The notes under the pieces are model-generated. The model worked only from the letters and a program-made list of their open reading frames with translations. It had not been told where the DNA came from and ran no database searches. A stretch of 50,102 nucleotides of DNA, taken from positions 1-50,102 of the forward strand of contig JAQBTY010000001.1 of assembly GCA_027624735.1 (NCBI GenBank), given 5' to 3'. This document shows positions 1-50,102 of this stretch, piece after piece. The first letter of the stretch is position 1. Each line of letters begins with the position of its first letter. Origin of the DNA: Pseudomonadota bacterium. GTDB lineage: Bacteria; Pseudomonadota; Alphaproteobacteria; MPNO01; UBA2964. The position numbers were made by a program, and so were the translations under genes.

Positions 1-167
1 AAACGCTAAACTATGAAACACCGGCAGAGCGATTCCACGCTTGTGTTGCAGCGATCCGTTGAGTCCACAGGATAACCCCGGCGTTCTCGACTAGACAGTA
101 TCGTTGCTTTGGTGTGAGACTGAATTTGGGGTTGGCAATGACCGGAAAAGCACAGGGGGATTGCCCA

Positions 168-527
168 ATGAAACAAATACTCACCCACGTCTTCCTATGC
201 CTCGTACTGGCGACATCGGCATGCTCGCACTTCGACGAGAGCGTGGCCGCCTATGAAGACGGTGACTATGCGACGGCCTTGTGGGAGTGGCGGCGGCTCG
301 CCAGGGCGGGCTATGGTCCCGCCCTCAACAACCTCGGCGTTGTGTATTACGAGGGCACGGGCGTTCCACAGGACCCCGCACAGGCATATCAATGGTTCAG
401 CCTCGCGGCATCCCAAGGATACAGGCATGCTCTCGAAAACCGTCACGTCGTCGCCGGTACAATGACATCCGCCCAGTTCGCCGAGGCGCGGCGGCTGACC
501 CGCGAGTGGTGGATGCTGAACCGGTAG
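168..527 (+). CDS. Sel1-repeat protein, exported (possible lipoprotein)
   Basis: ORF 114..527 starts at a GTG. The internal ATG at 168 gives MKQILTHVFLCLVLATSAC (signal peptide ending in Cys) with a purine-rich GGGGGA upstream. Sel1-type repeat consensus: ALNNLGVVYYEGTGVPQDPAQAYQWFSLAASQG. Confidence 0.8.
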   Translation: MKQILTHVFLCLVLATSACSHFDESVAAYEDGDYATALWEWRRLARAGYGPALNNLGVVYYEGTGVPQDPAQAYQWFSLAASQGYRHALENRHVVAGTMTSAQFAEARRLTREWWMLNR

Positions 528-540
528 AGCACTATCTGAT

Positions 541-1380
541 TTAGCTCAGATGCTTGCGCATGAAGCCGGCGAACACCTGAACGATTTCGGCTTCATAGGG
601 TTCCCACTCGTCGAACGGGATAAGCGGCACGTCCTGATCTTCGATGGGCAAGCGATGCAGCTCGCTGCCGGGGATCAGTTCATGCGCGGCGAGGCCGCTG
701 GTCGAAGCATGGGTATTGTCGTTGCCGGGGATGACGATGCTGGGCGCCTTGATTTGCGCGAGTTCCTCGGGCGTCGCCCCCATGACCGGCAGATTGGCCC
801 CGGCCACGAACAGGTCACGCAGGCGCGACATGATATGGATGAAATGATCGGGATCCATCGCCATCAGAGTCTCGCCGCTGGCCGGGTTGGCGGTAATGCG
901 CTCCTGATAGGCATCGGTGGCGCAGACCGCCGCCATGCCGCCTTCTTTCGCGGCGCGGATGAACTGGTCGTAATAGAGCTCTGGCAGGCGGTTGGCCGCG
1001 AACGGGCCGCCGGTCACGCGCAGCAGCAACAGGCCGCGCACCGCATCGGGGTGACGAATCCCGAACAGGATCGAGGTACGCGCGCCCGATGACGAACCGC
1101 CGACGAAGACCGGCAACGCGTCAAGCTGACCCAGCAATTCCCGCAGATCGTCGGCCCAGACCGCCTCCTCCACCTCATCGGCGGACATGGCGATGCTGGA
1201 GGCGCCGGTGTTACGCCTGTCATGCAGCAGGACCCGGAAGCCTTGCGCCGACAGCTTGCCGGCCAGGGATTTGAATTCCCCATAGCCGCGCCGCCCGCCG
1301 GTGATCAGCGCCACCCAGGGTCCTTCATTGCCGAATACTTCGTAATTGATCGTGACGCCGCGAACAGTTGCCGTTGCCAT
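541..1380 (-). CDS. alpha/beta hydrolase fold protein
   Basis: ORF 541..1437. ATG at 1380 (MATATVRGVTINYEVFG) is preferred because the 19 upstream codons are Arg/Pro-rich junk-like. G-x-S-x-G nucleophile elbow (GGSSSGA). Typical N-terminal HDRRNTG loop. Confidence 0.85.
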   Translation of the reverse strand: MATATVRGVTINYEVFGNEGPWVALITGGRRGYGEFKSLAGKLSAQGFRVLLHDRRNTGASSIAMSADEVEEAVWADDLRELLGQLDALPVFVGGSSSGARTSILFGIRHPDAVRGLLLLRVTGGPFAANRLPELYYDQFIRAAKEGGMAAVCATDAYQERITANPASGETLMAMDPDHFIHIMSRLRDLFVAGANLPVMGATPEELAQIKAPSIVIPGNDNTHASTSGLAAHELIPGSELHRLPIEDQDVPLIPFDEWEPYEAEIVQVFAGFMRKHLS

Positions 1381-1596
1381 GATAAACCTCGTCCTTTCCG
1401 GTTGCGGGGGCCGCCGAGGGCCAGCCGATCCAGCCATTGCCGGTCAAACTATACGTCGGCGCGGGGCCGACACAAAGGCGGCAACGATATTTCAATAACC
1501 CGGCGACGGGAGAGCCCCCGATATTGCAGGCCGATGGCACGGAAAACGGGATCCTATGGGTAACAAATGTTAAATTCTATCCACTAGAGTCGGGGC

Positions 1597-2280
1597 ATGA
1601 CTAGGGACCGGCCCGACGGACGCCTGATTTTTAGACCGCTTTGGCTTGCCGTTTGCGCGCTTGTTTCTCTTTGTCCGCCTGCTTCGCTGGCGGCGAGCAG
1701 GGGCGAACAAGTGATCGTCGTCAATGGCAATACGATCATCATCGGGTCGAAGCAGGTCTATCTCCGCGGCGTCGATGCGCCGGAGACGGACCAGTATTGT
1801 CTTGTCGGGCAGGTCCAGTGGGCCTGCGGCAAACAGGCGGCGCGAGAACTCGCCAACAAGATCGGCGGCAAGCCCGTCAAGTGCAAAGCCCGCGACGGCG
1901 ACAACGTGGATTGCTTTGGGGGCGGCGTTAATCTGGGTTCCTGGATGGTATCGAACGGCTGGGCCGTCGCATCCGGAAACGTGAGCATCTACGCCGGAGA
2001 GGAACGCCAGGCCAAAAGGGGCAAGCGCGGGATGTGGCGCAGCGAGTTCGTGCGGCCCTGGTCATGGCGGCGCGGCCTGAGGTCCAGCACATCCGCCACC
2101 AATAGCGAGGCGCGCGTCTGCCCGATCAAGGGAGAAATCACCGCTTCGGGCGAGAAAATTTATTATCAACCCCGGCACCGTCACTATGACCGCGTACAGA
2201 TCGATACCGGCAATCATGAACGGTGGTTCTGCTCCGTCCAACAGGCCCGACGGGCCGGCTGGGAGGCGCCCAGAAAATAG
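1597..2280 (+). CDS. secreted thermonuclease (staphylococcal nuclease, SNase) family protein with C-terminal Cys-bounded module
   Basis: ATG at 1597. Hydrophobic N-terminus LWLAVCALVSLCPPASLAA. SNase motif VYLRGVDAPE and KRGMWRSEF. Extra C-terminal ~50 aa module CPIKGEI..YYQP..ERWFCS..ARRAGW. Confidence 0.8.
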   Translation: MTRDRPDGRLIFRPLWLAVCALVSLCPPASLAASRGEQVIVVNGNTIIIGSKQVYLRGVDAPETDQYCLVGQVQWACGKQAARELANKIGGKPVKCKARDGDNVDCFGGGVNLGSWMVSNGWAVASGNVSIYAGEERQAKRGKRGMWRSEFVRPWSWRRGLRSSTSATNSEARVCPIKGEITASGEKIYYQPRHRHYDRVQIDTGNHERWFCSVQQARRAGWEAPRK

Positions 2281-2356
2281 CGCATCAGCGATCCATGGTG
2301 TGACACCGGTTTCCTGCCTAGGATGGCATCCCTCTCTCACCGAGCGGTGACCTGCC

Positions 2357-3601
2357 GTGCCCCCTTTCGACCCCTCGACCGCCGCCATCAAGGATTCCCG
2401 CAAGGGATGGGTGGTGGTTGGCACCCTGTTCCTGATGCTGGGCATCGTCATCACCGGCCGCAGTTCGATCGGGCTGATGATGCCGTTCTGGAAAGACGAT
2501 CTCGGGTGGAGCTACGGATTCGTGTCGACCGCCGGCGCCGTCATGATGACCGTGATGGCGGCCATCGCCCCCGCCGCCGGGCTGGTGCTCGACCGGTTCG
2601 GCTCCCGCGTTCTCTATGCCGTTGGCATGGGTTTTATCGGGACGGCCTTCGTGCTCTGTTCCTTCATGACCGAACGCTGGCAGCTGATCGCCCTGTTCAG
2701 CATCATGGCGGGGATCGGCTTCTCCGTCGTTTCGCCGTCGCTGGTTTCTTCCACGGTGGCGCGCTATTTCGACAGCAGGCTGGGGCTCGCGACCAGTATA
2801 GCGTCCTCGGGCGCCACCGGCGGCCAGCTCGCGCTGATGCCGTTACTGGGATTGGTCGTTGTCGCCGTCGGCTGGCGGGCAAGCTTTATCGGCATCGGCG
2901 TGACAATCCTGGCGACCGCCATCATCGTTCCTATCCTGATCGGAAAAGAGCCGCGCGCGCCATCATCGGTCGGCGCGGCGAAGGGCTGGTCCCTGGCGCC
3001 CACCTTCGCCCAGCTGCGCGGCGACAAGACTTTCTGGTTGTTGACCAGCGGTTTTTTTATCTGTGGCTTCACCACCACCGGCGTCATCAAGATCCACTTG
3101 ATTCCCTACGCCGTAAGCTGCGGTTTCCCGCCGCTGCAAGGCGCCTTTGCCTATGGTGTGATGTGCGCATTCAGCCTGGCCGGCATGATCATCTATGGCC
3201 ATCTGTCGGACCGGATGCATCGCCCGGCCCTGCTCACCAGCATCTATTTCATGCGCGCCCTGACCTTTATCCTGCTGATGTATATCGCAGACAGCCCAGC
3301 GACTTTGTTCACCTTCGCCATTCTGTTCGGGATCTTCGACTATGCCACCTTCCCGATCGTCGCCAGTCTGGTGGCGAGCCATATCGGGCGCCATATCATG
3401 GGCATCACCATGGGCCTGATCTTCGCCGCCCATTCGCTGGGGGGCGCTCTGGGATCCTTCATGGGCGGCTATCTGTTCGAACTGTCCGCCCGCTATGATG
3501 GGGTGTGGATGACCTCGCTCGGGCTCGCGCTGCTGGCCGCGTTGCTGACCATTCTGATCGAGGAAAACCGCCCGCCGGTGGCGGAACCGGCGCTGGCGTA
3601 A
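2357..3601 (+). CDS. MFS transporter
   Basis: 414 aa and highly hydrophobic, with about 12 predicted helices. MFS motif-A-like loop GLVLDRFGSRVLY between TM2 and TM3. GTG start at 2357, with no in-frame ATG before the first helix. Confidence 0.85.
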   Translation: MPPFDPSTAAIKDSRKGWVVVGTLFLMLGIVITGRSSIGLMMPFWKDDLGWSYGFVSTAGAVMMTVMAAIAPAAGLVLDRFGSRVLYAVGMGFIGTAFVLCSFMTERWQLIALFSIMAGIGFSVVSPSLVSSTVARYFDSRLGLATSIASSGATGGQLALMPLLGLVVVAVGWRASFIGIGVTILATAIIVPILIGKEPRAPSSVGAAKGWSLAPTFAQLRGDKTFWLLTSGFFICGFTTTGVIKIHLIPYAVSCGFPPLQGAFAYGVMCAFSLAGMIIYGHLSDRMHRPALLTSIYFMRALTFILLMYIADSPATLFTFAILFGIFDYATFPIVASLVASHIGRHIMGITMGLIFAAHSLGGALGSFMGGYLFELSARYDGVWMTSLGLALLAALLTILIEENRPPVAEPALA

Positions 3602-3612
3602 AAGCCGCGACT

Positions 3613-5031
3613 TCAGTCTAGAGCATATTCTGGCCCACCGAAGGTGCCGGCGATGGAATCGGCGGCGATCAGCCCGATGCCGAATGACTTGATCAGCCCG
3701 CCCACATAGCCGGCGCGCGGCCCGCCCTCGATGCCGCCAACGGCGGAGCCCGCCGCATAAAGCCCGGCGATGGGCCGATCGTCGGTATCCACGACCTCTC
3801 CCCGCCCGTTTACCGCAAGCCCGCCTGAGGTCACCGTTATGCCGGCGCACACCGGGATCGCGTAGAAAGGCGCATCTGTGACCGGAAACGCCTTGTAATC
3901 CCCGATATTCCGCGCCGGCTCGATCGGCGCCGCTCCGTCCGCCTGAACAAAATCGTTATATCCCGCGACGGTGGCAGCCAACCCATCCGGATCAATCCCG
4001 GCTTTTTGGGCGAGGGTCGCCAGATTAGCCGCTTCGATCACCGTCCCGCCGTTCTCGGGCAAGGACGGGTTTGGCGGCACATTATCGGTGGTCAGCGCAT
4101 CGTGCCAGACGGCGGCGTCGAAAATGGCCGTCGCCGACAGGGGCTCATCGAGCCGCGCGATGGCGTTGGCCACATAGATACCGCCCTGACCTTCATCGGC
4201 GAAGCGCCGCCCGGCGCGGTCGACCACCAGCGATTGGGCGCAAATCAGATCAACCTGCGGGTACGGCCATAATTTGTCATTGTCCAGCGCATCGCGGCTC
4301 AACACATGACCGTAAAAAGTCTCCAGCCCCAGGGCCGCCGCGCCGATTTCCGTCGCCATACGCAGCCCATCGCCGCAACCGGTCCCGGCATTGCGGCGCT
4401 GCAAATCACCGGCGCGTGGCGTGATATGGCGCCCGACCAGTTCTTCACTGGCCTGGAAACCGCCATCGGCGATGACCACGGAGCGGCCGGCGATGGTCTC
4501 CGCCCCATCCGGCCCGTCAAAAATGATACCGGTGATGCGGCCGTCATCGCGCTCTATGGCGCTCGCCCGGCAGCCGCGGCGCAGTTCGCCGCCACGCTTC
4601 ACCAATGAACTTTCCAGCGTTTGCAGGAATAAATTCGGGCCGCTCTGTTCCCAATCCAGCCCGGCGCGCATTTCCCGCAACGGGGCGAGCATATTCACCC
4701 CGGTGGAGCGCCGCGGATGTTCGATAAAATTCGCCCCTGCCGCCTCCATCCAGTCGAGGGTGGCGGACGCGCGCGACGTGAGGGCCCGCGCCAGATCCCG
4801 CCGCGCCGTACCATCCGTGGTCTCCATGATGGCGTCAAACAGCCCGTCCGCCGGCTCACGCGGGTTGCGAAAGGCCACATGCAGCGCACCGGTCGAAATC
4901 CGCGAATTACACCAGTACAGCCTATCGTTCCCCGCTTCCAGCACCACGACCTTCAGCCCGTGCTCTGCGCAGCGGTTGGCGGCGGTTAGACCGGCAAAAC
5001 CGCCGCCTATGACAATGACATCTACCGACAT
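3613..5031 (-). CDS. FAD-dependent oxidoreductase (fumarate reductase/succinate dehydrogenase flavoprotein-like, FAD_binding_2)
   Basis: N-terminal MSVDVIVIGGGFAGL..VVVLEAG dinucleotide-binding motif. C-terminal PIAGLYAAGSAVGG motif typical of this flavoprotein family. 472 aa. Confidence 0.85.
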   Translation of the reverse strand: MSVDVIVIGGGFAGLTAANRCAEHGLKVVVLEAGNDRLYWCNSRISTGALHVAFRNPREPADGLFDAIMETTDGTARRDLARALTSRASATLDWMEAAGANFIEHPRRSTGVNMLAPLREMRAGLDWEQSGPNLFLQTLESSLVKRGGELRRGCRASAIERDDGRITGIIFDGPDGAETIAGRSVVIADGGFQASEELVGRHITPRAGDLQRRNAGTGCGDGLRMATEIGAAALGLETFYGHVLSRDALDNDKLWPYPQVDLICAQSLVVDRAGRRFADEGQGGIYVANAIARLDEPLSATAIFDAAVWHDALTTDNVPPNPSLPENGGTVIEAANLATLAQKAGIDPDGLAATVAGYNDFVQADGAAPIEPARNIGDYKAFPVTDAPFYAIPVCAGITVTSGGLAVNGRGEVVDTDDRPIAGLYAAGSAVGGIEGGPRAGYVGGLIKSFGIGLIAADSIAGTFGGPEYALD

Positions 5032-5152
5032 GGGACAATCACCTCAAAATTCTGACCATAGAGCCGCGATATCAGACATGTTGTGTCAAAACAACTGTCC
5101 ACGGTAGTCTGAGGCACAAACCCGTCGCCATTATTCGGAGGAACATTGAAAA

Positions 5153-6088
5153 ATGAAAAAGCTGGTTCTTGAAAACACCGCTCCCTTTCAGGGCCTGTGC
5201 GAGCTGGTCGCCTATCAGGAAGGCCTGTTCGAAAAGGAAGGTCTGTTGGTCGAATGGGTCGACCGCGAGGCAGGCGTCGACCGCAAGACCTACACCGACA
5301 TTACCGACCCCAGGGACGCCGATCCGCATTCGAGCCACGGGCTGATGTTCGAACAGGGCAAGGCCGACATGTACAACGCCTGCGAATGGGGCAATTACTG
5401 CCGCGTCCAGGACACCAGCGTCCAGACCGGCCGCCAGATCGGCCGGCGCTCCATCGTCACCTATGCGGGGCTGGTAGTACGACCGGACTCACCCGTCTAC
5501 ACACCGCAGCAGCTGGCCAACCGGCTGGTGGGCGTGCCGTTCTTCTTCGGCACCCATTATCTGGCCCTGCACATGCTGGAGGGGTTTCTGCCGCGCGACC
5601 AGATTAAAGTGTGCAAGGCGCCCATGGGGTCCAAGTACCGGTTCGATGCCATGATGTCGGGAGAGATCGAGGCAACCACCCTGACCGAGCCTTATCTCAC
5701 GCTGGCCGAGAAGAAGGGCTGCCGCATCGTGGCTTCCGCCTTTTTCCATGGCACCGAGGTAGCGTCGGACAAGGTGGATGCGGAAACCTACGGCATGTTC
5801 AACCGCGCGGTCTGCGAAGCGGTGCGCCGGGTCAATGCCGACAAGAAGAAATACATGCAGTACTTCATCGACTATCACAAGAAATCCGACCCCGAGATCG
5901 GCACACTGACCGCCGACGATATCCGCGAAAGCCGCATTGTAGTGGTGGAGCCTGCTCCGATCCCGGCAGCGGAGCTGGAACGCACCGCCGCCTGGATCAA
6001 GAGCTGGGGTATGCTGGCGGAGACCGACGACGTGACCGAGCTGGTCAACATGGATGTCCAAACCGGCGCCCACGCGGCCGCGGAATAA
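5153..6088 (+). CDS. NMT1/THI5-like periplasmic-binding-protein-fold protein without signal peptide (probably cytosolic)
   Basis: GGAGGA Shine-Dalgarno 10 nt upstream of the ATG. N-terminus MKKLVLENTAPFQGLCELVAYQEGLFEKEGL resembles SsuA/NMT1-type binders but has no hydrophobic leader. No ABC permease or ATPase gene is adjacent. Confidence 0.65.
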   Translation: MKKLVLENTAPFQGLCELVAYQEGLFEKEGLLVEWVDREAGVDRKTYTDITDPRDADPHSSHGLMFEQGKADMYNACEWGNYCRVQDTSVQTGRQIGRRSIVTYAGLVVRPDSPVYTPQQLANRLVGVPFFFGTHYLALHMLEGFLPRDQIKVCKAPMGSKYRFDAMMSGEIEATTLTEPYLTLAEKKGCRIVASAFFHGTEVASDKVDAETYGMFNRAVCEAVRRVNADKKKYMQYFIDYHKKSDPEIGTLTADDIRESRIVVVEPAPIPAAELERTAAWIKSWGMLAETDDVTELVNMDVQTGAHAAAE

Positions 6089-6117
6089 GACCCGCCCTAG
6101 ATCTAAGGAAACAAACC

Positions 6118-6822
6118 ATGCGGATCGTCGACCTCAGCATGACCGTGTCCAACTGGGACACGAACTCGTTCGCGCCGGAGGAAACCTATTTCAAACTGCG
6201 GCCGATCGTGAACTGGGAAGACCACGGCTTCGTCTCCAATATGGTGGAGATGACGGTCCATGCCGGCACCCACATCGACAGCCCGCATCATTTCTTCCGC
6301 GATATGCCGTCCATCGACCAGATCTCAGCTGACAATTTCATGGGTGATGCGGTGGTCATCGATCTCACCTTCAAGGGCCACGCCAATGCCCGCATCAATG
6401 TCGAGGACATGGAACAGGCGGAAGCGGCCTTGGCCAAAGAAGGCATCACGCTGGAGCCGGACCTGATCCTGCTTCTCCGCACCGACTGGCCCAGTAGCAA
6501 GTCTCCGCTGGATCCCAACTGGTGGAACGAATCGCCCTGCCTGACCAAGGAGTCAGCCGAATGGATCGTGGGTAAGCTGCCCCGCGCGGTCGGGTTCGAT
6601 TTCGCGCAGGAGGAAAAAGGCGGCGACCACGAGTACGAAAAGGCCGAGGAAATTCTCTCCGGCGCCATGCGGGTGCACAAGGCGATGCTGCCCAAACTCA
6701 CCTTCCAGATCGAAAATTTGATCAACCTCGACCAGCTGCCGTCGAAGCTCAAGATCATCGCGCTGCCGGCCAAGTGGCATTCGGAATCCGCCCCGGCCCG
6801 CGTCATCGGCCTGATCGACTGA
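6118..6822 (+). CDS. cyclase family protein (kynurenine formamidase-like metal hydrolase)
   Basis: Internal ATG at 6118 of ORF 5611..6822, preceded by AAGGAAAC. Canonical cyclase motif HAGTHIDSPHHF (HxGTHxDxPxH). The upstream part of the ORF overlaps the previous gene and is Arg/Gly-rich. Confidence 0.85.
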   Translation: MRIVDLSMTVSNWDTNSFAPEETYFKLRPIVNWEDHGFVSNMVEMTVHAGTHIDSPHHFFRDMPSIDQISADNFMGDAVVIDLTFKGHANARINVEDMEQAEAALAKEGITLEPDLILLLRTDWPSSKSPLDPNWWNESPCLTKESAEWIVGKLPRAVGFDFAQEEKGGDHEYEKAEEILSGAMRVHKAMLPKLTFQIENLINLDQLPSKLKIIALPAKWHSESAPARVIGLID

Positions 6823-6841
6823 CCGGGCGGACCCACTTCAC

Positions 6842-7570
6842 ATGTATGGATGGCGCGCCAGGCTGGGTCGGATAAACCCTTCACCGGAGACAGTCGGGGA
6901 TGAGGAATGGCGCCGCCTGTGTCCGGACGGGACCATGGTTGTCAGTACCCGCATGTTTATCGAAGCGGTGGATGCCGAGGGCCTCACCAACATGGTGAAA
7001 AATGTCGAACGCGCCGCAAAGGAGCTCGCCACCGCCCGCCCCAACGTGATCCTGATGGCTGGCACCGCCGGCGCTTTCAATGGCGGGCCGGGGTTCGACC
7101 GGGAACTGGTCAAACGGATAGAAGATGCGTCCGGCTTGCCCGGCGCCACCACCATGACCGCCGTGCTGGCCGCGCTCGACGCGCTCGATGTGGAAAAGAT
7201 CGCGGTGGCGACATCCTACATACAATCGGTCGATGACGCGCTGGCCGACGTGCTGCGCGCATCGGGCCGCGATGTGGTCGCCATAAAAGGCATGGGGATT
7301 CTCAAAAGCATCGATATGGGCGATCTCGCGCCCGAAACCAATCTTCAGTTTGCCCACGAGATGCTGCGCGACGCCGAAGGGGCGGAAGCCTGCCTTCTGT
7401 CCTGCGGCAACTGGCGAACGCTCGAAGCCATCGCGCCCCTCGAAGAAGAATTCGGCATTCCGGTGATCACCAGCAACCAGACCGGGCTTTGGCATGCGCT
7501 CCGCATGTCGGGGATCGCGCCGGATGAGGTAACCGGCGGTGGTCGATTATTTGAACTGGCGGGCCCATGA
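6842..7570 (+). CDS. Asp/Glu/hydantoin racemase superfamily protein, arylmalonate decarboxylase-like (single catalytic Cys)
   Basis: The C-terminal half ACLLSCGNWRTLEAIAPLEEEFGIPVITSNQTGLWHALRMSG matches the maleate isomerase/AMDase pattern. The first catalytic-Cys position reads MAGTAGAF (Gly-Thr instead of Cys-Thr). Confidence 0.7.
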   Translation: MYGWRARLGRINPSPETVGDEEWRRLCPDGTMVVSTRMFIEAVDAEGLTNMVKNVERAAKELATARPNVILMAGTAGAFNGGPGFDRELVKRIEDASGLPGATTMTAVLAALDALDVEKIAVATSYIQSVDDALADVLRASGRDVVAIKGMGILKSIDMGDLAPETNLQFAHEMLRDAEGAEACLLSCGNWRTLEAIAPLEEEFGIPVITSNQTGLWHALRMSGIAPDEVTGGGRLFELAGP

Positions 7571-8565
7571 AGGCGATCCGTGTCCACACGCTCGGCGGGC
7601 CCGAGGTCCTGAACTATGAGGACGCGCCCGATCCGGAACCAGGTCCCGGCGAAGCGCTGGTGCGGATCGCAGCCGCCGGGGTCAATTTTCTCGATATCTA
7701 TTACCGCAGCGGTTTTCACTGGGGCGGCCATCACGGGCGCGACCTGCCCTACGTTCCGGGCGCCGAGGGCGCCGGCACGGTGGTGGCTTTAGGCGACGGC
7801 GTAACCGACATGGCGGTCGGCGACCGTGTCGCCTACGGCATCTCCAACGGCCAGGGATCCTATGCCGAGCTCAAAGCCGTGCCCGCCTGGCATCTGTACA
7901 AGATCCCCGATTCGGTGGATTTCACGACCGCCGGGGCAATCATGCAGCAGGGCATGACGGCGCATTATCTATCTAATAGCGTCCGCAAGCTGACGCCAGA
8001 CGATACCGTGCTGATTCACGCCGCGGCGGGCGGGACCGGCCTGCTACTGGTCCAGATGGCCAAACGCCAGGGCGCAACGTTGATCGGCACCGTCTCCAGC
8101 GACGCCAAGGTCAAGGTGGTGAGGGACGTCGGCGCCGATTGGGTCATCGTCACCAGCGTGCAGGATTTCAAGGGTGAAGTGCGTCGCCTGACCGATGGCA
8201 AGGGCTGTACCGTGGTCTATGATTCGGTCGGCAAGGACACGTTCGAGCGTAGCCTCGATTGTCTCGCCCCCTTGGGCGCCATGGTGCTCTACGGCCAATC
8301 CAGCGGCAAGGTGCCGCCGCTCGATACCGCCGTCTTGAACGCCAAGGGATCATTATCCCTCTGGCGCCCCAGCCTGACCGATTACGTGGCGAGCCGCGAT
8401 GACGTGCAGCACCGCGCCGGCGATTTGTTCCGCTGGATCGAAGCCGGCGACCTTACCGTCACTGTCGGCGGAACTTTCTCCCTCCGCGACGCCGCCGAAG
8501 CGCATCGCCAGCTGGCGTCCCGTGCCACCATCGGCAAACTGATGCTCCTGCCGGGTAGGGGTTAA
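7567..8565 (+). CDS. NADPH:quinone oxidoreductase (zinc-type alcohol dehydrogenase superfamily, MDR)
   Basis: ATGA overlap with the preceding gene. N-terminus MKAIRVHTLGGPEVL. Cofactor motif IHAAAGGTGLLLVQ (AxxGxxG). 332 aa, typical of Qor-like MDRs. Confidence 0.85.
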   Translation: MKAIRVHTLGGPEVLNYEDAPDPEPGPGEALVRIAAAGVNFLDIYYRSGFHWGGHHGRDLPYVPGAEGAGTVVALGDGVTDMAVGDRVAYGISNGQGSYAELKAVPAWHLYKIPDSVDFTTAGAIMQQGMTAHYLSNSVRKLTPDDTVLIHAAAGGTGLLLVQMAKRQGATLIGTVSSDAKVKVVRDVGADWVIVTSVQDFKGEVRRLTDGKGCTVVYDSVGKDTFERSLDCLAPLGAMVLYGQSSGKVPPLDTAVLNAKGSLSLWRPSLTDYVASRDDVQHRAGDLFRWIEAGDLTVTVGGTFSLRDAAEAHRQLASRATIGKLMLLPGRG

Positions 8566-8574
8566 TAGTCTGGC

Positions 8575-8735
8575 CCGAAATAAATGACCGCCTTTCAACG
8601 GGTCATGGACCTCCATCCAATTTATTTCGTCGCCCCCGGGCGTGACCCGGGGGTTCAGGAATTGTCGTAATTCCCAATATCCGACTGGATTGCCGGCTAT
8701 GGGCGTGAAGCGCACCTGGGTCCGGCAATGACGAA
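8575..8735. repeat. cluster of GC-rich palindromic (REP-like) hairpins in a convergent intergenic region
   Basis: An 8-bp perfect stem CCCCCGGG-cgtga-CCCGGGGG lies at 8633..8653. ATTGCCGG (8689..8696) pairs with CCGGCAAT (8722..8729). ATGACC..GGTCAT lies at 8584..8606. The region sits between two convergent stop codons (8565 and 8812). Confidence 0.35.
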
Positions 8736-8811
8736 TGAGAGGTTCGGTCTGCCAACTTATTGGCAAGCAGCACAATCTTTTTGAGTTAGACTCTAAGACT
8801 TCAGGTAAATG

Positions 8812-10539
8812 TCACTGGAGTTGCCAACGGTCGCGAATGGATTTCTGTTCGATTTCACTTAATTTCTCATTGCGCTCGAGATAGTCGGAAAGACCGTCGC
8901 TGGCCTGGCCTGCGCGAGGGCTGTTTTTCCCCTGGATATCATGGGCGTTCTTGTCTGCTCCCGCATCAATCAGCAACTTCATCATCGCCATGTCAGCATT
9001 CTCCGCTGCATACATAAGGGCCGTGCGTCCGATACGTTTGAACGGGCACCTGGAAAATCCTTGCCATTCGCCCGTCCGCAAGTTCGGGTCCGCCCCCGCC
9101 TCTAGGAGCAGGCGGACCGTTTCAGGAAGATTAAACTGGGCAGCGTACATCAGCGCGGTTTTGCCGAAGTAATTTGTCTCGTTCACGGCGGCGCCATGTT
9201 CGAGCAATTGCCGAACCAGCCCGGGATGTTCCAGCGCATAGAACAACGCCGGCTCCATTGGAAAAAAATAGCGCTTATCGGCTCGCGGATTGGCGCCTCT
9301 CGACAGCAAGTCTTTAATGGCTTCGGCCTTGTAGCCTTTTAAAAGGCTAACCCGCAATTCAACGTCGAGCGCAGGGATGTCGCTCGCGGTTCCCAGAAAG
9401 GCGCCAGGCGTGTAGGCGCGGCGCGTTAGCGCAGAGGAAAGTTCCACCAGAGCGTCCGGCGCCATGATTTCCGATTGCGCGCGCGACACGCCAAACTTAT
9501 CCCTATACCAGCGGGCAAGCTCATCCACGCCCTGCCGGCGGGTTTCGACAATCTCCCGGTAAGCGCGGTAATCCCATAGGCTTGAATGCGACCAGCTCTG
9601 CAGAATACCGTCGCCTTCAATCAAATTATTGGCCTTCGGTTGAGTTTGAGCATCCGGCGGAACCGCCGGATTATAAATGATTTGCCACAGCGCCTTCGTG
9701 AACTGGGACCAGTGATGCGCCCCACCCCTGCCGCAGACTCCACTGCTGAACCCGCCCGCTATCGTTGCCCGTGACATGAAGTTGGCAAGCTTCGGGAGTT
9801 CGTCTTGCGGTATCAAGCCTTCCAATTTGTATGGGTTTTTCGCGGGCGAGAGGCGAAATCGACACACCAGTTCGTTCCGATTGTACTTCTCTCCATCGGC
9901 AATTTTGATCCGGTATATATCGATCGGTTCGAGCGGGGAGAACTGGTAATGCCGGGAATGCATATAAAGACCACCCTTGTGCACAAACAACGCATGAGGC
10001 GCATATGATGCCGCGATAGAGGTCCCTGCACCGGACAGATCATTGACGAAGTCTTGATCGGCAATATAAGTGGAATCGGGCATGGCGGCGGATCCCACCA
10101 CAAGCGCCCTGGGTATGGCGTGGACCTCATAGCGGTAGGTGCTAGACAATGTGCGCCTGAAAAGGGCCAATAATTCGGGTTCACCGTCACCGGTGAGTTC
10201 CCAATCGAATACGAAAAGAGTGTGTTCTTTTTCGCCAATGCGAACCTTCGCATATCGGAAATTCGGTGCCTTGAACCCTAGCCAGGAGGATTCCGGCCAC
10301 GACGATTCCGATAGGAGGTCCGGATTACCGTCGGGAGAGGCCGTCCGCCGCTTAATTTCGGCGAGCACAGGGCCGCAGACCGCAGGTTCTTTATTGGTCT
10401 CCACGATGGGTGGAAAGGGGAGCCGCCTGACATCCGACGAAGCCTCTTCGCCCGTGTTCTGTGCGTTTGTGACCGATGAAAATGCCAAGCAAATAGACGC
10501 CGCAGCCAACGCCAAGGTGCAAAGATAGGGTGTTTTCAT
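8812..10539 (-). CDS. secreted ankyrin-repeat protein with large unrecognised N-terminal domain
   Basis: Signal peptide MKTPYLCTLALAAASICLAFSSVTNAQ. C-terminal ankyrin repeats (GKTALMYAAQFNLPETVRLLLEAGADPN; GRTALMYAAENADMAMMKLLIDAGADKNAHD). The gene is visibly lower in GC than its neighbours. Confidence 0.85.
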   Translation of the reverse strand: MKTPYLCTLALAAASICLAFSSVTNAQNTGEEASSDVRRLPFPPIVETNKEPAVCGPVLAEIKRRTASPDGNPDLLSESSWPESSWLGFKAPNFRYAKVRIGEKEHTLFVFDWELTGDGEPELLALFRRTLSSTYRYEVHAIPRALVVGSAAMPDSTYIADQDFVNDLSGAGTSIAASYAPHALFVHKGGLYMHSRHYQFSPLEPIDIYRIKIADGEKYNRNELVCRFRLSPAKNPYKLEGLIPQDELPKLANFMSRATIAGGFSSGVCGRGGAHHWSQFTKALWQIIYNPAVPPDAQTQPKANNLIEGDGILQSWSHSSLWDYRAYREIVETRRQGVDELARWYRDKFGVSRAQSEIMAPDALVELSSALTRRAYTPGAFLGTASDIPALDVELRVSLLKGYKAEAIKDLLSRGANPRADKRYFFPMEPALFYALEHPGLVRQLLEHGAAVNETNYFGKTALMYAAQFNLPETVRLLLEAGADPNLRTGEWQGFSRCPFKRIGRTALMYAAENADMAMMKLLIDAGADKNAHDIQGKNSPRAGQASDGLSDYLERNEKLSEIEQKSIRDRWQLQ

Positions 10540-10744
10540 TGTCTGTCGCCCGGAGATTTGACTAGCATTAGTGGAACCAATTGAAACTATTGCACTACCG
10601 TGAACAATCTGTTGCCGGCATTGTGGCGGTGCGCGGGAGTTCCCGGGTCATCCGCATCCTGACTTGTCGCCGCCCGGCGATTAGCAGGTGCGGGTACCGC
10701 ACGGTGTTTGATAGGATCGGTGAAACCGCGAAAGGGCTCCTGCC

Positions 10745-11914
10745 ATGACCGACACCGCTAATCCCAACCTCCGCTTCGGGGCGTTTCTGGCGCCGTTTCA
10801 TGCGCTCAACGAAAACCCGACCCTGATGTTCGAGCGGGATCTGGAGCTGGTCATGCTGCTCGACCGGCTCGGCTATGACGAAGTGTGGATCGGCGAGCAT
10901 CATTCGGGCGGGTTCGAAACCATCGCCGCGCCGGAGATGGTCATCGCCGCCGCCGCGCGGGAGACCCGCCATATCAAGCTCGGCACCGGTGTCCGGGCGC
11001 TGCCCTATACAAACCCGTTCATGGTCGCCGATGCCATGGTGCAGCTCGATCATATGACACGCGGCCGGGCCATGTTCGGGGTCGGGCCGGGCGCGCTGCC
11101 GTCGGACGCGGCGATGATGGGGATCGACGCGCGCCAGACGCGGCGCATGATGCATGAGGCGCTCGACGTGATCATCCCGCTGCTCGAGGGCGAACGGGTC
11201 ACGGCCAAGACCGACTGGTTCACGCTGGACAGGGCGAAACTGCAGCATGCGTCGTTCACGCGGCCGCGGATGGAGATGACGGTAACCACCGTCCGCTCAC
11301 CATCCGGCGCCATGCTGGCCGGCCGTTACGGGCTTGGGCTCCTGACCTTGGGCGGTTATTCCGACGATGCGCTGGCGGCCTATGCCAAAAACTGGGGGAT
11401 CTACACGGAAACCGCCGCCGCCAACGGCTTCGAGGCCGACCGGCGCAAATTCCGCATCGCCGTGCAGATGCACATTTCAGAAACCCGCGAGCAGGCGCTG
11501 AAGGACATCAGCTTCGGGGTCGAGCAATGGGGCGGCTATGCGCGCGACGTGCTGCCGCTGGGACCGGTGCCAAAGGACGTGACCAATGTCGCGGACTTCA
11601 TCGTGGGGAACCGGCGCGCCCTTGTCGGCACACCGGACGACGCCATCCGCGAGATCGCCCATATGCAGGAAGGCGCGGGCGGGTTCGGCATGGTCATGTT
11701 CATGTGTCACGACTGGGCCGATTGGGCCGCGACCCAGCGCAGCTACGAGCTGTTCGCCCGCCACGTGATGCCCCACTTCCAGGGCCAGTTCGCCGGCCGT
11801 CAAAACAGCTACGACGACGCCGCCACCCGCCAGCCCGAATTCCGCGCCGCCGCCACCGAGGGTATCGCCAAGGCAACCGAAGAGTATGAAGCGAGAGGCA
11901 AGCAGGCGAGTTAG
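10745..11914 (+). CDS. LLM-class (luciferase-like) flavin-dependent oxidoreductase
   Basis: N-terminal RFGAFLAPFH...LDRLGYDEVWIGEHHS is typical of the luciferase-like monooxygenase family. 389 aa. Confidence 0.85.
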   Translation: MTDTANPNLRFGAFLAPFHALNENPTLMFERDLELVMLLDRLGYDEVWIGEHHSGGFETIAAPEMVIAAAARETRHIKLGTGVRALPYTNPFMVADAMVQLDHMTRGRAMFGVGPGALPSDAAMMGIDARQTRRMMHEALDVIIPLLEGERVTAKTDWFTLDRAKLQHASFTRPRMEMTVTTVRSPSGAMLAGRYGLGLLTLGGYSDDALAAYAKNWGIYTETAAANGFEADRRKFRIAVQMHISETREQALKDISFGVEQWGGYARDVLPLGPVPKDVTNVADFIVGNRRALVGTPDDAIREIAHMQEGAGGFGMVMFMCHDWADWAATQRSYELFARHVMPHFQGQFAGRQNSYDDAATRQPEFRAAATEGIAKATEEYEARGKQAS

Positions 11915-11948
11915 GCGGAATCCAAGCGGTTCAAGACATCACATTTGG

Positions 11949-12830
11949 TTACGCCCCAAGCGTCTGCCGGTCCTCTACGCATGGATTTGTTGTCAGATGT
12001 TTCTCGTAGAACGAACCGTCCTTGCACCCTTTTCTAAATTCACGAATGAACCCATATAACTCATCTTTTTCTGGCTCATCCATGATGGTGCTCAGGATCA
12101 TGCCGGTCACATTGCGGCGGCATCTCTCGTCAGATCGGCCACTGCGCCGAACCCAAAAACTTGGGAAGGCCTGAACCGGCGACGATGCATTGCTGACGCT
12201 GATAAACAGGTTGGTGGTAAAGGCATAACCCTGGATGGTTTGCGGAATGGTGTGGGTGTGGATTGAGTCGCCTTGGCCGCCTGCCCAGTATGTGGAAAGG
12301 AACAACAAGTCAACGCCGACATTGGCGTAATCCATGAAAATATCGGGAAACGACGACTCAAGACAGATGGCCACGCCGCACGGCACACCCTTCAACTCGA
12401 ACATGACGGGGGCGATGCCCGGCGTATAATTGTATAAATCGCTTTCCGAACACCGACGCTTGTCATAGCGGCTGACGATGTCGCCTGCATCGTCGAAGAT
12501 ATAGACGCAGTTGGTAGGCCGCTCCGCCGTATCAAAAGAATGGCTCGATCCGACCACGGCCCAGATTTTATTGTCCCGGCAGGCCTGCTGAATTGTTTCG
12601 GTTTGAGCGCGAAGAAGGTACCAATCAAAGCACTGCCAAGCGTTCTTCCAATCCTCTGTTTTGCGGTCCTGATACCCGTAGCCGGCAATCGCCACCTCCG
12701 GGAAATGAGCAACATCGGCACCCCGCTGGGCCGCCAGCCTGATCTGGCGCCGGATATGAGCCGCATTGGACCCGACATCGACATTGACCGGAAACTGACA
12801 GGTTGCAACGGTGAGCCGAGGGAGAGGCAC
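11949..12830 (-). CDS. carbon-nitrogen hydrolase (nitrilase superfamily) protein
   Basis: GTG start at 12830 with AGGAGA 6 nt upstream. Glu-Lys-Cys triad context: AHFPEVAIAGY (Glu), SRYDKRRC (Lys), GVAICLESSFPD (Cys). Visibly lower GC than its neighbours. Confidence 0.85.
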   Translation of the reverse strand: MPLPRLTVATCQFPVNVDVGSNAAHIRRQIRLAAQRGADVAHFPEVAIAGYGYQDRKTEDWKNAWQCFDWYLLRAQTETIQQACRDNKIWAVVGSSHSFDTAERPTNCVYIFDDAGDIVSRYDKRRCSESDLYNYTPGIAPVMFELKGVPCGVAICLESSFPDIFMDYANVGVDLLFLSTYWAGGQGDSIHTHTIPQTIQGYAFTTNLFISVSNASSPVQAFPSFWVRRSGRSDERCRRNVTGMILSTIMDEPEKDELYGFIREFRKGCKDGSFYEKHLTTNPCVEDRQTLGA

Positions 12831-12966
12831 GACATTTCTCCTAATCCAAGGGTACGTTTAACAACAGGATTAGAACATAAAGGGAACAATCAGATCAAGA
12901 ATCAAAGAAGAAGGAGCCTGTAATTTTTTCCATTTATGGCTATGAGCCATCCTATCGGGGCAGTCT

Positions 12967-14193
12967 CTATTCCCCCCGCCCCACATTTCTGCTGCGTTCC
13001 GGCAGGCCGAATTCGCGGTGGCAGATGTCGGCGAGCCTGGCGACGCCGGCGCGGATATCGGCGACGGATGGGTGGCCGAAGCAGAGGCGGAGTTTGTTGC
13101 GTCCGGTAGAGGGATCGGCGCACCATTCGGCGCCGGGGTTGATCGCGACACCGTCGGCCATCGCGGCCTGGAACAGCTTCATGGTGTCGACACTTTCGGG
13201 CAGGGTCACCCAGATAAAGATGCCACCCTTGGGCACCGAAACTTCGGCCGCGGTACCGAACTCGGCGGCCAGGGCGTCGGAAATCGCGTCGCATTTTTCC
13301 TTGAGCACGCCGCGCAGCCGGGACACATGGTCGTCAAAATGTGAAACGCAATAGTCAGCCAGCACCATCTGCTCAAGCGCGCCGGTGCCCGCATCGCGTT
13401 TGGCCGCGATCAGACGCGACAGGATATCCCAGTCGGCGACGAGATAGCCAAGCCGGAGCGCCGGCGCGATGGTCTTGGAGAACGAGCCGCAATAGATCAC
13501 CTGGCCCCGATCATCCAGCGCGCGGATCGATCGCGGCCGCGTGCCGTCGAAGGTCAGCTCGGCATAGCAATCGTCTTCGAATATGGCCACGCCATGGGCA
13601 TAGGCCAGGCGCAACAGCTCCAGCCGGCGGTCTTCGGGCATGACGGACCCGGTGGGGTTCTGCACGGTGGGAACCGTATAAATGAATTTAGGCCTGATCC
13701 CGACCGATTTCAACCGGTCAAGTGTGCCCGATAACGCCTCCATGCGAATACCGTCCTCATCCACCGGCACGCCGATGTAGCGGACGCCGAGCCTGTCATA
13801 GCGCTGCAGCGTGCCCTGATAGGTGGCTTCTTCGACGATCACCATATCGCCCGGCTCAAGCAGCACGTCATTGACCAGATCAAGCGCCTGCAACGAGCCC
13901 GAGACCACCAGCACCTCATCGGCGGTCTGGCGCATGCCGCAGCGCCTTTCAAGCGACGACGCGAGAAATTCGCGCAACGGCCGGTACCCTTGCGGCCCGC
14001 TGGCAAGCCCGTAGGTCGCCAGATTGTGGCCTTCGCGGGCCAGGACGCGCCGCGAAGCCTCGATAAAATCATCCACCGGCACCGCGCCGGAATCGTTATG
14101 GCCGCCGACGAAATTGTACCGGGGAAAGCCGGACCATCGCACCGCCGGCGGCGGTGCGGCGGCGGAAAGCAGGGGCGAATAGTCAAAAGCCAT
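12967..14193 (-). CDS. PLP-dependent aminotransferase (class I/II fold type I)
   Basis: ORF 12967..14268, with ATG at 14193 (MAFDYSPLL). PLP-lysine motif CGSFSKTIAPALRLGYL. Typical LVVSGSLQALDL and NPTG motifs. Confidence 0.85.
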   Translation of the reverse strand: MAFDYSPLLSAAAPPPAVRWSGFPRYNFVGGHNDSGAVPVDDFIEASRRVLAREGHNLATYGLASGPQGYRPLREFLASSLERRCGMRQTADEVLVVSGSLQALDLVNDVLLEPGDMVIVEEATYQGTLQRYDRLGVRYIGVPVDEDGIRMEALSGTLDRLKSVGIRPKFIYTVPTVQNPTGSVMPEDRRLELLRLAYAHGVAIFEDDCYAELTFDGTRPRSIRALDDRGQVIYCGSFSKTIAPALRLGYLVADWDILSRLIAAKRDAGTGALEQMVLADYCVSHFDDHVSRLRGVLKEKCDAISDALAAEFGTAAEVSVPKGGIFIWVTLPESVDTMKLFQAAMADGVAINPGAEWCADPSTGRNKLRLCFGHPSVADIRAGVARLADICHREFGLPERSRNVGRGE

Positions 14194-14315
14194 GCGGTGC
14201 CACCTCGGTAAACGTGACCAATGGCGTGAGCGTAAGCCGCATTGTGCCCGCCGAAAAGGCCCGGTCACCCATTTGGGTTATTGACGCAGACGGCCCCGAT
14301 ACCGGACAGTGCGGC

Positions 14316-15185
14316 ATGAAACGGTTAATCCTGACGGTCCTTCTTTTCGGTCTCGCCTGTCCGGCCTGGGCGCAGTCTCCGTCCCAGCTCCGCGGTCGCC
14401 AGCCGGCGGTCAATCAAGTGTGGGTCCCGGCCCATCGGGGCGACCCAGCCGCGCAATATAGTCTTGGCCTTCTGTACGGGTCGGGCAACGGGATTGCGAA
14501 GAATTTGTTCGAAGCCGCGAAATGGTACCGTCGCGCCGCCGATCAAGGGCACGCCAAGGCCCAGGCTATGCTGGGCGTGCTGTACACTTCCGGCCTGGGC
14601 GTCCCGCAAAGCCATCCGGAAGCGATCAAATGGTGGCGGCGGGCGGCTGACCAAGGTGACGCCGACGCGCGGTTCAATCTGGGCATGGCCTATTGGAAGG
14701 GCGAAGGCGTCACGCAGGATTTCGACAAGGCGAATTCTCTGTTCAGATCCATGGCCCCGGCCGGCAATTCCTATGCGCGTTCCGTCCTCGGCACTCGATC
14801 GGCGCCTCGTTCGTCAAGACGTCCTGAGGAAGCAGCGCCACAATCAAGCCGCATTGATCCGCCTCGGCAGGCACGCTCAGGCCTACCCGACCCCTCGTCG
14901 CCGTCGTCGTTCCCGGCCTATTTGTCGGCGGCGCAGGCCGGCGATGCCAACGCCCAGTCGCAGGTCGGTTACATGTATGCGGTGGGGCTCGGCATCGCAC
15001 GGGATCTGGTCGAAGCACACAGATGGAATAATATAGCGGCGGCCCGCCTGCCCGCCGGCCGGGTCCGTGAATCGGCCATCAGCAACCGCAACGCCGCCGC
15101 CGCGCAGATGTCGCCCGAACAGATATTGAAAGCACAGCGCCTCGCCCGCGACTGGTTGTCTGCGTTCGACAAGCGGCGGCGATAG
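14316..15185 (+). CDS. Sel1-repeat protein, exported
   Basis: Internal ATG at 14316 gives signal peptide MKRLILTVLLFGLACPAWAQS. Three or more Sel1 repeats (AQYSLGLLYGSGNGIAKNLFEAAKWYRRAADQG, etc.). A Pro/Ser-rich linker is followed by further Sel1 repeats. Confidence 0.85.
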   Translation: MKRLILTVLLFGLACPAWAQSPSQLRGRQPAVNQVWVPAHRGDPAAQYSLGLLYGSGNGIAKNLFEAAKWYRRAADQGHAKAQAMLGVLYTSGLGVPQSHPEAIKWWRRAADQGDADARFNLGMAYWKGEGVTQDFDKANSLFRSMAPAGNSYARSVLGTRSAPRSSRRPEEAAPQSSRIDPPRQARSGLPDPSSPSSFPAYLSAAQAGDANAQSQVGYMYAVGLGIARDLVEAHRWNNIAAARLPAGRVRESAISNRNAAAAQMSPEQILKAQRLARDWLSAFDKRRR

Positions 15186-15315
15186 AGTCAGACCCGCCCC
15201 CCCCTTATCGTCATTGCCGGGTACGGCGTAGGAAATCCTCCGCGCCGCGCTGTAGTCACGTGCGCCAAAGGGTGAGATAATCACCCAACAAATAACGTCA
15301 TCAGGGAAGAACATC

Positions 15316-17013
15316 ATGAAACACGCAGTGGACGGCGGCGAGGCAATCGTCGAGGCATTCCGCAAGCTTGAAGTCGACTACATCCTGTCATCGCCGGGTA
15401 CCGAATGGGCCCCTGTCTGGGAGGCCATGGCCAACCAGATCAAGGAGGGCAAGAACGGGCCGCGGCTGCTGGATTGCTGGCACGAAACGCTGGCGGTCGA
15501 TATCGCCGCCGGCTACACGCTGGCGACGGGCCGCATGCAGGGCGTGTTGCTGCATGCCGGGTCGGGTCTGTTACAGGGCGCCATGGGTATTCACGCGGCG
15601 TGGATCGCGAGCGTCCCGATGGTCGTTATATCCGGTGAAACCACCACCTATGGCGAACAGCCGGGTTTCGATCCCGGCGCGCAATGGATCAACAATCTCA
15701 GCATTCCCGGCAGCACCACGCGGCTGGTGGAACCGGTGTGTAAATACGCCTCCCACGCCGGCGGCGCCTTCACAGTTTATGAAAGCGTGATCCGGTCGGG
15801 TGAAATAGCGCAACGCAACCCGAAGGGGCCGACCTATCTAAGCGTCACCACCGAGACGCTGATGGACGAATGGACGCCGCCCGCCAACGGTGGCCGCACC
15901 GTGCCAAGCGCGCCGCGTATCCTGACCGCGCCGGAGGACATCGAAAAACTCGCCGCCCAGATCGCCCGCGCCAAGCACCCGGTGGTGCTCACCGAAGGCG
16001 CCGGGCGCGAGGTGGAAACTTTCGAAGCGCTGGTCGCGCTTTGTGAAGAACTGGCGCTGCCGGTTATCGAGAAGCCCGGCGCCACCTTCGCCAACTTCCC
16101 AAAGGACCATCCGCTGCACCAGGGCCACAATTTCAAGCAATATTGGGATGAGATGGATCTCGCCATCGTGGTACGGGCCCGCGCGCCGTGGTATCCGCCG
16201 AGCGACCGGCCGCCCAATGCCGTCATCGCCATGATCGACGAAAACCCGCACAACGAAGCGATGACCTATCAGAGCCACCAGGCCGATATGTATCTGGAGG
16301 GCAATGTCGCCCAGACGTTGCGCGATCTGGCCACGGCGGTGAAAGCCAAGGGCCTTGATGAAGCTGCCATCGCGACGAGACGCGAAATTCTGACCGCGTC
16401 ACACAATGCGTTGGTCGAGAAGAAAAAGGCGCAACGGACCGAAGCACGGCAGAAGACCCCCATCGATCCTCTGTGGCTCTGTGGCGCGCTGAACAATGTC
16501 ATGCCCGACGGCGTCATCTATATCGACGAGGTCACCACCCATACCGGGCTGCTGCGTCAGCATCTGGACTGGAACCGGCCGCAGAGCCTGTTCACCCGCC
16601 AGGGTGGGCTCGGCCAGGGGCTTGGCCTGTCGCTCGGGATCAAGCTCGCCAAGCCGGACCGCCCGGTTGTCACGCTGATCGGTGACGGCGCTTTCCTTTA
16701 TAATCCGGCGCTGGGGGCGCTGGGGGCGGCGCGCGATTTCAGCCTGCCGACCCTGACGGTCATTTTCAACAACAAGAAATACGCCGCCATGCAGGGCATG
16801 CATCTGCAGATGTATCCAGACGGCACGGCGGTCGATACCGACACTTATCACGGCACCCACATCAACGCGCCGGACTTCGCCAAAATTGCCGAAGCCTTCG
16901 GCGCCTATGGCGAACAGGTGACCGACCCGGAAGATCTCGAAGCCGCCCTTGGACGCGGACTCCAGGCGACCAAGGAAGGCAGGTCGGCAATCCTGGATGT
17001 GATCGTCGGATAA
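15316..17013 (+). CDS. thiamine-pyrophosphate-dependent enzyme (acetolactate synthase/benzoylformate decarboxylase-like)
   Basis: 565 aa. TPP-binding motif GDGAFLYNPALGALGAARDFSLPTLTVIFNNKKY (GDG-X24-27-NN). N-terminal Pyr-domain pattern GGEAIVEAFRKLEVDYI. Confidence 0.9.
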   Translation: MKHAVDGGEAIVEAFRKLEVDYILSSPGTEWAPVWEAMANQIKEGKNGPRLLDCWHETLAVDIAAGYTLATGRMQGVLLHAGSGLLQGAMGIHAAWIASVPMVVISGETTTYGEQPGFDPGAQWINNLSIPGSTTRLVEPVCKYASHAGGAFTVYESVIRSGEIAQRNPKGPTYLSVTTETLMDEWTPPANGGRTVPSAPRILTAPEDIEKLAAQIARAKHPVVLTEGAGREVETFEALVALCEELALPVIEKPGATFANFPKDHPLHQGHNFKQYWDEMDLAIVVRARAPWYPPSDRPPNAVIAMIDENPHNEAMTYQSHQADMYLEGNVAQTLRDLATAVKAKGLDEAAIATRREILTASHNALVEKKKAQRTEARQKTPIDPLWLCGALNNVMPDGVIYIDEVTTHTGLLRQHLDWNRPQSLFTRQGGLGQGLGLSLGIKLAKPDRPVVTLIGDGAFLYNPALGALGAARDFSLPTLTVIFNNKKYAAMQGMHLQMYPDGTAVDTDTYHGTHINAPDFAKIAEAFGAYGEQVTDPEDLEAALGRGLQATKEGRSAILDVIVG

Positions 17014-17030
17014 CGCGCGGCAATCCAGCC

Positions 17031-17837
17031 GTGACGACGGAAGAAACCGACCGGCTGGTCGAGCTGCTGGGCCGGGCGCGGCTTCTGGGGCAACCCCTGG
17101 CCGATGCCGTCCCCTTGCTGGCCACCGCGGACGGCGAAGCGGGCTACGATATTCAAACCCGGATCGCCGTCTGGTTCAGCGCGCATGGTCAGGGCGAACT
17201 GGCGGGCTACAAAATCGGCGCCACCGCAAAGGGCATGCAGGAAGTGCTCGGCGTGCCGGGGCCGGTCTATGGGCATATTCTGTCGGGCAAAATGCTTCAG
17301 TCACCGGCGAAACACGCCTGCAACCCCGACTGCAGGCCGGGCGTCGAATGCGAAATCGCGTTTCGTCTGGGCGACGACCTTCCGCCGTCACCGTCACCCT
17401 TTACGCGCGACCACGTGGCAAGGTGCATCGATGCGGTGATACCGGCGATAGAGATCGTCGAAAACCGCTATGGCGATTTTCGCAATTGCAGTATCGCGTT
17501 GCTCACCGCGGATGATTTTTTTCACAAGGCCTGTGTCCTGGGCGAGCCCGTTCTGGACTGGCGCGGGATCGATCTTCCGGACATTGTTGGGCGGACGTCC
17601 GTCAATGGTGAGTGGGTAGAGACAGGGCGGGGCCGCGACGTGCTCGGTCATCCTCTCGACGCGGTGGTCTGGCTCGCCAACAAGCTGGCCGAACGGGACG
17701 TCTGTCTCAAAGCCGGCCAGATTATCATGACCGGATCGATGACACCGGTTCATTGGATCAACCGCTACCCATCGGAAATTAACATAGAAATCAGTGGGTT
17801 GGGAGACAGTTCGGTCACGCTGACCGGGCCGTCCTGA
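17031..17837 (+). CDS. 2-keto-4-pentenoate hydratase/2-oxohepta-3-ene-1,7-dioate hydratase family (FAH fold) protein
   Basis: GTG start at 17031. The GYKIGATAKGMQE motif and the overall 268-aa length are typical of MhpD/HpcG-type hydratases/decarboxylases. Confidence 0.75.
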   Translation: MTTEETDRLVELLGRARLLGQPLADAVPLLATADGEAGYDIQTRIAVWFSAHGQGELAGYKIGATAKGMQEVLGVPGPVYGHILSGKMLQSPAKHACNPDCRPGVECEIAFRLGDDLPPSPSPFTRDHVARCIDAVIPAIEIVENRYGDFRNCSIALLTADDFFHKACVLGEPVLDWRGIDLPDIVGRTSVNGEWVETGRGRDVLGHPLDAVVWLANKLAERDVCLKAGQIIMTGSMTPVHWINRYPSEINIEISGLGDSSVTLTGPS

Positions 17838-17867
17838 CGGGGACAGGGTATAGGGGAGGTCAATCAC

Positions 17868-18950
17868 ATGGCAACACAGGTGAAACAGGCTGATGACAGG
17901 GTCCTGCACGCACGAACAGGCTGGATGGCGCGGTTTGTCGCCGGCGGCGTGCCCATTTCCGACTTCATTGAGGTCACCAACAGCATCGAACGCTGGGAGG
18001 ATTGGTGCGCCACCTGGTCAGAACGCGCCGCCATTCATGAGGACATCGGCCGTGACGCCCTGAGCCAGGGGTTCGGCAAAAGCGCCGGGTATCATTTGAC
18101 CACGGCAGCGGTCTGTTACCATTTCGGCAAGTTTCTGTTCTGCGAATACCCAGACGAAATGCGCAGCGCCCATATGAAAGCGGTCGAGTGCCGAACGCTG
18201 GCGCTGCCCCATCTGGGTCCGCCCGGCGAACGCATTGAAATTCCGTATGAGGGGAAACATCTGTTCGCCAATCTGCGGCGCCCCACCGGTGTTTTGAGAC
18301 CACCGGTGGTGATCCTGATCCCCGGCATGGATTCCACCAAGGAGGAATTCCACAATTCCGAGCAGCTTTTCCTCGACCGCTGTATGGCGACCCTGTCGCT
18401 CGACGGACCCGGCCAGGGTGAAGCCGAATACGACTTTCCCATCAGGCCCGATTACGAGGTGCCATGCGGTATCGTGATGGACTGGATCGAGGCGCGGGAC
18501 GATCTGGACGGGAAACGGATCGGGCTGTCCGGCGCCAGCATGGGCGGCTATTACGTCCCCCGCGTGGCGGCGCGGGACAAGCGCGTGGTCGCGGGCATCG
18601 CCAATGGTGGGGCGTTCAACGTGCTGAATAATTTCGACCCCAGACCGCAATCGCTGAAAGAGGCCTACCGTCTGCGCACCCATTCGGCGAGCGTCGCCGA
18701 AGCGCGGGAAAAAACCGCCGCCTTCAATCTGGAAGGCGTGGCGCAGGACATCACCTGTCCCCTGTTCATCATCGGCGGCAAGGAAGACCGCATCACCAGC
18801 TACAAGGATGCCGAGCGGCTGGCCAGCGAAGTGTCGGGACCGGTCACCCTGCTATTGATAGAGGGCGCCAACCACGTCGCCCACAACCGCGGCCACATGT
18901 TCAAGACCCAGGCCGCCGACTGGATGGCCGGGCATCTGGGGGTAGGCTGA
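17868..18950 (+). CDS. alpha/beta hydrolase (FrsA / 2,6-dihydroxypseudooxynicotine-hydrolase-like)
   Basis: AGGGGAGG Shine-Dalgarno upstream of the ATG. Nucleophile elbow GLSGASMGGYY (G-x-S-x-G). 360 aa with a helical N-terminal cap region. Confidence 0.8.
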   Translation: MATQVKQADDRVLHARTGWMARFVAGGVPISDFIEVTNSIERWEDWCATWSERAAIHEDIGRDALSQGFGKSAGYHLTTAAVCYHFGKFLFCEYPDEMRSAHMKAVECRTLALPHLGPPGERIEIPYEGKHLFANLRRPTGVLRPPVVILIPGMDSTKEEFHNSEQLFLDRCMATLSLDGPGQGEAEYDFPIRPDYEVPCGIVMDWIEARDDLDGKRIGLSGASMGGYYVPRVAARDKRVVAGIANGGAFNVLNNFDPRPQSLKEAYRLRTHSASVAEAREKTAAFNLEGVAQDITCPLFIIGGKEDRITSYKDAERLASEVSGPVTLLLIEGANHVAHNRGHMFKTQAADWMAGHLGVG

Positions 18951-19012
18951 ACGATTTGCGTTTGAATCTAACTGGCCTTGAGCGTGTCTTGTGCCATAGA
19001 CCCCCTCCCTAA

Positions 19013-19091
19013 CCCTCCCCCGCAAACGGGGGAGGGGATTATTAAACCACAATCCATCGAGTTCTTTCCCTCCCCCCGTTTCGGGGGGAGG
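19013..19091. repeat. two REP-like hairpins (CCCTCCCCCG-loop-CGGGGGAGGG)
   Basis: A 10-bp perfect stem lies at 19013..19036 (loop caaa). A 10-bp stem lies at 19069..19091 (CCTCCCCCCG ttt CGGGGGGAGG). The same stem sequence recurs at 21661..21684. Confidence 0.6.
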
Positions 19092-19211
19092 CCAGAAGGG
19101 GGGGCCTTGCCACATGATTCCATCAAAAATCATATCGCATTAGTGTTCTGGTTCAGTCAGACTCAGCCTTCAGCGCTGCCCTGAATTCTTCGCGCATGCC
19201 CGGGCCGTGCA

Positions 19212-19718
19212 TTATTTTGTAATCTCGGCCCCCGGCACCAGCTTGAGATCGACAAACACCGGGCCGGGTTCGGCCAGGACGCCATCGATCCGGTCGTTGA
19301 AATCGGACAGGTCGGAGAATTCATGGGTGCTGGCATAGCCCGCCCCCTTGGCCATGGCGGCGAAATTGACCCGTCCCTGACCCGGTATGGGGTGCCCGCC
19401 ATTGGCTTCGTAGGTGCCGTTTTCACACACGAAATGGATCAGATTACGCGGCGCCGCATTGGCGATGGTGACCAGACAGCCGAGATTCATCAACAGGCTG
19501 CCATCGCCATCGAGCAGGATGATCCGCCGATCCGGCATGCCCAGCGCGAAGCCCAGCGCATGCGGCGCGGTCAGCCCCATGGCGCCGGACGAAATATAGT
19601 TGAGCGGGTTAGGCCTGATCGCGATCAGATCGAAGGCCGCAGTATAGGCCGCAACGACGATCTGGTCATCGGGCAGACGGCCGGTCAGGGATTTGATAAC
19701 ATCATCGCGTTTCATCAT
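19212..19718 (-). CDS. TPP-dependent decarboxylase beta subunit (sulfopyruvate/phosphonopyruvate decarboxylase-like)
   Basis: ATG at 19718 (MMKRDDVIKSL) overlaps the stop of the upstream subunit gene (ATGA). TPP motif LDGDGSLLMNLGCLVTIANAAPRNLIHFVCENGTY. About 168 aa, typical of ComE-like subunits. Confidence 0.85.
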   Translation of the reverse strand: MMKRDDVIKSLTGRLPDDQIVVAAYTAAFDLIAIRPNPLNYISSGAMGLTAPHALGFALGMPDRRIILLDGDGSLLMNLGCLVTIANAAPRNLIHFVCENGTYEANGGHPIPGQGRVNFAAMAKGAGYASTHEFSDLSDFNDRIDGVLAEPGPVFVDLKLVPGAEITK

Positions 19719-20284
19719 GACGCAGCTCCCGGTGCGATGGGTGGACGGCCGATCAGCAGCACGATGGGGCAGGAATTCTTGTAGGCCTCGTCGATGGCCG
19801 GGACTATGGCCGCGATATCGTCGTCGCTTTCGATCAGGACGTGCGCCACCCCCATGGCATCGAGGATCGGCTCGATAATACTGACGCCGTATTGTTTCGA
19901 CTCGGTCGGCGCGACGCCGGGTTCCTTGCCCAGCAGACCGACCATCATGCAGATCGGCATCGCATATTCGACCGCGACGGCGCGCACCGCGTTTATGGAA
20001 TCCAGCAGTCCGGTATATTGAAACAGGCATAGCGCGCGATGATCGCAGAAGGACAACGCCGCGCTGATGGCCAGCGCCTCGTCTTCCTTGGATACAAGCA
20101 CATGGCGTAGTTCGTTATCCTGCGAGATGGGACGCAGCAGCCCGGACGCGGTAGTCCTATCCGGCACGGTGACAACAGTCCGCACCCCGCTTTGCTTGAT
20201 GGCGGCGATTATGGCGGCGCCATGCAGCTTGGCGTCGACCGGCGCGATGAGCTTGTTTTCGGTAGACTTGTTTTCGGTAGAAAT
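19715..20284 (-). CDS. TPP-dependent decarboxylase alpha subunit (sulfopyruvate/phosphonopyruvate decarboxylase-like); start codon unresolved
   Basis: The conserved Pyr-domain begins at KLHGAAIIAAIKQSGVRTVVTVPD. The ORF stays open up to 20521, but residues upstream of about 20290 are Arg/Trp-rich and run into the divergent gene's promoter and RBS. There is no in-frame ATG/GTG/TTG between 20421 and 19970. An in-frame ATT at 20284 is preceded by GGGAGGG 4 nt upstream. The end coordinate is therefore provisional; alternatives are 20422 (TTG) and 20467 (ATG). Confidence 0.6.
   Translation of the reverse strand: MSTENKSTENKLIAPVDAKLHGAAIIAAIKQSGVRTVVTVPDRTTASGLLRPISQDNELRHVLVSKEDEALAISAALSFCDHRALCLFQYTGLLDSINAVRAVAVEYAMPICMMVGLLGKEPGVAPTESKQYGVSIIEPILDAMGVAHVLIESDDDIAAIVPAIDEAYKNSCPIVLLIGRPPIAPGAAS
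20252..20281. repeat. perfect 15-bp tandem duplication (CTTGTTTTCGGTAGA x2) inside the 5' end of the alpha-subunit ORF
   Basis: Read directly: 20252..20266 is identical to 20267..20281. It is in frame and encodes STENK-STENK. Confidence 0.9.
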
Positions 20285-20465
20285 GGCGCCCTCCCAGAGC
20301 TGTCCCGCATATTCTTCGCCTAAGCTTGCCCGAATAATTCGATCTAGGCGACCCCTGGCGTGTCTCCAAAAGAACCGGCGCGCCCTTTCGCCCCATCGAC
20401 GGGCGGCGTTAAGATCGGTCAAAATAAAAACACACCGCAGCTCAAGCTCAATCGGAGGAGGTTCC

Positions 20466-21602
20466 ATGTCGTACATCCCGCCCGCCGTCATCGATTCCGA
20501 CGCCCATGTCATCGAAAGCAATCTGACGTGGGACTATCTTGAACCGGCCGAAGCAAAATACCGCCCCAAGATCGTCGTCGACCGCAACAACCCCTCAGTC
20601 AAACGGTGGGACGTCAATGGCGAGATCGGCCCGTTTGTCGTGGAAACCGTGGAATCACCGGACGGTATCGGCACCACGGCGGGAAAATCGGACCGCAATG
20701 TGGGCACCCCGGCCGAAGCGCGCCAACTGCGCGACATATCGGCCCGGCTCGATCACATGGATGCATTGGGCATCGATGTTCAGGTGCTGCACACCACCCT
20801 GTGGCTCTATGCCATGACCACGGACCCCGACGCCGAGGCGGCGATGACGTTCGCCTGGAACAAATGGCTCGCCGCCACCTGGAAGCAAAGCCATAACCGC
20901 CTGCCCTGGTCCTGCCTGGTCCCCATGTTGTCGAACGATGAGGCAATCCGCCAGATGCGCTGGGCTAAGGAGCACGGCGCCGTCGCCATCTTCATGCGGC
21001 CGTGCGAGGCGACCCGCATCGTCACCGACGAATCGTTCTACCCGATTTATGAGGAAGCCCAGAAACTCGATTTGTCCATGGCGGTGCATATAGCCAACGG
21101 CAACCAGGCGAATGTGGAGTTTCTGCACCAGGCCGCGGCGGGCAACAAAGCGCTGCCGTTCAGTGTTTTCCGCATCCCGACCATCACCACCTGCATGCTG
21201 CTGTTGATGAGCGACATCAAGACCATTTTCCCCAGGCTGCGCTGGGGCTTTATCGAATCTTCGGCGCAATGGGTGCCGTGGATCTACAACGAAGCGGCGC
21301 GGCGCATCGAGCTTACCGGTAAACCGGCGCCCGCCGACCTGTTCGAGCAGGCGAATATCTTCATCACCTGCCAGACCGATGACGATCTGCCGTGGGTGCT
21401 GAAATATGCCGGCGAAAACAGCCTGCTGATCGGCACCGATTACGGCCACGGCGATCCGTCAGCGGATATCGATGCGACTGTGGGGATCCGAAACTACGAC
21501 GGCCTCAGCGACCGGATGAAAGACAATATCCTGTTTCACAACCCGAAAAAGCTGTTCGCGCTGGATATCGACGGGAAAGCAGTTCGCAGCGCGGCGGAAT
21601 AG
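20466..21602 (+). CDS. amidohydrolase-2 family metal-dependent hydrolase/decarboxylase (TIM barrel)
   Basis: Internal ATG at 20466 of ORF 20067..21602, preceded by GGAGGAGG. N-terminal VIDSDAHVIE metal-binding pattern and C-terminal IGTDYGHGD, typical of the ACMSD/amidohydrolase_2 family. Confidence 0.8.
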   Translation: MSYIPPAVIDSDAHVIESNLTWDYLEPAEAKYRPKIVVDRNNPSVKRWDVNGEIGPFVVETVESPDGIGTTAGKSDRNVGTPAEARQLRDISARLDHMDALGIDVQVLHTTLWLYAMTTDPDAEAAMTFAWNKWLAATWKQSHNRLPWSCLVPMLSNDEAIRQMRWAKEHGAVAIFMRPCEATRIVTDESFYPIYEEAQKLDLSMAVHIANGNQANVEFLHQAAAGNKALPFSVFRIPTITTCMLLLMSDIKTIFPRLRWGFIESSAQWVPWIYNEAARRIELTGKPAPADLFEQANIFITCQTDDDLPWVLKYAGENSLLIGTDYGHGDPSADIDATVGIRNYDGLSDRMKDNILFHNPKKLFALDIDGKAVRSAAE

Positions 21603-21660
21603 GGCTGGCACGGGCAAAGGCACGCAATTAATGAACCGTGCCGGACCACCCCCACCTCGA

Positions 21661-21750
21661 CCCTCCCCCGCCAGCGGGGGAGGGGGAATTTTTTAATGCC
21701 TTGTTTTTAAATCCCTCCCTCCGTGAAGCGGGGTGAGGTTAGGAGGGGGG
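21661..21750. repeat. REP-like hairpin(s), same family as 19013..19091
   Basis: CCCTCCCCCG-ccag-CGGGGGAGGG forms a perfect 10-bp stem at 21661..21684. A degenerate second copy (CCCTCCCTCCGTGAAGCGGGGTGAGG..GGAGGGGGG) lies at 21713..21750. The region lies between convergent genes. Confidence 0.55.
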
Positions 21751-21759
21751 CTCACCGCT

Positions 21760-22638
21760 TTATTCCGTCCAGAGACGCTCGCCCTCTACGGTGCAGCGGC
21801 GCAGTTGGCGGGGCTGATCGTCGGGCCAGTCGGTGCGGGCATGCAGACAGGCAAGATTGTCCCACATCACCAGATCGCCGGGACGCCAGACATGTTCATA
21901 ATAATTGTCTTCGCGTTCGGTCAAATCGAACAGCTCGCCCAGAATCGCCTCGCTCTCGTTCCGATCCATGCCCTCGATCCACATGGTGTTGAGGCGGGCG
22001 ATATAGAGCGCCTTGCGGCCCGACGACGGGTTGGTGACGATCATCGGCTGACGGTGATGCAGAATATCTTCCAGATTGACGTTGGGATCGACGCGGCGCG
22101 TGTTGCCGTAATCATAGCCCTGCATGACAAAGGCATCCGCCAGCCGCGCCTTTAGCTCATCCCTCATATTGTCGTAGGCGGCATAGAGGCTGGAGAATTT
22201 CGTATGCCCGCCGTCGGTCGGAATCTCGATGCCATAGAGGAACGACACCCGGTGCGGCTTCGGGCGATAGCATTTGTCGGAATGGAACCACATGTCGCCA
22301 TGGCCCAGCGCGCCCAGCGCCGCACCGTTTTCGTCCTTGCGATCGGTGATCAGCATGACGTTGGTCCATTCCGGCCCGGCCGGTATCGGGGTGCCGGGCG
22401 GTGGTATGACACGGGTCGCGATGGGGCCGAAATGATCGGCCAGGCGCAGCTGATCGTCGCTGGACATATCCTGGCCCCGGAACAGCAGCAGGGTATGGTC
22501 GGCCCAGGCCCGCTTGATCTCGGCCAATGTCGCCGCATCAAGATCCTTGCTCAGATCGACGCCACTAACCTCCGCCCCGATCAGGGGATGAAGCGGCGTA
22601 AAGGTGAGGCCGCGCGTTTCCGTAAGCTGAGTTGCCAT
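21760..22638 (-). CDS. TauD/TfdA family Fe(II)/2-oxoglutarate-dependent dioxygenase
   Basis: N-terminus LTFTPLHPLIGAEVSGVDLSK is typical of TauD. H-x-D facial triad in MWFHSDKCY. Distal His/Arg in LACLHARTDW. Confidence 0.9.
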   Translation of the reverse strand: MATQLTETRGLTFTPLHPLIGAEVSGVDLSKDLDAATLAEIKRAWADHTLLLFRGQDMSSDDQLRLADHFGPIATRVIPPPGTPIPAGPEWTNVMLITDRKDENGAALGALGHGDMWFHSDKCYRPKPHRVSFLYGIEIPTDGGHTKFSSLYAAYDNMRDELKARLADAFVMQGYDYGNTRRVDPNVNLEDILHHRQPMIVTNPSSGRKALYIARLNTMWIEGMDRNESEAILGELFDLTEREDNYYEHVWRPGDLVMWDNLACLHARTDWPDDQPRQLRRCTVEGERLWTE

Positions 22639-22931
22639 GTTTTGCTCCGATCGACCGAAAGTTCCGACTGAGAGTACAGTGTAATGGATTGTTTTCGGTA
22701 AAAGAAAGTCCTTCAGGGTTCATTGTCCTTATGGAACTCAGGCCGTTGGCGGCCAGGCAAGAAACATTTTTCTTGAAAAGAGTAATAAATTAGAGTTACT
22801 TGTCCGGTGTCGGGGTCTTGATTTCTTCACTATCGGGACCCAGATCGTAATGTACACAGTTGGCGCCGGCCTTATGGCGGCGCCGCTCGGTAAGCCCTCT
22901 GGTTGAGTTATCACAACGTTAGGAGGATTTG

Positions 22932-23135
22932 ATGAGCCTGTTACAAGAAGCCGCTTTTGCGCATTTACTACCCGAATATGAGCGTGCCTTTGGCGAGCCA
23001 CCGCCCGATTCGATGACGGATGTCGACGATTTGGTTGATTATATGCGCGAACGGCTGCGCACGGCGCCGCGCCGGGAACTCGCTTTTCTCGACGGCATCC
23101 CGGAGCGACGATCAGGCAAGGATGTGTTTCGGTAA
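22932..23135 (+). CDS. small hypothetical protein (67 aa)
   Basis: AGGAGG at 22921..22926 lies 5 nt upstream of the ATG at 22932. Amino-acid composition is reasonable (acidic, helical: LVDYMRERLRTAP). No recognisable motif. It follows a 290-bp AT-rich intergenic region. Confidence 0.5.
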   Translation: MSLLQEAAFAHLLPEYERAFGEPPPDSMTDVDDLVDYMRERLRTAPRRELAFLDGIPERRSGKDVFR

Positions 23136-23163
23136 CCGGGCTCGGAGGGATCTCCCCCCTCGC

Positions 23164-24102
23164 TTAGCCGACCAGGTCCAGCGTGCTTTCGGGGAACAGC
23201 TCCTCGACTGAGTATTTGCGCGTCGTGATCAGCTGATCGAAGGCGGTCTGGGTCAGCGCTTCCAATCCTTTGCGGTTGGGGGCCAGGCCGTACGGGAACG
23301 GATCGCCATCCAACCCGTTCTCAAGCTTCACCGTTAGCGCATCTTCCGCCGACAAATCGCCCGACCGATCCAGATTGGCGAAATAGGCATCCTTGGATGT
23401 CTTGAGCGCGTTGAACAGATCGACCGCCAATGTAGGATATTCCGCCAACAGCTCGTCACGCACGACGATGGAATGATTGCCGGGATAGACACCTGTCTTG
23501 CGGTAGGATGCGAACCCTGCTTCATCGGCATTGGGAATGAGCAATTCGACATTGGGCACCGGCTTGGGGAGCGTGCCCACGGCCGCGACGATCTTGCCCT
23601 CGGCAAACAGCTCGCCCATGTCACGGCCCATGAAGTTATAGTCCGCAAAGGGCGGCAGCTTGAATTCCGCCACGTGCTCGTCATCGGTGCACACCCAATG
23701 GATCTTGCTCAGATCGACCCCGTAATCGAGGGTCAGCACCGAGCGCGCCCAGACCCCGGTCGTCACCGTATAGCCGCGCACCACGCCAACGGTCTTGCCT
23801 TCCAAATCCTTCGGCGACTTTATCCCCGCCGTTGTGTCGTAATGGATGGCGCCATGATGAAAGTTGCGCGTGATGAACAGCGGCAGCGCGGTGAATTTCT
23901 TGCCGTACTCCTTGGCGCAGATGTAGGTGGTGAACGGCATCTCGCAGATATCGTAGGCGAGTTCCCGCACCATCTTGCGCGCCGCCTCCAGAATATTCTT
24001 GTGCGCCAGATAGTCCAGATTGATCTGGTCGTTCAGTTTACTGACCGTCTTCATCTGGCGCATCAGCCCGTAATCCCGGGTGGACATATTGAGTGTCGGC
24101 AT
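23164..24102 (-). CDS. SBP-fold protein without signal peptide, 4,5-dihydroxyphthalate decarboxylase (PhtD)-like
   Basis: ATG at 24102 (MPTLNMSTRDYG) with AAGGGGGA upstream. The segment NFHHGAIHYDTTAGIKSPKDLEGKTVGVVRGYTVTTGVWARSVL parallels the PhtD-family pattern (AFRHSAIYVR..GI..P.DLKGK.IGV) recalled from memory. No leader peptide and no ABC transporter genes nearby. Confidence 0.6.
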   Translation of the reverse strand: MPTLNMSTRDYGLMRQMKTVSKLNDQINLDYLAHKNILEAARKMVRELAYDICEMPFTTYICAKEYGKKFTALPLFITRNFHHGAIHYDTTAGIKSPKDLEGKTVGVVRGYTVTTGVWARSVLTLDYGVDLSKIHWVCTDDEHVAEFKLPPFADYNFMGRDMGELFAEGKIVAAVGTLPKPVPNVELLIPNADEAGFASYRKTGVYPGNHSIVVRDELLAEYPTLAVDLFNALKTSKDAYFANLDRSGDLSAEDALTVKLENGLDGDPFPYGLAPNRKGLEALTQTAFDQLITTRKYSVEELFPESTLDLVG

Positions 24103-24241
24103 GGTGTTGATCCCCCTTAAATCTCGTTTTCTGAAACTACTTCTACTCCAAACACTGAGCATCGGCAAAATCACACTTATGCATTTTCACCGGTTGCGGT
24201 AAGATGACGCCATACCCTCCAGCGACCATGAGGAGCGTGTC

Positions 24242-24712
24242 ATGAAAAAGCTGAAAATGGGCCATCTCGGCCTCCATGTGCGGAACCTGGAAGAGGAAAT
24301 TAAATTCCTCGAACTGCTCGGCGCCGAGGTGACCAGCATCGACGCCCTGGGGCGCGGACGCATCGCCTTCGTCAGCCTTGATGGAGAATGGCACCACAAT
24401 TTCGCCCTGTTCGAAGACGGCACCCCGCTCGCAAGCGGCGATTCCCAAAAAGAAAAGCAGGGCATCGATCACATCGCCATGGCCACCGACAGCCGCGAAT
24501 CCGTAAACGAATGGGTCGAAAAGCTCACCGCCAACGGCATCAAAGTCAAGGGCCCGCAGATCCAGGGTCCAGAAGGCGGCGGGCTCGACAATGGCAGCTC
24601 CAGCTACACTATTTTTTTCAACGACCCCAACGGCATCTGCTTCGAAATCTTCGCCGACGCCGACACGGTGACCAAATTCCGCGAACGGGTGGCTGCACGG
24701 GCGAAAGCGTAA
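24242..24712 (+). CDS. VOC family protein (glyoxalase/extradiol dioxygenase fold)
   Basis: GAGGAG Shine-Dalgarno. MGHLGLHVRNLEEEIKF and IDHIAMATDS..ICFEIFAD are beta-alpha-beta-beta-beta module signatures with metal-ligand His/Glu positions. Confidence 0.8.
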   Translation: MKKLKMGHLGLHVRNLEEEIKFLELLGAEVTSIDALGRGRIAFVSLDGEWHHNFALFEDGTPLASGDSQKEKQGIDHIAMATDSRESVNEWVEKLTANGIKVKGPQIQGPEGGGLDNGSSSYTIFFNDPNGICFEIFADADTVTKFRERVAARAKA

Positions 24713-24719
24713 GGCGGAG

Positions 24720-25760
24720 CTACCCCACCACGCTCAGATGATCATCCAGGATCGGTTCGAACTTGGCGGGATCGCCGCGCCCCAAACCGCATTCCGCCGC
24801 CACGCCTGAGATTTTGGCGTAATTTTGCGCGGTTTCGAGTTTGCCGGCGCTCGCTTTGGCATCCCCCACGTGGATCAGACCAAGATAGAGGGCGGTCGCA
24901 GCCGGCAGCTTCAGGCCGGTGAGCGGCTTGAAATAATCGTCGTCATTGCGGTCCTTGGGGACCGGCATGTGGATGTACTGCACCGGGCGGGACACGGCCT
25001 TGACGATGCCGTTGGCGATATCCACCAAGTTTGTCATGTCCCTGGGCAGGATCATGTGTTCGTCCTTGGGGCTGCCGTAACAGAGGTGATAGCCCACGTC
25101 CATGTCGGGCGGCACCATGTCGCCGATGCGGCCCAGCACCGAAAATATCTGGTCCTGGTAGCCCGGAAACTGGTCGTAATAGCCTTCCCACATGAGCACT
25201 TCCTGGCACACGTCCCACTGGTACGAGATGCGGTTGTGCGGCAGGGCGGCGGCGATTTTTTTGAATTCGTCGGCCAGATGCGCGGTGTAGATTTCGATGA
25301 ACGGCTCATAGACCGAGGGCGCCATGAAATTGTAGGCGATGGCCAGCGGCGTCGCCATGCAGATCTGGTATTTGACCCCGGCGGGGATGATTCCATCTGC
25401 CTGTAGCTTGTCGAAGGTGGCGAAGTTGCGGATCGCGTCGTCGGCATAGCCGGTATTGAAGGTCACGATAGCCGGATCGACACCATCGGCAAAGGTGAGG
25501 CGGGCGATCTCATAGACCACCTTGCCGTCATATTGGGTGAACTGGAACGGCGGGATCGATGTGTCTACCTCGAACGCCGGATTAGCCTTGAGCTGGTCGT
25601 TTATAAAACTGATCCAGCGCTGCCGCCGGCCGGTTTCGCCATCGGGAATGCGTTGCACGTGGCCGCCGATACGGCTGCCCAGCGTGCGGAAAACCGCTTC
25701 CGCGTCATCCAGCGGTATGCTGCCCACCATGTGAATGATCGGATGATCGTGATCGGCCAT
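24720..25760 (-). CDS. MetE C-terminal-like (cobalamin-independent methionine synthase/UROD fold) zinc enzyme, function unknown
   Basis: AGGGAG Shine-Dalgarno. H-x-C motif (GYHLCYGSP) and C-terminal AAECGLGRG (compare MetE D-C-G-L) suggest the MetE-type Zn site. 346 aa, with no TM helix or signal peptide. Confidence 0.55.
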   Translation of the reverse strand: MADHDHPIIHMVGSIPLDDAEAVFRTLGSRIGGHVQRIPDGETGRRQRWISFINDQLKANPAFEVDTSIPPFQFTQYDGKVVYEIARLTFADGVDPAIVTFNTGYADDAIRNFATFDKLQADGIIPAGVKYQICMATPLAIAYNFMAPSVYEPFIEIYTAHLADEFKKIAAALPHNRISYQWDVCQEVLMWEGYYDQFPGYQDQIFSVLGRIGDMVPPDMDVGYHLCYGSPKDEHMILPRDMTNLVDIANGIVKAVSRPVQYIHMPVPKDRNDDDYFKPLTGLKLPAATALYLGLIHVGDAKASAGKLETAQNYAKISGVAAECGLGRGDPAKFEPILDDHLSVVG

Positions 25761-25927
25761 GGATTTGCTCCCTTTAAAATTTTGGCTTTCAGCCCTTGCG
25801 GCAAATTATGCACCAGCACGCGGGCCGCGCCAAATGCCACAGGCCCGACACGGAGGCCCGACACAGGGTTGTGAGGGACCTCCCCCCTATGGCAAGCTTC
25901 CTCCGTATCAACAAGGGAGAATTCATA

Positions 25928-26971
25928 ATGCGCAATATTATTGCAACCGCGGCGGCGACCATCGCGGTCACCGGTATGGTGCTGGGTAGCGCCGCCACGC
26001 CTGTTTTCGCGCAGGGAAAAGTCTATACGCTGAAGGTCGCGTCTTTCACGCCGAAAAGATCTGCGACATCGCGCTGGTTCGAAAAAGCCAAGATTGATCT
26101 GGCGGCGCAATCGAACGGCCGGCTCAAGCTCGAAATGTATTATGGCTCCTCCATGGGTCCGATGCCGCGCCATTACGATCTGGCGCGCACCGGTGTCGCC
26201 GATATGGCGTTCTTTCAGCATGGCGTCACGCGTGGACGGTTCCCGCTGACCGAGCTGACCCACAGCCCCTATCTGGTGCCGCCCGGCGCCAAGGGCTCGC
26301 TGGTGGCGACCCAGATCGCTGCCGATCTGAAGGACAAGTATCTGGCGAAAGAGCATAAGGGCACCAAGTTGCTCTGGGTCGTCTACAACCGGCCGTCGGG
26401 TGTCTATGAAACCAAAAAGCCGATCCGGTCGGTCGCGGATCTGAAAGGCCGGCGCTACCGGGCGCCGACGCCCACCGATGTGGCGATGCTGAAGGCGCTG
26501 GGTGCGCTGCCCATCGGCATGCCGGCGACCCACATGGCGGAATCGCTTCAGAAGGGCACCATCGACGGGGTGGTCACCGATCCCATGGGCGTGTTCTCGT
26601 TCAAACTCGGCTCGCTGGTCAACCATTACACCAACATGTTCGTCTCGGTGATCAGCTTCGGGCTGGTGATGAACCCGAAATCCTACGCCAATCTGCCGCC
26701 CGATCTGCAGAAGATGATCGATGCGCTGGGGACCAAGGAAAGCGCGGTCCGCATGGCGACAATGTCATGGTCGGATTTTCCCGCCTTCACCAAATACATG
26801 GGCAACCTCAAGCTTGAAACCGTTCAAATGAGCGCCAGCGCCGAGGCGGAAATGCGTTCCCTCGCCAAGAAGGTCATGAACGACCGTATCGCGGGGATGG
26901 AAAAGAAGGGCCTGCCGGCGCGCAAGGTCTATGGCGAGATGAAGGTGCTAGCGGCGAAGTACTCCAAGTAG
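25928..26971 (+). CDS. TRAP transporter substrate-binding protein (DctP family)
   Basis: Internal ATG at 25928 after AAGGGAGA. Signal peptide MRNIIATAAATIAVTGMVLGSAATPVFAQG. It lies immediately upstream of the DctQ/DctM-type permease genes. Confidence 0.85.
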   Translation: MRNIIATAAATIAVTGMVLGSAATPVFAQGKVYTLKVASFTPKRSATSRWFEKAKIDLAAQSNGRLKLEMYYGSSMGPMPRHYDLARTGVADMAFFQHGVTRGRFPLTELTHSPYLVPPGAKGSLVATQIAADLKDKYLAKEHKGTKLLWVVYNRPSGVYETKKPIRSVADLKGRRYRAPTPTDVAMLKALGALPIGMPATHMAESLQKGTIDGVVTDPMGVFSFKLGSLVNHYTNMFVSVISFGLVMNPKSYANLPPDLQKMIDALGTKESAVRMATMSWSDFPAFTKYMGNLKLETVQMSASAEAEMRSLAKKVMNDRIAGMEKKGLPARKVYGEMKVLAAKYSK

Positions 26972-26988
26972 CCAATCGGTAAACCCGC

Positions 26989-27498
26989 ATGATCGACCTA
27001 GTCAGTGCGGCGGCGCGGTTTCTAACCCGCGTCGCCGCCGTCTTTCTACTGGCCATGGTGGCGATAAACGTCGTCGATGTGGGGCTGCGCGAGGGGTTGA
27101 ACGCGCCCATCTTCGGCACCCATGAGATCGTCGTGTTCATGCTGGCGGCGGTGGCCTTTCTCGCCATTCCCGAAGTGTTCCTGCGCGATCAGCACATCAC
27201 CATCGAGCTGATCGACCAGGTGATCCCGGACCGCGCCGCCAACTGGCTGCGCGCTTTTGGCTCATTGTGCGCGCTGGTCTACATCGTGCTGCTGGCCTGG
27301 TTCATGGGACAGCCCGCGCTGGATTATATAGAATTCAATGAAATAACCATGGATCTGCAGATACCGCTTATCTGGCAGGCCGCCCTGATCCTGACCGGTA
27401 TGGCCACCGCCGCGATTGCCGCCTTTGTTCTGTTGCTGCGCGATATTGGCCGCGCCACAGGGCAGGACGGGGGGCGGGACGGGAGGCGCACCGAATGA
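26989..27498 (+). CDS. TRAP transporter small permease (DctQ family)
   Basis: 169 aa with 4 hydrophobic helices. It is positioned between the DctP-like and DctM-like genes and overlaps the DctM start by 4 nt. Confidence 0.85.
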   Translation: MIDLVSAAARFLTRVAAVFLLAMVAINVVDVGLREGLNAPIFGTHEIVVFMLAAVAFLAIPEVFLRDQHITIELIDQVIPDRAANWLRAFGSLCALVYIVLLAWFMGQPALDYIEFNEITMDLQIPLIWQAALILTGMATAAIAAFVLLLRDIGRATGQDGGRDGRRTE

Positions 27499-28796
27499 GC
27501 CCGCAGGAAATCGGCGCAACCGGCGTTGTGGTGCTCATCGTCCTTACGTTGCTGCGCGTGCCGCTGGGCGCCGCCATGGGGCTGGTCGGCCTGCTCGGCT
27601 ATGCCGCCATCGACGGCTGGGACAAGGCCTTCATCGTGTTCGGCACCACGCCCTATAATCTAACCAGCTATTCCTTTTCAGTTCTGCCGCTGTTTATTCT
27701 GATGGGAACGGTCGCGACAAGGTCGAACATGTCGCAGGAGCTGTTCGTCGCGGCCAACGCGATTTTTGCGGGAAGGCGCGGCGCGCTTCCCATGGCGACC
27801 ATCGGCGCCTGCGCGGGATTTTCCGCCATCAGCGGCTCGTCGCTCGCCACTGCAGCCACCTTTACCCAGATCGCCGTGCCGGAAATGCGCCGCTACGGCT
27901 ATGACGAACGGCTGGCCACCGGCGCGGTCGCCGCCGGCGGCACGCTGGGCATATTGATCCCGCCGTCGGTGATCATGGTGATCTATGCGCTGGCGGCCGA
28001 AGAATCGGTGCCCATGCTGTTCGCCGCCGGAATGATCCCGGGACTGATCCTGACGTTGCTGTTCATGCTGGTGATCTGGGTCATGGTCAGGCTATTTCCG
28101 GAGCGCGCGCCGGCCGGTGAACGCATGCCCATGGGCGAGCGTATTCGCGCCGTGCTGGCCATGTGGAAACTTCTGCTGCTGTTCGGCATCGCGGTCGGCG
28201 GCATCTATGCCGGCTGGTTCAGCCCGACCGAGGCGGCGGGAATCGCCTCGTTCGTCGCCATCGTCATCGCCGCCGCCAGCCGCGAGCTTACCTGGCGCGG
28301 CCTGTACGAATGCGTGATGGAAACGCTGCGGACCACCGGCATGCTGATGTTCATCATCGTCGGCGCGTGGATATTCGCCTATTTCGTGGTCCAGACCCGC
28401 CTGCCCGTCGGGCTGATCGATCTGATCAAGCATTTCGATCTGGCGCCCTGGGCGGTGATCATGATGATCCTGATTTTCTATATCATTCTCGGCTGCGTGC
28501 TCGATGCGGTGGCGATCATCCTGGTGACGGTGCCGGTGTTCCTGCCGGTGGCGACCGCACTCGGCTACGATTCGGTATGGTACGGCATCCTCATGGTGGT
28601 GGTGGTGGAGATCGGGCTGATCACGCCGCCGGTCGGGCTCAACATTTTCGTCATGCGGGCGCAACTGCCCGATATCGAGCTAACCACAATGTTCCGCGGC
28701 ATTGCGCCATTCCTCGTCGCCGACGGGGTCCTGATCGCGCTGCTGCTGATCTTTCCGCAGATAGCCCTGTGGTTGCCGAAACTGCTGTACGGCTAG
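27495..28796 (+). CDS. TRAP transporter large permease (DctM family)
   Basis: 433 aa and polytopic. DctM-type segments: SGSSLATAATF, GILIPPSVIMVIY, LITPPVGLNIFV. Confidence 0.9.
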   Translation: MSPQEIGATGVVVLIVLTLLRVPLGAAMGLVGLLGYAAIDGWDKAFIVFGTTPYNLTSYSFSVLPLFILMGTVATRSNMSQELFVAANAIFAGRRGALPMATIGACAGFSAISGSSLATAATFTQIAVPEMRRYGYDERLATGAVAAGGTLGILIPPSVIMVIYALAAEESVPMLFAAGMIPGLILTLLFMLVIWVMVRLFPERAPAGERMPMGERIRAVLAMWKLLLLFGIAVGGIYAGWFSPTEAAGIASFVAIVIAAASRELTWRGLYECVMETLRTTGMLMFIIVGAWIFAYFVVQTRLPVGLIDLIKHFDLAPWAVIMMILIFYIILGCVLDAVAIILVTVPVFLPVATALGYDSVWYGILMVVVVEIGLITPPVGLNIFVMRAQLPDIELTTMFRGIAPFLVADGVLIALLLIFPQIALWLPKLLYG

Positions 28797-28853
28797 GTCT
28801 AGGGCGGATCACGAGTAAACCAATCAGCGCAAACGTCCGGGGAGGAATATTGC

Positions 28854-29636
28854 ATGGCATGGCTAACCAATAAGGTGGCGCTCATCACCGGAGCCGGCGA
28901 AGGCATCGGCAGGGCGGTGGCGGCGCGCTTCCTCGAAGAAGGCGCGGCGGGCATTGTCGCGGTCGATATCGTCGAAGACAGGCTGGCCGCTCTCAAAGCC
29001 GATCTTGGCGATCTGGTGGTCACCCTCCGAGGCGATGTGCGCAGTTTGGACGACAACCGCGAGGCGGTCGCCCTGGCCGTCGCCCAATTCGGCAAGCTCG
29101 ATATATTCGTCGGCAATGCCGGTGTGCGCGATGCGCGGCGCAGGCTCGACGACACCTCGGACGCGGATTTGAGCGACGGATTCGACGAGGTCTTCGCGAT
29201 CAACGTCAAAGGCTATCTGCTGGGCGCCATGGCGGCCCGCGAAGAACTCGCGCGCCATCGTGGCTGCATTGTCTATACCCTCTCCACATCGTCCTTTTAT
29301 ATCGGCGGCGGGTCGATCTATATCGCGTCGAAGCACGCGGCGCTCGGGCTGACCCGGTCTCTCGCCCACGAGCTCGCCCCCAACATCAGGGTCAATGGCG
29401 TCGCGCCCTGCGGCACCCCCACGGCGCTGGCCGATGCCGGCAGCCTGGCGCGGCCCGACAGCCCGACCAAGCCACGCACGGGCGGACCGGACACCAATTT
29501 GATGCATATCCAGATAGAGCCGGAAGATCACGCCGCCGCCTATGTGCTGCTCGCCTCCGACCAGTCACGCGTCATGACCGGCGCGGTGATCAACAGCGAT
29601 GGCGGGCGCGGCGTCATGTCGACGATCGTCGTTTAG
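28854..29636 (+). CDS. SDR family oxidoreductase
   Basis: GGGGAGGA Shine-Dalgarno. TGAGEGIG cofactor motif, NAG motif (VGNAG) and catalytic YIASKHA (YxxxK). Confidence 0.9.
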   Translation: MAWLTNKVALITGAGEGIGRAVAARFLEEGAAGIVAVDIVEDRLAALKADLGDLVVTLRGDVRSLDDNREAVALAVAQFGKLDIFVGNAGVRDARRRLDDTSDADLSDGFDEVFAINVKGYLLGAMAAREELARHRGCIVYTLSTSSFYIGGGSIYIASKHAALGLTRSLAHELAPNIRVNGVAPCGTPTALADAGSLARPDSPTKPRTGGPDTNLMHIQIEPEDHAAAYVLLASDQSRVMTGAVINSDGGRGVMSTIVV

Positions 29637-29657
29637 ACCCGAAGGAGGAAAACCAAT

Positions 29658-30338
29658 ATGACCGGCACGGATATCACGTACGCCACGCGGGCAGGCGAGA
29701 ACTTCACCGGCTATCTGGCGATTCCGGCGACCGACGCGCCGGCGCCCGGCATTCTGCTTATTACCGCCATCTTCGGCATCGATGACGAGATGAAGGAGCT
29801 GGCCGATGGCTGGGCCGCCGACGGGTTCGTGGTCTCGGTACCCGATATTTTCTGGCGCGTCATGCCGGGCCCGACCGCCGATATGGAAAAGGCCTTCGCG
29901 CGGTACGGGGCGTTCGATCGGGAACAGGGTATGCTGGATATGGAAGATCTGGTGGGCGACCTGAGGGCGCGCCCCCAATGCAACGGCAAGGTTGCGATGT
30001 TGGGTTTCTGCTTTGGTGGGCTCTACGCCCATCTCGGCGCCGCCCGTCTCGGCATCGATGCGGCGGGATCGTTCCACGGCACTAAAATCGGCGACAATCT
30101 TGGGGAAACCGACCGGATCACCTGCCCGGTGAGCTTTCATTTCGGCGACCGAGACCCCGTCGTTCCCATGGCTGAAGTCGCGGCGATCAACGCTGCCTAT
30201 GCCGCCCACCGGAATGCGGAGATCACCGTACACCCCGGCGCGGCCCACAATTTTTCCATGCCCCACAAGGATGGGTACCATGCAGAAGCGGCGAAAAGGT
30301 CACGCGAAGCAGTCCTGCGCTGCTTCCGATCCATGTAA
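29658..30338 (+). CDS. dienelactone hydrolase family protein (carboxymethylenebutenolidase-like)
   Basis: GAAGGAGGA Shine-Dalgarno. Cys nucleophile elbow LGFCFGG (G-x-C-x-G). C-terminal HPGAAHNF. 226 aa. Confidence 0.85.
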   Translation: MTGTDITYATRAGENFTGYLAIPATDAPAPGILLITAIFGIDDEMKELADGWAADGFVVSVPDIFWRVMPGPTADMEKAFARYGAFDREQGMLDMEDLVGDLRARPQCNGKVAMLGFCFGGLYAHLGAARLGIDAAGSFHGTKIGDNLGETDRITCPVSFHFGDRDPVVPMAEVAAINAAYAAHRNAEITVHPGAAHNFSMPHKDGYHAEAAKRSREAVLRCFRSM

Positions 30339-30360
30339 CAAATCGAAGGGAGAAGCAATC

Positions 30361-30873
30361 ATGGCCGAAGTGGGCGATCAGAAAGAATATGCGTGGCAGG
30401 GCCGCCAGTTCACCCAGGAAGTCGTCACCGTTTCCGACAAGGGCCTGCGAAACAGGGGCATAATCGTCGAGCCGGAAGAAGTCAGCCAGTACGAGGTGTT
30501 TTCCGACGAAGGCCCGCGCATGGGGGGCGAAAATTCCGCTCCCCGCCCGCTGACTTATTTTCTGATGGCCGTCGGGTTCTGCACCCTGACCCAGCTGCAC
30601 CGCTACAGCGAGATGATGAAGATCACGCTGCGCGACCCCAAGGTCACGGTGCGGTCAGGCTTTCGCACCGACGGTTCCGTGCTGGCCGGCACGGTCAAGG
30701 CGTCGGCGGTCGATTTCGAGGTGGAATTCGATGTGGAATCGGACGACCCGCCCGAAAAAGTCGCCGCCTGCATCCAGGCCGCCGAAAACGGCTGCTTCGT
30801 CATGCAAAGCATCCTGAACCCCACCCCCGTCAAACGCACGGTGCGGCTCAACGGCGCGGTTTTGGGGGATTAG
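30361..30873 (+). CDS. OsmC/Ohr family protein
   Basis: Internal ATG at 30361 after GAAGGGAGA. Two conserved Cys contexts (LMAVGFCTLTQL and AENGCFVMQSI) are typical of OsmC-like peroxiredoxins. Confidence 0.8.
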   Translation: MAEVGDQKEYAWQGRQFTQEVVTVSDKGLRNRGIIVEPEEVSQYEVFSDEGPRMGGENSAPRPLTYFLMAVGFCTLTQLHRYSEMMKITLRDPKVTVRSGFRTDGSVLAGTVKASAVDFEVEFDVESDDPPEKVAACIQAAENGCFVMQSILNPTPVKRTVRLNGAVLGD

Positions 30874-30935
30874 GGCAAGTTTGGTGGGATTTTATCACGC
30901 AATTAAGCGTGCGACCCGGGCGGGTCTGAGCCCCG

Positions 30936-30982
30936 CCCCTACAGCCACAGTCGGTGAGTAGGGGCCGGTCTCAGACCGGCCC
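30936..30982. terminator. GC-rich hairpins between convergent genes (bidirectional terminator or REP-like element)
   Basis: A 9-bp stem GGGCCGGTC-tca-GACCGGCCC lies at 30962..30982. An alternative 7-8 bp stem CCCCTAC..GTAGGGG spans 30936..30964. No clear U-tract is present, so rho-independent termination is uncertain. Confidence 0.4.
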
Positions 30983-30988
30983 GCTTAC

Positions 30989-31786
30989 CTAAGTCCCCCG
31001 CTCCGCATTGAACCCGTACGGCACCGCCCAGGACAGGCCGTCCCAGCTATCGCCCTTAGGCCCGTATTCGCCAGCCACCCAACCGTCATAACCCATCTGG
31101 TCCAGGTATTCGAACAGGTAGGAAAAATTCAGCTCGCCATATTGCGGTTCATGGCGGCCGGGGACGCTGGAGAACTGGATATGGCCGATGATGTCGAGAC
31201 TGGCCGCAAGAGTCTCCACGTGGTTACCCTGCATGATCTGCATATGAAAAAAATCATATTGCAGCTTCACGTTAGGCGCACCCACCGCCTCGATGATCCG
31301 ACGCGTATGCGCAGTGTCGGTATGGAGGTAGCCCGGAACCGACTGCGTGTTTAGCGGCTCAAGCATCAGCGTGATGCCGGCGTCGGCCGCCAAGGCCGAG
31401 ACCGCCTTCAGATTGCCAACGAAAGTCCGCTCGCACGCCTCAACCGTTAAGCCGTCTGGCACGGCACCGGCGGTAACATGGATCATGCTGCCCCCCAGCG
31501 CCGTGACATAATCCAGCGCCAGATCGAAGATCTCGCGAAACTGGGCCTCGCGCCCCGGGATGATGCTGGCGCCGGGATCGCCCGTGGCCGTACCGCGCCC
31601 CAGCGTGTTGAGCAGCAGAAATTTCAGCCCATTGTCATCAAGCCACCCGCGTACTTCTTTCTGGGGCCAGTCGTAGGGCCTGAGAAATTCCACCGCCTTG
31701 AACCCGGCCCGAGCCGCCGCGCGAAACCGCGCCGGCGGCTCCAGCTCGGGAAACATGGTGGACAAATTTGCGGCGAATTTGGGCAT
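30989..31786 (-). CDS. hydroxypyruvate isomerase family protein (xylose isomerase-like TIM barrel)
   Basis: N-terminus MPKFAANLSTMFPELEPPARFRAAARAGFKAVEF is characteristic of Hyi/OtnI-type isomerases. 265 aa. Confidence 0.8.
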   Translation of the reverse strand: MPKFAANLSTMFPELEPPARFRAAARAGFKAVEFLRPYDWPQKEVRGWLDDNGLKFLLLNTLGRGTATGDPGASIIPGREAQFREIFDLALDYVTALGGSMIHVTAGAVPDGLTVEACERTFVGNLKAVSALAADAGITLMLEPLNTQSVPGYLHTDTAHTRRIIEAVGAPNVKLQYDFFHMQIMQGNHVETLAASLDIIGHIQFSSVPGRHEPQYGELNFSYLFEYLDQMGYDGWVAGEYGPKGDSWDGLSWAVPYGFNAERGT

Positions 31787-31801
31787 CAGGGGTTGCCCCC
31801 C

Positions 31802-32728
31802 TCACCGCCCCGCCAAAGCTTCCTCGTAATAGCTGTGATCGAGGTATTTGTCGGGGTCTGTGAGCTGCAGCCCTTGCGGTGCATACTGGCTGCGGAGTTC
31901 CAGAACGGTCTTGAGGCCCTCGTAATCGAGCTTGCACAGCGGGATCAGTCCGGTTTTGGGATCCAGCAGCTTGTTCAGGGACGGCCCGATGGCCTGGGGT
32001 TTCATTTTGGGCATGTTGCGCGCCAGTATATCGCAGGCTTCGTCGCGGTTTGCCGGATCCTTGACCCAGTCCATGGCATCGAGATGGCCCCGGATGAAGT
32101 TGATGACCGTCGCCCGGTTGGCCGCCGCCCAGGCGCGGCTGGCGGTGAACACCTGGCCGGGATAATTGGCCAAATCCATGGTCGAGCCCAGCACCCGATA
32201 ACCGGCGCCGCGCGCCATGCCGGTAAAGGGTTCGATCAGCAGCGTGCCGGCATGCTCGCCCTTCTGCACCGCTTCCCAGCGCGACGGGGTTGAGCCGACC
32301 GAGACCATCTCATAATCGCTTGGGCTCAGCCCGGCATTATCGAGCATGCGGTAAAGCGCAAAGGCAAAACCGGTGGCCAGCGCATCGAGCGCCAGGCTCT
32401 TGCCTTTTACGTCCTCATAGGTCTCGATCTCCGGCGCCACCACGAACGAGACCTCGATCTGCGTCGCGCCCATGATCATGAACAGATCAGGCTCGCGGTC
32501 GAGGTCAACCTCGCCACAGCCTTCCTGATAGGCGACCACGTTATCGCACGCGGTACAGGCCATCTGGAACTTGCCGGCGACCAGATGCTGCGCCTGATAC
32601 ATGGAACTCGGCGTGGTTTCCAGATTGACGGTGACGCCGCGCGCTTCATAAATGCCTTTTTCAGCGCCCGCGAAAAATGGCAGGTTTCCGGTACCGGGGA
32701 AGGATATTAGCTCGATGGTCTCTGTCAT
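31802..32728 (-). CDS. NMT1/SsuA-like SBP-fold protein without signal peptide
   Basis: MTETIELISFPGTGNLPFFAGAEKGIYEARGVTV matches the SsuA/NMT1 binder N-terminal pattern but has no leader. It sits between the Mo-hydroxylase and isomerase genes, with no ABC components nearby. Confidence 0.65.
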   Translation of the reverse strand: MTETIELISFPGTGNLPFFAGAEKGIYEARGVTVNLETTPSSMYQAQHLVAGKFQMACTACDNVVAYQEGCGEVDLDREPDLFMIMGATQIEVSFVVAPEIETYEDVKGKSLALDALATGFAFALYRMLDNAGLSPSDYEMVSVGSTPSRWEAVQKGEHAGTLLIEPFTGMARGAGYRVLGSTMDLANYPGQVFTASRAWAAANRATVINFIRGHLDAMDWVKDPANRDEACDILARNMPKMKPQAIGPSLNKLLDPKTGLIPLCKLDYEGLKTVLELRSQYAPQGLQLTDPDKYLDHSYYEEALAGR

Positions 32729-32777
32729 GATCGTCTTCCTGTTCTGCTTTCCGGAATGGGCGTTACGGTGCGTGTCA

Positions 32778-35129
32778 TCACGCCCGCCGCCCGGCCCGTT
32801 GCATGGCCTGCCACACCGACAGCGGCGTCAGGGGCATTTTGAGATCGCGGATATTATAGTCCTTTAGCGCATCCATCGCGGCGTTGACGATCACCGCCAG
32901 CGCCGGCGTGGTGCCGCCCTCGCCGCCCGCCTTGACGCCCAGCGGGTTGGTGGGTGACGGCACCTCGTTGAGCGCGGTGGCGAAGCTCGGGAAATGATCG
33001 GCGCGCGGCATGCCGTAATCCATGAACGAGCCGCTTAGGGGCTGGCCGTCATCGTCGAACACGCATTGTTCCCACATGGCCTGGCCGACGCCCTGCACGA
33101 TGCCGCCATGGGTCTGGCCATCGACGATCAGCGGGTTGATGGCGCGGCCCACATCATCGACCGTCGAATAGCGCACAATCTCAAGGGCGCCGGTATCCTC
33201 ATCCAGTTCGATTTCGCACACGTGGCAGCCGTTGGGGAACACCGGGGTGTGCATCTCGTTAGCCTGGATCACCGACAGGCCGCCCTGCAACTCTTCAGGC
33301 AAATTGGTCAGCTTTTCCGCTTCGCGCTGGAGGGTGTACAGATCGATGGATCGGTCGGTGCCGGCGACCCGCACGCAGCCGTCGACATATTCAAGATCAG
33401 GCACCGAGACCTCCAGAACCTCCTCGGCGATACGCTTGGCGCGCGCGATGAACACTTCCGATGCCTTGACGATCACCGTGCCGGCCATGCGCATGGAGCG
33501 GCCCGAATGGGAGCCGCCGCCGACCTTGACGATATCGGTATCGCCGATGACGATCTGCACCTGCTCCAAAGGCAGTCCGAGATATTCGGCGGCGACTTGG
33601 GCGAAGCTGGTCTCATGCCCCTGCCCGCTGGGTTGCGTGCCGATCACCACATCGACGCGCTTGTCGTCGGGCCGGACATGAATTTCCGCCTGTTCCACCG
33701 GCGTGCCGATGGACGATTCCACATAATGGGCGAGACCGCGGCCGAGCAATTTACCCCGCGCGGCGGCTTCCTGCCTGCGGGCGGCGAACCCGTCCCAGTC
33801 GGACAGCTTCATCACCATGTCGAGGGATTTTTCGTACTTACCGGAATCGTAGACCATGCCGACCGCGTTGCGGTAGGGCATTTCGTCTTCGCGCACCAGA
33901 TTGCGGCGGCGCAGCGCGATCGCGTCGAAGCCGAGTTCCCTCGCCGCGGTTTCAACCAGCCGTTCGATACAGAAGATAATTTCGGGCCGGCCCGAGCTGC
34001 GGTAGGCGTTGGTCGGCGGCGTGTTGGAAAAAGTCGCCCGGCTTCGCAGAAACGCGTGCGGGATATGATACGACCCGGTAATGATCCCCGACCCCTTGGA
34101 CAGCGGTGACAGGGACACGCACTTGGCGCCCACGTTGCTGAGGTTGGACGACCGCAGCGCCAGGAAATTTCCATCCCCATCCAGCGCCAGCTCCATATGG
34201 ACGATCAGGTCGCGGCCCTGGTAATCGCTGACAAAGCTTTCGCTGCGTTCGCAGGTGAACTTGACCGGCCGACCGACTTTTTTCGAGGCCCAGAGAACCA
34301 GCGGAAATTCCACATAGACCCGGTTGCGGGTGCCGAAATTACCACCCACGTCGAGCGCATAAACCCGGATGTTCTTGGTATCCTCACCCAGCACGGTCGC
34401 CATTTCGCGCTTCTGGCGCACAATGCCGCCACTTCCGGCGTAAAGCGTATAGCGCCCGCTCGCCTGATCGAAGATCCCCAGCGCCGAGCGCGGCTCCATG
34501 GGCACACCGGTGACGCGGCCGATATCGTAGCTCATCCTGACCACGTGATCGGCCTTGGCAAACGCCGCCTCGGTCGCCGCCTCATCGCCAAAGAGGGTAT
34601 CCACGAACACATTGCCGTCGATGGCATCCCACAGGCGGGGCGCGGCGGGATCCGCCGCCGCCACCGTCGCGGTTACCGCGGGCAGCACCTCATAATCGAT
34701 TTCGATGATTTCGGCCGCGTCGGCGGCTTGCGCCCTGGTTTGCGCCACCACCATGGCTACGGGCTCACCCACATAGCGCGCCTTGTCGGCGGGCAGCGGA
34801 AGATGGTCGCCGATAAACTGGCCCTCACCCACCGGCTTACCCGGCGCGTGCAGCTTCATATCGAAATCGGTGGAAGGGAACGGGCTGTGCGGAATATGGC
34901 CGAGCCCATCGGCAACGCAGTCGGCGCCGGTGAAAATACCAAGCACGCCAGGCATCAGCCGCGCGGCATTGCTGTCTATGGACCGGATACGGGCGTGAGC
35001 GTAGGGGCTTCTGACCATGACCGCATGGGTCTGGCCGTCCACGCTATGATCGTCGCTGAATTCGCCCTTGCCGGTCAGCAGCCGGTGATCCTCTTTCCGG
35101 CGGATCGGCTGGCCGATGCTTGGATCCAT
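32778..35129 (-). CDS. xanthine dehydrogenase/aldehyde oxidase/CoxL family molybdopterin-binding large subunit
   Basis: 783 aa. N-terminus IGQPIRRKEDHRLLTGKGEFSDD is diagnostic of the family. C-terminal GVKAGGEGGTTPAL motif. Confidence 0.9.
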   Translation of the reverse strand: MDPSIGQPIRRKEDHRLLTGKGEFSDDHSVDGQTHAVMVRSPYAHARIRSIDSNAARLMPGVLGIFTGADCVADGLGHIPHSPFPSTDFDMKLHAPGKPVGEGQFIGDHLPLPADKARYVGEPVAMVVAQTRAQAADAAEIIEIDYEVLPAVTATVAAADPAAPRLWDAIDGNVFVDTLFGDEAATEAAFAKADHVVRMSYDIGRVTGVPMEPRSALGIFDQASGRYTLYAGSGGIVRQKREMATVLGEDTKNIRVYALDVGGNFGTRNRVYVEFPLVLWASKKVGRPVKFTCERSESFVSDYQGRDLIVHMELALDGDGNFLALRSSNLSNVGAKCVSLSPLSKGSGIITGSYHIPHAFLRSRATFSNTPPTNAYRSSGRPEIIFCIERLVETAARELGFDAIALRRRNLVREDEMPYRNAVGMVYDSGKYEKSLDMVMKLSDWDGFAARRQEAAARGKLLGRGLAHYVESSIGTPVEQAEIHVRPDDKRVDVVIGTQPSGQGHETSFAQVAAEYLGLPLEQVQIVIGDTDIVKVGGGSHSGRSMRMAGTVIVKASEVFIARAKRIAEEVLEVSVPDLEYVDGCVRVAGTDRSIDLYTLQREAEKLTNLPEELQGGLSVIQANEMHTPVFPNGCHVCEIELDEDTGALEIVRYSTVDDVGRAINPLIVDGQTHGGIVQGVGQAMWEQCVFDDDGQPLSGSFMDYGMPRADHFPSFATALNEVPSPTNPLGVKAGGEGGTTPALAVIVNAAMDALKDYNIRDLKMPLTPLSVWQAMQRAGRRA

Positions 35130-35208
35130 TCTATCTCCCCCTGCGCGCTAAAATTCCCACCATACGGACGCGTAGGGTTGTAGGGAAAACGCTCTGAATT
35201 GCAACCCG

Positions 35209-35976
35209 TCAGGCGCCGAATGCCGCGATCATCGCTGCCGGATCGTCGGTAAAAATACCATCGGCGCCGTATTTGAACAGGGTGGCGGCCACGGCCGGAC
35301 GGTTGACCGTATAGGCGAGCAGCCGATAGCCGGCCGCATGGACCTCCTCGATCAGGCTGGGCGTCGCCGTCGATGCCTCGCAATGCAGGTTCGCGCAGCC
35401 CAGATCCGCGAACAAATCCCGCCAGTCCGGGGGCGGGATATCGGCGATCAGTCCCCGGCGCCACTGCGGCGCCGCATCCCGCGCCACCGCCAAGGCTTCG
35501 ATACTGGCCGAAGACAGCACCAGCGTCGCGGGGTCGGACCAGGCCTCGGCCAACACAGCGATGGCGCGGGAAGCGGTCGCTCGGTCCTCACCGGGCGACG
35601 GCTTGATCTCCAGGTTAAGGGCCATATTCCGGCTCAAAATCAGGGCAACGGCGTCAGCCAGGGAGGGAATTCCCTCTCCGGCGAAGGCCTCGCCAAACCA
35701 TGAACCGGCGTCGAGCCGGGTCAGCGCATCAAATGATTGCGCGGCTACCGGACCGGTCCCGTTCGTGGTCCGCGCCAGATCCGTGTCATGGATGATGACC
35801 GGCACGCCATCGGATGACAGCATCACATCCAGTTCCACCGAGCGCGCGCCGAGATCGGCCGCCCGGGCAATGGCGGCAAGTGTATTTTCCGGCGCGACCG
35901 CGCTGGCGCCGCGATGGGCGATGATGCGAAATCTGGACCAATCGTTGGGGCTCGCGGCGGCGTTCTGATTTGTCAT
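35209..35976 (-). CDS. glycerophosphodiester phosphodiesterase family protein
   Basis: IIAHRGASAVAPENTL (HRG..ENT) and ELDVMLSSDGVPVIIHD motifs of the GDPD family. Confidence 0.85.
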   Translation of the reverse strand: MTNQNAAASPNDWSRFRIIAHRGASAVAPENTLAAIARAADLGARSVELDVMLSSDGVPVIIHDTDLARTTNGTGPVAAQSFDALTRLDAGSWFGEAFAGEGIPSLADAVALILSRNMALNLEIKPSPGEDRATASRAIAVLAEAWSDPATLVLSSASIEALAVARDAAPQWRRGLIADIPPPDWRDLFADLGCANLHCEASTATPSLIEEVHAAGYRLLAYTVNRPAVAATLFKYGADGIFTDDPAAMIAAFGA

Positions 35977-36069
35977 GGCTGTATCATAAAGAAATTTGTT
36001 GACGTGTAAAAATCCAGCAACAGAGTCATAGTGCAGATCGTAAACAATGTTTCTGTTATTCTGGCGTCC

Positions 36070-36762
36070 ATGTCACAAGATTACATCGATATATCCATCG
36101 CCCTGCTAAGCGCGCTTGCAGCCGGTAGCCTGATCGGGCTCGAGCGCACCTATCATGGCCGACCGGCCGGCTTCCGAACCCATGCGCTCGTCTGTCTCGC
36201 GTCAGCCCTGCTAATGGTGGTGGCGGTCTATCAGCTTCAGTGGTTCGACCAGGGACCGCAGGAGATTATCCGCATCGAGCCAACCCGCATGGCGCAGGGC
36301 ATCATGACCGGCATTGGGTTTCTCGGCGCCGGTGTGATCTTCAAGGAAAAATTGACCGTGCGCGGTCTGACCACCGCGGCCTCGATATGGATCACCGCAT
36401 CGATCGGGATCCTTTATGGCGTGGGATTTTTCTTTCCGGCGCTGATGGGCACCGTGGCGATCCTTGGCGTGCTGGCTGGTTTCCGCTGGTTCGAACGGCG
36501 TATTCCGTCCCAATTTTTCTTCGAGTTCAGTGTCCGTTACCCCAAAGACAAGGTGCCGACCCTGAAAGAGGTACTAACAATTCTGAAGGATCACGGCTTT
36601 ACGGCTTCGGCGGTCAGCTTCAGGCTTGTTGCCGCAGGCACTCAGTTCCAATACGAAACAGTCATCCGCAGCAACAATCTGCCCGCCGCCCAGAAGCTTT
36701 CGGCCGACCTGTTGAAGCTGCCGGATGTCGAAGAATTCAACGTGCTCCCGATGGGAGACTGA
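36070..36762 (+). CDS. MgtC/SapB family membrane protein
   Basis: ORF from GTG at 36031; the first ATG is at 36070. Signature GLERTYHGRPAGFRTHALVCL. Four to five helices plus a C-terminal ACT-like soluble domain. Confidence 0.85.
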   Translation: MSQDYIDISIALLSALAAGSLIGLERTYHGRPAGFRTHALVCLASALLMVVAVYQLQWFDQGPQEIIRIEPTRMAQGIMTGIGFLGAGVIFKEKLTVRGLTTAASIWITASIGILYGVGFFFPALMGTVAILGVLAGFRWFERRIPSQFFFEFSVRYPKDKVPTLKEVLTILKDHGFTASAVSFRLVAAGTQFQYETVIRSNNLPAAQKLSADLLKLPDVEEFNVLPMGD

Positions 36763-37498
36763 TTCTTTTTAAGTTCGCGCCGGCCCGCTCCCCCCTAACG
36801 TCGGGCAAGGTCTTCATCATGCGGCGCACCGCGTCATCGGCGATAGACGCAAACATCTCGGGATCTTTTGTCATGAGGCCCGCGCGCGCGGCGGAAACGG
36901 GCACGTCAATGATCGAGATCGGCAAACCGCCATCTGACCGACCCGCTGCATGGTGCGCCTGCCATAGAATTTCGCCATCGGCGATCCGCCTCATGGTAAG
37001 GCTGACGGTAAGACCGCGCCGGGCCCACAGCACCATATAATCATCCTGCACCTGGGACAGGTGAATTTCGACCAGCGCGCCACAGCGTGCCTCGCGAGCG
37101 AACACCCGGCGGTCCGATACCGCCATAATATCGAGCCCGAGCCTGGCTTCCATACGGCGCAACCGCGCGCCGCCGATTACCCGGGGCAGACGTATCGCCA
37201 GATGTCGCTCCACGGCATCTTCCACGAGCCGGGAGATCGCGCGCGGCGCGGTGGTCTTGGTGACGATCGCGGCGCAAACCGGCGCCTCGGTATAAAACGC
37301 ATTGGCCAGACGGTAATCAACGCGGCGCTCCAGAAACGAGTCCGATTCGGCCTTTGGCGCACCGGTATGATAAGTGGTTTGCAGGCAGCCGCCGCCGAAG
37401 GCCGGAACCAGCAGGACCACGACCCGCAGGAACCCGTCAGGCCACAGGGGGTTGCCTGCCCCTGCCCTAATCACAGCCGGGACCGCGTGCCCGGCCAC
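36737..37498 (-). CDS. cluster gene 15: lipoprotein, unknown function (LpoB/DUF799/TolB-N-like alpha/beta pattern)
   Basis: GTG start at 37498, so the start is uncertain. Lipobox VVLLVPAFGGGC. Pattern of alternating hydrophobic strands and helices ending in ..GEILWQA. The 3' end overlaps the convergent MgtC gene by 26 nt. Confidence 0.65.
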   Translation of the reverse strand: MAGHAVPAVIRAGAGNPLWPDGFLRVVVLLVPAFGGGCLQTTYHTGAPKAESDSFLERRVDYRLANAFYTEAPVCAAIVTKTTAPRAISRLVEDAVERHLAIRLPRVIGGARLRRMEARLGLDIMAVSDRRVFAREARCGALVEIHLSQVQDDYMVLWARRGLTVSLTMRRIADGEILWQAHHAAGRSDGGLPISIIDVPVSAARAGLMTKDPEMFASIADDAVRRMMKTLPDVRGERAGANLKRISLPSGAR

Positions 37499-38468
37499 GG
37501 GGAGGCGGCAGCGCCACCGACCCGGCCAGGGGCCGGCCGTCGACGGTGAAATCGCCTAGAATGAGCCGCGACCGGTCCCAGCGGTAGGCGGCATGGATCA
37601 GTCTGGCTGTTTTGTATTGCGGCCCCAGTACCGCGCCCAGCCCGCCGAGCAAGGCGGCATCCACGTGACGCGGAAAGACCCGGACCGGCCGCCAGTCGGT
37701 CAGGCGATGGCGATCGGCGATGCTCGCGAAAACGCGCGCTTCCTCGGCAATGGCTTCGCCCTGTGGCGAACGGATAAAGCCGCTAAACCGGTCCATGTCG
37801 ATGGGCCAGGTCTCGCCGACCTTGCCCGCGGCGGCAAAGAGCCTTGCGCCCCCGGCCAGCACCGCCGCCTTGACGCCATAGCATTGTGTGAGCTGGCGAT
37901 AGAGCGCGCGCCGCGCGTCGGCCCGTCGCGGCCAGGCGATTTCGATGACCGGACCCTGGCCATGTTCGAGCAGCCGCAGCAGCGCGCCACCAGTTTTCGT
38001 GTTCCGGTCGCCATCCACCATGGCAGTAGCGAACTCCGCCGATGGCTTTCCGGATGGCTTGATTGCCGGCACCGGTTCAAGGGGCTTTATGCTGAGTTTT
38101 ATCGGCGGGACGTTGCTTGTTACAGGAGCCGACACCGGTTTGGCGGCCGTGATCCGCTTCATCGGCAAGATTGGTGCCGGCTGTATCGGCGTAATTTTTA
38201 CCGCGCTACTGGACGATACGGGGGACGATACAGGCGGTGGCGGCAACTGGATCGCCATTGCTGTGGCACCTGATTGCCTGGCGACCGTCGCGGCCACCCG
38301 TTTTTCCGGTCTGGGCCTATCAATTTGAGCGCTTTGATATAGCGCGACCGACGCCAGTACCAACCCGCCGATCAGCAGCACGGATACGGTCAGAGACAGC
38401 CGGTCGGCCGGGCCTGTCGCGCCTGGATCGACCGGCTGAGGCCGATCACTGGTTGATCGACCGGGCAT
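37467..38468 (-). CDS. cluster gene 14: bitopic membrane protein, TM anchor + Pro-rich rod + ~190-aa C-terminal domain (TonB/TolA-like architecture)
   Basis: ATG at 38468. Single TM helix LSLTVSVLLIGGLVLASVALY. About 100 aa Pro/Ser/Val-rich segment (QLPPPPVSSPVSSSS...PLEPVPAIKPSGKP). The globular C-terminus has no recognised motif. Confidence 0.7.
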   Translation of the reverse strand: MPGRSTSDRPQPVDPGATGPADRLSLTVSVLLIGGLVLASVALYQSAQIDRPRPEKRVAATVARQSGATAMAIQLPPPPVSSPVSSSSAVKITPIQPAPILPMKRITAAKPVSAPVTSNVPPIKLSIKPLEPVPAIKPSGKPSAEFATAMVDGDRNTKTGGALLRLLEHGQGPVIEIAWPRRADARRALYRQLTQCYGVKAAVLAGGARLFAAAGKVGETWPIDMDRFSGFIRSPQGEAIAEEARVFASIADRHRLTDWRPVRVFPRHVDAALLGGLGAVLGPQYKTARLIHAAYRWDRSRLILGDFTVDGRPLAGSVALPPPRGRARGPGCD

Positions 38469-39024
38469 ACAGAAGCTCCATCTCTTCAGCCAGCGATAAC
38501 AGTTCCTTGCGCCGTTCCGCGCCCGTCATCAACCGCGTTCCCTCTTTCAGGGCGGGGGCGGCCGGAGCGGCGTCGAGGCCGTCGAGCACTTCCCTGCGCC
38601 GCCTGGCGACGTCCGGCTCGAGAACCTGGGGAGCCCTCTCGATGATGGTCGGCACGGATTTCCGGCTTGTTGCCGAGCCTGTTTCCGGCAACGCCTGGAG
38701 GTCGCTGGCGAGTTGGCGCGACCGGGATGGTTCGGCCAGCGGCTCCGGTCGTGTCACCGTGGCCGGCGTCACAGGCTGCGTTACCGGCTGCGTTACTGGC
38801 AGGGATGGCGCCGTTACTAGCGTCGGTCCGGTCTTGCGCCCGGCCTTCTCCGTTTCGCGTCCAAACATGGACTGGCCGGCGGTGAGCGCCTTGTTCGCAT
38901 AGGATTTCATGTCGCCGGCGGCATCATGAACCTGCCCGGCGATTTTCTGCACTTCACCACGATCGGCGGTAAACAGGAACACCAACGCGGCGGCGACCGC
39001 AACATTGAATAGCAGAAATTTCAT
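38446..39024 (-). CDS. cluster gene 13: N-terminally anchored protein with Pro/Thr-rich repeat linker
   Basis: ATG at 39024 with GGAAGGTG upstream, 1 nt after the stop of the MotA-like gene. Anchor MKFLLFNVAVAAALVFLF. VTQPVTQPVTPATVTRPEP is encoded by a 12-bp tandem repeat at 38774..38797. Confidence 0.7.
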   Translation of the reverse strand: MKFLLFNVAVAAALVFLFTADRGEVQKIAGQVHDAAGDMKSYANKALTAGQSMFGRETEKAGRKTGPTLVTAPSLPVTQPVTQPVTPATVTRPEPLAEPSRSRQLASDLQALPETGSATSRKSVPTIIERAPQVLEPDVARRRREVLDGLDAAPAAPALKEGTRLMTGAERRKELLSLAEEMELLYARSINQ

Positions 39025-39025
39025 G

Positions 39026-39574
39026 TCATTCACCTTCCATCCGGGCCGCGATCGCGTGTCTTCCGGCCATGGTCCGATCAGGGACAACGCTGCGATTGTG
39101 GGCATGGGTAACGACGATCAGGCCGCGCAGGAGCGCCGATACCGGCAGACCGACAACGGTGGTCATGAAGGCGAGGCTGAAATTCGCCGTCATTTTGCGG
39201 ATCACCGGCTGGATGGTTTCGGGCGTCAGTTCCTGACCGGCCAGCGTGCCGATACCAAGGCTGATACCCAGCAACGTGAAGGTCAGCGCTAACGTGGTCA
39301 CCCCGTTGGCGGCCTGAACACCGGCCTCGAACCAGACCTCGTCGCCGGCGCCCTTCATCTGCAGCATGCGCACCCAGCTATAGAGAGCCAGGAACACCAG
39401 GCTGGTCAGCATCACCACGAAAGACCAGCCCAGCACCTCGCGCGCCCAGTTGGCGATGTCCGTAACGCTATGGGAGGTCATGAGCACCGCCACCGCCAAG
39501 GCGATGGCGAGCCCACCCATCAGGTAGCTTACCGCGCGCGACGAGCTATGGAGGGTACCGAGCAGGGCACGCAT
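39026..39574 (-). CDS. cluster gene 12: short MotA/TolQ/ExbB-family proton-channel-like protein
   Basis: GGGAGG Shine-Dalgarno. Four predicted TM helices. The last two read FTLLGISLGIGTL ... FSLAFMTTVVGLPVSALL. This parallels the ExbB/TolQ/MotA core (IGLFGTVWGI ... ALLATAIGLVAAIPAVV). Confidence 0.65.
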   Translation of the reverse strand: MRALLGTLHSSSRAVSYLMGGLAIALAVAVLMTSHSVTDIANWAREVLGWSFVVMLTSLVFLALYSWVRMLQMKGAGDEVWFEAGVQAANGVTTLALTFTLLGISLGIGTLAGQELTPETIQPVIRKMTANFSLAFMTTVVGLPVSALLRGLIVVTHAHNRSVVPDRTMAGRHAIAARMEGE

Positions 39575-39575
39575 C

Positions 39576-39968
39576 CTACCGCCTCCCTACACGCGCGTTC
39601 ATCAGGCTCTCGGTCGACACGCCAACCTGCTGAAGCCAGTGATCCATCAGCGTGCGATTATGTTCGGTCGACGCATGCACCAGAAACGTCAAATCGTAAT
39701 TCTCATAGGCCGCGCGCACCGCGGGCGTGCTCTTACCAACCAGCGATTTGTCTCGCAGAACCAGACGCTCCAGATCGATCAGGCGGTTACGGGACATTTC
39801 GACCTTGGCCTGGCGCCTTTCCGGGGTGAGTTCGGAGGTGAGCATTGACTCCAGCATCAGGGCCCGCTCGCGTTCCATGTTTTCGAGCGATCCGGCGTGG
39901 CTGGGGACGCTGATCCCAGCCGCCAATACCAGGACAGCGGCGGCGATGAATCGATTGGAAGTTCTCAT
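39576..39968 (-). CDS. cluster gene 11: small exported helical protein, unknown function
   Basis: GGAGGA Shine-Dalgarno. Signal peptide MRTSNRFIAAAVLVLAAGISVPSHAG. 130 aa. The stop lies 1 nt from the next start. Confidence 0.7.
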   Translation of the reverse strand: MRTSNRFIAAAVLVLAAGISVPSHAGSLENMERERALMLESMLTSELTPERRQAKVEMSRNRLIDLERLVLRDKSLVGKSTPAVRAAYENYDLTFLVHASTEHNRTLMDHWLQQVGVSTESLMNARVGRR

Positions 39969-39995
39969 GATCTAATCCTCCGGTTTCGGTGAGCG

Positions 39996-40886
39996 TTATC
40001 GGTTGACAAAAAATTCGACGGCGTCGGTGACGCCCTTGTCCGCCGTCTGGGTTTCGGCCCCGGCGATATCGCCGCCATTGACGGTTTCGGACAAGGCCAT
40101 GGCATCCAGCGCCACCAGCTTGGCCATGTAGCCAAGAATCGACTGTTCCTGATCGATCACGGCGATGGTGGCTTCGTTTTCGCCGATCAGCTGGCGCAGA
40201 AAATCCTCCCGCGACACGGTCGCGCCATCGACTTTCGGCTGTTCGTTCATCGGGTGAGCGTTGACCGCCTGAACCAGCTGTTCGATGGCGGCGACGTTTT
40301 TGGCATATTCCCGGGCATATTTGCTTTCGGTCATCAGCGACGACCGGAACAGCTTTGCATCGACCTTGGCGATGGTATTTTCGAACCGGTCACGCGCCGC
40401 TGTCTGCTTGTCGATCAAGGCGGCACGTTGCGGCGTCAGGCCGGTGTTCTTTTGCTTTATCTTGCCGAGCAAATTTCCATAAACATGGATTTTGGTGCGC
40501 GCATGTTTACGGCGCAGCGACTGGTGATCGGCGACGAGATCCAGATAGGCACGTTTTTCCGCAAGAAACTGGTGCCTGAGTTCGACCCGCAGATCGCCTT
40601 CGGCCTGTTCCATGGCGCCGCGCAAATCTTCCAGCGTCCTGACCTTGAGGCTCATTTTTTCTTCAGTATCTCTGACCGCCGCAGCCAACGACGATTTTGC
40701 GTAATCCTGTTCGATGGCCTTTTTGAGGAAATTCGCCGGCAGCTTGATCAGACGTTCGCTGGCCCGGGGCGACCAATTCGCCTCTTCCGCCGAGGCACGT
40801 GCGTCAGTCATGGGTCCCGCGATCAGGGAAGCCGCGATAACGCAGGCAGACAGGCCGGCTACGGAAATCGGTCTAAATATGTTCAT
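39996..40886 (-). CDS. cluster gene 10: exported coiled-coil-rich protein, unknown function
   Basis: AGGAGA Shine-Dalgarno. Signal peptide MNIFRPISVAGLSACVIAASLIAGPMTDARA. Long charged heptad-like helices (EEKMSLKVRTLEDLRGAMEQAEGDLRVELRHQFLAEKRAYLD). Confidence 0.7.
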   Translation of the reverse strand: MNIFRPISVAGLSACVIAASLIAGPMTDARASAEEANWSPRASERLIKLPANFLKKAIEQDYAKSSLAAAVRDTEEKMSLKVRTLEDLRGAMEQAEGDLRVELRHQFLAEKRAYLDLVADHQSLRRKHARTKIHVYGNLLGKIKQKNTGLTPQRAALIDKQTAARDRFENTIAKVDAKLFRSSLMTESKYAREYAKNVAAIEQLVQAVNAHPMNEQPKVDGATVSREDFLRQLIGENEATIAVIDQEQSILGYMAKLVALDAMALSETVNGGDIAGAETQTADKGVTDAVEFFVNR

Positions 40887-40917
40887 CGCTTGCTCTCCTG
40901 AATGGGGCGCTCCACCC

Positions 40918-41493
40918 TTACTTGTTCTTCCAATAGAGAACGCGCCGCATTTCGCTTTTCAGACCGTCGTTGATGTTCAACGCGGAAAATTCACCGAAAG
41001 TCCAACGCTCGCGCTGACCGAGCAGCGCTTCCATGGTGGTCACGAAGGACGTGCCGTCGGGATAGTAGAAATCATAGTCGGCGAACCGGTTCTTGAATTT
41101 TCCGAAATTATCGCGGGCCTTTTCCACATTTCCGCCCTTGAAGAAATTCTGGACCGAGAGCGCATAGGCCCGCATGCGTTCGTCGCGGGCGATACCGGCT
41201 GCGTCCGGACCAAGGCCGGTTTCACATTTTTCAAGCACTTGGGCGCTCGCCAGGTAGGTGCCGCTTGTCCCGGACGAGCGTGCCTGGCGGTCGAGTTCAA
41301 CACCCTGATCGCGGCAGGCCCTGTAGTCGCGCATAATGGATATCTGTTCGAAACGCGCCTCGCGGTAACCGATCCCTTCCAGAGGGCCGTTGACATCGCT
41401 GGTGCAAGCCGACAAAGCCACCGTGGCCAGCGCGGCAAAAACAGTGCGCCGAAGGGCGGGTAACAATTTAACGGGATTCCGGAATGCCAACAT
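40918..41493 (-). CDS. cluster gene 9: lipoprotein, unknown function
   Basis: Internal ATG at 41493 (MLAFRNPVKLLPALRRTVFAALATVALSAC) gives a signal peptide with an LSAC lipobox. The rest is helical. A 123-nt gap lies upstream. Confidence 0.7.
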   Translation of the reverse strand: MLAFRNPVKLLPALRRTVFAALATVALSACTSDVNGPLEGIGYREARFEQISIMRDYRACRDQGVELDRQARSSGTSGTYLASAQVLEKCETGLGPDAAGIARDERMRAYALSVQNFFKGGNVEKARDNFGKFKNRFADYDFYYPDGTSFVTTMEALLGQRERWTFGEFSALNINDGLKSEMRRVLYWKNK

Positions 41494-41616
41494 GGTTAGG
41501 TCCTTTTCTGATCGTGTCGAGCCCAAGTTCCTTGGGGGTTACGGGGGTTAGGGAAGGATCAGAGGCGTTTTCCCTCTGTATCGCCACAAGTGCAGCCAAA
41601 ATTTGTCCAAAACTGT

Positions 41617-42918
41617 TCATGGCCTGAAATCATTGGTCAGGCGCAAAACCGCCACGCCGTGACCGCGCGCTTCGGCCAGAATACGGTCGACATCCTGCGC
41701 GGATGCAGCGTTCCGCGCCCGCCGCCATACCCCGCCCAGACCGGCAAAATCGGCTACCACACCGGCTTGCACCGACAGAACAACCAGGTCCTGGCGTAGC
41801 GGCGCGATAAGGCGGCTGGGCGGCCTTGCGTCGAGGTCGATCGTCGCCCGGGGCGCGAGGGTCTTTTCGGCATAAATCGTGCGCAGGCGGAAACCGGCGC
41901 CGTTGGCGTTTTCACGGAGCGCCATCACCCAGAGCGTCGCTGCCCTGTCCGACCCGTTGGTCAGGCGATAGTGGAAATCACACAGGCCGGCGACACGCAA
42001 ACCGGCTGCCGGGGCACCTTCGATCACCGGTTGCCTTGTAATCAGGGGCGCAACCCGGTCGAGATGAACCGCAGCGCAGGGCGCGTCCGCGGGCGCCTGG
42101 GTCGCCACGGAAATCGCCGCCAGCGTCGATGCCGGATGGGGCCGCAATGACGCCGGCACAAGACGCACCGCTTGGGCTTTCGCGACACCCAGATCCGGCT
42201 CCAGCCCCAATTTCTGCCACCCGGCAAGAACGGTGATCGCCAACAGCACACATGAGGCGGCATAGGCCAGGTGTCGCGGCATCTTCCTGTGGCCGCCAAT
42301 CATGGACGGCGTGCGAGCCAGCCATTGCCGGATCCGGCGGCGACGTTTCAGACCCAGCACCGCCAAAACATCGCATACTGTCTGTGCCGCGACGATGTGC
42401 AGCCGGTCACAGTCTCCGGCGAAGACATCCTCCAGCGCCTGTGTCGCTTCGATCAAATTGCCGGCGGGAACCGCCATAACGACTCGCGCGCCCGCATCGA
42501 GATGGGCTCTGATCCGGCCTTCCGATTGACGGATCTTGCGATCGACATCTTCCACCGTATCGACCGTCAGATCGCGCGTAACTTCGCCCGTGGCCCAGAC
42601 AATTTGTGGAGTTTTATCATCGGACCGGACCAGCCGGCCTTCTTCGAACAGCGCATGGGCGATGAACAGACCGAGCTGCCAGCTCAGGCCGCTGGCGATG
42701 GGGTTGCTGATATCGACGCGATAGGCGCTATGCCCGAAACAGGCTTCGATGACACCGGTGGGACGGCGCACGAAGGAATCGTAATCCGCGCTAATGGGGA
42801 GCTCGATCGCCTTCCCGTCGTGACAAACGACCGAGCGCACATCGGAATCCTCAGGCGTTATACGCTGAATTTCGGAGGGACCCTCGGTGGTCGCGATATA
42901 GATGGCGGTACGTTTCAT
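41617..42918 (-). CDS. cluster gene 8: bitopic inner-membrane protein with cytoplasmic Lon(S16)-protease-like domain and periplasmic C-terminal domain
   Basis: The ATG overlaps the upstream stop (ATGA). SGLSWQLGLFIAHAL and IVWATGEVTRDLTVDTVEDVDRKIRQSEGRIRAHLDAGARVVMAVPAGN parallel Lon DGPSAGIAM..AL and [24 protein letters not shown].RGG...VLIP..N. An Arg-rich stretch is followed by the TM helix LAYAASCVLLAITVLAGW. Confidence 0.55.
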   Translation of the reverse strand: MKRTAIYIATTEGPSEIQRITPEDSDVRSVVCHDGKAIELPISADYDSFVRRPTGVIEACFGHSAYRVDISNPIASGLSWQLGLFIAHALFEEGRLVRSDDKTPQIVWATGEVTRDLTVDTVEDVDRKIRQSEGRIRAHLDAGARVVMAVPAGNLIEATQALEDVFAGDCDRLHIVAAQTVCDVLAVLGLKRRRRIRQWLARTPSMIGGHRKMPRHLAYAASCVLLAITVLAGWQKLGLEPDLGVAKAQAVRLVPASLRPHPASTLAAISVATQAPADAPCAAVHLDRVAPLITRQPVIEGAPAAGLRVAGLCDFHYRLTNGSDRAATLWVMALRENANGAGFRLRTIYAEKTLAPRATIDLDARPPSRLIAPLRQDLVVLSVQAGVVADFAGLGGVWRRARNAASAQDVDRILAEARGHGVAVLRLTNDFRP

Positions 42919-43463
42919 CGCAGGAACACATCCGTCTTGGGATTGCAGAGCGCGCCGACGAGATCAGACCCGGTATCGAGGAGAAGCTGGATCACCCCGC
43001 CTATGGGCTTCGGCAAGGGAACCTTGCGGCAGCCGTCTCCGTCTCCAATGACAAAAAGCGTGCCCGGCGCCGGGATGGCGGTGTTGGCCAGTTTGATGAT
43101 CAGATAAAGCTGATCCGGGTCGGCCCGTGATTCACGCAGAGAAATTTCGAAACCGGAACCACTCCGCGTGGTCACCGTCCCACTGCTGGCGGCGGCGCGG
43201 CTCACCGGCCGATAGGGCGCGACCCGGGCCAGAAGACAGCGCAAATCCTCCCGCGCGCGCGCGTCGGTCGCAAGCGCTCGGGCCAGATCGGTGCTTGGGG
43301 TTACAGCCGGGTCGGTGGCGTAGCGGTAGATATCGTGAAAACTGACCACAGGCTTCATGGTGGCATGATCGCGGGCAGTCAGGCCGTCGAGCGATTCACG
43401 CGCGATGAAGATCGCCTCGGATAGTGAATGGGCTTCCTGCCAGCTAGCTGGGATTTCACTCAT
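42915..43463 (-). CDS. cluster gene 7: cytoplasmic hypothetical protein (182 aa)
   Basis: ATGA overlaps at both ends (43460-43463 and 42915-42918). No TM helix, signal peptide or recognised motif. Confidence 0.7.
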   Translation of the reverse strand: MSEIPASWQEAHSLSEAIFIARESLDGLTARDHATMKPVVSFHDIYRYATDPAVTPSTDLARALATDARAREDLRCLLARVAPYRPVSRAAASSGTVTTRSGSGFEISLRESRADPDQLYLIIKLANTAIPAPGTLFVIGDGDGCRKVPLPKPIGGVIQLLLDTGSDLVGALCNPKTDVFLR

Positions 43464-45175
43464 CGATGGTCTCCGTACAGGGCGCGAAACTGCGCGAAAA
43501 AAATGTCGTAGTCCGACAAATATTGCTTAGTCCACCCACCCTGACGCCGACCCAGACGCTGCACGCGGGCGGTAAATTTCAGCAAGGAATTTCTGATCAT
43601 GATCAGCGCATCGGACGCCGCGGCGCAGGCATCCGCGCGATCGGAGGCGGCGTAGCCGGCATCGGGCCAATCGGCATCCTTGAAGCCCTTGCGGGTCGTG
43701 CGCTTTGCCGCGCCGCCGGATTCTTCGATCATCGCCGCCAGTTCGGGGCACTTATCCAGCCCGGCGGTCAGCGTGCGCATGAACCGATCATCGGTGTCAG
43801 GCGTCTTCAGACGAACGATCTGGCCGGTACAAACTGTCTCAGCATGGTCATCCCGGTCTTCAAAAACAGACGCGAGCGGCGACAGATCAATGTGCGGCCG
43901 CAGATACAGCAGCACCGTAATGGCTTCTTCACGGCGCGCGGCCACCAGGTGATGGAACGAAGCAAGCAAGGCCGTTTGAAGATTGTCACCTATTTGATCG
44001 ATATAGTCGGCGAAGTCACCATAGGCGCTGGTCACATTGTTGAGTTTATCCAGATACGGCAGCCGGAGGGTATCCTCGCCGCGGCGCAGGGCTTCCGTCA
44101 GCCGCGCCTGCTGCGCCCCCATCACCTGAAGGCGCAGGATTGAGAGCGGCAGGGCAAGGGCGGAACCGCCATATTCGATGAGGGGCGCGATGGCATCGGT
44201 TTCGGTCTGTTTCAGAAACTTGACGCCATTGGCCGGCGCCGCCCGCAACACATCCAGCGGCGCCTGACGTTCGTGGATGGGTCCCAGCGCCGCATCGACC
44301 GCCTCGGGCGTGATGTCAGCGGGATCGATTTCACCGGCGTCCCGGTCGGTGCCGATGGAGCGCGCACGACCAAGGGCGCGTGCCTGTGCCGCCGCCGCCA
44401 GCGCATCGCGCGCCGCCGCCATCAGGCGGAAGACCGATTTAAACGATTTGAAATCGCCCCCCGCCCCGCTGGCGCACCGAGCCTCGTTTGAGGCGGCAAT
44501 CCAGAAGGCCAAGACCGCCTCGTCGTCGATGCTGTGAGGGCCCACCTCGCCATTATCGGAAAGCCGCAAGAACGACATGACCGCGCGGAATTTGCGATGC
44601 GACTGCGCGCTCGGCAAATGCGCCGACAGGTAATGATAGACCCGGCGGGCAAGATCATTGGCCAGCGCATCGACGGCTCCCTTGGTCGCCTGACCCGCCG
44701 GCACGGCGCGAAACTGCGCATCGAGGTCGGCATAGCCGAAGACCGATACGAGGAATTCCATCAGGGCCGACAGAAACGGCATCCGCGTATAGGCGATCCC
44801 GAAAACGCCATCGGCATAGTTCACACGGATACCGGCGCCAAGCCGCTCAACGCCATCAGCGCCGGTCCGATTCTGAAAAATCGACCGAAAGGCGGCGGCG
44901 CGGGCGATGCCGCTGCCCCAGAAAACCAGCTCGTATCCCTGGGCGCGGGCGTTAGCCCCGATCACCCGGTCCGACGCGACGATCAGATGGCACAGCTCAC
45001 GCAGCGGCCCGCCATAGCTCCGGCACACGATCCAGCGGACCAGACGGCGGCACATTGCGGCGGAGAATTTAGGCGCATCGGCGGCGGTAATGTGGGCGAT
45101 CGACCGCAGGATGGCGGCCAGTTCGTCACTGACGTCGCCGCCAGCCATTCCTTCAAGCGGGGGCAGGCTGTCCAT
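43460..45175 (-). CDS. cluster gene 6: large cytoplasmic hypothetical protein (571 aa)
   Basis: AGGTG lies upstream of the ATG at 45175, 1 nt after the stop of the SLT gene. Mostly helical composition. No Walker A, TM helix or signal peptide seen. Confidence 0.7.
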   Translation of the reverse strand: MDSLPPLEGMAGGDVSDELAAILRSIAHITAADAPKFSAAMCRRLVRWIVCRSYGGPLRELCHLIVASDRVIGANARAQGYELVFWGSGIARAAAFRSIFQNRTGADGVERLGAGIRVNYADGVFGIAYTRMPFLSALMEFLVSVFGYADLDAQFRAVPAGQATKGAVDALANDLARRVYHYLSAHLPSAQSHRKFRAVMSFLRLSDNGEVGPHSIDDEAVLAFWIAASNEARCASGAGGDFKSFKSVFRLMAAARDALAAAAQARALGRARSIGTDRDAGEIDPADITPEAVDAALGPIHERQAPLDVLRAAPANGVKFLKQTETDAIAPLIEYGGSALALPLSILRLQVMGAQQARLTEALRRGEDTLRLPYLDKLNNVTSAYGDFADYIDQIGDNLQTALLASFHHLVAARREEAITVLLYLRPHIDLSPLASVFEDRDDHAETVCTGQIVRLKTPDTDDRFMRTLTAGLDKCPELAAMIEESGGAAKRTTRKGFKDADWPDAGYAASDRADACAAASDALIMIRNSLLKFTARVQRLGRRQGGWTKQYLSDYDIFFAQFRALYGDHR

Positions 45176-45176
45176 G

Positions 45177-45725
45177 TCACACCTGCCCGCGAAGAAGTTG
45201 TTTACGATAGTGCCGGCGCAGACGCTTTACCCTGGCCACATAGCGCGCGGTTGCCGGTATGACCCGGGCATTGGCCCAGGCGCCGACCGCGGACCCGCCA
45301 TTGTAATGGGACAGCGCCAGATCGACCCGGCCGCCATAACGGCGGATCAGACGTTTCAGAAAATGCAGCCCGAGGCGGATATTCAGTCTCGGTCGCCAAA
45401 GTAATTTCGGCTCTATCCCGTATTCGCCCCGCGCGGTCATTGGCATGATCTGCATGACGCCGCGGGCGCCTTTGGCGCTCCGCGCCTTGGGATTGAAGTT
45501 GGATTCCACGTGCGCCACGGCAAGCGCGAGGGAGATGGGAACCCGCAACCGCTCCGCTTCCTGGATCACCAGCCGCTTGACCTCATGGCGCGCAACGGGC
45601 CGGTTTTGATTGGCATCGGCGACCGTACCGCACCCGGCAACAAACAGCGCACAGACCAAGACAATTGTCACAGCCGACCCAATACCGCGTCGGCAGGCGG
45701 GCTGGGAATGCACCCTATAACGCAT
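45177..45725 (-). CDS. cluster gene 5: lytic transglycosylase (SLT domain) lipoprotein
   Basis: ATG at 45725 (MRYRVHSQ..) with AGGAGA upstream. Lipobox LFVAGC. SLT catalytic motif AVAHVESNFNP and GARGVMQIMP, then HYNGG. Confidence 0.85.
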   Translation of the reverse strand: MRYRVHSQPACRRGIGSAVTIVLVCALFVAGCGTVADANQNRPVARHEVKRLVIQEAERLRVPISLALAVAHVESNFNPKARSAKGARGVMQIMPMTARGEYGIEPKLLWRPRLNIRLGLHFLKRLIRRYGGRVDLALSHYNGGSAVGAWANARVIPATARYVARVKRLRRHYRKQLLRGQV

Positions 45726-46161
45726 TCTTCTTCTCCTGCAGGGCGCGACGCCAGTTGCCGTCAAGCGTGGTGATAACCAGCCGGCTTGCCGCGATCTTGC
45801 GCCGTGCTTCAATGGCCTGCGCCATGGACAGGTCCGGTGTAACGGCGAGCACTACCCGTTTGGTATCGTCAATGGTGGCCAGGTCGAATGGTTTGAGATC
45901 GCGGCCAAAAAAACGGCTGCCATCGAAGACCACCAGCACGTCTTTGTTGGTCAGCTTGTCGACCGAACCGGTGGCGCGCGCCGGACCGCTATCGGCGATG
46001 ACGGCCGAAATCATCGCCCGGTCCGGCCTTTGAGGTTGCGATTTGGCCGCCGGAACACTGACGCCCATGGACATGGCGGTCAGCACCATGACGCTGAAGA
46101 AACCCATCGCCATCGCCAGCGCGATCTCGGTCATCGCATTTTCTTGTGCACCGCCACTCAT
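45715..46161 (-). CDS. cluster gene 4: ExbD/TolR-like bitopic protein (Glu in TM helix)
   Basis: GGAGGGA Shine-Dalgarno 4 nt upstream. TM helix MTEIALAMAMGFFSVMVLTAM carries an acidic residue near the cytoplasmic end. The periplasmic part VLVVFDGSRFFG...KRVVLAVTPDLSMAQAIEARRKIAASRLVITTL parallels ExbD VYLSVKADNSMFIG...TTIFFRGDKTVDYETLMKVMDTL..AGYLKIGLV. Confidence 0.6.
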   Translation of the reverse strand: MSGGAQENAMTEIALAMAMGFFSVMVLTAMSMGVSVPAAKSQPQRPDRAMISAVIADSGPARATGSVDKLTNKDVLVVFDGSRFFGRDLKPFDLATIDDTKRVVLAVTPDLSMAQAIEARRKIAASRLVITTLDGNWRRALQEKKNAL

Positions 46162-46229
46162 CGTTCCCTCCGCTCGCTGTTCAGGACGTCTTTCCCGGCA
46201 CCCTTGCGTACCCTCACCCCTGCCTATCC

Positions 46230-47066
46230 CTAAGGAAGGACCAGGGCGGTTTTACCTTCCTGGCGCAGGCTGGCGCGCAATTCATGGATCAGCCGGCGGG
46301 TCATGCGGCCCGTCGCGACCTGTCCGAAATCATGCTGATAGGTGCGGATCGCGCGGCGCAGACTTGGGCGCATCAGCCCATCTTGCGGGCCGGGATCATA
46401 GTCAAGGCGCGCCAGCAATTGCTGCGCCAGCAACACCGGGCGCCGGGCGCCGGCGGCCAATTGCGCCGGCGGTCCTTGGCGCCCTTTCCCGGTTACAGCA
46501 ACGCCTGGCTCAGTCAGCCAGATCTGGCGCGGCCGGGTCGCGGCAAAGACAATGCCGTCTTCGACGCTCACCGCCTTGTAGGAAATGGAAACCGCCTGAC
46601 CGTCTTTGCGCAGCGCCCCGACGATCAGGATGTCGACCTTGGCATTGCGCAGCAGATCGACGACCCGACTGTTGGCGGGTGATTCAAGCTCTTCAATGGT
46701 ATCGAGCTCACGGATAATTTCGCGCAGCGTCTCGCGGGCAACGAACCGGTAGGTTCCGCTGCCACGGCGCGTCAGCTCGGCCAGCAGCCGTGTATTGAAT
46801 TCGCTCGCCACCGACGGCGGTATGGTCTTTTCGGTATCCTTGAACGGCGCTACCGCGATACGCGGCTTGCCGTAGCCGCCGATCGCCGGAATATCCGCGA
46901 CACTGGCCGAGCCGATACCGGCCAACAATTCTTCGGCAAAAGACGCAAACTGGCTTTGCGCGGTACCTTGCGCGAAGGCCGGTCCCATAAGACCAATCGA
47001 CAAGGCGGCGGCGGTAAAGCCAGCCCATCGCGACAGAGGTTGGAATATTTTATTGCATGCAATCAT
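46230..47066 (-). CDS. cluster gene 3: exported protein with FlgO/TolB-N-like module and C-terminal peptidoglycan-binding domain (PG_binding_1)
   Basis: ATG at 47066 gives signal peptide ..FTAAALSIGLMGPAFAQG. PRIAVAPFKDTEK...VDILIVGAL pattern. C-terminus LLARLDYDPGPQDGLMRPSLRRAIRTYQHDFGQVATG matches the PG_binding_1 consensus. Confidence 0.75.
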   Translation of the reverse strand: MIACNKIFQPLSRWAGFTAAALSIGLMGPAFAQGTAQSQFASFAEELLAGIGSASVADIPAIGGYGKPRIAVAPFKDTEKTIPPSVASEFNTRLLAELTRRGSGTYRFVARETLREIIRELDTIEELESPANSRVVDLLRNAKVDILIVGALRKDGQAVSISYKAVSVEDGIVFAATRPRQIWLTEPGVAVTGKGRQGPPAQLAAGARRPVLLAQQLLARLDYDPGPQDGLMRPSLRRAIRTYQHDFGQVATGRMTRRLIHELRASLRQEGKTALVLP

Positions 47067-47091
47067 GGTTCGGCCCCCATATTTTTTCGGT

Positions 47092-47910
47092 TTACCAATC
47101 CCGCGAGTCGGTGGCGGGTTGTGCCGTCGGATCTGCTTCAACGACGTAAGTATTTCCGGTTCGCGCGATGCGCGCCGTGAGCTGCAAATGATGCAGCATC
47201 TTCCTGAGCGAGAGCTCGGTCCCGTCTGCCGTACCATCCTGGCTGAGACGATAGAGAACCCCTTCACTGGCCGTGTAGTCGCGCCGGATCCGTGTCACAC
47301 CCGGGAAATTACGGAGATAGAGTTCGATCCGCGGCAACAGGGAGGGATCGATGCGCCGAAACGCCACGCTGATCTGGGTCGGGTCAGCCGTGGCAACGTG
47401 GCGATCGCGGCCAAGCCTTACCAGGCGCCGGTCCACATCCGCCGCGAGGCGCGCCACCAGCGGCGTAACCCGGCGTTGGATTTCCTGGTCGATACAGGAT
47501 TGCGGGCAGTGCGCCGCAAGGCGCCACGACGTACCCGGCCCAGTATCAAACCGCGCCAGAATGCGCTTGGTATCCCCGTCGATCAGAGTCGCTCGCAGCT
47601 CGATTGTGGCGTGAGACGTATAGGCGCCTTGAAGGATCCGGCGTTCGGTGGCTACCCGTAGAATTGTCGCACCGGGTGCGGATGTCCTCACGCCCCCATC
47701 GAGCACCGCATAGCCGCGCCGGCCGAGGGCCGCCATGATGAGACGACGCACCCTTCTGTCGGTTGCGGCGTTTTGCCCGTCGCCGGCCTCCTGGGTAACG
47801 ACCAGCTCTGTCTTGACTAATTGGTCCGCCTGGACGGCCGCAGGGGTGAGAAAGGGCACGGCAAGGGCCAGTAGTGCCCCAGCCGCGGCGACAGGCCTGA
47901 TCATCGCCAT
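47092..47910 (-). CDS. cluster gene 2: exported hypothetical protein
   Basis: ATG at 47910 (MAMIRPVAAAGALLALAVPFLTPAAVQA) with AAGGGGGG upstream. No recognised motif. Confidence 0.65.
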   Translation of the reverse strand: MAMIRPVAAAGALLALAVPFLTPAAVQADQLVKTELVVTQEAGDGQNAATDRRVRRLIMAALGRRGYAVLDGGVRTSAPGATILRVATERRILQGAYTSHATIELRATLIDGDTKRILARFDTGPGTSWRLAAHCPQSCIDQEIQRRVTPLVARLAADVDRRLVRLGRDRHVATADPTQISVAFRRIDPSLLPRIELYLRNFPGVTRIRRDYTASEGVLYRLSQDGTADGTELSLRKMLHHLQLTARIARTGNTYVVEADPTAQPATDSRDW

Positions 47911-47951
47911 GCCCCCCTTCCACTCCCACGGGTAACGTCGCAGTGCCATGC

Positions 47952-48635
47952 TCAACTTGCCTTGCGCCAGGTGCCGTCGCTGGCGCGGCAGGCGGTGCCG
48001 TGCAGCTCTTCCTCATACCCATCGATCCAGCCCCAGGACTTGAAGTCGCGGCAGTACTGCCCGTTTTCACGCTGATAGGTGCGAGTCGGGGTAACAGTGT
48101 AGTCCGCGCCCGTACCGGGGTTGGTCCAGGTCACCCGCTGGCCGGATTTCGCGGTCTCCAGCGCATTGTGCGTGTGAAGCCGGTCGGCCCGGTCCATCGA
48201 ATCGCCGATGCTGCCGCCGATGATGGCGCCGAGGACACCGCCCACAAGGATCGCGGGACCCCGGCCGCGGCCGCGGACGATCGCGTTACCGGTCAGCCCG
48301 CCGAGCACGGCGCCGATGACGCTGCCGGCGACGGCGTTGTTGCCACGGCGGTAGGTCGGCTGGGTCACGACGGTATTGCGATGAACGACCCGCGTGTGAT
48401 GGTGGTGGACGACCCGCGTGCGAACCGGACGGTGTATCCAGCGGCGGTCCCGGCGATAACGGGCACGGGATTCACGGGGCTGCACATAGACAACTTTCTT
48501 AACCACTTTCACGACCCTCGGGCCATCATGGCGCTGATGCCTCTTCCAGCCATCGGCATGGGCCGGCGCCGCGGCCAGCGTAACAAGAGAGATCCCGGCA
48601 AGGCCAAACAGGGTATTTCTGGTGTATGTCAACAT
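47952..48635 (-). CDS. cluster gene 1: glycine-zipper / 17-kDa surface antigen family outer-membrane protein
   Basis: Signal peptide LFGLAGISLVTLAAAPAHA. Glycine zipper AVAGSVIGAVLGGLTGNAIV..GGVLGAIIGGSIG. C-terminal surface-antigen pattern NALE..SGQ.V.W.NP.TG...V.P...Y...G.YCR.F......G.....GTACR..DGTW. Confidence 0.8.
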   Translation of the reverse strand: MLTYTRNTLFGLAGISLVTLAAAPAHADGWKRHQRHDGPRVVKVVKKVVYVQPRESRARYRRDRRWIHRPVRTRVVHHHHTRVVHRNTVVTQPTYRRGNNAVAGSVIGAVLGGLTGNAIVRGRGRGPAILVGGVLGAIIGGSIGDSMDRADRLHTHNALETAKSGQRVTWTNPGTGADYTVTPTRTYQRENGQYCRDFKSWGWIDGYEEELHGTACRASDGTWRKAS

Positions 48636-48694
48636 TGTCCAACTCCGTTGTAGGTTTGAAACAAGGCGACTATGACAAAATTCAACTGAGCCGA

Positions 48695-48763
48695 ACCTGA
48701 ACGGCCCGTTCAGGTGAGGTTCAGGAATCGTTCATCGCAGGTTCAGCCAGGATCAGGCATAAT
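48695..48763. promoter_or_regulatory. candidate response-regulator operator: four 11-bp-phased GTTCA(G/T) direct repeats, a 10-bp inverted repeat and a -10-like CATAAT
   Basis: GTTCAG at 48708, 48719 and 48741, and GTTCAT at 48730, with exact 11-bp spacing. ACCTGAACGG (48695..48704) pairs with CCGTTCAGGT (48706..48715). CATAAT at 48758..48763 lies 6 nt before the ATG at 48770. The region is the divergent intergenic gap between the cluster and the PepSY/OmpR operon. Confidence 0.45.
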
Positions 48764-48769
48764 GAGCCC

Positions 48770-49318
48770 ATGAAAATGCGTTCCAGACGGAGGTTGGCGA
48801 AACCCTTGTTGGCGGCACTGTGCATGCTGTGGTTTGGCGCGGCTGACCCCGCGCCCGTGGCTGCTTTTGGCGCCGAACCGGCTGCTGCCAAGGGTCGCTT
48901 CAAGCCGGCAATCGAGTTGGCCCAAAATGATATCTGGGTGCAGTTTTTCGAACAGAACCGCAGCCGCAGCCGCCGAAATCAACGCCGCAAAGGTGACCTC
49001 GTTCCCCTGCGGACCGATCCGGGCGAACAGCAGCCGCTTATGCCGGAATTTCGGCGACCGGACCGCAACCGCGACCAGAAACAACGCGAGGAACAGGACG
49101 CCGCCCGCGAGGCTGTACGCCGTGGAGACATCCTGCCGCTCGGCGGTATTATAGAGTCGGTGCAGAGCCAATGCCCCGGCAAGTTTCTCGGCGCCAAGCT
49201 GCAGCGCGGTGGGGACGGATTTTCGTACCGGGTGCGGATTTTGCGACCGTCGGGGCGGCGCGTCGGGCTGACGGTCGATGCGAAAACAGGGGCTGTGGTC
49301 GGCGATGGATGCAGATAA
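48770..49318 (+). CDS. PepSY domain-containing exported protein
   Basis: Signal-like N-terminus RRRLAKPLLAALCMLWFGAA. C-terminus AREAVRRGDILPLGGIIESVQSQCPGKFLGAKLQRGGDGFSYRVRILRPSGRRVGLTVDAKTGAVV matches the PepSY pattern. A PepSY gene upstream of an OmpR/HK pair is a common arrangement. Confidence 0.75.
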   Translation: MKMRSRRRLAKPLLAALCMLWFGAADPAPVAAFGAEPAAAKGRFKPAIELAQNDIWVQFFEQNRSRSRRNQRRKGDLVPLRTDPGEQQPLMPEFRRPDRNRDQKQREEQDAAREAVRRGDILPLGGIIESVQSQCPGKFLGAKLQRGGDGFSYRVRILRPSGRRVGLTVDAKTGAVVGDGCR

Positions 49319-49358
49319 TATTTCTCCATTGGTATGTTACCCACTAGATTGGTAGGCC

Positions 49359-50039
49359 ATGCGTATTCTGGTAGTGGAAGACGATCGCGATCTCAGCCGT
49401 CAGTTGGGCGCCGCCCTGACCGAAGCCAACTATGCGGTGGATTTCGCCTATGACGGCGAGGAAGGCCATTATCTCGGCGAGGGTGAGACTTATGATGCGA
49501 TCATCCTCGATCTCGGCCTGCCCACCATCGACGGCGTCACCGTGCTCAAGCGCTGGCGCGACGCCGGGCTCAACATGCCCGTCCTCATTCTGACGGCACG
49601 GGACGGCTGGTCGGAAAAAGTAGCGGGTTTTGATGCCGGCGCGGACGATTACGTCACCAAGCCCTTCCGCGTCGAAGAAGTGCTCGCCCGGCTGCGCGCC
49701 CTGATCCGCCGCGCCGCGGGCCATGCCTCGGCCGAGCTTGACTGTAACGGCGTCAGGCTCGACACACGGAATGGCCGGGTCAGTGTCGATGGCGCCCCGG
49801 TAAAGCTGACCGCCCACGAGTTCAAGGTGCTGTCTTACCTGATGCACCACCGCGACGAGGTGGTATCCCGCACGGAACTGACCGAACATATTTACGAACA
49901 GGATTTCGACAAAGATTCGAATACGATAGAGGTTTTTGTCGGCCGCCTCCGCAAGAAAATCCGCAGCGATCTGATCGAAACCGTGCGCGGGCTCGGCTAC
50001 CGGCTGGTCGATACGAGCAAGTCCGGTCCGGGTCGCTAG
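49359..50039 (+). CDS. OmpR/PhoB-family response regulator
   Basis: MRILVVEDD, phospho-acceptor context AIILDLGLP, and TKPF. C-terminal winged-helix (LTAHEFKVLSYLM...IEVFVGRLRKKI...TVRGLGYRL). Confidence 0.9.
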   Translation: MRILVVEDDRDLSRQLGAALTEANYAVDFAYDGEEGHYLGEGETYDAIILDLGLPTIDGVTVLKRWRDAGLNMPVLILTARDGWSEKVAGFDAGADDYVTKPFRVEEVLARLRALIRRAAGHASAELDCNGVRLDTRNGRVSVDGAPVKLTAHEFKVLSYLMHHRDEVVSRTELTEHIYEQDFDKDSNTIEVFVGRLRKKIRSDLIETVRGLGYRLVDTSKSGPGR

Positions 50040-50102
50040 TGTTGCGATTCCAACGCTTGTTTCCCACGGTTGACCTTTTCGATGATGGAACTGGCTGAAG
50101 CT

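Follow-up and report, generated by a model that had tools for sequence, protein, structure and literature searches.

A block of 15 genes in the genome of a marine alphaproteobacterium represents a genuine cell-envelope system that is widely conserved and has until now escaped annotation. The genes (g1 to g15, numbered from 48635 downwards) fill positions 36737-48635 of the window, the 50,102-nucleotide stretch of DNA analysed here, and all lie on the minus strand. Signal peptides, lipoboxes and transmembrane helices, together with SLT and PG_binding_1 domains, place the system in the envelope, and conserved periplasmic cysteine pairs occur in g8, g9 and g14. We consider it about an even call that the 15 genes form one multi-module system that spans the envelope and is coupled to a proteolytic switch. 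Such a system would unite membrane parts of Ton/Tol type and an enzyme that cuts the cell wall with a membrane-anchored Lon-like protease and the g6 protein; a literature search found no description of one.

An earlier note on this DNA had described a 15-ORF minus-strand tiling with tight or overlapping junctions, and the ORF listing bears this out. Single-nucleotide gaps lie at 45175/45177, 39574/39576 and 39024/39026, g7 overlaps both g6 (43460-43463) and g8 (42915-42918) by 4 nt, and the g14 and g15 ORFs overlap by 32 nt. Gaps of 68-90 nt precede g4 and g9, and probable true starts shorten five ORFs (g2, g3, g5, g9 and g13). Shine–Dalgarno-like motifs precede 11 of the 15 starts, much as the note had stated for most genes, and, as it had also stated, no product contains a Walker A motif. 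Searches of Pfam, NCBIfam and PADLOC recognized only g1, g3 and g5, with Pfam matching the glycine-zipper, PG_binding_1 and SLT motifs reported for them. The profile libraries place most members in no characterized machine, in agreement with the note.

Conservation and module structure

Relatives of g4 to g15 occur in the same order, at 30-70% amino-acid identity, in about 25 of 60 species-level genomes, those of marine Rhodospirillales-like alphaproteobacteria. The same families also occur together on low-GC marine metagenome contigs, but as reshuffled modules, in at least four orders and orientations. Module L comprises g2, g4 and g5 (an exported protein, a single-pass protein with an invariant buried Glu and a lipoprotein lytic transglycosylase) and module T comprises g6, g7 and g8. 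Module E spans g9-g14, with g15 added in some lineages, and contains lipoproteins, two exported helical proteins, a membrane protein of four transmembrane helices and a pair of single-pass proteins whose linkers are long. The glycine-zipper protein g1 and the PG-binding protein g3 form a variable outer part.

The homologue census, which could have returned scattered genes, came out syntenic or module-wise, upholding the view of one conserved cluster and confirming that the gene set, kept in order or as modules in many lineages, is more than a chance grouping. The gaps before g4 and g9, and the occurrence of modules apart from each other, might suggest unrelated operons that happen to adjoin on one strand. 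We give this reading next to no credence, because the same families re-associate in differing orders and orientations across genomes of 32% to 67% GC, contrary to what chance adjacency predicts; co-localization across lineages contradicts it. In one clade the T triad stands alone among housekeeping genes, and at two loci (L148 and L149) the E module is accompanied by S8 and C14 peptidases in place of T; the modules are therefore separable, at least physically. Across lineages T is nevertheless found beside E in four different arrangements, evidence in favour of a functional link.

A membrane-tethered Lon-like protease and its neighbours

The T triad ends with g8 (41617..42918), a bitopic protein whose residues 1-190 form a cytoplasmic Lon-like Ser–Lys protease domain, followed by a transmembrane helix at residues ~215-235. 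In an AF2 model (pLDDT 82), Foldseek matched the protease region to a Lon proteolytic domain (6x1m_C, E 9.4e-6) and to the C-terminal domain of BrxL (E 2.7e-3), and the periplasmic part to PapD/MSP/ASH domains (E 1e-3 to 1e-2), indicating an Ig-like domain of PapD/MSP type with a conserved Cys pair. When the g8 profile was compared with PDB sequences, Lon proteases accounted for 19 of the 20 matches at E up to 10, the remaining one being a myosin light chain (E 1.5); the best match was LonC (E 0.002), with K128 aligned to LonC K625. Conservation follows the same features: S79 in 72 of 72 sequences, K128 in 72 of 73, C281 in 67 of 73 and C313 in 71 of 73. Model and alignments together show g8 as a membrane-tethered Lon-like protease domain with a conserved Ser–Lys pair and a periplasmic Ig-like domain, and structure comparison thus confirms the Lon-like domain proposed earlier for this 433-amino-acid protein.

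The earlier note had called the cytoplasmic part of the cluster unrecognizable, a description that no longer fits g8, nor g7 if its proposed role holds, and that still fits g6. The 182-amino-acid cytoplasmic protein g7 (42915..43463) has no family or PDB match; it carries an invariant A90-A91-A92 motif, and A92, R100 and Q159 are kept in 68 of 68 sequences. The Lon-like protease CalpL cleaves CalpT within ‘LAAA’ (10.1101/2024.05.08.593097), a site that the AAA motif of g7 resembles, and from this analogy, together with the 4-nt overlaps of g7 with g6 and g8, we propose that g7 may serve the g8 protease as substrate or adaptor. The triad begins with g6 (43460..45175), which encodes a mostly helical cytoplasmic protein of 571 amino acids that matched nothing in any family library tried. 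All 69 of its database clusters are named hypothetical, and some 40 of its residues reach 85% conservation or more across 70 sequences. Its AF2 model is confident (pLDDT 85.7, pTM 0.77) and found no structural match with Foldseek (best E 0.34 in PDB and 0.30 in BFVD, TM <0.15); the predicted fold is unlike any solved structure in the PDB.

Components of a proposed periplasmic scaffold

The E module opens with g9 (40918..41526, start probably 41493), a lipoprotein (lipobox LSAC) of helical, TPR-like character that has an invariant Cys pair (C41, C71 and C101 in 52 of 52 sequences). It is followed by g10 (39996..40886), an exported, all-helical, coiled-coil-type protein of 296 amino acids kept in all E-module loci; neither has a family or PDB match. 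The most conserved small component is g11 (39576..39968), an exported helical protein of 130 amino acids in which N30, E32, R33, R35, D65, E67, F95, E102 and W111 are invariant in 80 of 80 sequences, and which has no family match.

Two anchored proteins follow the membrane protein g12. The product of g13 (38446..39024, within the ORF 38446-39105) has a single-pass anchor and then a linker that varies, being Pro-rich in this genome and Gln-rich or coiled-coil in lineages of low GC content; its C-terminal helix is conserved in the alignment as RRRELxxLAEEMELLY, and the alignment shows no conserved acidic transmembrane residue. A 1-nt gap separates it from g12, and at low-GC loci the place between g12 and g14 is likewise taken by its counterparts. 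In g14 (37467..38468), a single-pass anchor, an invariant LPPPP and a Pro-rich linker lead to a periplasmic domain of ~190 amino acids with a conserved Cys pair; L75, P76, P180, C196, S229, R233, D270, Y295 and C332 are invariant, and searches gave no Pfam match and no significant PDB match. The topology of g14 is TonB/TolA-like, yet TonB_C and TolA domains are both absent from it. The TolA/TonB-like rods of the earlier note are thus real as Pro-rich anchored proteins, but g13 and g14 both lack the SHLS/His motif and the TonB_C and TolA domains; its lipoproteins, Lon-like bitopic protein and PG-binding and PG-cleaving parts are all real.

Within the L module, g2 (47092..47955, start probably 47910, giving ~272 amino acids) is predicted to be exported, as its N-terminus resembles a signal peptide; it has no known domain, matched nothing in Pfam, NCBIfam or PADLOC, and by family HMM adjoins g4-g5 in every arrangement type, at times in two copies. 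The lytic transglycosylase g5 (45177..45812, start probably 45725, 182 amino acids) is an SLT-family lipoprotein (lipobox VAGC; Pfam E 1.9e-22, 79 bits against a cut-off of 21), and its translation shows the catalytic ES motif ‘HVESNFNP’.

Tol-Pal and TonB2 clusters have a similar list of parts: a small membrane protein resembling ExbB, Pro-rich proteins with a membrane anchor, a coiled-coil protein in the periplasm, a lipoprotein of TPR-like type and a protein that binds PG. The locus could accordingly be a divergent, purely structural Tol-Pal/Ton paralogue for outer-membrane tethering, division-site remodelling or uptake; the T triad, which can stand alone and without which E can occur, would then be a neighbouring protease operon for quality control rather than a signalling switch. 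We regard this as unlikely: signatures of TolB, Pal/OmpA, TonB_C, TolA and TonB-dependent receptors are all absent, the recurrent pairing of T with E speaks for a functional link, and g8 keeps its Ser–Lys pair and periplasmic domain even in lineages in which T and E are rearranged.

A candidate motor

The 182-amino-acid inner-membrane protein g12 (39026..39574) has four transmembrane helices and the core motifs ATLALT.TLLGISLGIG and FS.AFMTTVVGLP. ZorA and MotA_ExbB are its most recurrent families in three independent libraries: PADLOC ZorA models match 17 of 25 members (best E 3e-4, below curated thresholds), NCBIfam ZorA_2 matches 10 of 25 (below its curated threshold) and Pfam MotA_ExbB leads among 73 diverse members (6 of 73, best E 0.022, sub-threshold). 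No motor-family profile reaches its curated threshold, hhalign comparisons with Escherichia coli TolQ and ExbB were not significant, and the family, which has 186 representatives when clustered at 50% identity, stays separate from MotA/ExbB. The MotA/ExbB-like assignment made earlier is thus favoured by recurrence and weakened by sub-threshold scores, and g12 is marginally, though consistently, indicated as a remote MotA/ExbB/ZorA-like candidate channel subunit.

Its supposed partner, g4 (45715..46161), is a 148-amino-acid single-pass inner-membrane protein with a small periplasmic domain and an invariant Glu in its helix (NAMTEIALALAM.FF; E12 in 45 of 45 sequences). No profile test supports its earlier designation as ExbD/TolR-like: ExbD matched none of 32 members, and hhalign against TolR and ExbD was not significant. 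The genes for the two subunits of known stators adjoin each other, whereas g4 is never adjacent to g12, whose neighbour is g13; g4 instead always lies directly upstream of g5, a pair kept in all arrangements. The sub-threshold g12 matches, the missing ExbD match and this separation weaken the case for the proton-motive-force-energized stator pair that had been proposed. A drive by proton motive force is still plausible, because g12 is marginally MotA/ExbB/ZorA-like and g4, without an ExbD signal, has an invariant membrane Glu.

That ZorA models are the closest profile matches of g12 raises the question of a Zorya-type, envelope-triggered conflict or anti-phage system, in which a ZorA-like membrane unit would sense envelope perturbation by phage and activate cytoplasmic or periplasmic protease effectors (the Lon-like g8 here, caspase-like C14 and subtilisin-like S8 peptidases at other loci). 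Protease modules are indeed swapped between loci (T here; S8, C14 and DUF4384 in L148 and L149, adjoining transposases and a PIN/Phd toxin–antitoxin pair), and the Lon-like domain is shared with the defence proteins BrxL and CalpL. We nevertheless judge this quite unlikely. A PADLOC scan of ten components (g2-g4 and g6-g12) gave weak ZorA matches only, g12 lacks the ZorA tail, and the cluster has no ZorB-type PG-binding partner, nuclease, helicase or NTPase. Members of a clade share the same flanks, the cluster lies among housekeeping genes, a search of 2.9 million viral contigs returned no relatives, and the at least seven structural periplasmic and lipoprotein components are unlike known defence systems.

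Proposed mechanism

In the envelope-spanning system that we favour, the E and L modules would build an inner-membrane-anchored scaffold across the periplasm, with g5 locally opening the peptidoglycan for its assembly. Oligomers of g12, possibly with the protonatable Glu of g4, could form a minimal ion-driven unit of Ton/Tol/Zorya type working on g13 and g14, the two extended proteins. Through its periplasmic domain, g8 would sense the state of the apparatus and switch on its cytoplasmic protease, which would cleave g7 at its invariant AAA motif and so release or activate g6 as the cytoplasmic output protein. For the cell, the system might serve envelope integrity, a process at the surface or the signalling of stress.

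Variable outer components

The last gene, g15 (36737..37498), encodes a lipoprotein (..FGGGC) found in higher-GC lineages only, its family being conserved in 19 loci and in L148, L149 and L143. In a pooled scan the GNA1162-like family PF05643 was the most recurrent Pfam family (three members, best E 0.0065); we infer that these three are g15 proteins, and g15 is probably GNA1162/DUF799-like. The exported protein g3 (46230..47267, start probably 47066) combines PG_binding_1 (E 1.2e-10) with a CsgG-like N-terminal domain. Its weak CsgG match just exceeds the Pfam cut-off (21.9 bits against 20.8).

Machines that pass through the cell wall, specialized secretion systems among them, typically have a dedicated SLT enzyme. 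With one present here beside CsgG-like and probably GNA1162-like lipoproteins, a secretion or surface-assembly apparatus comes to mind; we hold it to be very unlikely, since ATPase, secretin, usher, pilin and any obvious cargo gene are absent, the CsgG match is confined to positions 8-97 of a 210-position profile, and g1 and g3 are the least conserved members of the cluster. The g3 HMM matches DUF4384 proteins in L003, L148 and L149, and its counterparts elsewhere are DUF4384 proteins that adjoin caspase-like peptidases; g3 is a part of the variable periphery. So is g1 (47952..48635), an exported 227-amino-acid protein of the glycine-zipper or 17-kDa-antigen type (17kDa_Anti_2, E 1e-8; Gly-zipper_Omp, E 5.5e-6), which is present in the closest relatives only (L004-L006, L008, L012 and L066).

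Conservation and borders of the cluster

The cluster is real and conserved. Fifteen ORFs (g1 to g15 in transcription order), all on the minus strand, tile positions 36737–48635, from g1 at 47952–48635 to g15 at 36737–37498. Their tight junctions are as described in the earlier note, which read the region from sequence alone as a candidate trans-envelope system energized by the proton motive force (PMF). Gaps of 1 nt occur at 45175/45177, 39574/39576 and 39024/39026, g6/g7 and g7/g8 overlap by 4 nt, g14/g15 overlap by 32 nt, and the widest gaps are those before g4 (g3/g4, 68 nt) and g9 (g8/g9, 90 nt). Inspection of start codons suggests shorter products for g2, g3, g5, g9 and g13 (starts at 47910, 47066, 45725, 41493 and 39024, respectively), and a Shine–Dalgarno-like motif lies ahead of 11 of the 15 starts. 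No Walker A motif occurs in any of the 15 products, again as first read. Transcription units are left undefined by a promoter and terminator scan, which gave no signal above shuffled controls, and we found no tRNA or Rfam elements within the window. The window spans an entire contig (50,102 bp) of an NCBI metagenome-assembled ‘Proteobacteria bacterium’, and the g8 product is identical to the protein with locus tag O3C34_00225.

The borders are clear on both sides. Downstream, a convergent plus-strand MgtC-family gene (36031–36762) shares 26 nt with the 3′ end of g15 and is followed by genes for a GDPD phosphodiesterase (35209–35976) and the large subunit of a molybdopterin hydroxylase (32778–35129); the hydroxylase lies on the opposite side of the cluster in three related loci (L004, L005 and L008). 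Directly upstream of g1, a PepSY-domain gene and then an OmpR-type response regulator gene diverge on the plus strand (48770–50039), with no kinase gene past them before the end of the contig. In L004, L005, L008 and a fourth locus, L066, the cluster is flanked by this pair too, with a gene for a PhoQ-like histidine kinase after it, and the pair may therefore regulate the cluster.

Distribution and modular rearrangement

A search with g6 returned 69 protein clusters, all annotated as ‘hypothetical’ and all from marine Rhodospirillales-like alphaproteobacteria, and 60 loci were found among 185,579 species genomes. Using tblastn and iterated family HMMs, we found the g6-g7-g8 triad in around 54 of 63 loci and the complete g4-to-g15 order, at 30–70% identity, in around 25 loci, including those of the cultured alpha proteobacterium BAL199 and Thalassobaculum fulvum KCTC 42651. 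The system is also widespread in marine metagenomes, in which it occurs on hundreds of contigs; a scan seeded by divergent g12 proteins found 80 metagenomic loci that range in GC content from 32% to 67%. In the low-GC loci, the same families co-localize in at least four arrangements, which define three modules: L (g2-g4-g5), T (g6-g7-g8) and E (g9-g14, with g15 in some lineages). These arrangements are E with an inverted T-L, L...E-T, E-L-T and T-E. Because the families re-associate after shuffling, the arrangements are strong evidence for a functional link. In this neighbourhood census, homologues are syntenic across lineages, kept in order or as re-associating modules, in keeping with the first reading of the genes as a single cluster, and g1 and g3 form its variable periphery.

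A plasmid or phage element was considered and rejected: megablast of plasmids gave no nucleotide match to the cluster, and scans of viral contigs detected no relatives of g12 or g6.

We found no published description of the system in the libraries and literature searched, and it is unannotated even though cultured organisms and many marine metagenomes carry it. A recent survey pointed out that further envelope systems driven by 5:2 motors remain to be found, and the present system is absent from those that it reported (PMC12204202).

Products recognized by family libraries

Pfam, with which we scanned all 15 window proteins, recognizes only three: g1 (17-kDa antigen/glycine zipper), g3 (PG_binding_1, E = 1e-10, with a CsgG match marginally over the cut-off) and g5 (SLT, E = 2e-22; PF01464, 79.4 bits against a cut-off of 21.3). 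The glycine zipper, PG_binding_1 and SLT calls made from sequence alone are therefore borne out. The g5 product is a lipoprotein SLT enzyme, the translation of which carries the catalytic Glu-Ser motif ‘VESNFNP’. Dedicated lytic transglycosylases are typical companions of wall-crossing machines (T3SS, T4SS and flagellar), and a secretion or assembly apparatus is one rival reading of the cluster; membership in T1–T9SS was rejected.

Beyond these three products, scans of the window proteins with Pfam, and of ten of them (g2–g4 and g6–g12) with PADLOC and NCBIfam, gave only weak ZorA matches for g12. Not even a faint Pfam family is listed for g2, g4 or g6–g15 in the precomputed annotation of two complete homologous loci (L066 and L067), and profile searches against PDB sequences returned nothing for g6, g7, g9, g10, g12 (two alignments) or g14. 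In total, 10–12 conserved proteins of the system went unmatched in Pfam, NCBIfam, PADLOC and the PDB. Among the envelope products, g9 is a lipoprotein with TPR-like sequence and an invariant Cys pair, g10 and g11 are exported helical proteins (nine residues of g11 are invariant in 80 of 80 sequences) and g15 is a lipoprotein that, judging from weak matches, is probably GNA1162-like. The last of these and the CsgG-family match at the N terminus of g3 recall CsgG-like and GNA1162 (DUF799)-like lipoprotein clusters, and proteins of both kinds are envelope lipoproteins or exported. However, the matches are partial or weak, a DUF4810 partner was not detected, and the cluster here is much larger, with g3 and g15 at its periphery.

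A Lon-like protease domain and its proposed partners

In the AF2 model of g8 (pLDDT 82), residues 1–190 match the Lon proteolytic domain 6x1m_C (Foldseek E = 9.4e-6, probability 1.0, target-normalized TM 0.53), and the N-terminal domain also matches the C-terminal domain of BrxL (Foldseek E = 2.7e-3). According to the model and Foldseek, the protease domain is followed by one transmembrane (TM) helix and then by a periplasmic Ig-like domain of the PapD/MSP type. A g8 profile searched against PDB sequences retrieved Lon proteases as 19 of 20 matches at E up to 10 (best, LonC, E = 0.002), with K128 of g8 aligned to K625 of LonC in a TG.V...K motif. The Lon motif follows the pattern GxS...TGE...K; we take K625 to be the catalytic Lys of LonC and S79 of g8 to be equivalent to the catalytic Ser of Lon. 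In an alignment of 73 sequences from all lineages, S79 is present in 72 of 72 and K128 in 72 of 73, and G77, W80, Q81, H88, G111 and a periplasmic Cys pair are also conserved. Residues 1–190 are thus predicted to adopt the Lon proteolytic-domain fold, with S79 and K128 as the putative Ser-Lys dyad of family S16. Having neither a Walker A motif nor an AAA domain, and so no AAA+ module, g8 resembles the stand-alone Lon-like domain of CalpL rather than a canonical Lon protease. The modelled fold, the alignment with LonC and the conserved dyad together indicate that g8 is most likely an active Ser-Lys protease without an ATPase.

The neighbouring g7 carries an invariant AAA motif (A92 in 68 of 68 sequences), as well as invariant R100 and Q159. 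CalpL, a Lon-like protease of type III CRISPR systems, cuts its partner CalpT within ‘LAAA’ (10.1101/2024.05.08.593097), and by analogy we infer that g7 is the substrate cut by g8. The likeness to CalpL-CalpT-CalpS extends to the three-gene layout, and a Ser-Lys protease domain of Lon fold that has no working AAA+ partner is a feature common to g8, CalpL, LonC and the C-terminal domain of BrxL. By contrast, the putative sensor of g8 is an Ig-like domain in the periplasm, beyond a TM helix, whereas CalpL senses through a SAVED domain in the cytoplasm. A switch of the CalpL type also involves a sigma factor sequestered by the cleaved partner, but g6 and g7 cannot be recognized as sigma or anti-sigma factors, and there is no CRISPR context here. 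With Pfam, neither a SAVED domain nor a signature of sigma or anti-sigma factors was detected in g6–g8. The g8-g7 pair offers a cleavage hypothesis that is open to immediate test.

The confident AF2 model of g6 (pLDDT 85.7, pTM 0.77) resembles no structure in the PDB or BFVD according to Foldseek (best E = 0.3, TM below 0.15). The cytoplasmic module, called unrecognizable in the earlier note, therefore deserves that description for g6 but not for g8, in which a Lon-like domain is recognized.

Evidence for and against an ion-driven unit

The g12 product (182 amino acids) has four TM helices, of which the two C-terminal ones are very conserved, with T94, T98, T100 and S105 invariant in TM3 and T138/T139, G142 and P144 in TM4. 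The g12 of the window has no Pfam match at E up to 0.1 and matches PADLOC ZorA models at E = 0.002–0.05. Across the family, the most recurrent matches are to PADLOC ZorA (17 of 25), NCBIfam ZorA_2 (10 of 25) and Pfam MotA_ExbB (6 of 73; best E = 0.022), all far under curated thresholds. When the g12 alignment is compared by hhalign with single E. coli TolQ and ExbB sequences, the g12 segment FS.AFMTTVVGLP falls on ‘EALIATAIGL’ of TolQ/ExbB with a probability of about 0.1%, which is not significant. No TolQ or ExbB homologue occurs in 67 loci. A HMMER search of 1.84 billion proteins with a g12 profile gave only 186 matches, all small proteins of the g12 family, which thus does not merge with MotA/ExbB. 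What stands of the original MotA/ExbB-like call is the recurrence of weak matches; neither a curated threshold nor significance in hhalign is reached.

Two g12-family proteins, P0266 (303 amino acids) and P0277 (326 amino acids), extend at the C terminus into long low-complexity tails that are rich in Pro or Lys and add no TM helix. These may be real fusions that give a ZorA-like architecture or may be gene-calling read-through.

A conserved protonatable acidic residue in a single N-terminal TM helix, as in ExbD/TolR, is found in g4, in which E12 is present in 45 of 45 sequences within ‘NAMTEIALALAM.FF’. This residue is Glu, not Asp, and g4 always adjoins the transglycosylase gene g5 and never g12, which belongs to another module. 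None of 32 members matches ExbD (PF02472) at E up to 1, and hhalign against single E. coli TolR and ExbD sequences gave a probability of about 0.15%, which is not significant; the ExbD/TolR-like assignment of g4 is not supported by these profile tests. The gene directly after g12 in all lineages is g13, and this has no conserved acidic TM residue, as N/D7 is restricted to high-GC lineages. We rejected g13 as an Asp-bearing B subunit given that its polar TM residue is not kept in low-GC lineages, and g12 accordingly has no adjacent subunit of this kind.

Both g13 (TM anchor, linker and conserved helix) and g14 (TM anchor, LPPPP, Pro-rich linker and a Cys-pair domain of around 190 amino acids) have the anchor and extended linker of TonB/TolA transducers. 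Their TM helices contain no conserved His or Ser pattern of the SHLS/His type, there is no Pfam match, even a faint one, to TonB_C or TolA (window, L066 and L067), and g14 has no match among PDB sequences. The TonB/TolA-like rods proposed earlier are thus upheld in topology but not in motif or domain.

A purely structural Tol/Ton paralogue is a second rival reading. It would account for a small polytopic inner-membrane protein (g12) with Gly/Thr/Ser-rich C-terminal helices set, by an alignment that is not significant, on the TolQ/ExbB core, for the long Pro-rich periplasmic linkers of single-pass g13 and g14, for a PG-binding protein, and for a periplasmic coiled coil and TPR-like lipoprotein that recall CpoB of Tol-Pal. 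However, no profile reaches threshold in the cluster, g12 lacks a cytoplasmic domain, and the sole TM helix with a conserved acidic residue is that of g4, far from g12 and paired with a lytic transglycosylase. Also missing are TolB and a Pal/OmpA domain, and the cytoplasmic or bitopic g6–g8 have no Ton or Tol counterpart. Membership in the canonical Tol-Pal or Ton systems was rejected.

The third rival, a Zorya-like conflict system, draws on the ZorA models, which are the best, although weak, matches of g12, and on the coupling of an envelope-embedded unit to cytoplasmic proteins. Against this, g12 lacks the long cytoplasmic tail of ZorA, and the cluster has no ZorB PG-binding domain and no ZorC, ZorD or ZorE, contains many extra periplasmic components and sits in a stable chromosomal context. 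PADLOC found none of ZorB–ZorG among the ten products scanned, and we rejected Zorya membership.

Taken together, g12, g4, g13 and g14 keep an ion-driven (PMF) unit in the cluster at the level of a reasonable hypothesis. The reading with most support is a system that spans the envelope and is coupled to a Lon-like proteolytic switch tethered to the membrane; this system may be driven by the PMF. We can propose only tentatively, and with more doubt than belief, that marine alphaproteobacteria have here a kind of trans-envelope machine not known before, in which a divergent ion-driven unit, together with around eight new families of periplasmic proteins or lipoproteins, connects to a new transmembrane signalling route of g8, g7 and an effector. 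In such a machine, g12 and the Glu-bearing g4 would form a minimal, highly divergent ion-driven unit, and the periplasm-sensing, membrane-tethered g8 would cut its AAA-motif partner to release an effector that has no structural match. If true, this would add another entry to the short list of envelope machines that follow the Ton/Tol/Mot/Zorya logic, a new route for signals across the inner membrane, by way of a Lon-like Ser-Lys protease whose sensor domain is periplasmic, and, in g6, a protein that resembles no structure in the PDB or BFVD. A possible use of ion flow by the system can be probed directly at the invariant Glu of g4.

Partial loci and accessory genes

In a clade of Rhodospirillales MAGs, the triad g6-g7-g8 occurs alone (L033, L035, L038, L041, L044, L045, L048, L049, L051, L054, L056 and L058), with a CoA-transferase/thioesterase pair and SDR and cyclopropane-fatty-acid-synthase genes as conserved flanks. 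In a Terasakiella sp. locus without an adjoining E module (L001, CP182348.1), a gene for a PAS-GGDEF diguanylate cyclase (8940–9893) splits SLT-containing upstream genes from g6-g7-g8; OZ245847.1 is another example of a triad-only genome. Triad relatives labelled as lying outside the Alphaproteobacteria are found in Ca. Magnetaquiglobus (Magnetococcia; L057) and in a bin named Ca. Thiodiazotropha taylori (L063); the latter, gammaproteobacterial case may be a binning error.

Two loci (L148, 8117–19350; L149, 8114–18089) contain the E module g9-g15, with an additional exported protein of 306–313 amino acids between g14 and g15, and then genes for a subtilisin-like peptidase (S8), a caspase-like peptidase (C14) and a DUF4384 protein that resembles g3; neither a T nor an L module lies within 10 kb. 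A divergent OmpA-domain gene is located upstream in these loci, with transposases and a PIN/Phd toxin–antitoxin pair close by. In L067 (Thalassobaculum sp., 4558–8592), a Peptidase_C14 (caspase-like) gene is followed by g3-like and g2-like genes upstream of g4-g5, an arrangement that points to caspase-like peptidases as accessories that recur with the system.

Follow-up and report, generated by a model that had tools for sequence, protein, structure and literature searches.

The 50,102-nucleotide stretch of DNA analysed here (the window) contains an uninterrupted run of minus-strand genes, g01 to g15, that extends from about position 48635 to 36737. The candidate gene of this cluster, g12, occupies positions 39026..39574 and encodes a protein of 182 amino acids that starts with an ATG codon. 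The TAG stop codon of g11 ends at 39576 and is separated by one base from the ATG of g12 at 39574, which is preceded by the sequence GGGAGG. At the other end, the TGA stop codon of g12 ends at 39026 and is followed after one base by the ATG of g13 at 39024. Gaps of 1 nt on both sides of the gene, with a small exported protein upstream and an anchored Pro-rich protein downstream, had been described in an initial annotation, and these are indeed present: g11 (39576..39968) encodes an exported protein of 130 amino acids and g13 a Pro-rich protein with a membrane anchor. The cluster is flanked in the window by metabolic genes and not by defence or mobile genes. An origin of the window from a prophage or mobile element was considered and set aside, as the base composition is flat and the flanks carry metabolic genes.

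The cluster is made up for the most part of lipoproteins, an SLT enzyme and exported proteins that look structural, an inventory that fits a trans-envelope structure. Upstream of g11 on the same strand lie g10 (39996..40886), which encodes an exported helical protein of 296 amino acids and is the most conserved member of the cluster (51% mean column identity), and g09 (40918..41526), which encodes a lipoprotein. Further upstream, g05 (45177..45812) encodes an SLT-domain lytic transglycosylase (PF01464, E = 1.9e-22). The cluster ends with g15 (36737..37498), which encodes its terminal lipoprotein, and a CsgG-like protein with a PG_binding_1 domain is also encoded. No match was obtained in Pfam scans of g13, g14 and g15 or when profiles of g10 and g14 were compared with the PDB sequences.

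To follow the conservation of this arrangement, all 15 proteins of the cluster were compared by tblastn with 80 loci that come from genomes of GTDB species. The block g09-g10-g11-g12-(g13)-g14-(g15) proves invariant; g09 is its first gene, and g11 is found immediately upstream of g12 in all 80 loci. Further upstream, g05 always follows g04. Genes g06-g08, which encode a membrane-anchored Lon-like protease triad, form an optional insert that is present in 44 of the 80 loci; where it is missing the g04-g05 pair directly precedes g09, and the core cluster is equally conserved without it. In a metagenomic lineage with a g12 of only 31% identity the genes of the cluster are distributed over two convergent operons. 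The metagenome-assembled genome (MAG) to which the window belongs contains a second, paralogous cluster. A literature search for a cluster of such composition returned no paper. g12 is always located within one conserved and undescribed envelope gene cluster, mostly in marine Alphaproteobacteria.

The g12 family is large. At E <= 0.001 it comprises 1014 clusters at 90% identity, with 158 representatives at 50% identity, and almost all of the full-length members are about 160-200 amino acids long. Precomputed Pfam domains are lacking in all of them, and in the few cases where a name is given it is mostly 'hypothetical protein'. Neither Pfam nor NCBIfam contains a model of the family, and no source gives it an informative name. 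The named sources are mostly Alphaproteobacteria (Rhodospirillales/Rhodospirillaceae, Terasakiella, Magnetovibrio, Sneathiella and SAR116), and one is a Magnetococcales MAG. In an alignment of 79 diverse members, conservation concentrates in TM3 and TM4. Leu97, Leu101, Gly103, Gly107, Phe132 and Ala135 are invariant, and Thr100, Ile104, Thr138, Gly142, Leu143, Pro144 and Arg150 are at least 90% conserved. Among the residues discussed below, Thr100 is kept in 77, Gly103 and Gly107 in all 79 and Gly142 in 77 of the members, Thr138 in 74 (with Ser in four more) and Thr139 in 62 (with Ser in 16 more). The core pattern that was originally picked out in the last two TM helices of the single protein is thus the conserved core of a real family.

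Hydropathy analysis places the four predicted TM helices of g12 at approximately residues 17-38, 46-71, 91-113 and 134-158. The loop between TM2 and TM3 is only about 20 amino acids long and the protein ends about 25 residues past TM4, such that, as had been noted before, both the large cytoplasmic loop of MotA and the tail of ZorA are missing. Over the 79 sequences the N-terminus, loop 2 and the C-terminus contain 2.5-2.7 Lys and Arg residues per sequence, compared with 0.8-0.9 in loops 1 and 3, and this enrichment indicates an N-in/C-in topology. The hairpin TM3-loop-TM4 (approximately residues 86-160) accordingly runs out and then in and leaves the C-terminus in the cytoplasm, which is compatible with the MotA/ExbB family. 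An AlphaFold2 model based on the alignment of the family consists of helices only and has a mean pLDDT of 95.7.

The sequence of g12 was initially annotated as MotA/ExbB-like, and a match to PF01618 was predicted. This prediction failed: no match of g12 to PF01618 is found at E values up to 1, and in the family only three of the 79 members match, with a best E value of 0.022. Pfam and NCBIfam scans of the g12 sequence itself yield no usable match, and a search of the family profile against all PDB sequences does not pick up any ExbB, TolQ, MotA or ZorA chain at E values up to 10. Comparison of the family by hhalign with an alignment of 30 TolQ sequences from the same class gave nothing, low mact included. 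As PF01618 is defined at present, g12 falls outside it.

A relationship to the superfamily is nevertheless detected, and it runs through ZorA. In the PADLOC collection g12 itself matches the ZorA2 model PDLC00636 (E = 0.0021). When the 79 family members are scanned, ten ZorA models are matched, while every non-ZorA family is matched by a single member only. Four ZorA2 models are matched by 51, 40, 34 and 32 of the members and two ZorA1 models by 23 and 17, with best E values of 1.3e-7 and 5.5e-6. The NCBIfam scan of the family produces the same ranking more weakly, with seven members matching ZorA_2 (best E = 1.5e-4) and three matching ZorA_4.

ZorA genes were then taken from 19 genomes of the phylum and their N-terminal TM regions were cut out for profile-profile alignment with hhalign. 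The g12 family aligns with ZorA2 over 70 columns, corresponding to g12 residues 86-160, with a probability of 92.7% and E = 4.2e-7, and with ZorA1 with a probability of 62% and E = 7.5e-5. The TM2-loop-TM3 core of ZorA is hereby superposed on TM3-loop-TM4 of g12. For the reversed ZorA2 alignment these values drop to 0.6% and 0.1. The real score is 47-51, and 150 column-shuffled ZorA2 alignments reach at most 22.1 (median 12.1). The bona fide pairs ZorA2-TolQ and ZorA1-TolQ, run in the same manner, obtain probabilities of 12% and 56.6% and E values of 0.0024 and 1.1e-4, respectively. In this test, the distance from g12 to ZorA is thus smaller than that from ZorA to TolQ.

In the hhalign register, Thr100-x-x-Gly103 of g12 coincides with G-T-x-x-G in ZorA2 and TolQ, and Ala135-Phe-x-Thr138-Thr139-x-x-Gly142 with A-(F/L)-x-(T/A)-(S/T)-x-x-G; g12 and ZorA have the motifs G-T-x-x-G-I and A-F-x-T-(T/S)-x-x-G in common. 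An earlier register, made by eye, equated LLGISLGI with LFGTVWGI; it was replaced by the hhalign register, where Thr100 meets the Thr of G-T-x-x-G. The positions aligned to Thr100 and to Thr138/Thr139 are those of the pore-lining threonines Thr145 and Thr178 in TolQ and Thr148 and Thr181 in ExbB. By alignment through ZorA, Thr100 and Thr138/Thr139 thus correspond to the ion-path threonines of TolQ and ExbB, and a similar functional role may be expected for them.

Foldseek was used to compare the AlphaFold2 model of g12 with the PDB. The top 34 matches are all TolQ, ExbB, ZorA or MotA chains, with probabilities of up to 0.96, and MotA and PomA chains occur among the matches. Individually, these matches score poorly: the best E value is 0.012 and none reaches 0.001, TM-scores lie at 0.27-0.40 and the r.m.s.d. 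is about 20 Å. We consider the ranking to be no more than suggestive.

These data allow the possibility to be weighed that g12 is no motor subunit at all, and that the likeness to ZorA reflects convergence between Gly/Thr-rich TM helices in an otherwise unrelated small polytopic scaffold or anchor protein. The negative PF01618, PDB-sequence and TolQ profile searches would agree with this, as would Foldseek E values that never reach 0.001 and TM-scores that do not exceed 0.40. However, neither the composition-preserving shuffles nor the reversed controls ever come near the real hhalign score, the matches to ten independent ZorA models in up to 51 of the 79 members stand against singletons for other families, and the conserved positions of g12 coincide with the motif positions of ZorA and TolQ. 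Convergence is therefore improbable in our view. The TM3-loop-TM4 segment of g12 is demonstrably a remote homologue of the ZorA channel hairpin and, via ZorA, of the MotA/ExbB/TolQ superfamily. What stands of the label 'MotA/ExbB-like' is this TM3-TM4 homology, which is detectable only through ZorA, whereas the direct comparisons with PF01618, PDB sequences and TolQ remain negative.

A channel-type subunit of this superfamily requires the question of its partner to be addressed. The same genome also encodes canonical TolQ-TolR and MotA-MotB pairs and a third PF01618 protein, each of them with an adjacent bitopic gene; in the third pair an Asp is seen by eye where the hydrophobic helix of the adjacent protein begins (RDVIMLALAGF). 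Among the A-like proteins of the genome, g12 alone has no conventional neighbour. The earlier statement that it has no adjacent partner holds in so far as no B-subunit gene with a TM Asp lies next to it, but it has to be qualified: a translationally coupled gene for a TM-anchored protein, g13, is found directly downstream in 73 of 78 loci.

g13 (38446..39024, minus strand) encodes a bitopic protein with the N-terminal anchor MKFLLFN, a Pro-rich linker containing PVTQ repeats and a conserved C-terminal helix. Across its relatives the layout consists of an anchor M(K/R)F(L/I)xFN at the start, a helical region, a Pro-rich region and the conserved C-terminal helix. The N-terminal TM helix is highly conserved, including a polar residue, Asn7, about five residues from the cytoplasmic face. 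In those 73 loci the g13-type open reading frame abuts the g12 stop codon, most commonly through a 4-nt overlap (32 loci). Given this translational coupling, g13 is likely to be a direct partner of g12 of the TolA/TonB type, and we consider it to be a candidate for a TolA/TonB-like transducer or a second axle component. The next gene, g14 (37467..38468, minus strand), encodes a bitopic protein of 333 amino acids, in which the TM helix contains the motif S-x3-S, about 100 residues form a Pro-rich region and a C-terminal domain of about 190 residues is conserved. The order g11-g12-g13-g14 is kept in the most distant relatives, at identities of 22-33%.

The best candidate for an axle (B-type) subunit is encoded elsewhere in the cluster. 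g04 (45715..46161, minus strand) lies 6.1 kb upstream of g12 in the window and 2.5-6.5 kb away from it in other genomes. It encodes a bitopic protein of 148 amino acids and is the only gene of the cluster with an invariant membrane carboxylate. In the AlphaFold2 model (mean pLDDT of 78.7) a TM helix (residues 5-31) is followed by a disordered linker and a small β/α domain (residues 75-147) that is expected to be periplasmic. The TM helix reads NAMTEIALAMAMGFFSVMVLT, in which Glu12 is invariant. Its consensus, NAMTE(I/V)ALA(L/M)AM(G/A)FFS, is extremely conserved and the Glu is present in 38 of 38 sequences. It is also kept in the g04 protein (NPLTEIGLALSMCFFS) of the metagenomic lineage with the 31%-identical g12. 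To our knowledge, every characterised 5:2 motor has an Asp where g04 has Glu, and D32E is the only substitution of MotB Asp32 that we know to retain some function in Escherichia coli.

Among 78 genomes of the order, g12 is found in 17 and g04 in 20. All 17 g12-positive genomes contain g04 on the same contig, and the expected co-occurrence of the two genes is thereby confirmed. Of the three genomes with g04 only, two are 71% and 79% complete, and in the third the match is close to the start of the contig. In the set of 80 loci g04 is detected in 56, and it is located upstream of the g09-g12 block in most of the loci that reach far enough.

The initial annotation had referred to g04 as an ExbD-like gene about 6 kb upstream. 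Its position is correct and it is the sole B-subunit-like candidate in the cluster, but homology to ExbD, TolR, MotB or ZorB is not detected. Searches of g04 against Pfam (including PF02472), PADLOC and the PDB sequences gave no relevant match, and Foldseek with the AlphaFold2 model returned only generic α/β matches (best E = 0.28). With hhalign, E values of 0.84 against TolR and 0.7 against ZorB2 were obtained; a bona fide ZorB2-TolR control is also weak (E = 0.035), and the test thus has little power for B subunits. By eye, the TM helix of g04 resembles those of MotB and ZorB in a pattern [ST]-[DE]-[LI]-x3-L-x-M-x-F, which given the low power of the hhalign test we treat only as a lead. The term 'ExbD-like' is an unproven architectural analogy that refers to the bitopic layout, the TM helix rich in small residues and the position of the carboxylate.

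With two candidate partners at hand, the identity of the axle can be considered. The homology of g12 would be unchanged if g13, alone or together with g14, were placed inside the g12 ring, with g04 instead anchoring or regulating the SLT enzyme, for example, and with a complex that is perhaps a passive scaffold or gated differently. The junction between g12 and g13, its persistence in the most distant relatives and the highly conserved N-terminal helix with its polar Asn all speak for such an arrangement, as does the gene order in known systems, where the A and B genes typically lie side by side, with B immediately after A (PMC12505986). However, the layout of g13, with an anchor, a Pro-rich rod and a C-terminal module, is that of TolA/TonB and not that of a B subunit, and an Asn is unable to carry a proton. 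Changes of the D32N type in MotB abolish function. In addition, the sole invariant membrane carboxylate of the cluster is that of g04, which tracks g12 in every genome tested. We therefore regard g13 as an unlikely axle and retain g04 in this position. A non-adjacent partner is not without precedent: TolQ-like motors that lack a syntenic tolR or exbD and use unconventional bitopic trans-pore or docking partners have been described (Williams-Jones et al. 2025, PMC12204202). In those systems, however, the A subunits are recognisable TolQ homologues and the partners are TM-tethered proteins with an Asp and a vWA domain; neither applies to the g12 cluster.

Compared with other members of the superfamily, g12 combines features of several systems. 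As in TolQ-TolR-TolA and ExbB-ExbD-TonB, a channel-type polytopic protein is encoded together with a small bitopic protein with a membrane carboxylate and with anchored Pro-rich rods, and, as in Tol-Pal and Ton, the cluster contains periplasmic proteins, lipoproteins and a peptidoglycan-binding protein. In contrast to these systems, neither sequence nor profile searches gave a direct match to TolQ or TolR, g12 has no cytoplasmic domain, the carboxylate is a Glu rather than an Asp, g12 and g04 are separated by other genes and the core includes an SLT enzyme. With MotA and PomA, in which the channel is formed by TM3 and TM4, g12 shares four TM helices in an N-in/C-in orientation. It differs from them by the absence of the cytoplasmic torque-generating domain of about 100 residues between TM2 and TM3, and it is not accompanied by a MotB that carries a plug and an OmpA domain. 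Compared with ZorA, its closest detectable relative, g12 has an additional N-terminal TM hairpin (four TM helices instead of three) and does not have the long C-terminal coiled-coil tail (182 amino acids compared with 376-1078 amino acids for the ZorA2-type open reading frames that were fetched).

The kinship with ZorA raises the possibility of a system that, like Zorya, guards the envelope or defends against phages and is no housekeeping machine of the Tol/Ton kind, in which the g12 motor would sense perturbation of the envelope or wall and signal to g06-g08 or to other effectors. The nearest detectable relatives of the g12 core are indeed ZorA types II and I. The distribution of the cluster is patchy within genera (five of 12, four of seven and one of five genomes) and extends to nine of 43 high-quality genomes of the order; together with the paralogous second cluster, the optional nature of the protease triad and the location of one distant g12 member, which is flanked by IS21 and rve transposase genes and by a DNA methylase gene, this points to an accessory role, possibly in Zorya-like surveillance. 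On the other hand, g12 lacks the tail of ZorA, its neighbours include no ZorB-type protein with an Asp and a peptidoglycan-binding domain, and ZorC, ZorD, ZorE, ZorF and ZorG are all absent. No cluster protein other than g12 matches any PADLOC model. The components are for the most part exported structural-looking proteins, lipoproteins and a lytic transglycosylase, the flanking genes in the window are metabolic, and the core is conserved to the same extent when the triad of potential effectors is missing. A role in defence is thus rather unlikely, somewhat more so than an axle formed by g13.

The reading that we favour is that g12 is the A-type, pentamer-forming subunit of a new, minimal ion-driven membrane motor of the 5:2 type, where the stoichiometry is inferred; on balance this appears somewhat probable. 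The A subunit forms a pentamer in MotA, ExbB, TolQ and ZorA. By analogy, five copies of g12 would surround the TM helices of a g04 dimer. Glu12 of g04 would sit in the membrane and act as the proton carrier, as the universal Asp does in MotB, ExbD, TolR and ZorB, and the flow of protons would drive a rotation of the g12 and g04 parts relative to each other. The coupled g13, together with g14, would act in a TolA/TonB-like manner, with the N-terminal anchors docked onto the g12 pentamer and the Pro-rich regions serving as rods. In this way, g13 and g14 could carry force or a signal across the periplasm to g09-g11, g15 and the CsgG-like peptidoglycan-binding protein. The exported proteins, the lipoproteins and the CsgG-like PG_binding_1 protein would constitute the periplasmic and outer-membrane part, and the SLT enzyme g05 would open the cell wall for assembly of the machine. 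The physiological output could be maintenance of the envelope, or sensing of the envelope coupled to the optional Lon-like triad.

Within the ZorA/MotA/ExbB superfamily, g12 forms a minimal branch that has neither the tail nor the cytoplasmic domain and whose partners are arranged in a non-canonical way, and the g12 cluster probably marks a new, stripped-down proton-driven envelope machine. We know of five functional classes of 5:2 ion-driven motors: the flagellar Mot/Pom, Ton and Tol systems, Gld/T9SS-Agl gliding and Zorya defence. More tentatively, and with less confidence than we have in the assignment of g12 itself, g12 and g04 with g13 and g14 may represent an unrecognised class of 5:2 envelope motor driven by the proton-motive force. 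It would have the smallest A subunit known (about 165-185 amino acids) and a Glu axle encoded kilobases away, and the new trans-envelope system powered by it would differ from Mot, Ton, Tol, Gld/T9SS, Agl and Zorya and would occur mostly in marine Alphaproteobacteria. If this is true, a sixth motor class with four TM helices would define the minimal sequence that is needed for a rotor ring, and g04 would serve as a natural test of a Glu in place of the canonical Asp. Cultured carriers include Terasakiella pusilla DSM 6293 and T. brassicae, in which the hypothesis is directly testable. It would also mean that an unstudied envelope machine is present in abundant marine Alphaproteobacteria.

The anchored Pro-rich protein g14 (positions 37467–38468 of the window) has its transmembrane region at approximately residues 24–45. 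An S-x-x-x-S motif is conserved at the cytoplasmic end of this helix (for example LSLTVSVLL and VSIAISGII) and resembles the S-x3-H part of the SHLS motor-docking motif of TonB and TolA, but it does not contain the His. Among the remaining cluster genes, g01 (47952–48635) encodes an outer-membrane lipoprotein of the glycine-zipper/17-kDa-antigen type, while profile matches place a CsgG-like module (weak, E = 1.2e-4, just above the cut-off) and PG_binding_1 (E = 1.2e-10) in g03 (46230–47267). Only a subset of the related loci has g01, and the same is true of g03.

A second, paralogous g10–g15 block is present in the same MAG on the 5.7 kb contig C229 (L143:1-3833), which ends within g10. The g12 encoded there shares 51% identity with the candidate channel-like protein g12. 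As the contamination of the MAG is 5.9%, this block could instead stem from a co-binned relative. In two other genomes of the same family, the open frame around the g12 match contains one in-frame stop each, TGA or TAG respectively (G461:C38:12017-12505 and G455:C5:12252-12716); these stops may lie within the gene or immediately next to it.

PF01618 also matches a third protein of this genome (E = 1.3e-8), which is 256 aa long (contig C155, L003:438-1797). It is followed by a 200-aa bitopic protein that has no match in Pfam and has an Asp where its hydrophobic helix (RDVIMLALAGF) begins. Together they form another uncharacterised stator-like pair.

A distant g12–g13–g14-like trio, with a g12 of about 33% identity, is found on a metagenome contig (L153:138-13104). 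It immediately adjoins an IS21 IstB gene and is surrounded by rve and DDE transposases and a DNA methylase with DUF4928. Here an IS may have cut down the cluster, or the three-gene block may itself be mobile.

A divergent lineage has the cluster genes divided over two convergent operons (metagenome contig, L154:5886-16129). The first runs from a g09-like to a g14-like gene, while the second contains two unknowns, a gene resembling that of the bitopic protein g04, the SLT lytic transglycosylase gene and the Lon-like triad. The g04–SLT pair therefore moves together with the part of the cluster that holds the triad and not with the part that holds g12.

Follow-up and report, generated by a model that had tools for sequence, protein, structure and literature searches.

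Archaeal LonB and Bacillus subtilis YlbL each have a Lon proteolytic domain tied to the cytoplasmic membrane. LonB is ATP-dependent and has its transmembrane (TM) helices inside the AAA+ module; in YlbL, an N-terminal TM helix precedes the PDZ and Lon domains. The Lon-like (ribosomal protein S5 domain 2-type) fold also occurs in BrxL (of BREX), RadA, and ComM, where it is fused to AAA+/RecA-type ATPases; the domains of RadA and ComM have no catalytic dyad. LonC, which assembles into a soluble chamber, retains a large degenerate AAA-like module. The enzyme from Meiothermus taiwanensis (MtaLonC/TTC1975 peptidase) has ATP-independent protease activity (PMC3391209). Birnavirus VP4 is a Lon-related Ser/Lys protease without an ATPase that cuts after Ala at defined sites, with a conserved Ala at P1, both in cis and in trans (PMC12191561). 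In CalpL-CalpT-CalpS, the Lon-fold Ser/Lys protease has no ATPase and carries a fused sensor (a SAVED domain, soluble and cytoplasmic, with cA4 as its ligand), a dedicated substrate is encoded next door, and the partners of the protease are an anti-sigma/sigma pair. CalpL cleaves the neighbour-encoded protein once, after an Ala at P1 that is followed by Ser-Thr, and releases an effector (bioRxiv 10.1101/2021.12.06.471393).

A three-gene arrangement predicted to resemble that of CalpL lies on the minus strand of the window, by which we mean the entire 50,102-nucleotide stretch of DNA that was analysed. The ORF listing contains genes A, B, and C at the coordinates of the original prediction, and both junctions between them read ATGA, as had been described.

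43460..45175, minus strand: gene A, 571 aa, soluble cytoplasmic protein, almost all-alpha
42915..43463, minus strand: gene B, 182 aa, soluble protein of the cytoplasm, candidate protease substrate or adaptor
41617..42918, minus strand: gene C, 433 aa, predicted bitopic inner-membrane protein (Lon-fold domain in the cytoplasm, TM helix, Ig-like domain in the periplasm)
43460..43463, minus strand: A/B stop/start overlap ATGA, a 4-nt overlap kept in 36/42 orthologous loci
42915..42918, minus strand: B/C stop/start overlap ATGA, a 4-nt overlap kept in 38/46 orthologous loci

All three genes were present, in the order A-B-C on a single strand and with A immediately upstream of B-C, in 51 of the 52 loci whose sequence extends 2.4 kb or more upstream of C; the expected co-inheritance is therefore borne out. 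Together with the conserved 4-nt overlaps, this order indicates that the ATGA junctions are more than chance. C is an obligate, translationally coupled inheritance unit with the soluble cytoplasmic proteins A and B. A hydrophobic segment was absent from both A and B, in agreement with the claim that neither has a TM helix, and neither sequence matched Pfam, NCBIfam, PADLOC, or the PDB. The family of gene C comprises ~1,087 representatives at 50% identity. Hosts are mostly marine and the spread is largely within Rhodospirillales-type Alphaproteobacteria; a few Gammaproteobacteria also carry the triad. Two copies of the triad are present in one MAG (L018/L033).

The N-terminal domain of C had originally been aligned by eye with the Lon proteolytic domain and placed ahead of a TM helix and a periplasmic domain. 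The corresponding features are as follows.

42349..42918, minus strand: predicted ATPase-less Lon (S16-like) protease-fold domain, C residues 1-190 (profile, Foldseek, hhalign, dyad conservation)
42682-42684, minus strand: S79 (in GLSWQ), C Lon-fold domain
42580-42591, minus strand: (T/S)GEV motif, TGEV at residues 110-113, C Lon-fold domain
42535-42537, minus strand: K128 (the Lys of VDRKIR), C Lon-fold domain
42211..42351, minus strand: Arg/Lys-rich juxtamembrane stretch (residues 190-214) and single TM helix (215-236) (sequence, AF2, hydropathy)
41623..42123, minus strand: predicted periplasmic Ig-like (PapD/MSP-type) beta-sandwich, C residues 266-432 (AF2, Foldseek)

Profile and structure searches both support the Lon-like assignment. 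When the family profile was searched against all PDB sequences using hmmsearch, each of the 19 matches was a Lon protease; LonC was the best (E=0.0016), followed by LonA and LonB (the LonB structures, such as 1z0e, being among the weak matches), and all 19 align across the TGEV...K segment of C. The N-terminal domain of the AF2 model of C has a pLDDT of about 90, and Foldseek with this model returned a sole PDB match at E<=1e-3, Lon 6v11_A (E=4.9e-4, prob 1.00, 202 columns). In the viral library BFVD, the rank 1 match was a giant-virus 853-aa 'AAA family ATPase' (prob 1.00), which is probably Lon-type, and rank 3 was an annotated Lon S16 proteolytic domain (prob 1.00). Comparison of C with E. 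coli Lon using hhalign gave E-values of 1e-3 to 3e-4; sequence-level E-values between C and Lon are modest overall (1.6e-3 to 3e-4). Birnavirus VP4 was absent among the top BFVD matches of the C model. One member of the C family has a weak Pfam match to Birna_VP4 (E=0.053).

The motifs quoted in the original prediction were found where it had placed them, and both dyad positions are kept. K128 aligns with the catalytic Lys of MtaLonC (K625) and with K722 of E. coli Lon, and TGEV aligns with the TGEI of Lon, a (T/S)GE(I/V) motif 17 residues ahead of the Lys. S79 aligns with E. coli Lon S679 in both greedy local and global hhalign alignments, with low column confidence there. Across diverse homologues, S79 is conserved in 249/250 and K128 in 249/249. 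G77, G111, and (T/S)110 are universal among the ~250 sequences, in which the (T/S)GE(V/I) motif is essentially invariant. Y46, G55, R67, D69, W80, and H88 are also universal, indicating that the site of C differs from that of canonical Lon.

Neither C nor any of 41 aligned members has a Pfam or NCBIfam match at the curated Lon_C (PF05362) threshold, and C was unmatched by PADLOC. An AAA+ or degenerate AAA-like module was likewise absent, with no AAA match among C and the aligned members. Because the Lon-like domain begins at residue 1 and no AAA/Pfam match was found, we infer that C carries no ATPase. C belongs to a large unannotated family of predicted ATPase-less Lon-fold, putative Ser/Lys proteases. 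Unlike LonC, its best sequence-profile match, C begins directly at the protease fold (~190 aa) and is anchored to the membrane C-terminally.

The TM helix spans residues 215-236 in the AF2 model, with a hydropathy peak at 216-234. The C-terminal domain that follows (~170-190 aa, AF2 pLDDT about 85-90) matched ASH/PapD-like, FimC, and MSP domains in Foldseek at prob 0.98-1.0, and contains a near-universal Cys pair (C281 in 221/233 and C313 in 229/231). Since the Arg-rich stretch precedes the TM helix and the Cys pair lies in the C-terminal domain, the topology of C is predicted to be N-in/C-out, which matches the order of Arg-rich stretch, single TM helix, and periplasmic domain read earlier from the DNA. 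The protease-fold domain is thereby predicted to sit at the inner membrane on its cytoplasmic side, tied through the TM helix to the periplasmic Ig-like domain. Unlike CalpL with its soluble sensor, C has no SAVED domain, and the locus has neither a cas nor a defence context. To our knowledge, neither LonB nor YlbL has a C-terminal TM helix with an Ig-like ectodomain or A/B-type partners.

The conserved motifs of the two partner proteins are listed below.

43179..43199, minus strand: B motif R89-A90-A91-A92-S93-S94-G95, conservation peak of the B alignment, proposed scissile site after A92
44318-44359, minus strand: A conserved motif IGxDR(E/D)AGEIDP, residues 273-286, in a low-confidence AF2 loop

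Judged by residue pattern only, the N-terminal half of B is helical and the C-terminal half is beta-rich. The most conserved 5-residue stretch of B is mid-protein, starting at A90, and reads A-A-A-(S/A)-(S/T). A91 and A92 are both conserved in 58/58 sequences, A90 in 53/58, and R100 in 59/59, while position 93 is S, A, G, or D and position 94 is S or T. Natural in-frame B::C fusions occur in two 50%-identity clusters (P0194 and P0243), one of them present on two independent assemblies, and both fusion loci have A upstream and retain the AAA motif. The fusions resemble a polyprotein carrying its own protease, as with birnavirus VP4, although VP4 is viral, soluble, and processes a capsid polyprotein. 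A DUF4160/DUF2442 pair is located near one fusion locus.

Given the specificity of CalpL and birnavirus VP4 for Ala at P1, the AAA(S/A)(S/T) motif suggests that B fits as a substrate of C. B may be a counterpart of the adjacent CalpL substrate: it always neighbours the predicted protease, carries this motif, and is joined to C in the fusions of two clusters. B thus looks like a candidate substrate of C that would be cut at the A-A-A motif, but the motif might serve a structural or binding role instead. The candidate motif and the fusions strengthen the earlier proposal of signal-dependent proteolysis at the locus. No relatives could be detected for A or B, unlike the anti-sigma/sigma partners of CalpL. 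The AF2 model of A is confident and almost all-alpha (pLDDT 82, pTM 0.68), with no known structural relative (best Foldseek PDB match E=0.8), and none of the 69 homologues of A is annotated.

The genes surrounding the triad largely encode envelope proteins.

45177..45812, minus strand: lytic transglycosylase (SLT) (Pfam SLT E=1.9e-22)
45715..46161, minus strand: g148, small bitopic protein whose TM helix contains an invariant Glu12 (alignment), accompanying SLT and the triad
36737..41526, minus strand: downstream block of seven unannotated envelope genes (synteny)
46230..48635, minus strand: upstream envelope genes encoding PG_binding_1 + CsgG-like (345 aa), 287-aa, and glycine-zipper/17-kDa-antigen (227 aa) proteins (Pfam; synteny in closer clades)

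The triad is usually located beside SLT and belongs to an envelope cluster of 15 genes, nearly all of them unannotated, whose only cytoplasmic parts are A, B, and the Lon domain of C. SLT is the commonest companion, found upstream of A in 41/63 loci (tblastn); here a single nucleotide separates the SLT stop codon from the A start (TGAcATG). The downstream block encodes a lipoprotein (202 aa), a 4-TM protein (182 aa), and proteins of 296, 130, 219, 333, and 253 aa, every one of which has a lipobox, a TM helix, or a signal peptide. Pfam and PDB searches gave no identity for any protein of the block. It is syntenic in about 35/63 loci, is inverted in Puniceispirillum, and is a frequent, not obligatory, companion. 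Synteny of the triad with envelope genes and a two-component system is clade-wide, and in the most distant locus PBP1, M23, and SH3_3 lie next to SLT and the triad. In about a quarter of full-flank loci, neither SLT nor the envelope block lies near the triad, which is also found as a stand-alone unit among unrelated housekeeping genes, in variable contexts.

Two of the membrane proteins, g182 and g148, recall a MotA/ExbB-ExbD stator (4 TM helices, and a TM helix with an invariant Glu). When this pair was tested against MotA/ExbB/TolQ-ExbD, 0/24 orthologues matched Pfam MotA_ExbB and PDB profile searches were empty, and g148 had no PDB match. The sole stator-like signal was a PADLOC match to ZorA (E=0.002) for a window protein, and we treat the likeness as a lead only.

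Our best explanation, to which we give an even chance, is envelope-signal-dependent cleavage of B by C via periplasmic sensing. The periplasmic Ig-like domain of C would sense the state of the envelope or peptidoglycan; the gene neighbourhood suggests SLT and the other envelope proteins usually encoded alongside as the likely link. Sensing would switch on the cytoplasmic Lon-like domain, which would cut B at the A-A-A|(S/A)-(S/T) linker. The C-terminal beta half of B, which abuts C in the fusions, would remain with the protease, and the N-terminal half, the large novel protein A, or both would be freed to act in the cytoplasm. Such a switch would follow a logic similar to that of CalpL-CalpT-CalpS, a transmembrane Ig-like sensor taking the place of the cyclic-nucleotide one. 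We propose more tentatively that the triad may be the cytoplasmic output of an unrecognised trans-envelope system, in which the Ig-like sensor would read peptidoglycan or envelope status from SLT and about 10 unknown envelope proteins, and the ATP-independent Lon would cut B at AAA|S, freeing a ~570-aa new-fold effector.

The same cluster could be read differently, with the triad having a structural or processing role in an unknown trans-envelope machine that remodels peptidoglycan. The Lon-like domain of C would then mature or turn over components (A via its conserved disordered loop, or membrane neighbours) rather than act as a switch in signalling, and B would serve as adaptor or chaperone. 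This would suit the tight packing of the triad with SLT, PG_binding_1/CsgG-like, lipoprotein, and polytopic genes, syntenic across clades; the 1-nt spacing between SLT and A; and the position of the conserved A motif in a low-pLDDT loop. However, the triad also occurs without the block, the AAAS motif and B::C fusions mark B as a partner, and the neighbours matched no known machine, and we consider such a role unlikely.

We regard it as quite improbable that the Lon-like domain is catalytically silent, or serves general quality control, with C acting like RadA and ComM as a membrane-tethered scaffold for oligomerisation or binding to which A and B are merely bound. Protease-inactive Lon-fold domains do exist, as in RadA, where the active-site residues are missing (bioRxiv 10.1101/2021.12.06.471393), and the C family both fails the curated Lon_C model and has many extra invariant residues. 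Non-catalytic Lon-like domains have lost the dyad, whereas S79, K128, and (T/S)GE(V/I) are essentially invariant here, and the always co-encoded B, with its Ala-rich invariant motif, suggests specific cleavage.

Lon-like domains had also been mentioned originally in connection with BREX, but this aside did not hold: A, B, and C gave no PADLOC match, to BrxL or otherwise, no other BREX genes were found, and the window flanks are metabolic or envelope genes. PADLOC and the flanking genes revealed no defence hallmarks at the locus. An anti-phage or abortive-infection module, in which infection would lead the sensor-protease to free a toxic effector (A, or a fragment of B), is the least probable reading, since its CalpL/CalpT/CalpS-like architecture of protease, adjacent substrate, and unknown effector, its stand-alone occurrence in variable contexts, the MAG with two copies, and the DUF4160/DUF2442 pair are set against the absence of PADLOC matches, the metabolic flanks, the strong synteny, throughout clades, with a two-component system and envelope genes, the largely Rhodospirillales-type distribution, and a periplasmic sensor domain and SLT link that better suit envelope physiology.

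If the triad is indeed the cytoplasmic output of such a trans-envelope system, it would add a new class to the known forms of regulated proteolysis across the inner membrane, separate from both site-1/site-2 (RseP-type) cascades and the cytoplasmic CalpL.

The original prediction described three ORFs joined by ATGA stop/start overlaps, and re-extraction from the minus strand reproduced their coordinates and lengths exactly, with ATGA at both the A-B and B-C junctions:

43460-45175, minus strand, gene A, ORF of 571 aa
42915-43463, minus strand, gene B, ORF of 182 aa
41617-42918, minus strand, gene C, ORF of 433 aa

GC content over the triad region is unremarkable, and a scan for promoters and terminators returned counts close to the shuffle means, with zero sites at gene boundaries. 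When the triad and 12 neighbouring genes were scanned with Pfam, NCBIfam and PADLOC models, A, B and C had no match.

C had been predicted to begin with a Lon-like proteolytic domain, and both profile and structure comparisons bear this out. A word-index search recovered a family of 55 proteins, all lacking both a functional name and a Pfam domain; C itself is 100% identical to the GenBank entry 'MAG: hypothetical protein O3C34_00225 [Proteobacteria bacterium]'. In a 41-member alignment, conservation is very strong over the first ~130 residues, the putative catalytic lysine K128 is invariant and the putative catalytic serine S79 is present in at least 90% of members. The profile built from this alignment matched 19 sequences when searched against all PDB sequences, and all were Lon proteases. 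LonC ranked first (E=0.0016), followed by LonA and LonB, with every match falling over profile positions ~103-200. K128 aligned with K625 of Meiothermus taiwanensis LonC, the catalytic lysine of that enzyme (PMC3391209).

An alignment-based AlphaFold2 model of C was confident (mean pLDDT 81), with block means of 74-95, mostly >85, over residues 1-190. Searched against the PDB with Foldseek, this model had one match at E<=1e-3, the Lon protease 6v11_A (prob 1.00, 202 aligned columns, 19% identity). In a viral structure library, rank 1 was an 853-aa giant-virus 'AAA family ATPase' (prob 1.00), whose size and annotation suggest a Lon-type protein, and rank 3 was a 'Lon protease (S16) C-terminal proteolytic domain' protein (prob 1.00). 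Profile alignment with hhalign against the E. coli K-12 Lon protease domain placed TGEV...K128 of C on TGEI...K722 (E=0.013). Against a LonA profile the value was E=0.001, a comparison that is weaker than HHpred against Pfam/PDB70, as this profile is shallow and holds close LonA relatives only (>=71% identity). With the N-domain of C alone and a greedier setting, E fell to 3.2e-4 over 138 columns. G77-L78-S79 of C aligned with G677-P678-S679 of E. coli Lon, and global mode agreed, with low column confidence at the Ser; S679 and K722 are the established catalytic dyad of that protein. The model places S79 after strand 66-70, where helix 80-92 begins. The catalytic Ser of Lon has an equivalent setting, at the N-terminus of a helix after a strand.

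Retention of both dyad residues, as originally predicted, extends to homologues. Conservation among 250 unique C homologues is as follows:

S79, putative catalytic Ser, kept in 249/250
K128, putative catalytic Lys, kept in 249/249
G77, kept in 249/249
(T/S)110, kept in 249/249
G111, kept in 249/249

Within residues 1-190 (window 42349-42918), Y46, G55, R67, D69 and H88 are also universal across the 250 diverse homologues, and W80 is found in 249/250. This is far above what a Lon dyad needs, and these residues may mark a site that binds a partner or a catalytic centre that extends beyond the dyad.

C is thus a Lon fold in which the dyad is retained. Since the Lon fold begins at residue 1, an AAA+ module is absent, and in Pfam scans the family falls short of the curated Lon_C model. 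These two features set C apart from Lon proteases in the strict sense, and we assign it to a new family of ATPase-less Lon-fold proteins.

Hydropathy analysis agreed with the prediction of a single transmembrane helix in C, identifying one transmembrane-grade segment at residues 216-234 (helix 215-236 in the model). Arg and Lys are abundant in the preceding stretch, residues 190-214 (LKRRRRIRQW...RKMP), in keeping with N-in topology under the positive-inside rule. Beyond the helix, residues 266-432 are β-rich with pLDDT of about 85-90, and this C-terminal domain matches Ig-like sandwiches of the PapD/ASH/MSP/FimC type (Foldseek prob 0.98-1.0). Two cysteines in this domain are nearly universal (C281, 221/233; C313, 229/231), consistent with a periplasmic disulfide.

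We then surveyed the breadth of the C family with an exhaustive hmmsearch of 1.84 billion representatives. Counted as one representative per 50%-identity cluster, the family has 1,087 members at E<=1e-3, of which 633 reach E<=1e-30. The best 150 of the 1,087 matches are mostly ~400-500 aa and cover nearly the full profile. Every source label seen was 'hypothetical', and no Pfam, NCBIfam or PADLOC model covers the family. In a literature search, we did not find a membrane-anchored ATPase-less Lon-like family with A/B-type partners described. Some members are longer: P0174 (880 aa), P0141, P0189 and others have either ~340 additional residues at the C-terminus or an insertion of ~100-160 aa that separates the transmembrane helix from the Ig-like domain, and the extra segments of these long members (524-880 aa) contain zero Pfam domains. 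In another, P0053 (L068, 1389-2498), the Lon-like N-domain and transmembrane helix are joined to a C-terminus homologous to g333, a gene of the envelope block downstream of the triad (43% identity, 91 aa, E=4e-9). As one metagenomic protein from a single 2.9-kb contig, it may reflect a fusion, a deletion or chimeric assembly.

Scanning one genome per species revealed 58 C loci, mostly in Rhodospirillales-type Alphaproteobacteria (Thalassobaculum, Aestuariispira, Kiloniellales, SAR116/Puniceispirillum and strain BAL199), with a few in Gammaproteobacteria (Thiodiazotropha and Sedimenticolaceae). Cultured carriers include Thalassobaculum litoreum DSM 18839, T. fulvum KCTC 42651, Aestuariispira insulae CECT 8488 and strain BAL199. 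Co-inheritance of the three genes was evident from profile HMMs: among loci with at least 2.4 kb upstream of C, 51/52 carry A and B upstream, in A-B-C order on one strand. The lone exception, L062 (9968-11104), has a clear C homologue (E=1.5e-80), with A and B undetected upstream. The 4-nt overlap is kept at A-B in 36/42 loci and at B-C in 38/46. C is obligately linked to A and B. At loci without the larger gene cluster described below, the triad lies amid unrelated housekeeping genes (LysR, photolyase-related, MFS and acyltransferase) and so forms a self-contained module. One genome bin (MAG DUZD01) holds two divergent A-B-C copies on separate contigs (L018 and L033), and the loci of Thalassobaculaceae also split into a full-cluster type and a triad-only type.

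A and B had been described as lacking transmembrane helices, and neither has a hydrophobic segment by hydropathy. B had no match in the PDB or in Pfam (35 members). It is poorly conserved overall (mean column identity 41%), with a conservation peak in a mid-protein block, R-A90-A91-A92-(S/A)-(S/T)-G; A91 and A92 are invariant (58/58 each), as is R100 (59/59). As we read the sequence, this block appears to separate a helix-like N segment from a strand-like segment. The block resembles the sites of two ATPase-less Lon-like proteases that have Ala at P1, in that B has an invariant AAA followed by (S/A)-(S/T). For CalpL, whose target is encoded beside it, P1 is A194, followed by S-T (bioRxiv 10.1101/2021.12.06.471393), and birnavirus VP4 sites have a conserved Ala at P1 (PMC12191561).

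The C family includes two in-frame B::C fusions, P0194 and P0243, which fall in separate 50%-identity clusters. Both consist of a full B, a ~11-residue linker and a full C, with the AAA motif kept, and an A homologue lies directly upstream at both loci; P0243 is present on two independent assemblies. By Rosetta-stone reasoning, these fusions argue for a physical partnership of B and C, and their order indicates that the C-terminal half of B adjoins the protease. B is a candidate substrate of C.

None of the 69 A homologues is annotated. The A model is confident (pLDDT 82, pTM 0.68) and almost all helical, with one small sheet. Foldseek against the PDB gave nothing significant for this model (best E=0.8), phmmer and profile hmmsearch against the PDB gave noise only, and Pfam scans of 43 family members yielded nothing consistent. 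The conserved sequence IGxDR(E/D)AGEIDP at residues 273-286 (window 44318-44359), in a low-confidence loop of the AlphaFold2 model, resembles a linear motif for interaction or processing.

The triad sits within 15 tightly packed minus-strand genes (window 36737-48635). Only three other members are recognisable, the rest being unannotated:

45177-45812, minus strand, SLT lytic transglycosylase, stop codon 1 nt from the start of A
minus strand, PG_binding_1 and CsgG-like protein (Pfam)
minus strand, glycine-zipper/17-kDa-antigen protein (Pfam)

Every cluster protein except A and B has a signal peptide, lipobox or transmembrane helix, so A, B and the Lon domain are the sole cytoplasmic parts. The whole array is syntenic even where C is only 38% identical; SLT and the small gene g148 accompany the triad in most loci, and a seven-gene downstream block does so in about 35/63. 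The triad is thus frequently linked to a lytic transglycosylase and other envelope genes, and the 15-gene cluster may itself constitute an envelope system that has yet to be described.

Several neighbours deserve comment. At the most distant triad locus (L001, 291-7786), the upstream genes encode a PBP1-type transglycosylase/transpeptidase, Peptidase_M23, a relative of the downstream-block protein g253, SH3_3 and SLT, a concentrated peptidoglycan-remodelling neighbourhood. In the window, the cluster is bordered by plus-strand genes for a PepSY-domain protein and an OmpR-type response regulator (48770-50039), and at L004 (1399-4057; C 38% identical) a response regulator, a PhoQ-like kinase and a 182-aa gene lie on the same side; these flanking genes may encode a dedicated two-component regulator. 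g148 (45715-46161, minus strand), which travels with SLT and the triad, encodes a small bitopic protein with an invariant E12 in its single transmembrane helix. This Glu recalls the acidic residue that relays protons in ExbD/TolR/MotB, a likeness that profile searches did not support. The 4-TM protein g182 (39026-39574, minus strand) has the very conserved motifs TLALTFTLLGISLG and FMTTVVGLP and a weak PADLOC match to ZorA/MotA (E=0.002). A MotA/ExbB-ExbD stator formed by g182 and g148 was rejected, as 0/24 orthologues match Pfam MotA_ExbB and profile searches of the PDB gave no match; based on the single ZorA match and a motif reading, it is kept as a lead only. If true, it would make the cluster Ton/Tol/Zorya-like. 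Profile matches of the downstream-block proteins g333 and g296 (SigA and haemagglutinin HA2) were low-complexity or coiled-coil noise.

Taken together, the C proteins form a large new family. They are anchored in the membrane, have a Lon fold without an ATPase and share an invariant Ser/Lys dyad. We infer that C is an active protease that would cleave B at AAA|S, with its periplasmic domain gating proteolytic activity and A and/or a B fragment as the output. That C instead matures a machine as its protease, serves as a non-catalytic scaffold or belongs to a defence module is less well supported. A defence-island reading, touched on in the original prediction through BREX, was rejected because the flanks in the window are ordinary metabolism (GDPD, xanthine-dehydrogenase-type and ABC-binding genes), housekeeping genes surround the triad-only loci and PADLOC has no match for A, B or C.

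Signalling switches built on an ATPase-less Lon-fold protease and its dedicated substrate, such as CalpL, have been recognised only recently. With about 1,087 members, no covering model and uniformly 'hypothetical' labels, the C family points to a widespread protease class that is absent from current annotation. It yields a specific hypothesis, that the co-encoded B is cut at the invariant AAA|S, and the cultured carriers make the system tractable. If the envelope link is real, the triad would also provide a handle on a conserved 15-gene cluster and on A, a protein without a structural relative in the PDB.

Follow-up and report, generated by a model that had tools for sequence, protein, structure and literature searches.

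Two candidate operators of a FeuP-like OmpR/PhoB regulator, fused in phase between a PepSY operon and a divergent lipoprotein gene

Which protein, if any, reads a short array of GTTCA-type repeats with exact 11-bp phasing in the 134-bp region between two divergent genes, and which of these genes does it serve? An initial annotation had assigned the repeats to the adjacent OmpR-family regulator, as an autoregulatory operator that could also govern a 15-gene cluster on the other side. We addressed this question in the stretch of 50,102 nucleotides that carries the array (hereafter the window) and makes up all of contig C93 in an assembly of 515 contigs and 4.42 Mb. The explanation that we favour, and hold to be quite probable, is that the region contains two phase-fused operators of the adjacent FeuP-like OmpR/PhoB regulator, which would activate both the PepSY operon and the divergent lipoprotein gene.

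The genes that flank the array are the following.

47952–48635, minus strand: gene for a glycine-zipper/17-kDa-surface-antigen lipoprotein (Pfam 17kDa_Anti_2 and glycine-zipper families)
48770–49318, plus strand: open reading frame for a small secreted PepSY-like protein of 182 aa (20.9 bits for PepSY, against a cut-off of 24)
49359–50039, plus strand: gene for an OmpR/PhoB-family response regulator (Pfam Response_reg and Trans_reg_C), the presumed box binder

The Parvibaculum orthologue of the PepSY protein reaches 26.5 bits, over the 24-bit Pfam cut-off. The best NCBIfam matches of the regulator are PmrA, PhoP and QseB, every one far under its equivalog cut-off, and against the PhoB equivalog it scores 179.8 bits with a cut-off of 296.2; a homologue search gave only generic names among at least 7987 proteins at E ≤ 1e-60. 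The protein is homologous to solved structures of the OmpR family and is a winged-helix protein of the ordinary OmpR/PhoB type. The contig breaks off 63 nt past its gene (50040–50102), and the cognate PhoQ-like kinase, 82% identical to the kinase of the related locus L038, is found at the end of contig C249 (3791–5188). The gene order is thus PepSY-regulator-(kinase on C249), with the box in front.

Read directly on the plus strand, GTTCAG occurs at 48708, 48719 and 48741 and GTTCAT at 48730. On the minus strand a further GCTCAG (48691–48686) extends the same phase, and altogether six hexamers stand in exact 11-bp register: those at 48686 and 48697 on the minus strand, those at 48708, 48719, 48730 and 48741 on the plus strand. 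The elements of the region can be listed as follows, those named operators, promoters and −10 hexamers being predictions.

48669–48674, minus strand: predicted −10 hexamer CATAGT of the lipoprotein promoter, 11 nt past the box end
48686–48724: putative lipoprotein operator, a four-hexamer unit that faces the divergent lipoprotein gene
48686–48702, minus strand: promoter-proximal lipoprotein box, GTTCAG-gttcg-GCTCAG, 21.6 bits in the weight matrix described below (genome rank 3)
48708–48724, plus strand: distal pair of the lipoprotein operator, GTTCAG-gtgag-GTTCAG, inverted relative to the lipoprotein promoter
48730–48746, plus strand: putative PepSY operator, the two-hexamer box GTTCATcgcagGTTCAG (GTTCAT-cgcag-GTTCAG) of the PepSY-regulator-kinase promoter, with CATAAT 11 nt and the PepSY ATG 24 nt downstream; loci L038, L041, L042 and L043 share this 17-mer with the window without a mismatch
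48751–48756, plus strand: GATCAG, at a 10-nt and not an 11-nt offset, within the spacer between the box and the −10 hexamer
48758–48763, plus strand: predicted −10 hexamer CATAAT of the PepSY promoter, matching the consensus; six nt separate it from the ATG at 48770

The layout is the same in both directions. On the minus strand it runs GTTCAG (48702–48697)-N5-GCTCAG (48691–48686)-N11-CATAGT (48674–48669), and on the plus strand GTTCAT (48730)-N5-GTTCAG (48741)-N11-CATAAT (48758). The perfect inverted repeat ACCTGAACGG-c-CCGTTCAGGT at 48695–48715, formed by the distal pair together with the hexamer at 48697–48702, is the junction of two boxes of opposite orientation. The repeats, the inverted repeat, CATAAT and the missing Shine-Dalgarno had all been located correctly by the initial annotation. 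Its reading of four direct repeats and an inverted repeat as a single operator has to be revised, since in loci L042 and L043 the four-hexamer unit and the two-hexamer box lie apart and thus appear to be separate operators. On this comparison the array is two operators of four and two hexamers fused in phase, not one operator of four repeats; the "four direct repeats" correspond to the distal pair of the predicted lipoprotein operator plus the box of the predicted PepSY operator. GATCAG at 48751, described earlier as a degenerate fifth repeat, is kept in L038 and L041 and absent from L042 and L043, so that its conservation stops at the closest relatives; with its 10-nt offset it is probably not a half-site. 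The inverted boxes also produce an artefactual terminator-like hairpin at 48707–48688, a place where no gene ends. The Rfam search of 48500–48900 returned no RNA family.

A chance origin of the repeats is excluded: GTTCAK-N5-GTTCAK has three overlapping matches in the window against 0.04 expected, and none of 100 shuffles reached three. The sole other exact match in the 4.42-Mb assembly, C467:5720, lies inside a long glnE-like open reading frame. A weight matrix made from the orthologous boxes and run over the whole assembly ranked the three window sites at the top, with 22.8, 22.5 and 21.6 bits; the next site, ATTCAGGCCACGCTCAG (C82:2661, minus strand, 20.2 bits), falls inside a bactofilin-like coding sequence and is probably a chance match. 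By exact pattern and by matrix, the window sites are unique among the intergenic regions of this genome, the additional best matches being intragenic. The idea that the motif might recur upstream of other genes thus found no further intergenic site in the organism's own assembly.

For the comparison with other species, loci were gathered through the PepSY protein and through the regulator, as stretches of 5 kb. Of 24 alphaproteobacterial loci, 23 have the pattern [AG]TTCA-N6-G[TC]TCA immediately before the PepSY gene, among them loci of genus g7, Parvibaculum, Phenylobacterium, Sphingobium and Pseudoroseomonas (regulator identity 59–80% in these five); elsewhere in the same stretches the pattern is almost absent. 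The recognition helix DSNTIEVFVGRLRKK is near-invariant and kept in all box-bearing loci; the sole locus without a box, L017, encodes a regulator that is only 51% identical and has a different recognition helix. Counted from the box end, an in-frame ATG comes at 24–26 nt in every lineage but genus g7: 24 nt in the genus of the window, L042, L043 and Pseudoroseomonas (Sphingobium also offers an ATG at 24 nt), 25 nt in Parvibaculum and L028, and 26 nt in Phenylobacterium. The comparison of orthologous intergenic regions proposed for this locus therefore came out in favour of the operator, with word, spacing and start-codon distance conserved across lineages.

Genus g7 (L002–L005, L012–L015) is the exception, because it keeps GGCATAAT-N6-ATG with no recognisable adjoining box, the nearest box ending 82 nt before the ATG. 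The proximal box is thus not universal; in this genus either it was lost, or PepSY transcription starts from the upstream box and the mRNA has a long leader. Within the genus of the window, 3 of 36 hexamer positions differ between the window and L038, against 17 of 76 positions elsewhere (one-sided p = 0.056), a marginal difference that is suggestive of selection on the hexamers.

The lipoprotein operator can be followed in the same way. The unit [inverted pair]-N5-[RTTCAG-N5-sbTCAG]-N11-(−10-like hexamer) precedes the glycine-zipper gene in the window, L038, L041, L042, L043 and g7. Parvibaculum has it as well, ahead of a glycine-zipper gene that lies downstream of the kinase and is not divergent. 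Its promoter-proximal part, RTTCAG-N5-sbTCAG with N11 and a −10-like hexamer, is found in L038, L042, L043, g7 and Parvibaculum, and the arrangement [TGAAC]-N5-[RTTCAK-N5-GTTCAG] is preserved in g7, L042, L043 and Parvibaculum. In the window and its closest relatives, L038 and L041 (regulators 92–93% identical to that of the window), the two operators abut in phase and the intergenic length is identical; the four-hexamer unit and the two-hexamer box are about 50 nt apart in L042 and about 110 nt apart in L043. Between the two in L043 (1800–1930; also in L044) we observed a GC-rich palindrome of about 70 nt, ctcctgccctctcccccacccgacc...ggtcgggtgggggagagggcagg, which looks like a REP/MITE-like element.

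The lipoprotein gene and its own box thus stay with the two-component system through three gene orders: the gene is divergent and backed by the cluster in the window, L042, L043 and g7, divergent but free of the cluster in L038 and L041, and placed downstream of the kinase in Parvibaculum. This supports the glycine-zipper lipoprotein gene as a conserved predicted target of the regulator. As to positional orthology, in Parvibaculum we found no ccm/cycHJKL neighbours beside the two-component system.

No sigma-70 −35/−10 consensus pair was detected in the divergent region, as expected for activator-dependent promoters. The spacing from box to −10 hexamer is 11 nt on both strands of the window and 10–11 nt in relatives. 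The equivalents of the PepSY −10 hexamer, each followed by six nt and the ATG, are CATAAT in L038 and g7, CATGAT in L042 and CATTAT in L043; those of the lipoprotein promoter are CATAAT (L038), TTAAAT (L042), TTCAAT (L043), TCTACT (g7) and TATCTT (Parvibaculum). These hexamers are only consensus-like, and those of Parvibaculum, TTAGGA/TTAGGT, are weak. There is no room for a Shine-Dalgarno between CATAAT and the ATG at 48770, and the PepSY transcript is possibly leaderless, with its start at the first base of this ATG. The predicted lipoprotein start, near 48662, would give a leader of about 27 nt, and the Shine-Dalgarno GGAG of this gene is the complement of 48644–48647.

A separate sigma-70-like site, TGGAGA/GAGACA-N16-18-TATTAT, falls within the PepSY reading frame at 49123–49152, some 200 nt ahead of the regulator gene, and could serve the regulator-kinase pair as an internal basal promoter; the feuP gene of A. 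tumefaciens has its own transcription start site.

Class II activation by regulators of this family is established for PhoB of E. coli: the direct repeats of the pho box recur once per helical turn, take the place of the −35 element some 10 bp before the −10 hexamer, and are bound by a head-to-tail winged-helix dimer. The window boxes have the same phasing and the same position relative to the −10 hexamer, but the pho box word is of the CTGTCAT type and that of the window is GTTCAG. Three features of class II activation are found together here, namely 11-bp direct repeats, a box in the −35 place and a winged-helix regulator encoded nearby, the −10 hexamers being predicted.

The closest likeness is with FeuP. 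In the start-site atlas of S. meliloti, Motif 3 (TTCA-N7-TTCA) is a candidate FeuP site, predicted rather than footprinted (Schlueter et al. 2013, PMC3616915). Its Table S17 lists 16-mers such as TTCATTTGCCATTCAG (feuN) and TTCAGGCTCCGTTCAG, which end 23–25 nt before the start sites mapped for FeuP-dependent genes, and opposite-strand copies at −47 for SMc02389 and SMc01557 (PMC3616915). The window word G-TTCA-G-N5-G-TTCA-G is equally TTCA-N7-TTCA, in the same 11-bp phase. The end of its PepSY box (48746) plus 24 nt gives the A of the predicted leaderless ATG, which would fit the published geometry if transcription starts there, and the outer end of the distal pair is 47 nt from the predicted start near 48662, comparable to the inverted copies at −47. 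In both systems the regulator-kinase pair is preceded by a gene for a small secreted protein, and it is this gene that carries the box. There are also differences: feuN has a leader of 28 nt and the PepSY gene is predicted to be leaderless, and unlike in FeuNPQ the window has a divergent lipoprotein gene whose operator is phase-fused to the autoregulatory box. The likeness is one of box and gene layout. In A. tumefaciens the order is Atu8142 (small hypothetical protein)-feuP-feuQ-lipA (surface protein), and lipA, like the Parvibaculum glycine-zipper gene downstream of the kinase, is a surface-protein gene beside the system.

Other modules share single traits with the window. The PHO boxes of Streptomyces coelicolor PhoP are built of 11-nt direct repeat units around a GTTCAY core, and complex operators with as many as six such units are bound cooperatively (PMC2275107). 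Their hexamer is nearly that of the window, with the same period and complex operators, but they belong to an actinobacterial phosphate regulon, have one orientation only and no PepSY partner, and the kinship of the regulators is at family level only. In DbfQ-DbfR-DbfS of Vibrio cholerae and BqsP/Q-BqsR-BqsS of Pseudomonas aeruginosa, too, an OmpR-type regulator and a kinase come with a small PepSY protein of the periplasm; the gene order and targets of these modules differ. BqsR binds the tandem repeat TTAAG-N6-TTAAG, overlapping the RNA polymerase site (PMC4358008); the word of the window is a different one, GTTCAG. The PepSY gene occupies the same position as feuN and dbfQ. DbfQ restrains DbfS, positive autoregulation of dbfQRS has been suggested, and FeuN is reported to restrain FeuQ.

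The proposal that the array serves the adjacent OmpR-family regulator as its operator, in an autoregulatory circuit with a possibly leaderless PepSY transcript, thus gains support from the 23 of 24 loci, from the 24–26 nt to the ATG (except in g7) and from the match with the FeuP box. Binding by this regulator, activation in preference to repression, and the start sites are predicted from the sequence, and the most likely overall mode would be class II activation of the pho-box type. A head-to-tail regulator dimer on GTTCAT-N5-GTTCAG (48730–48746) would substitute for the −35 element, 11 nt upstream of CATAAT, and recruit RNA polymerase to a leaderless transcript from the A of the ATG (48770). 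Activation from this box would produce positive autoregulation of the PepSY-regulator-kinase operon and, should the PepSY protein hold back the kinase in the manner of FeuN and DbfQ, negative feedback as well. On the other side, a second dimer would occupy the minus-strand box (48702–48686), 11 nt upstream of CATAGT, and a third the inverted distal pair (48708–48724); together they would drive the glycine-zipper lipoprotein gene, with a start near 48662.

The same regulator might instead act mainly as a repressor or roadblock, for instance when unphosphorylated, with the in-phase array of six sites coating both core promoters. The six contiguous sites do cover both −35 regions, Streptomyces PhoP is documented to spread cooperatively over complex operators of many repeats, and genus g7 retains CATAAT-N6-ATG without a proximal box, so that basal transcription may not need the box. 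However, the box stops 24 nt short of the predicted start, which is its place in the FeuP-activated genes of S. meliloti; a −35 element that RNA polymerase could use alone is absent; and the separation of the operators in L042 and L043 argues that coating is not the conserved mode. We consider this arrangement unlikely. We give somewhat less credit still to another DNA-binding protein, either a paralogous regulator of the OmpR family or a dimer reading the palindrome CTGAAC-N5-GTTCAG, the linkage to the two-component system being then merely positional. The size of the regulator family (the 7987 or more proteins noted above) leaves room for such a protein, and the central inverted repeat is kept in the window, L038, L042, L043, g7 and Parvibaculum. 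Yet the flanking hexamers in 11-bp phase are as conserved as the palindrome, and a non-palindromic direct-repeat box stands before the PepSY-regulator-kinase operon in lineages that have other upstream neighbours and no palindrome; moreover, the only locus with a divergent recognition helix is also the one without a box.

Local duplication or slippage, leaving repeats without a function, is a very improbable origin of the array. The fused operators of the window do resemble a tandem 11-bp repeat, but the spacers between the hexamers differ, which argues against a simple tandem duplication, the word, spacing and start-codon distance are conserved while the intergenic regions are otherwise dissimilar by eye, and the array fits a published motif that was derived independently. 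We thus retain the two phase-fused, activating operators of the adjacent regulator as the preferred explanation. The feature is real and conserved, and by analogy its mechanism is a conventional, textbook one, a FeuP-type box in an OmpR/PhoB operator.

The last part of the question concerns the cluster. Past the lipoprotein gene there are 14 more minus-strand genes. No terminator-like site occurs until this block ends, so that transcription of the lipoprotein gene may read through into these 14 envelope genes. In L038, L039 and L041 a convergent MgtC gene comes right after the glycine-zipper gene (L038:491–1679), and the MgtC homologue of the window (36304–36759) lies just beyond the end of the cluster; genes 2–15 thus correspond to an insertion or deletion of about 11 kb (36304–47955 of the window). 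The cluster genes are retained behind the lipoprotein gene in L042, L043 and g7, and the 571-aa protein of the cluster is absent from Parvibaculum and Phenylobacterium. The gene neighbourhoods indicate that the lipoprotein gene goes with the two-component system and not with the cluster. The earlier suggestion that the system may control all 15 genes is consequently supported for the first of them, the lipoprotein gene, which has its own box in the three arrangements. As the other 14 are absent in the closest relatives, their control is possible and not intrinsic: read-through is plausible in the genome of the window and does not appear to be a conserved property of the regulon.

A bolder and doubtful extension, which we put forward only tentatively, is that in this lineage a FeuPQ-like envelope-stress system captured the 14 genes, an unannotated Ton/Tol-like and Lon-like envelope cluster, and that three dimers would bind cooperatively to the fused six-site array and switch on the sensor operon and the envelope machine together. 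It is in keeping with the placement of the cluster directly behind the lipoprotein gene that the regulator is predicted to control, without a terminator between.

These results offer a testable model of operator and promoter for the PepSY-regulator-kinase system of several alphaproteobacterial lineages (at least 23 box-bearing loci), and to Sinorhizobium, as carriers of the so far predicted FeuP box, they add marine Rhodospirillales-like bacteria, Parvibaculum, Phenylobacterium and Sphingobium. They also identify a glycine-zipper surface lipoprotein as a conserved predicted target, and the inducing signal of the sensor could be a handle for expressing the uncharacterised 14-gene envelope cluster. 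As a minor observation on that cluster, a homologue of its 571-aa protein in a complete genome (G010:C1:3297660–3299293) is broken by two in-frame stops, one TGA and one TAG, and may be a pseudogene.
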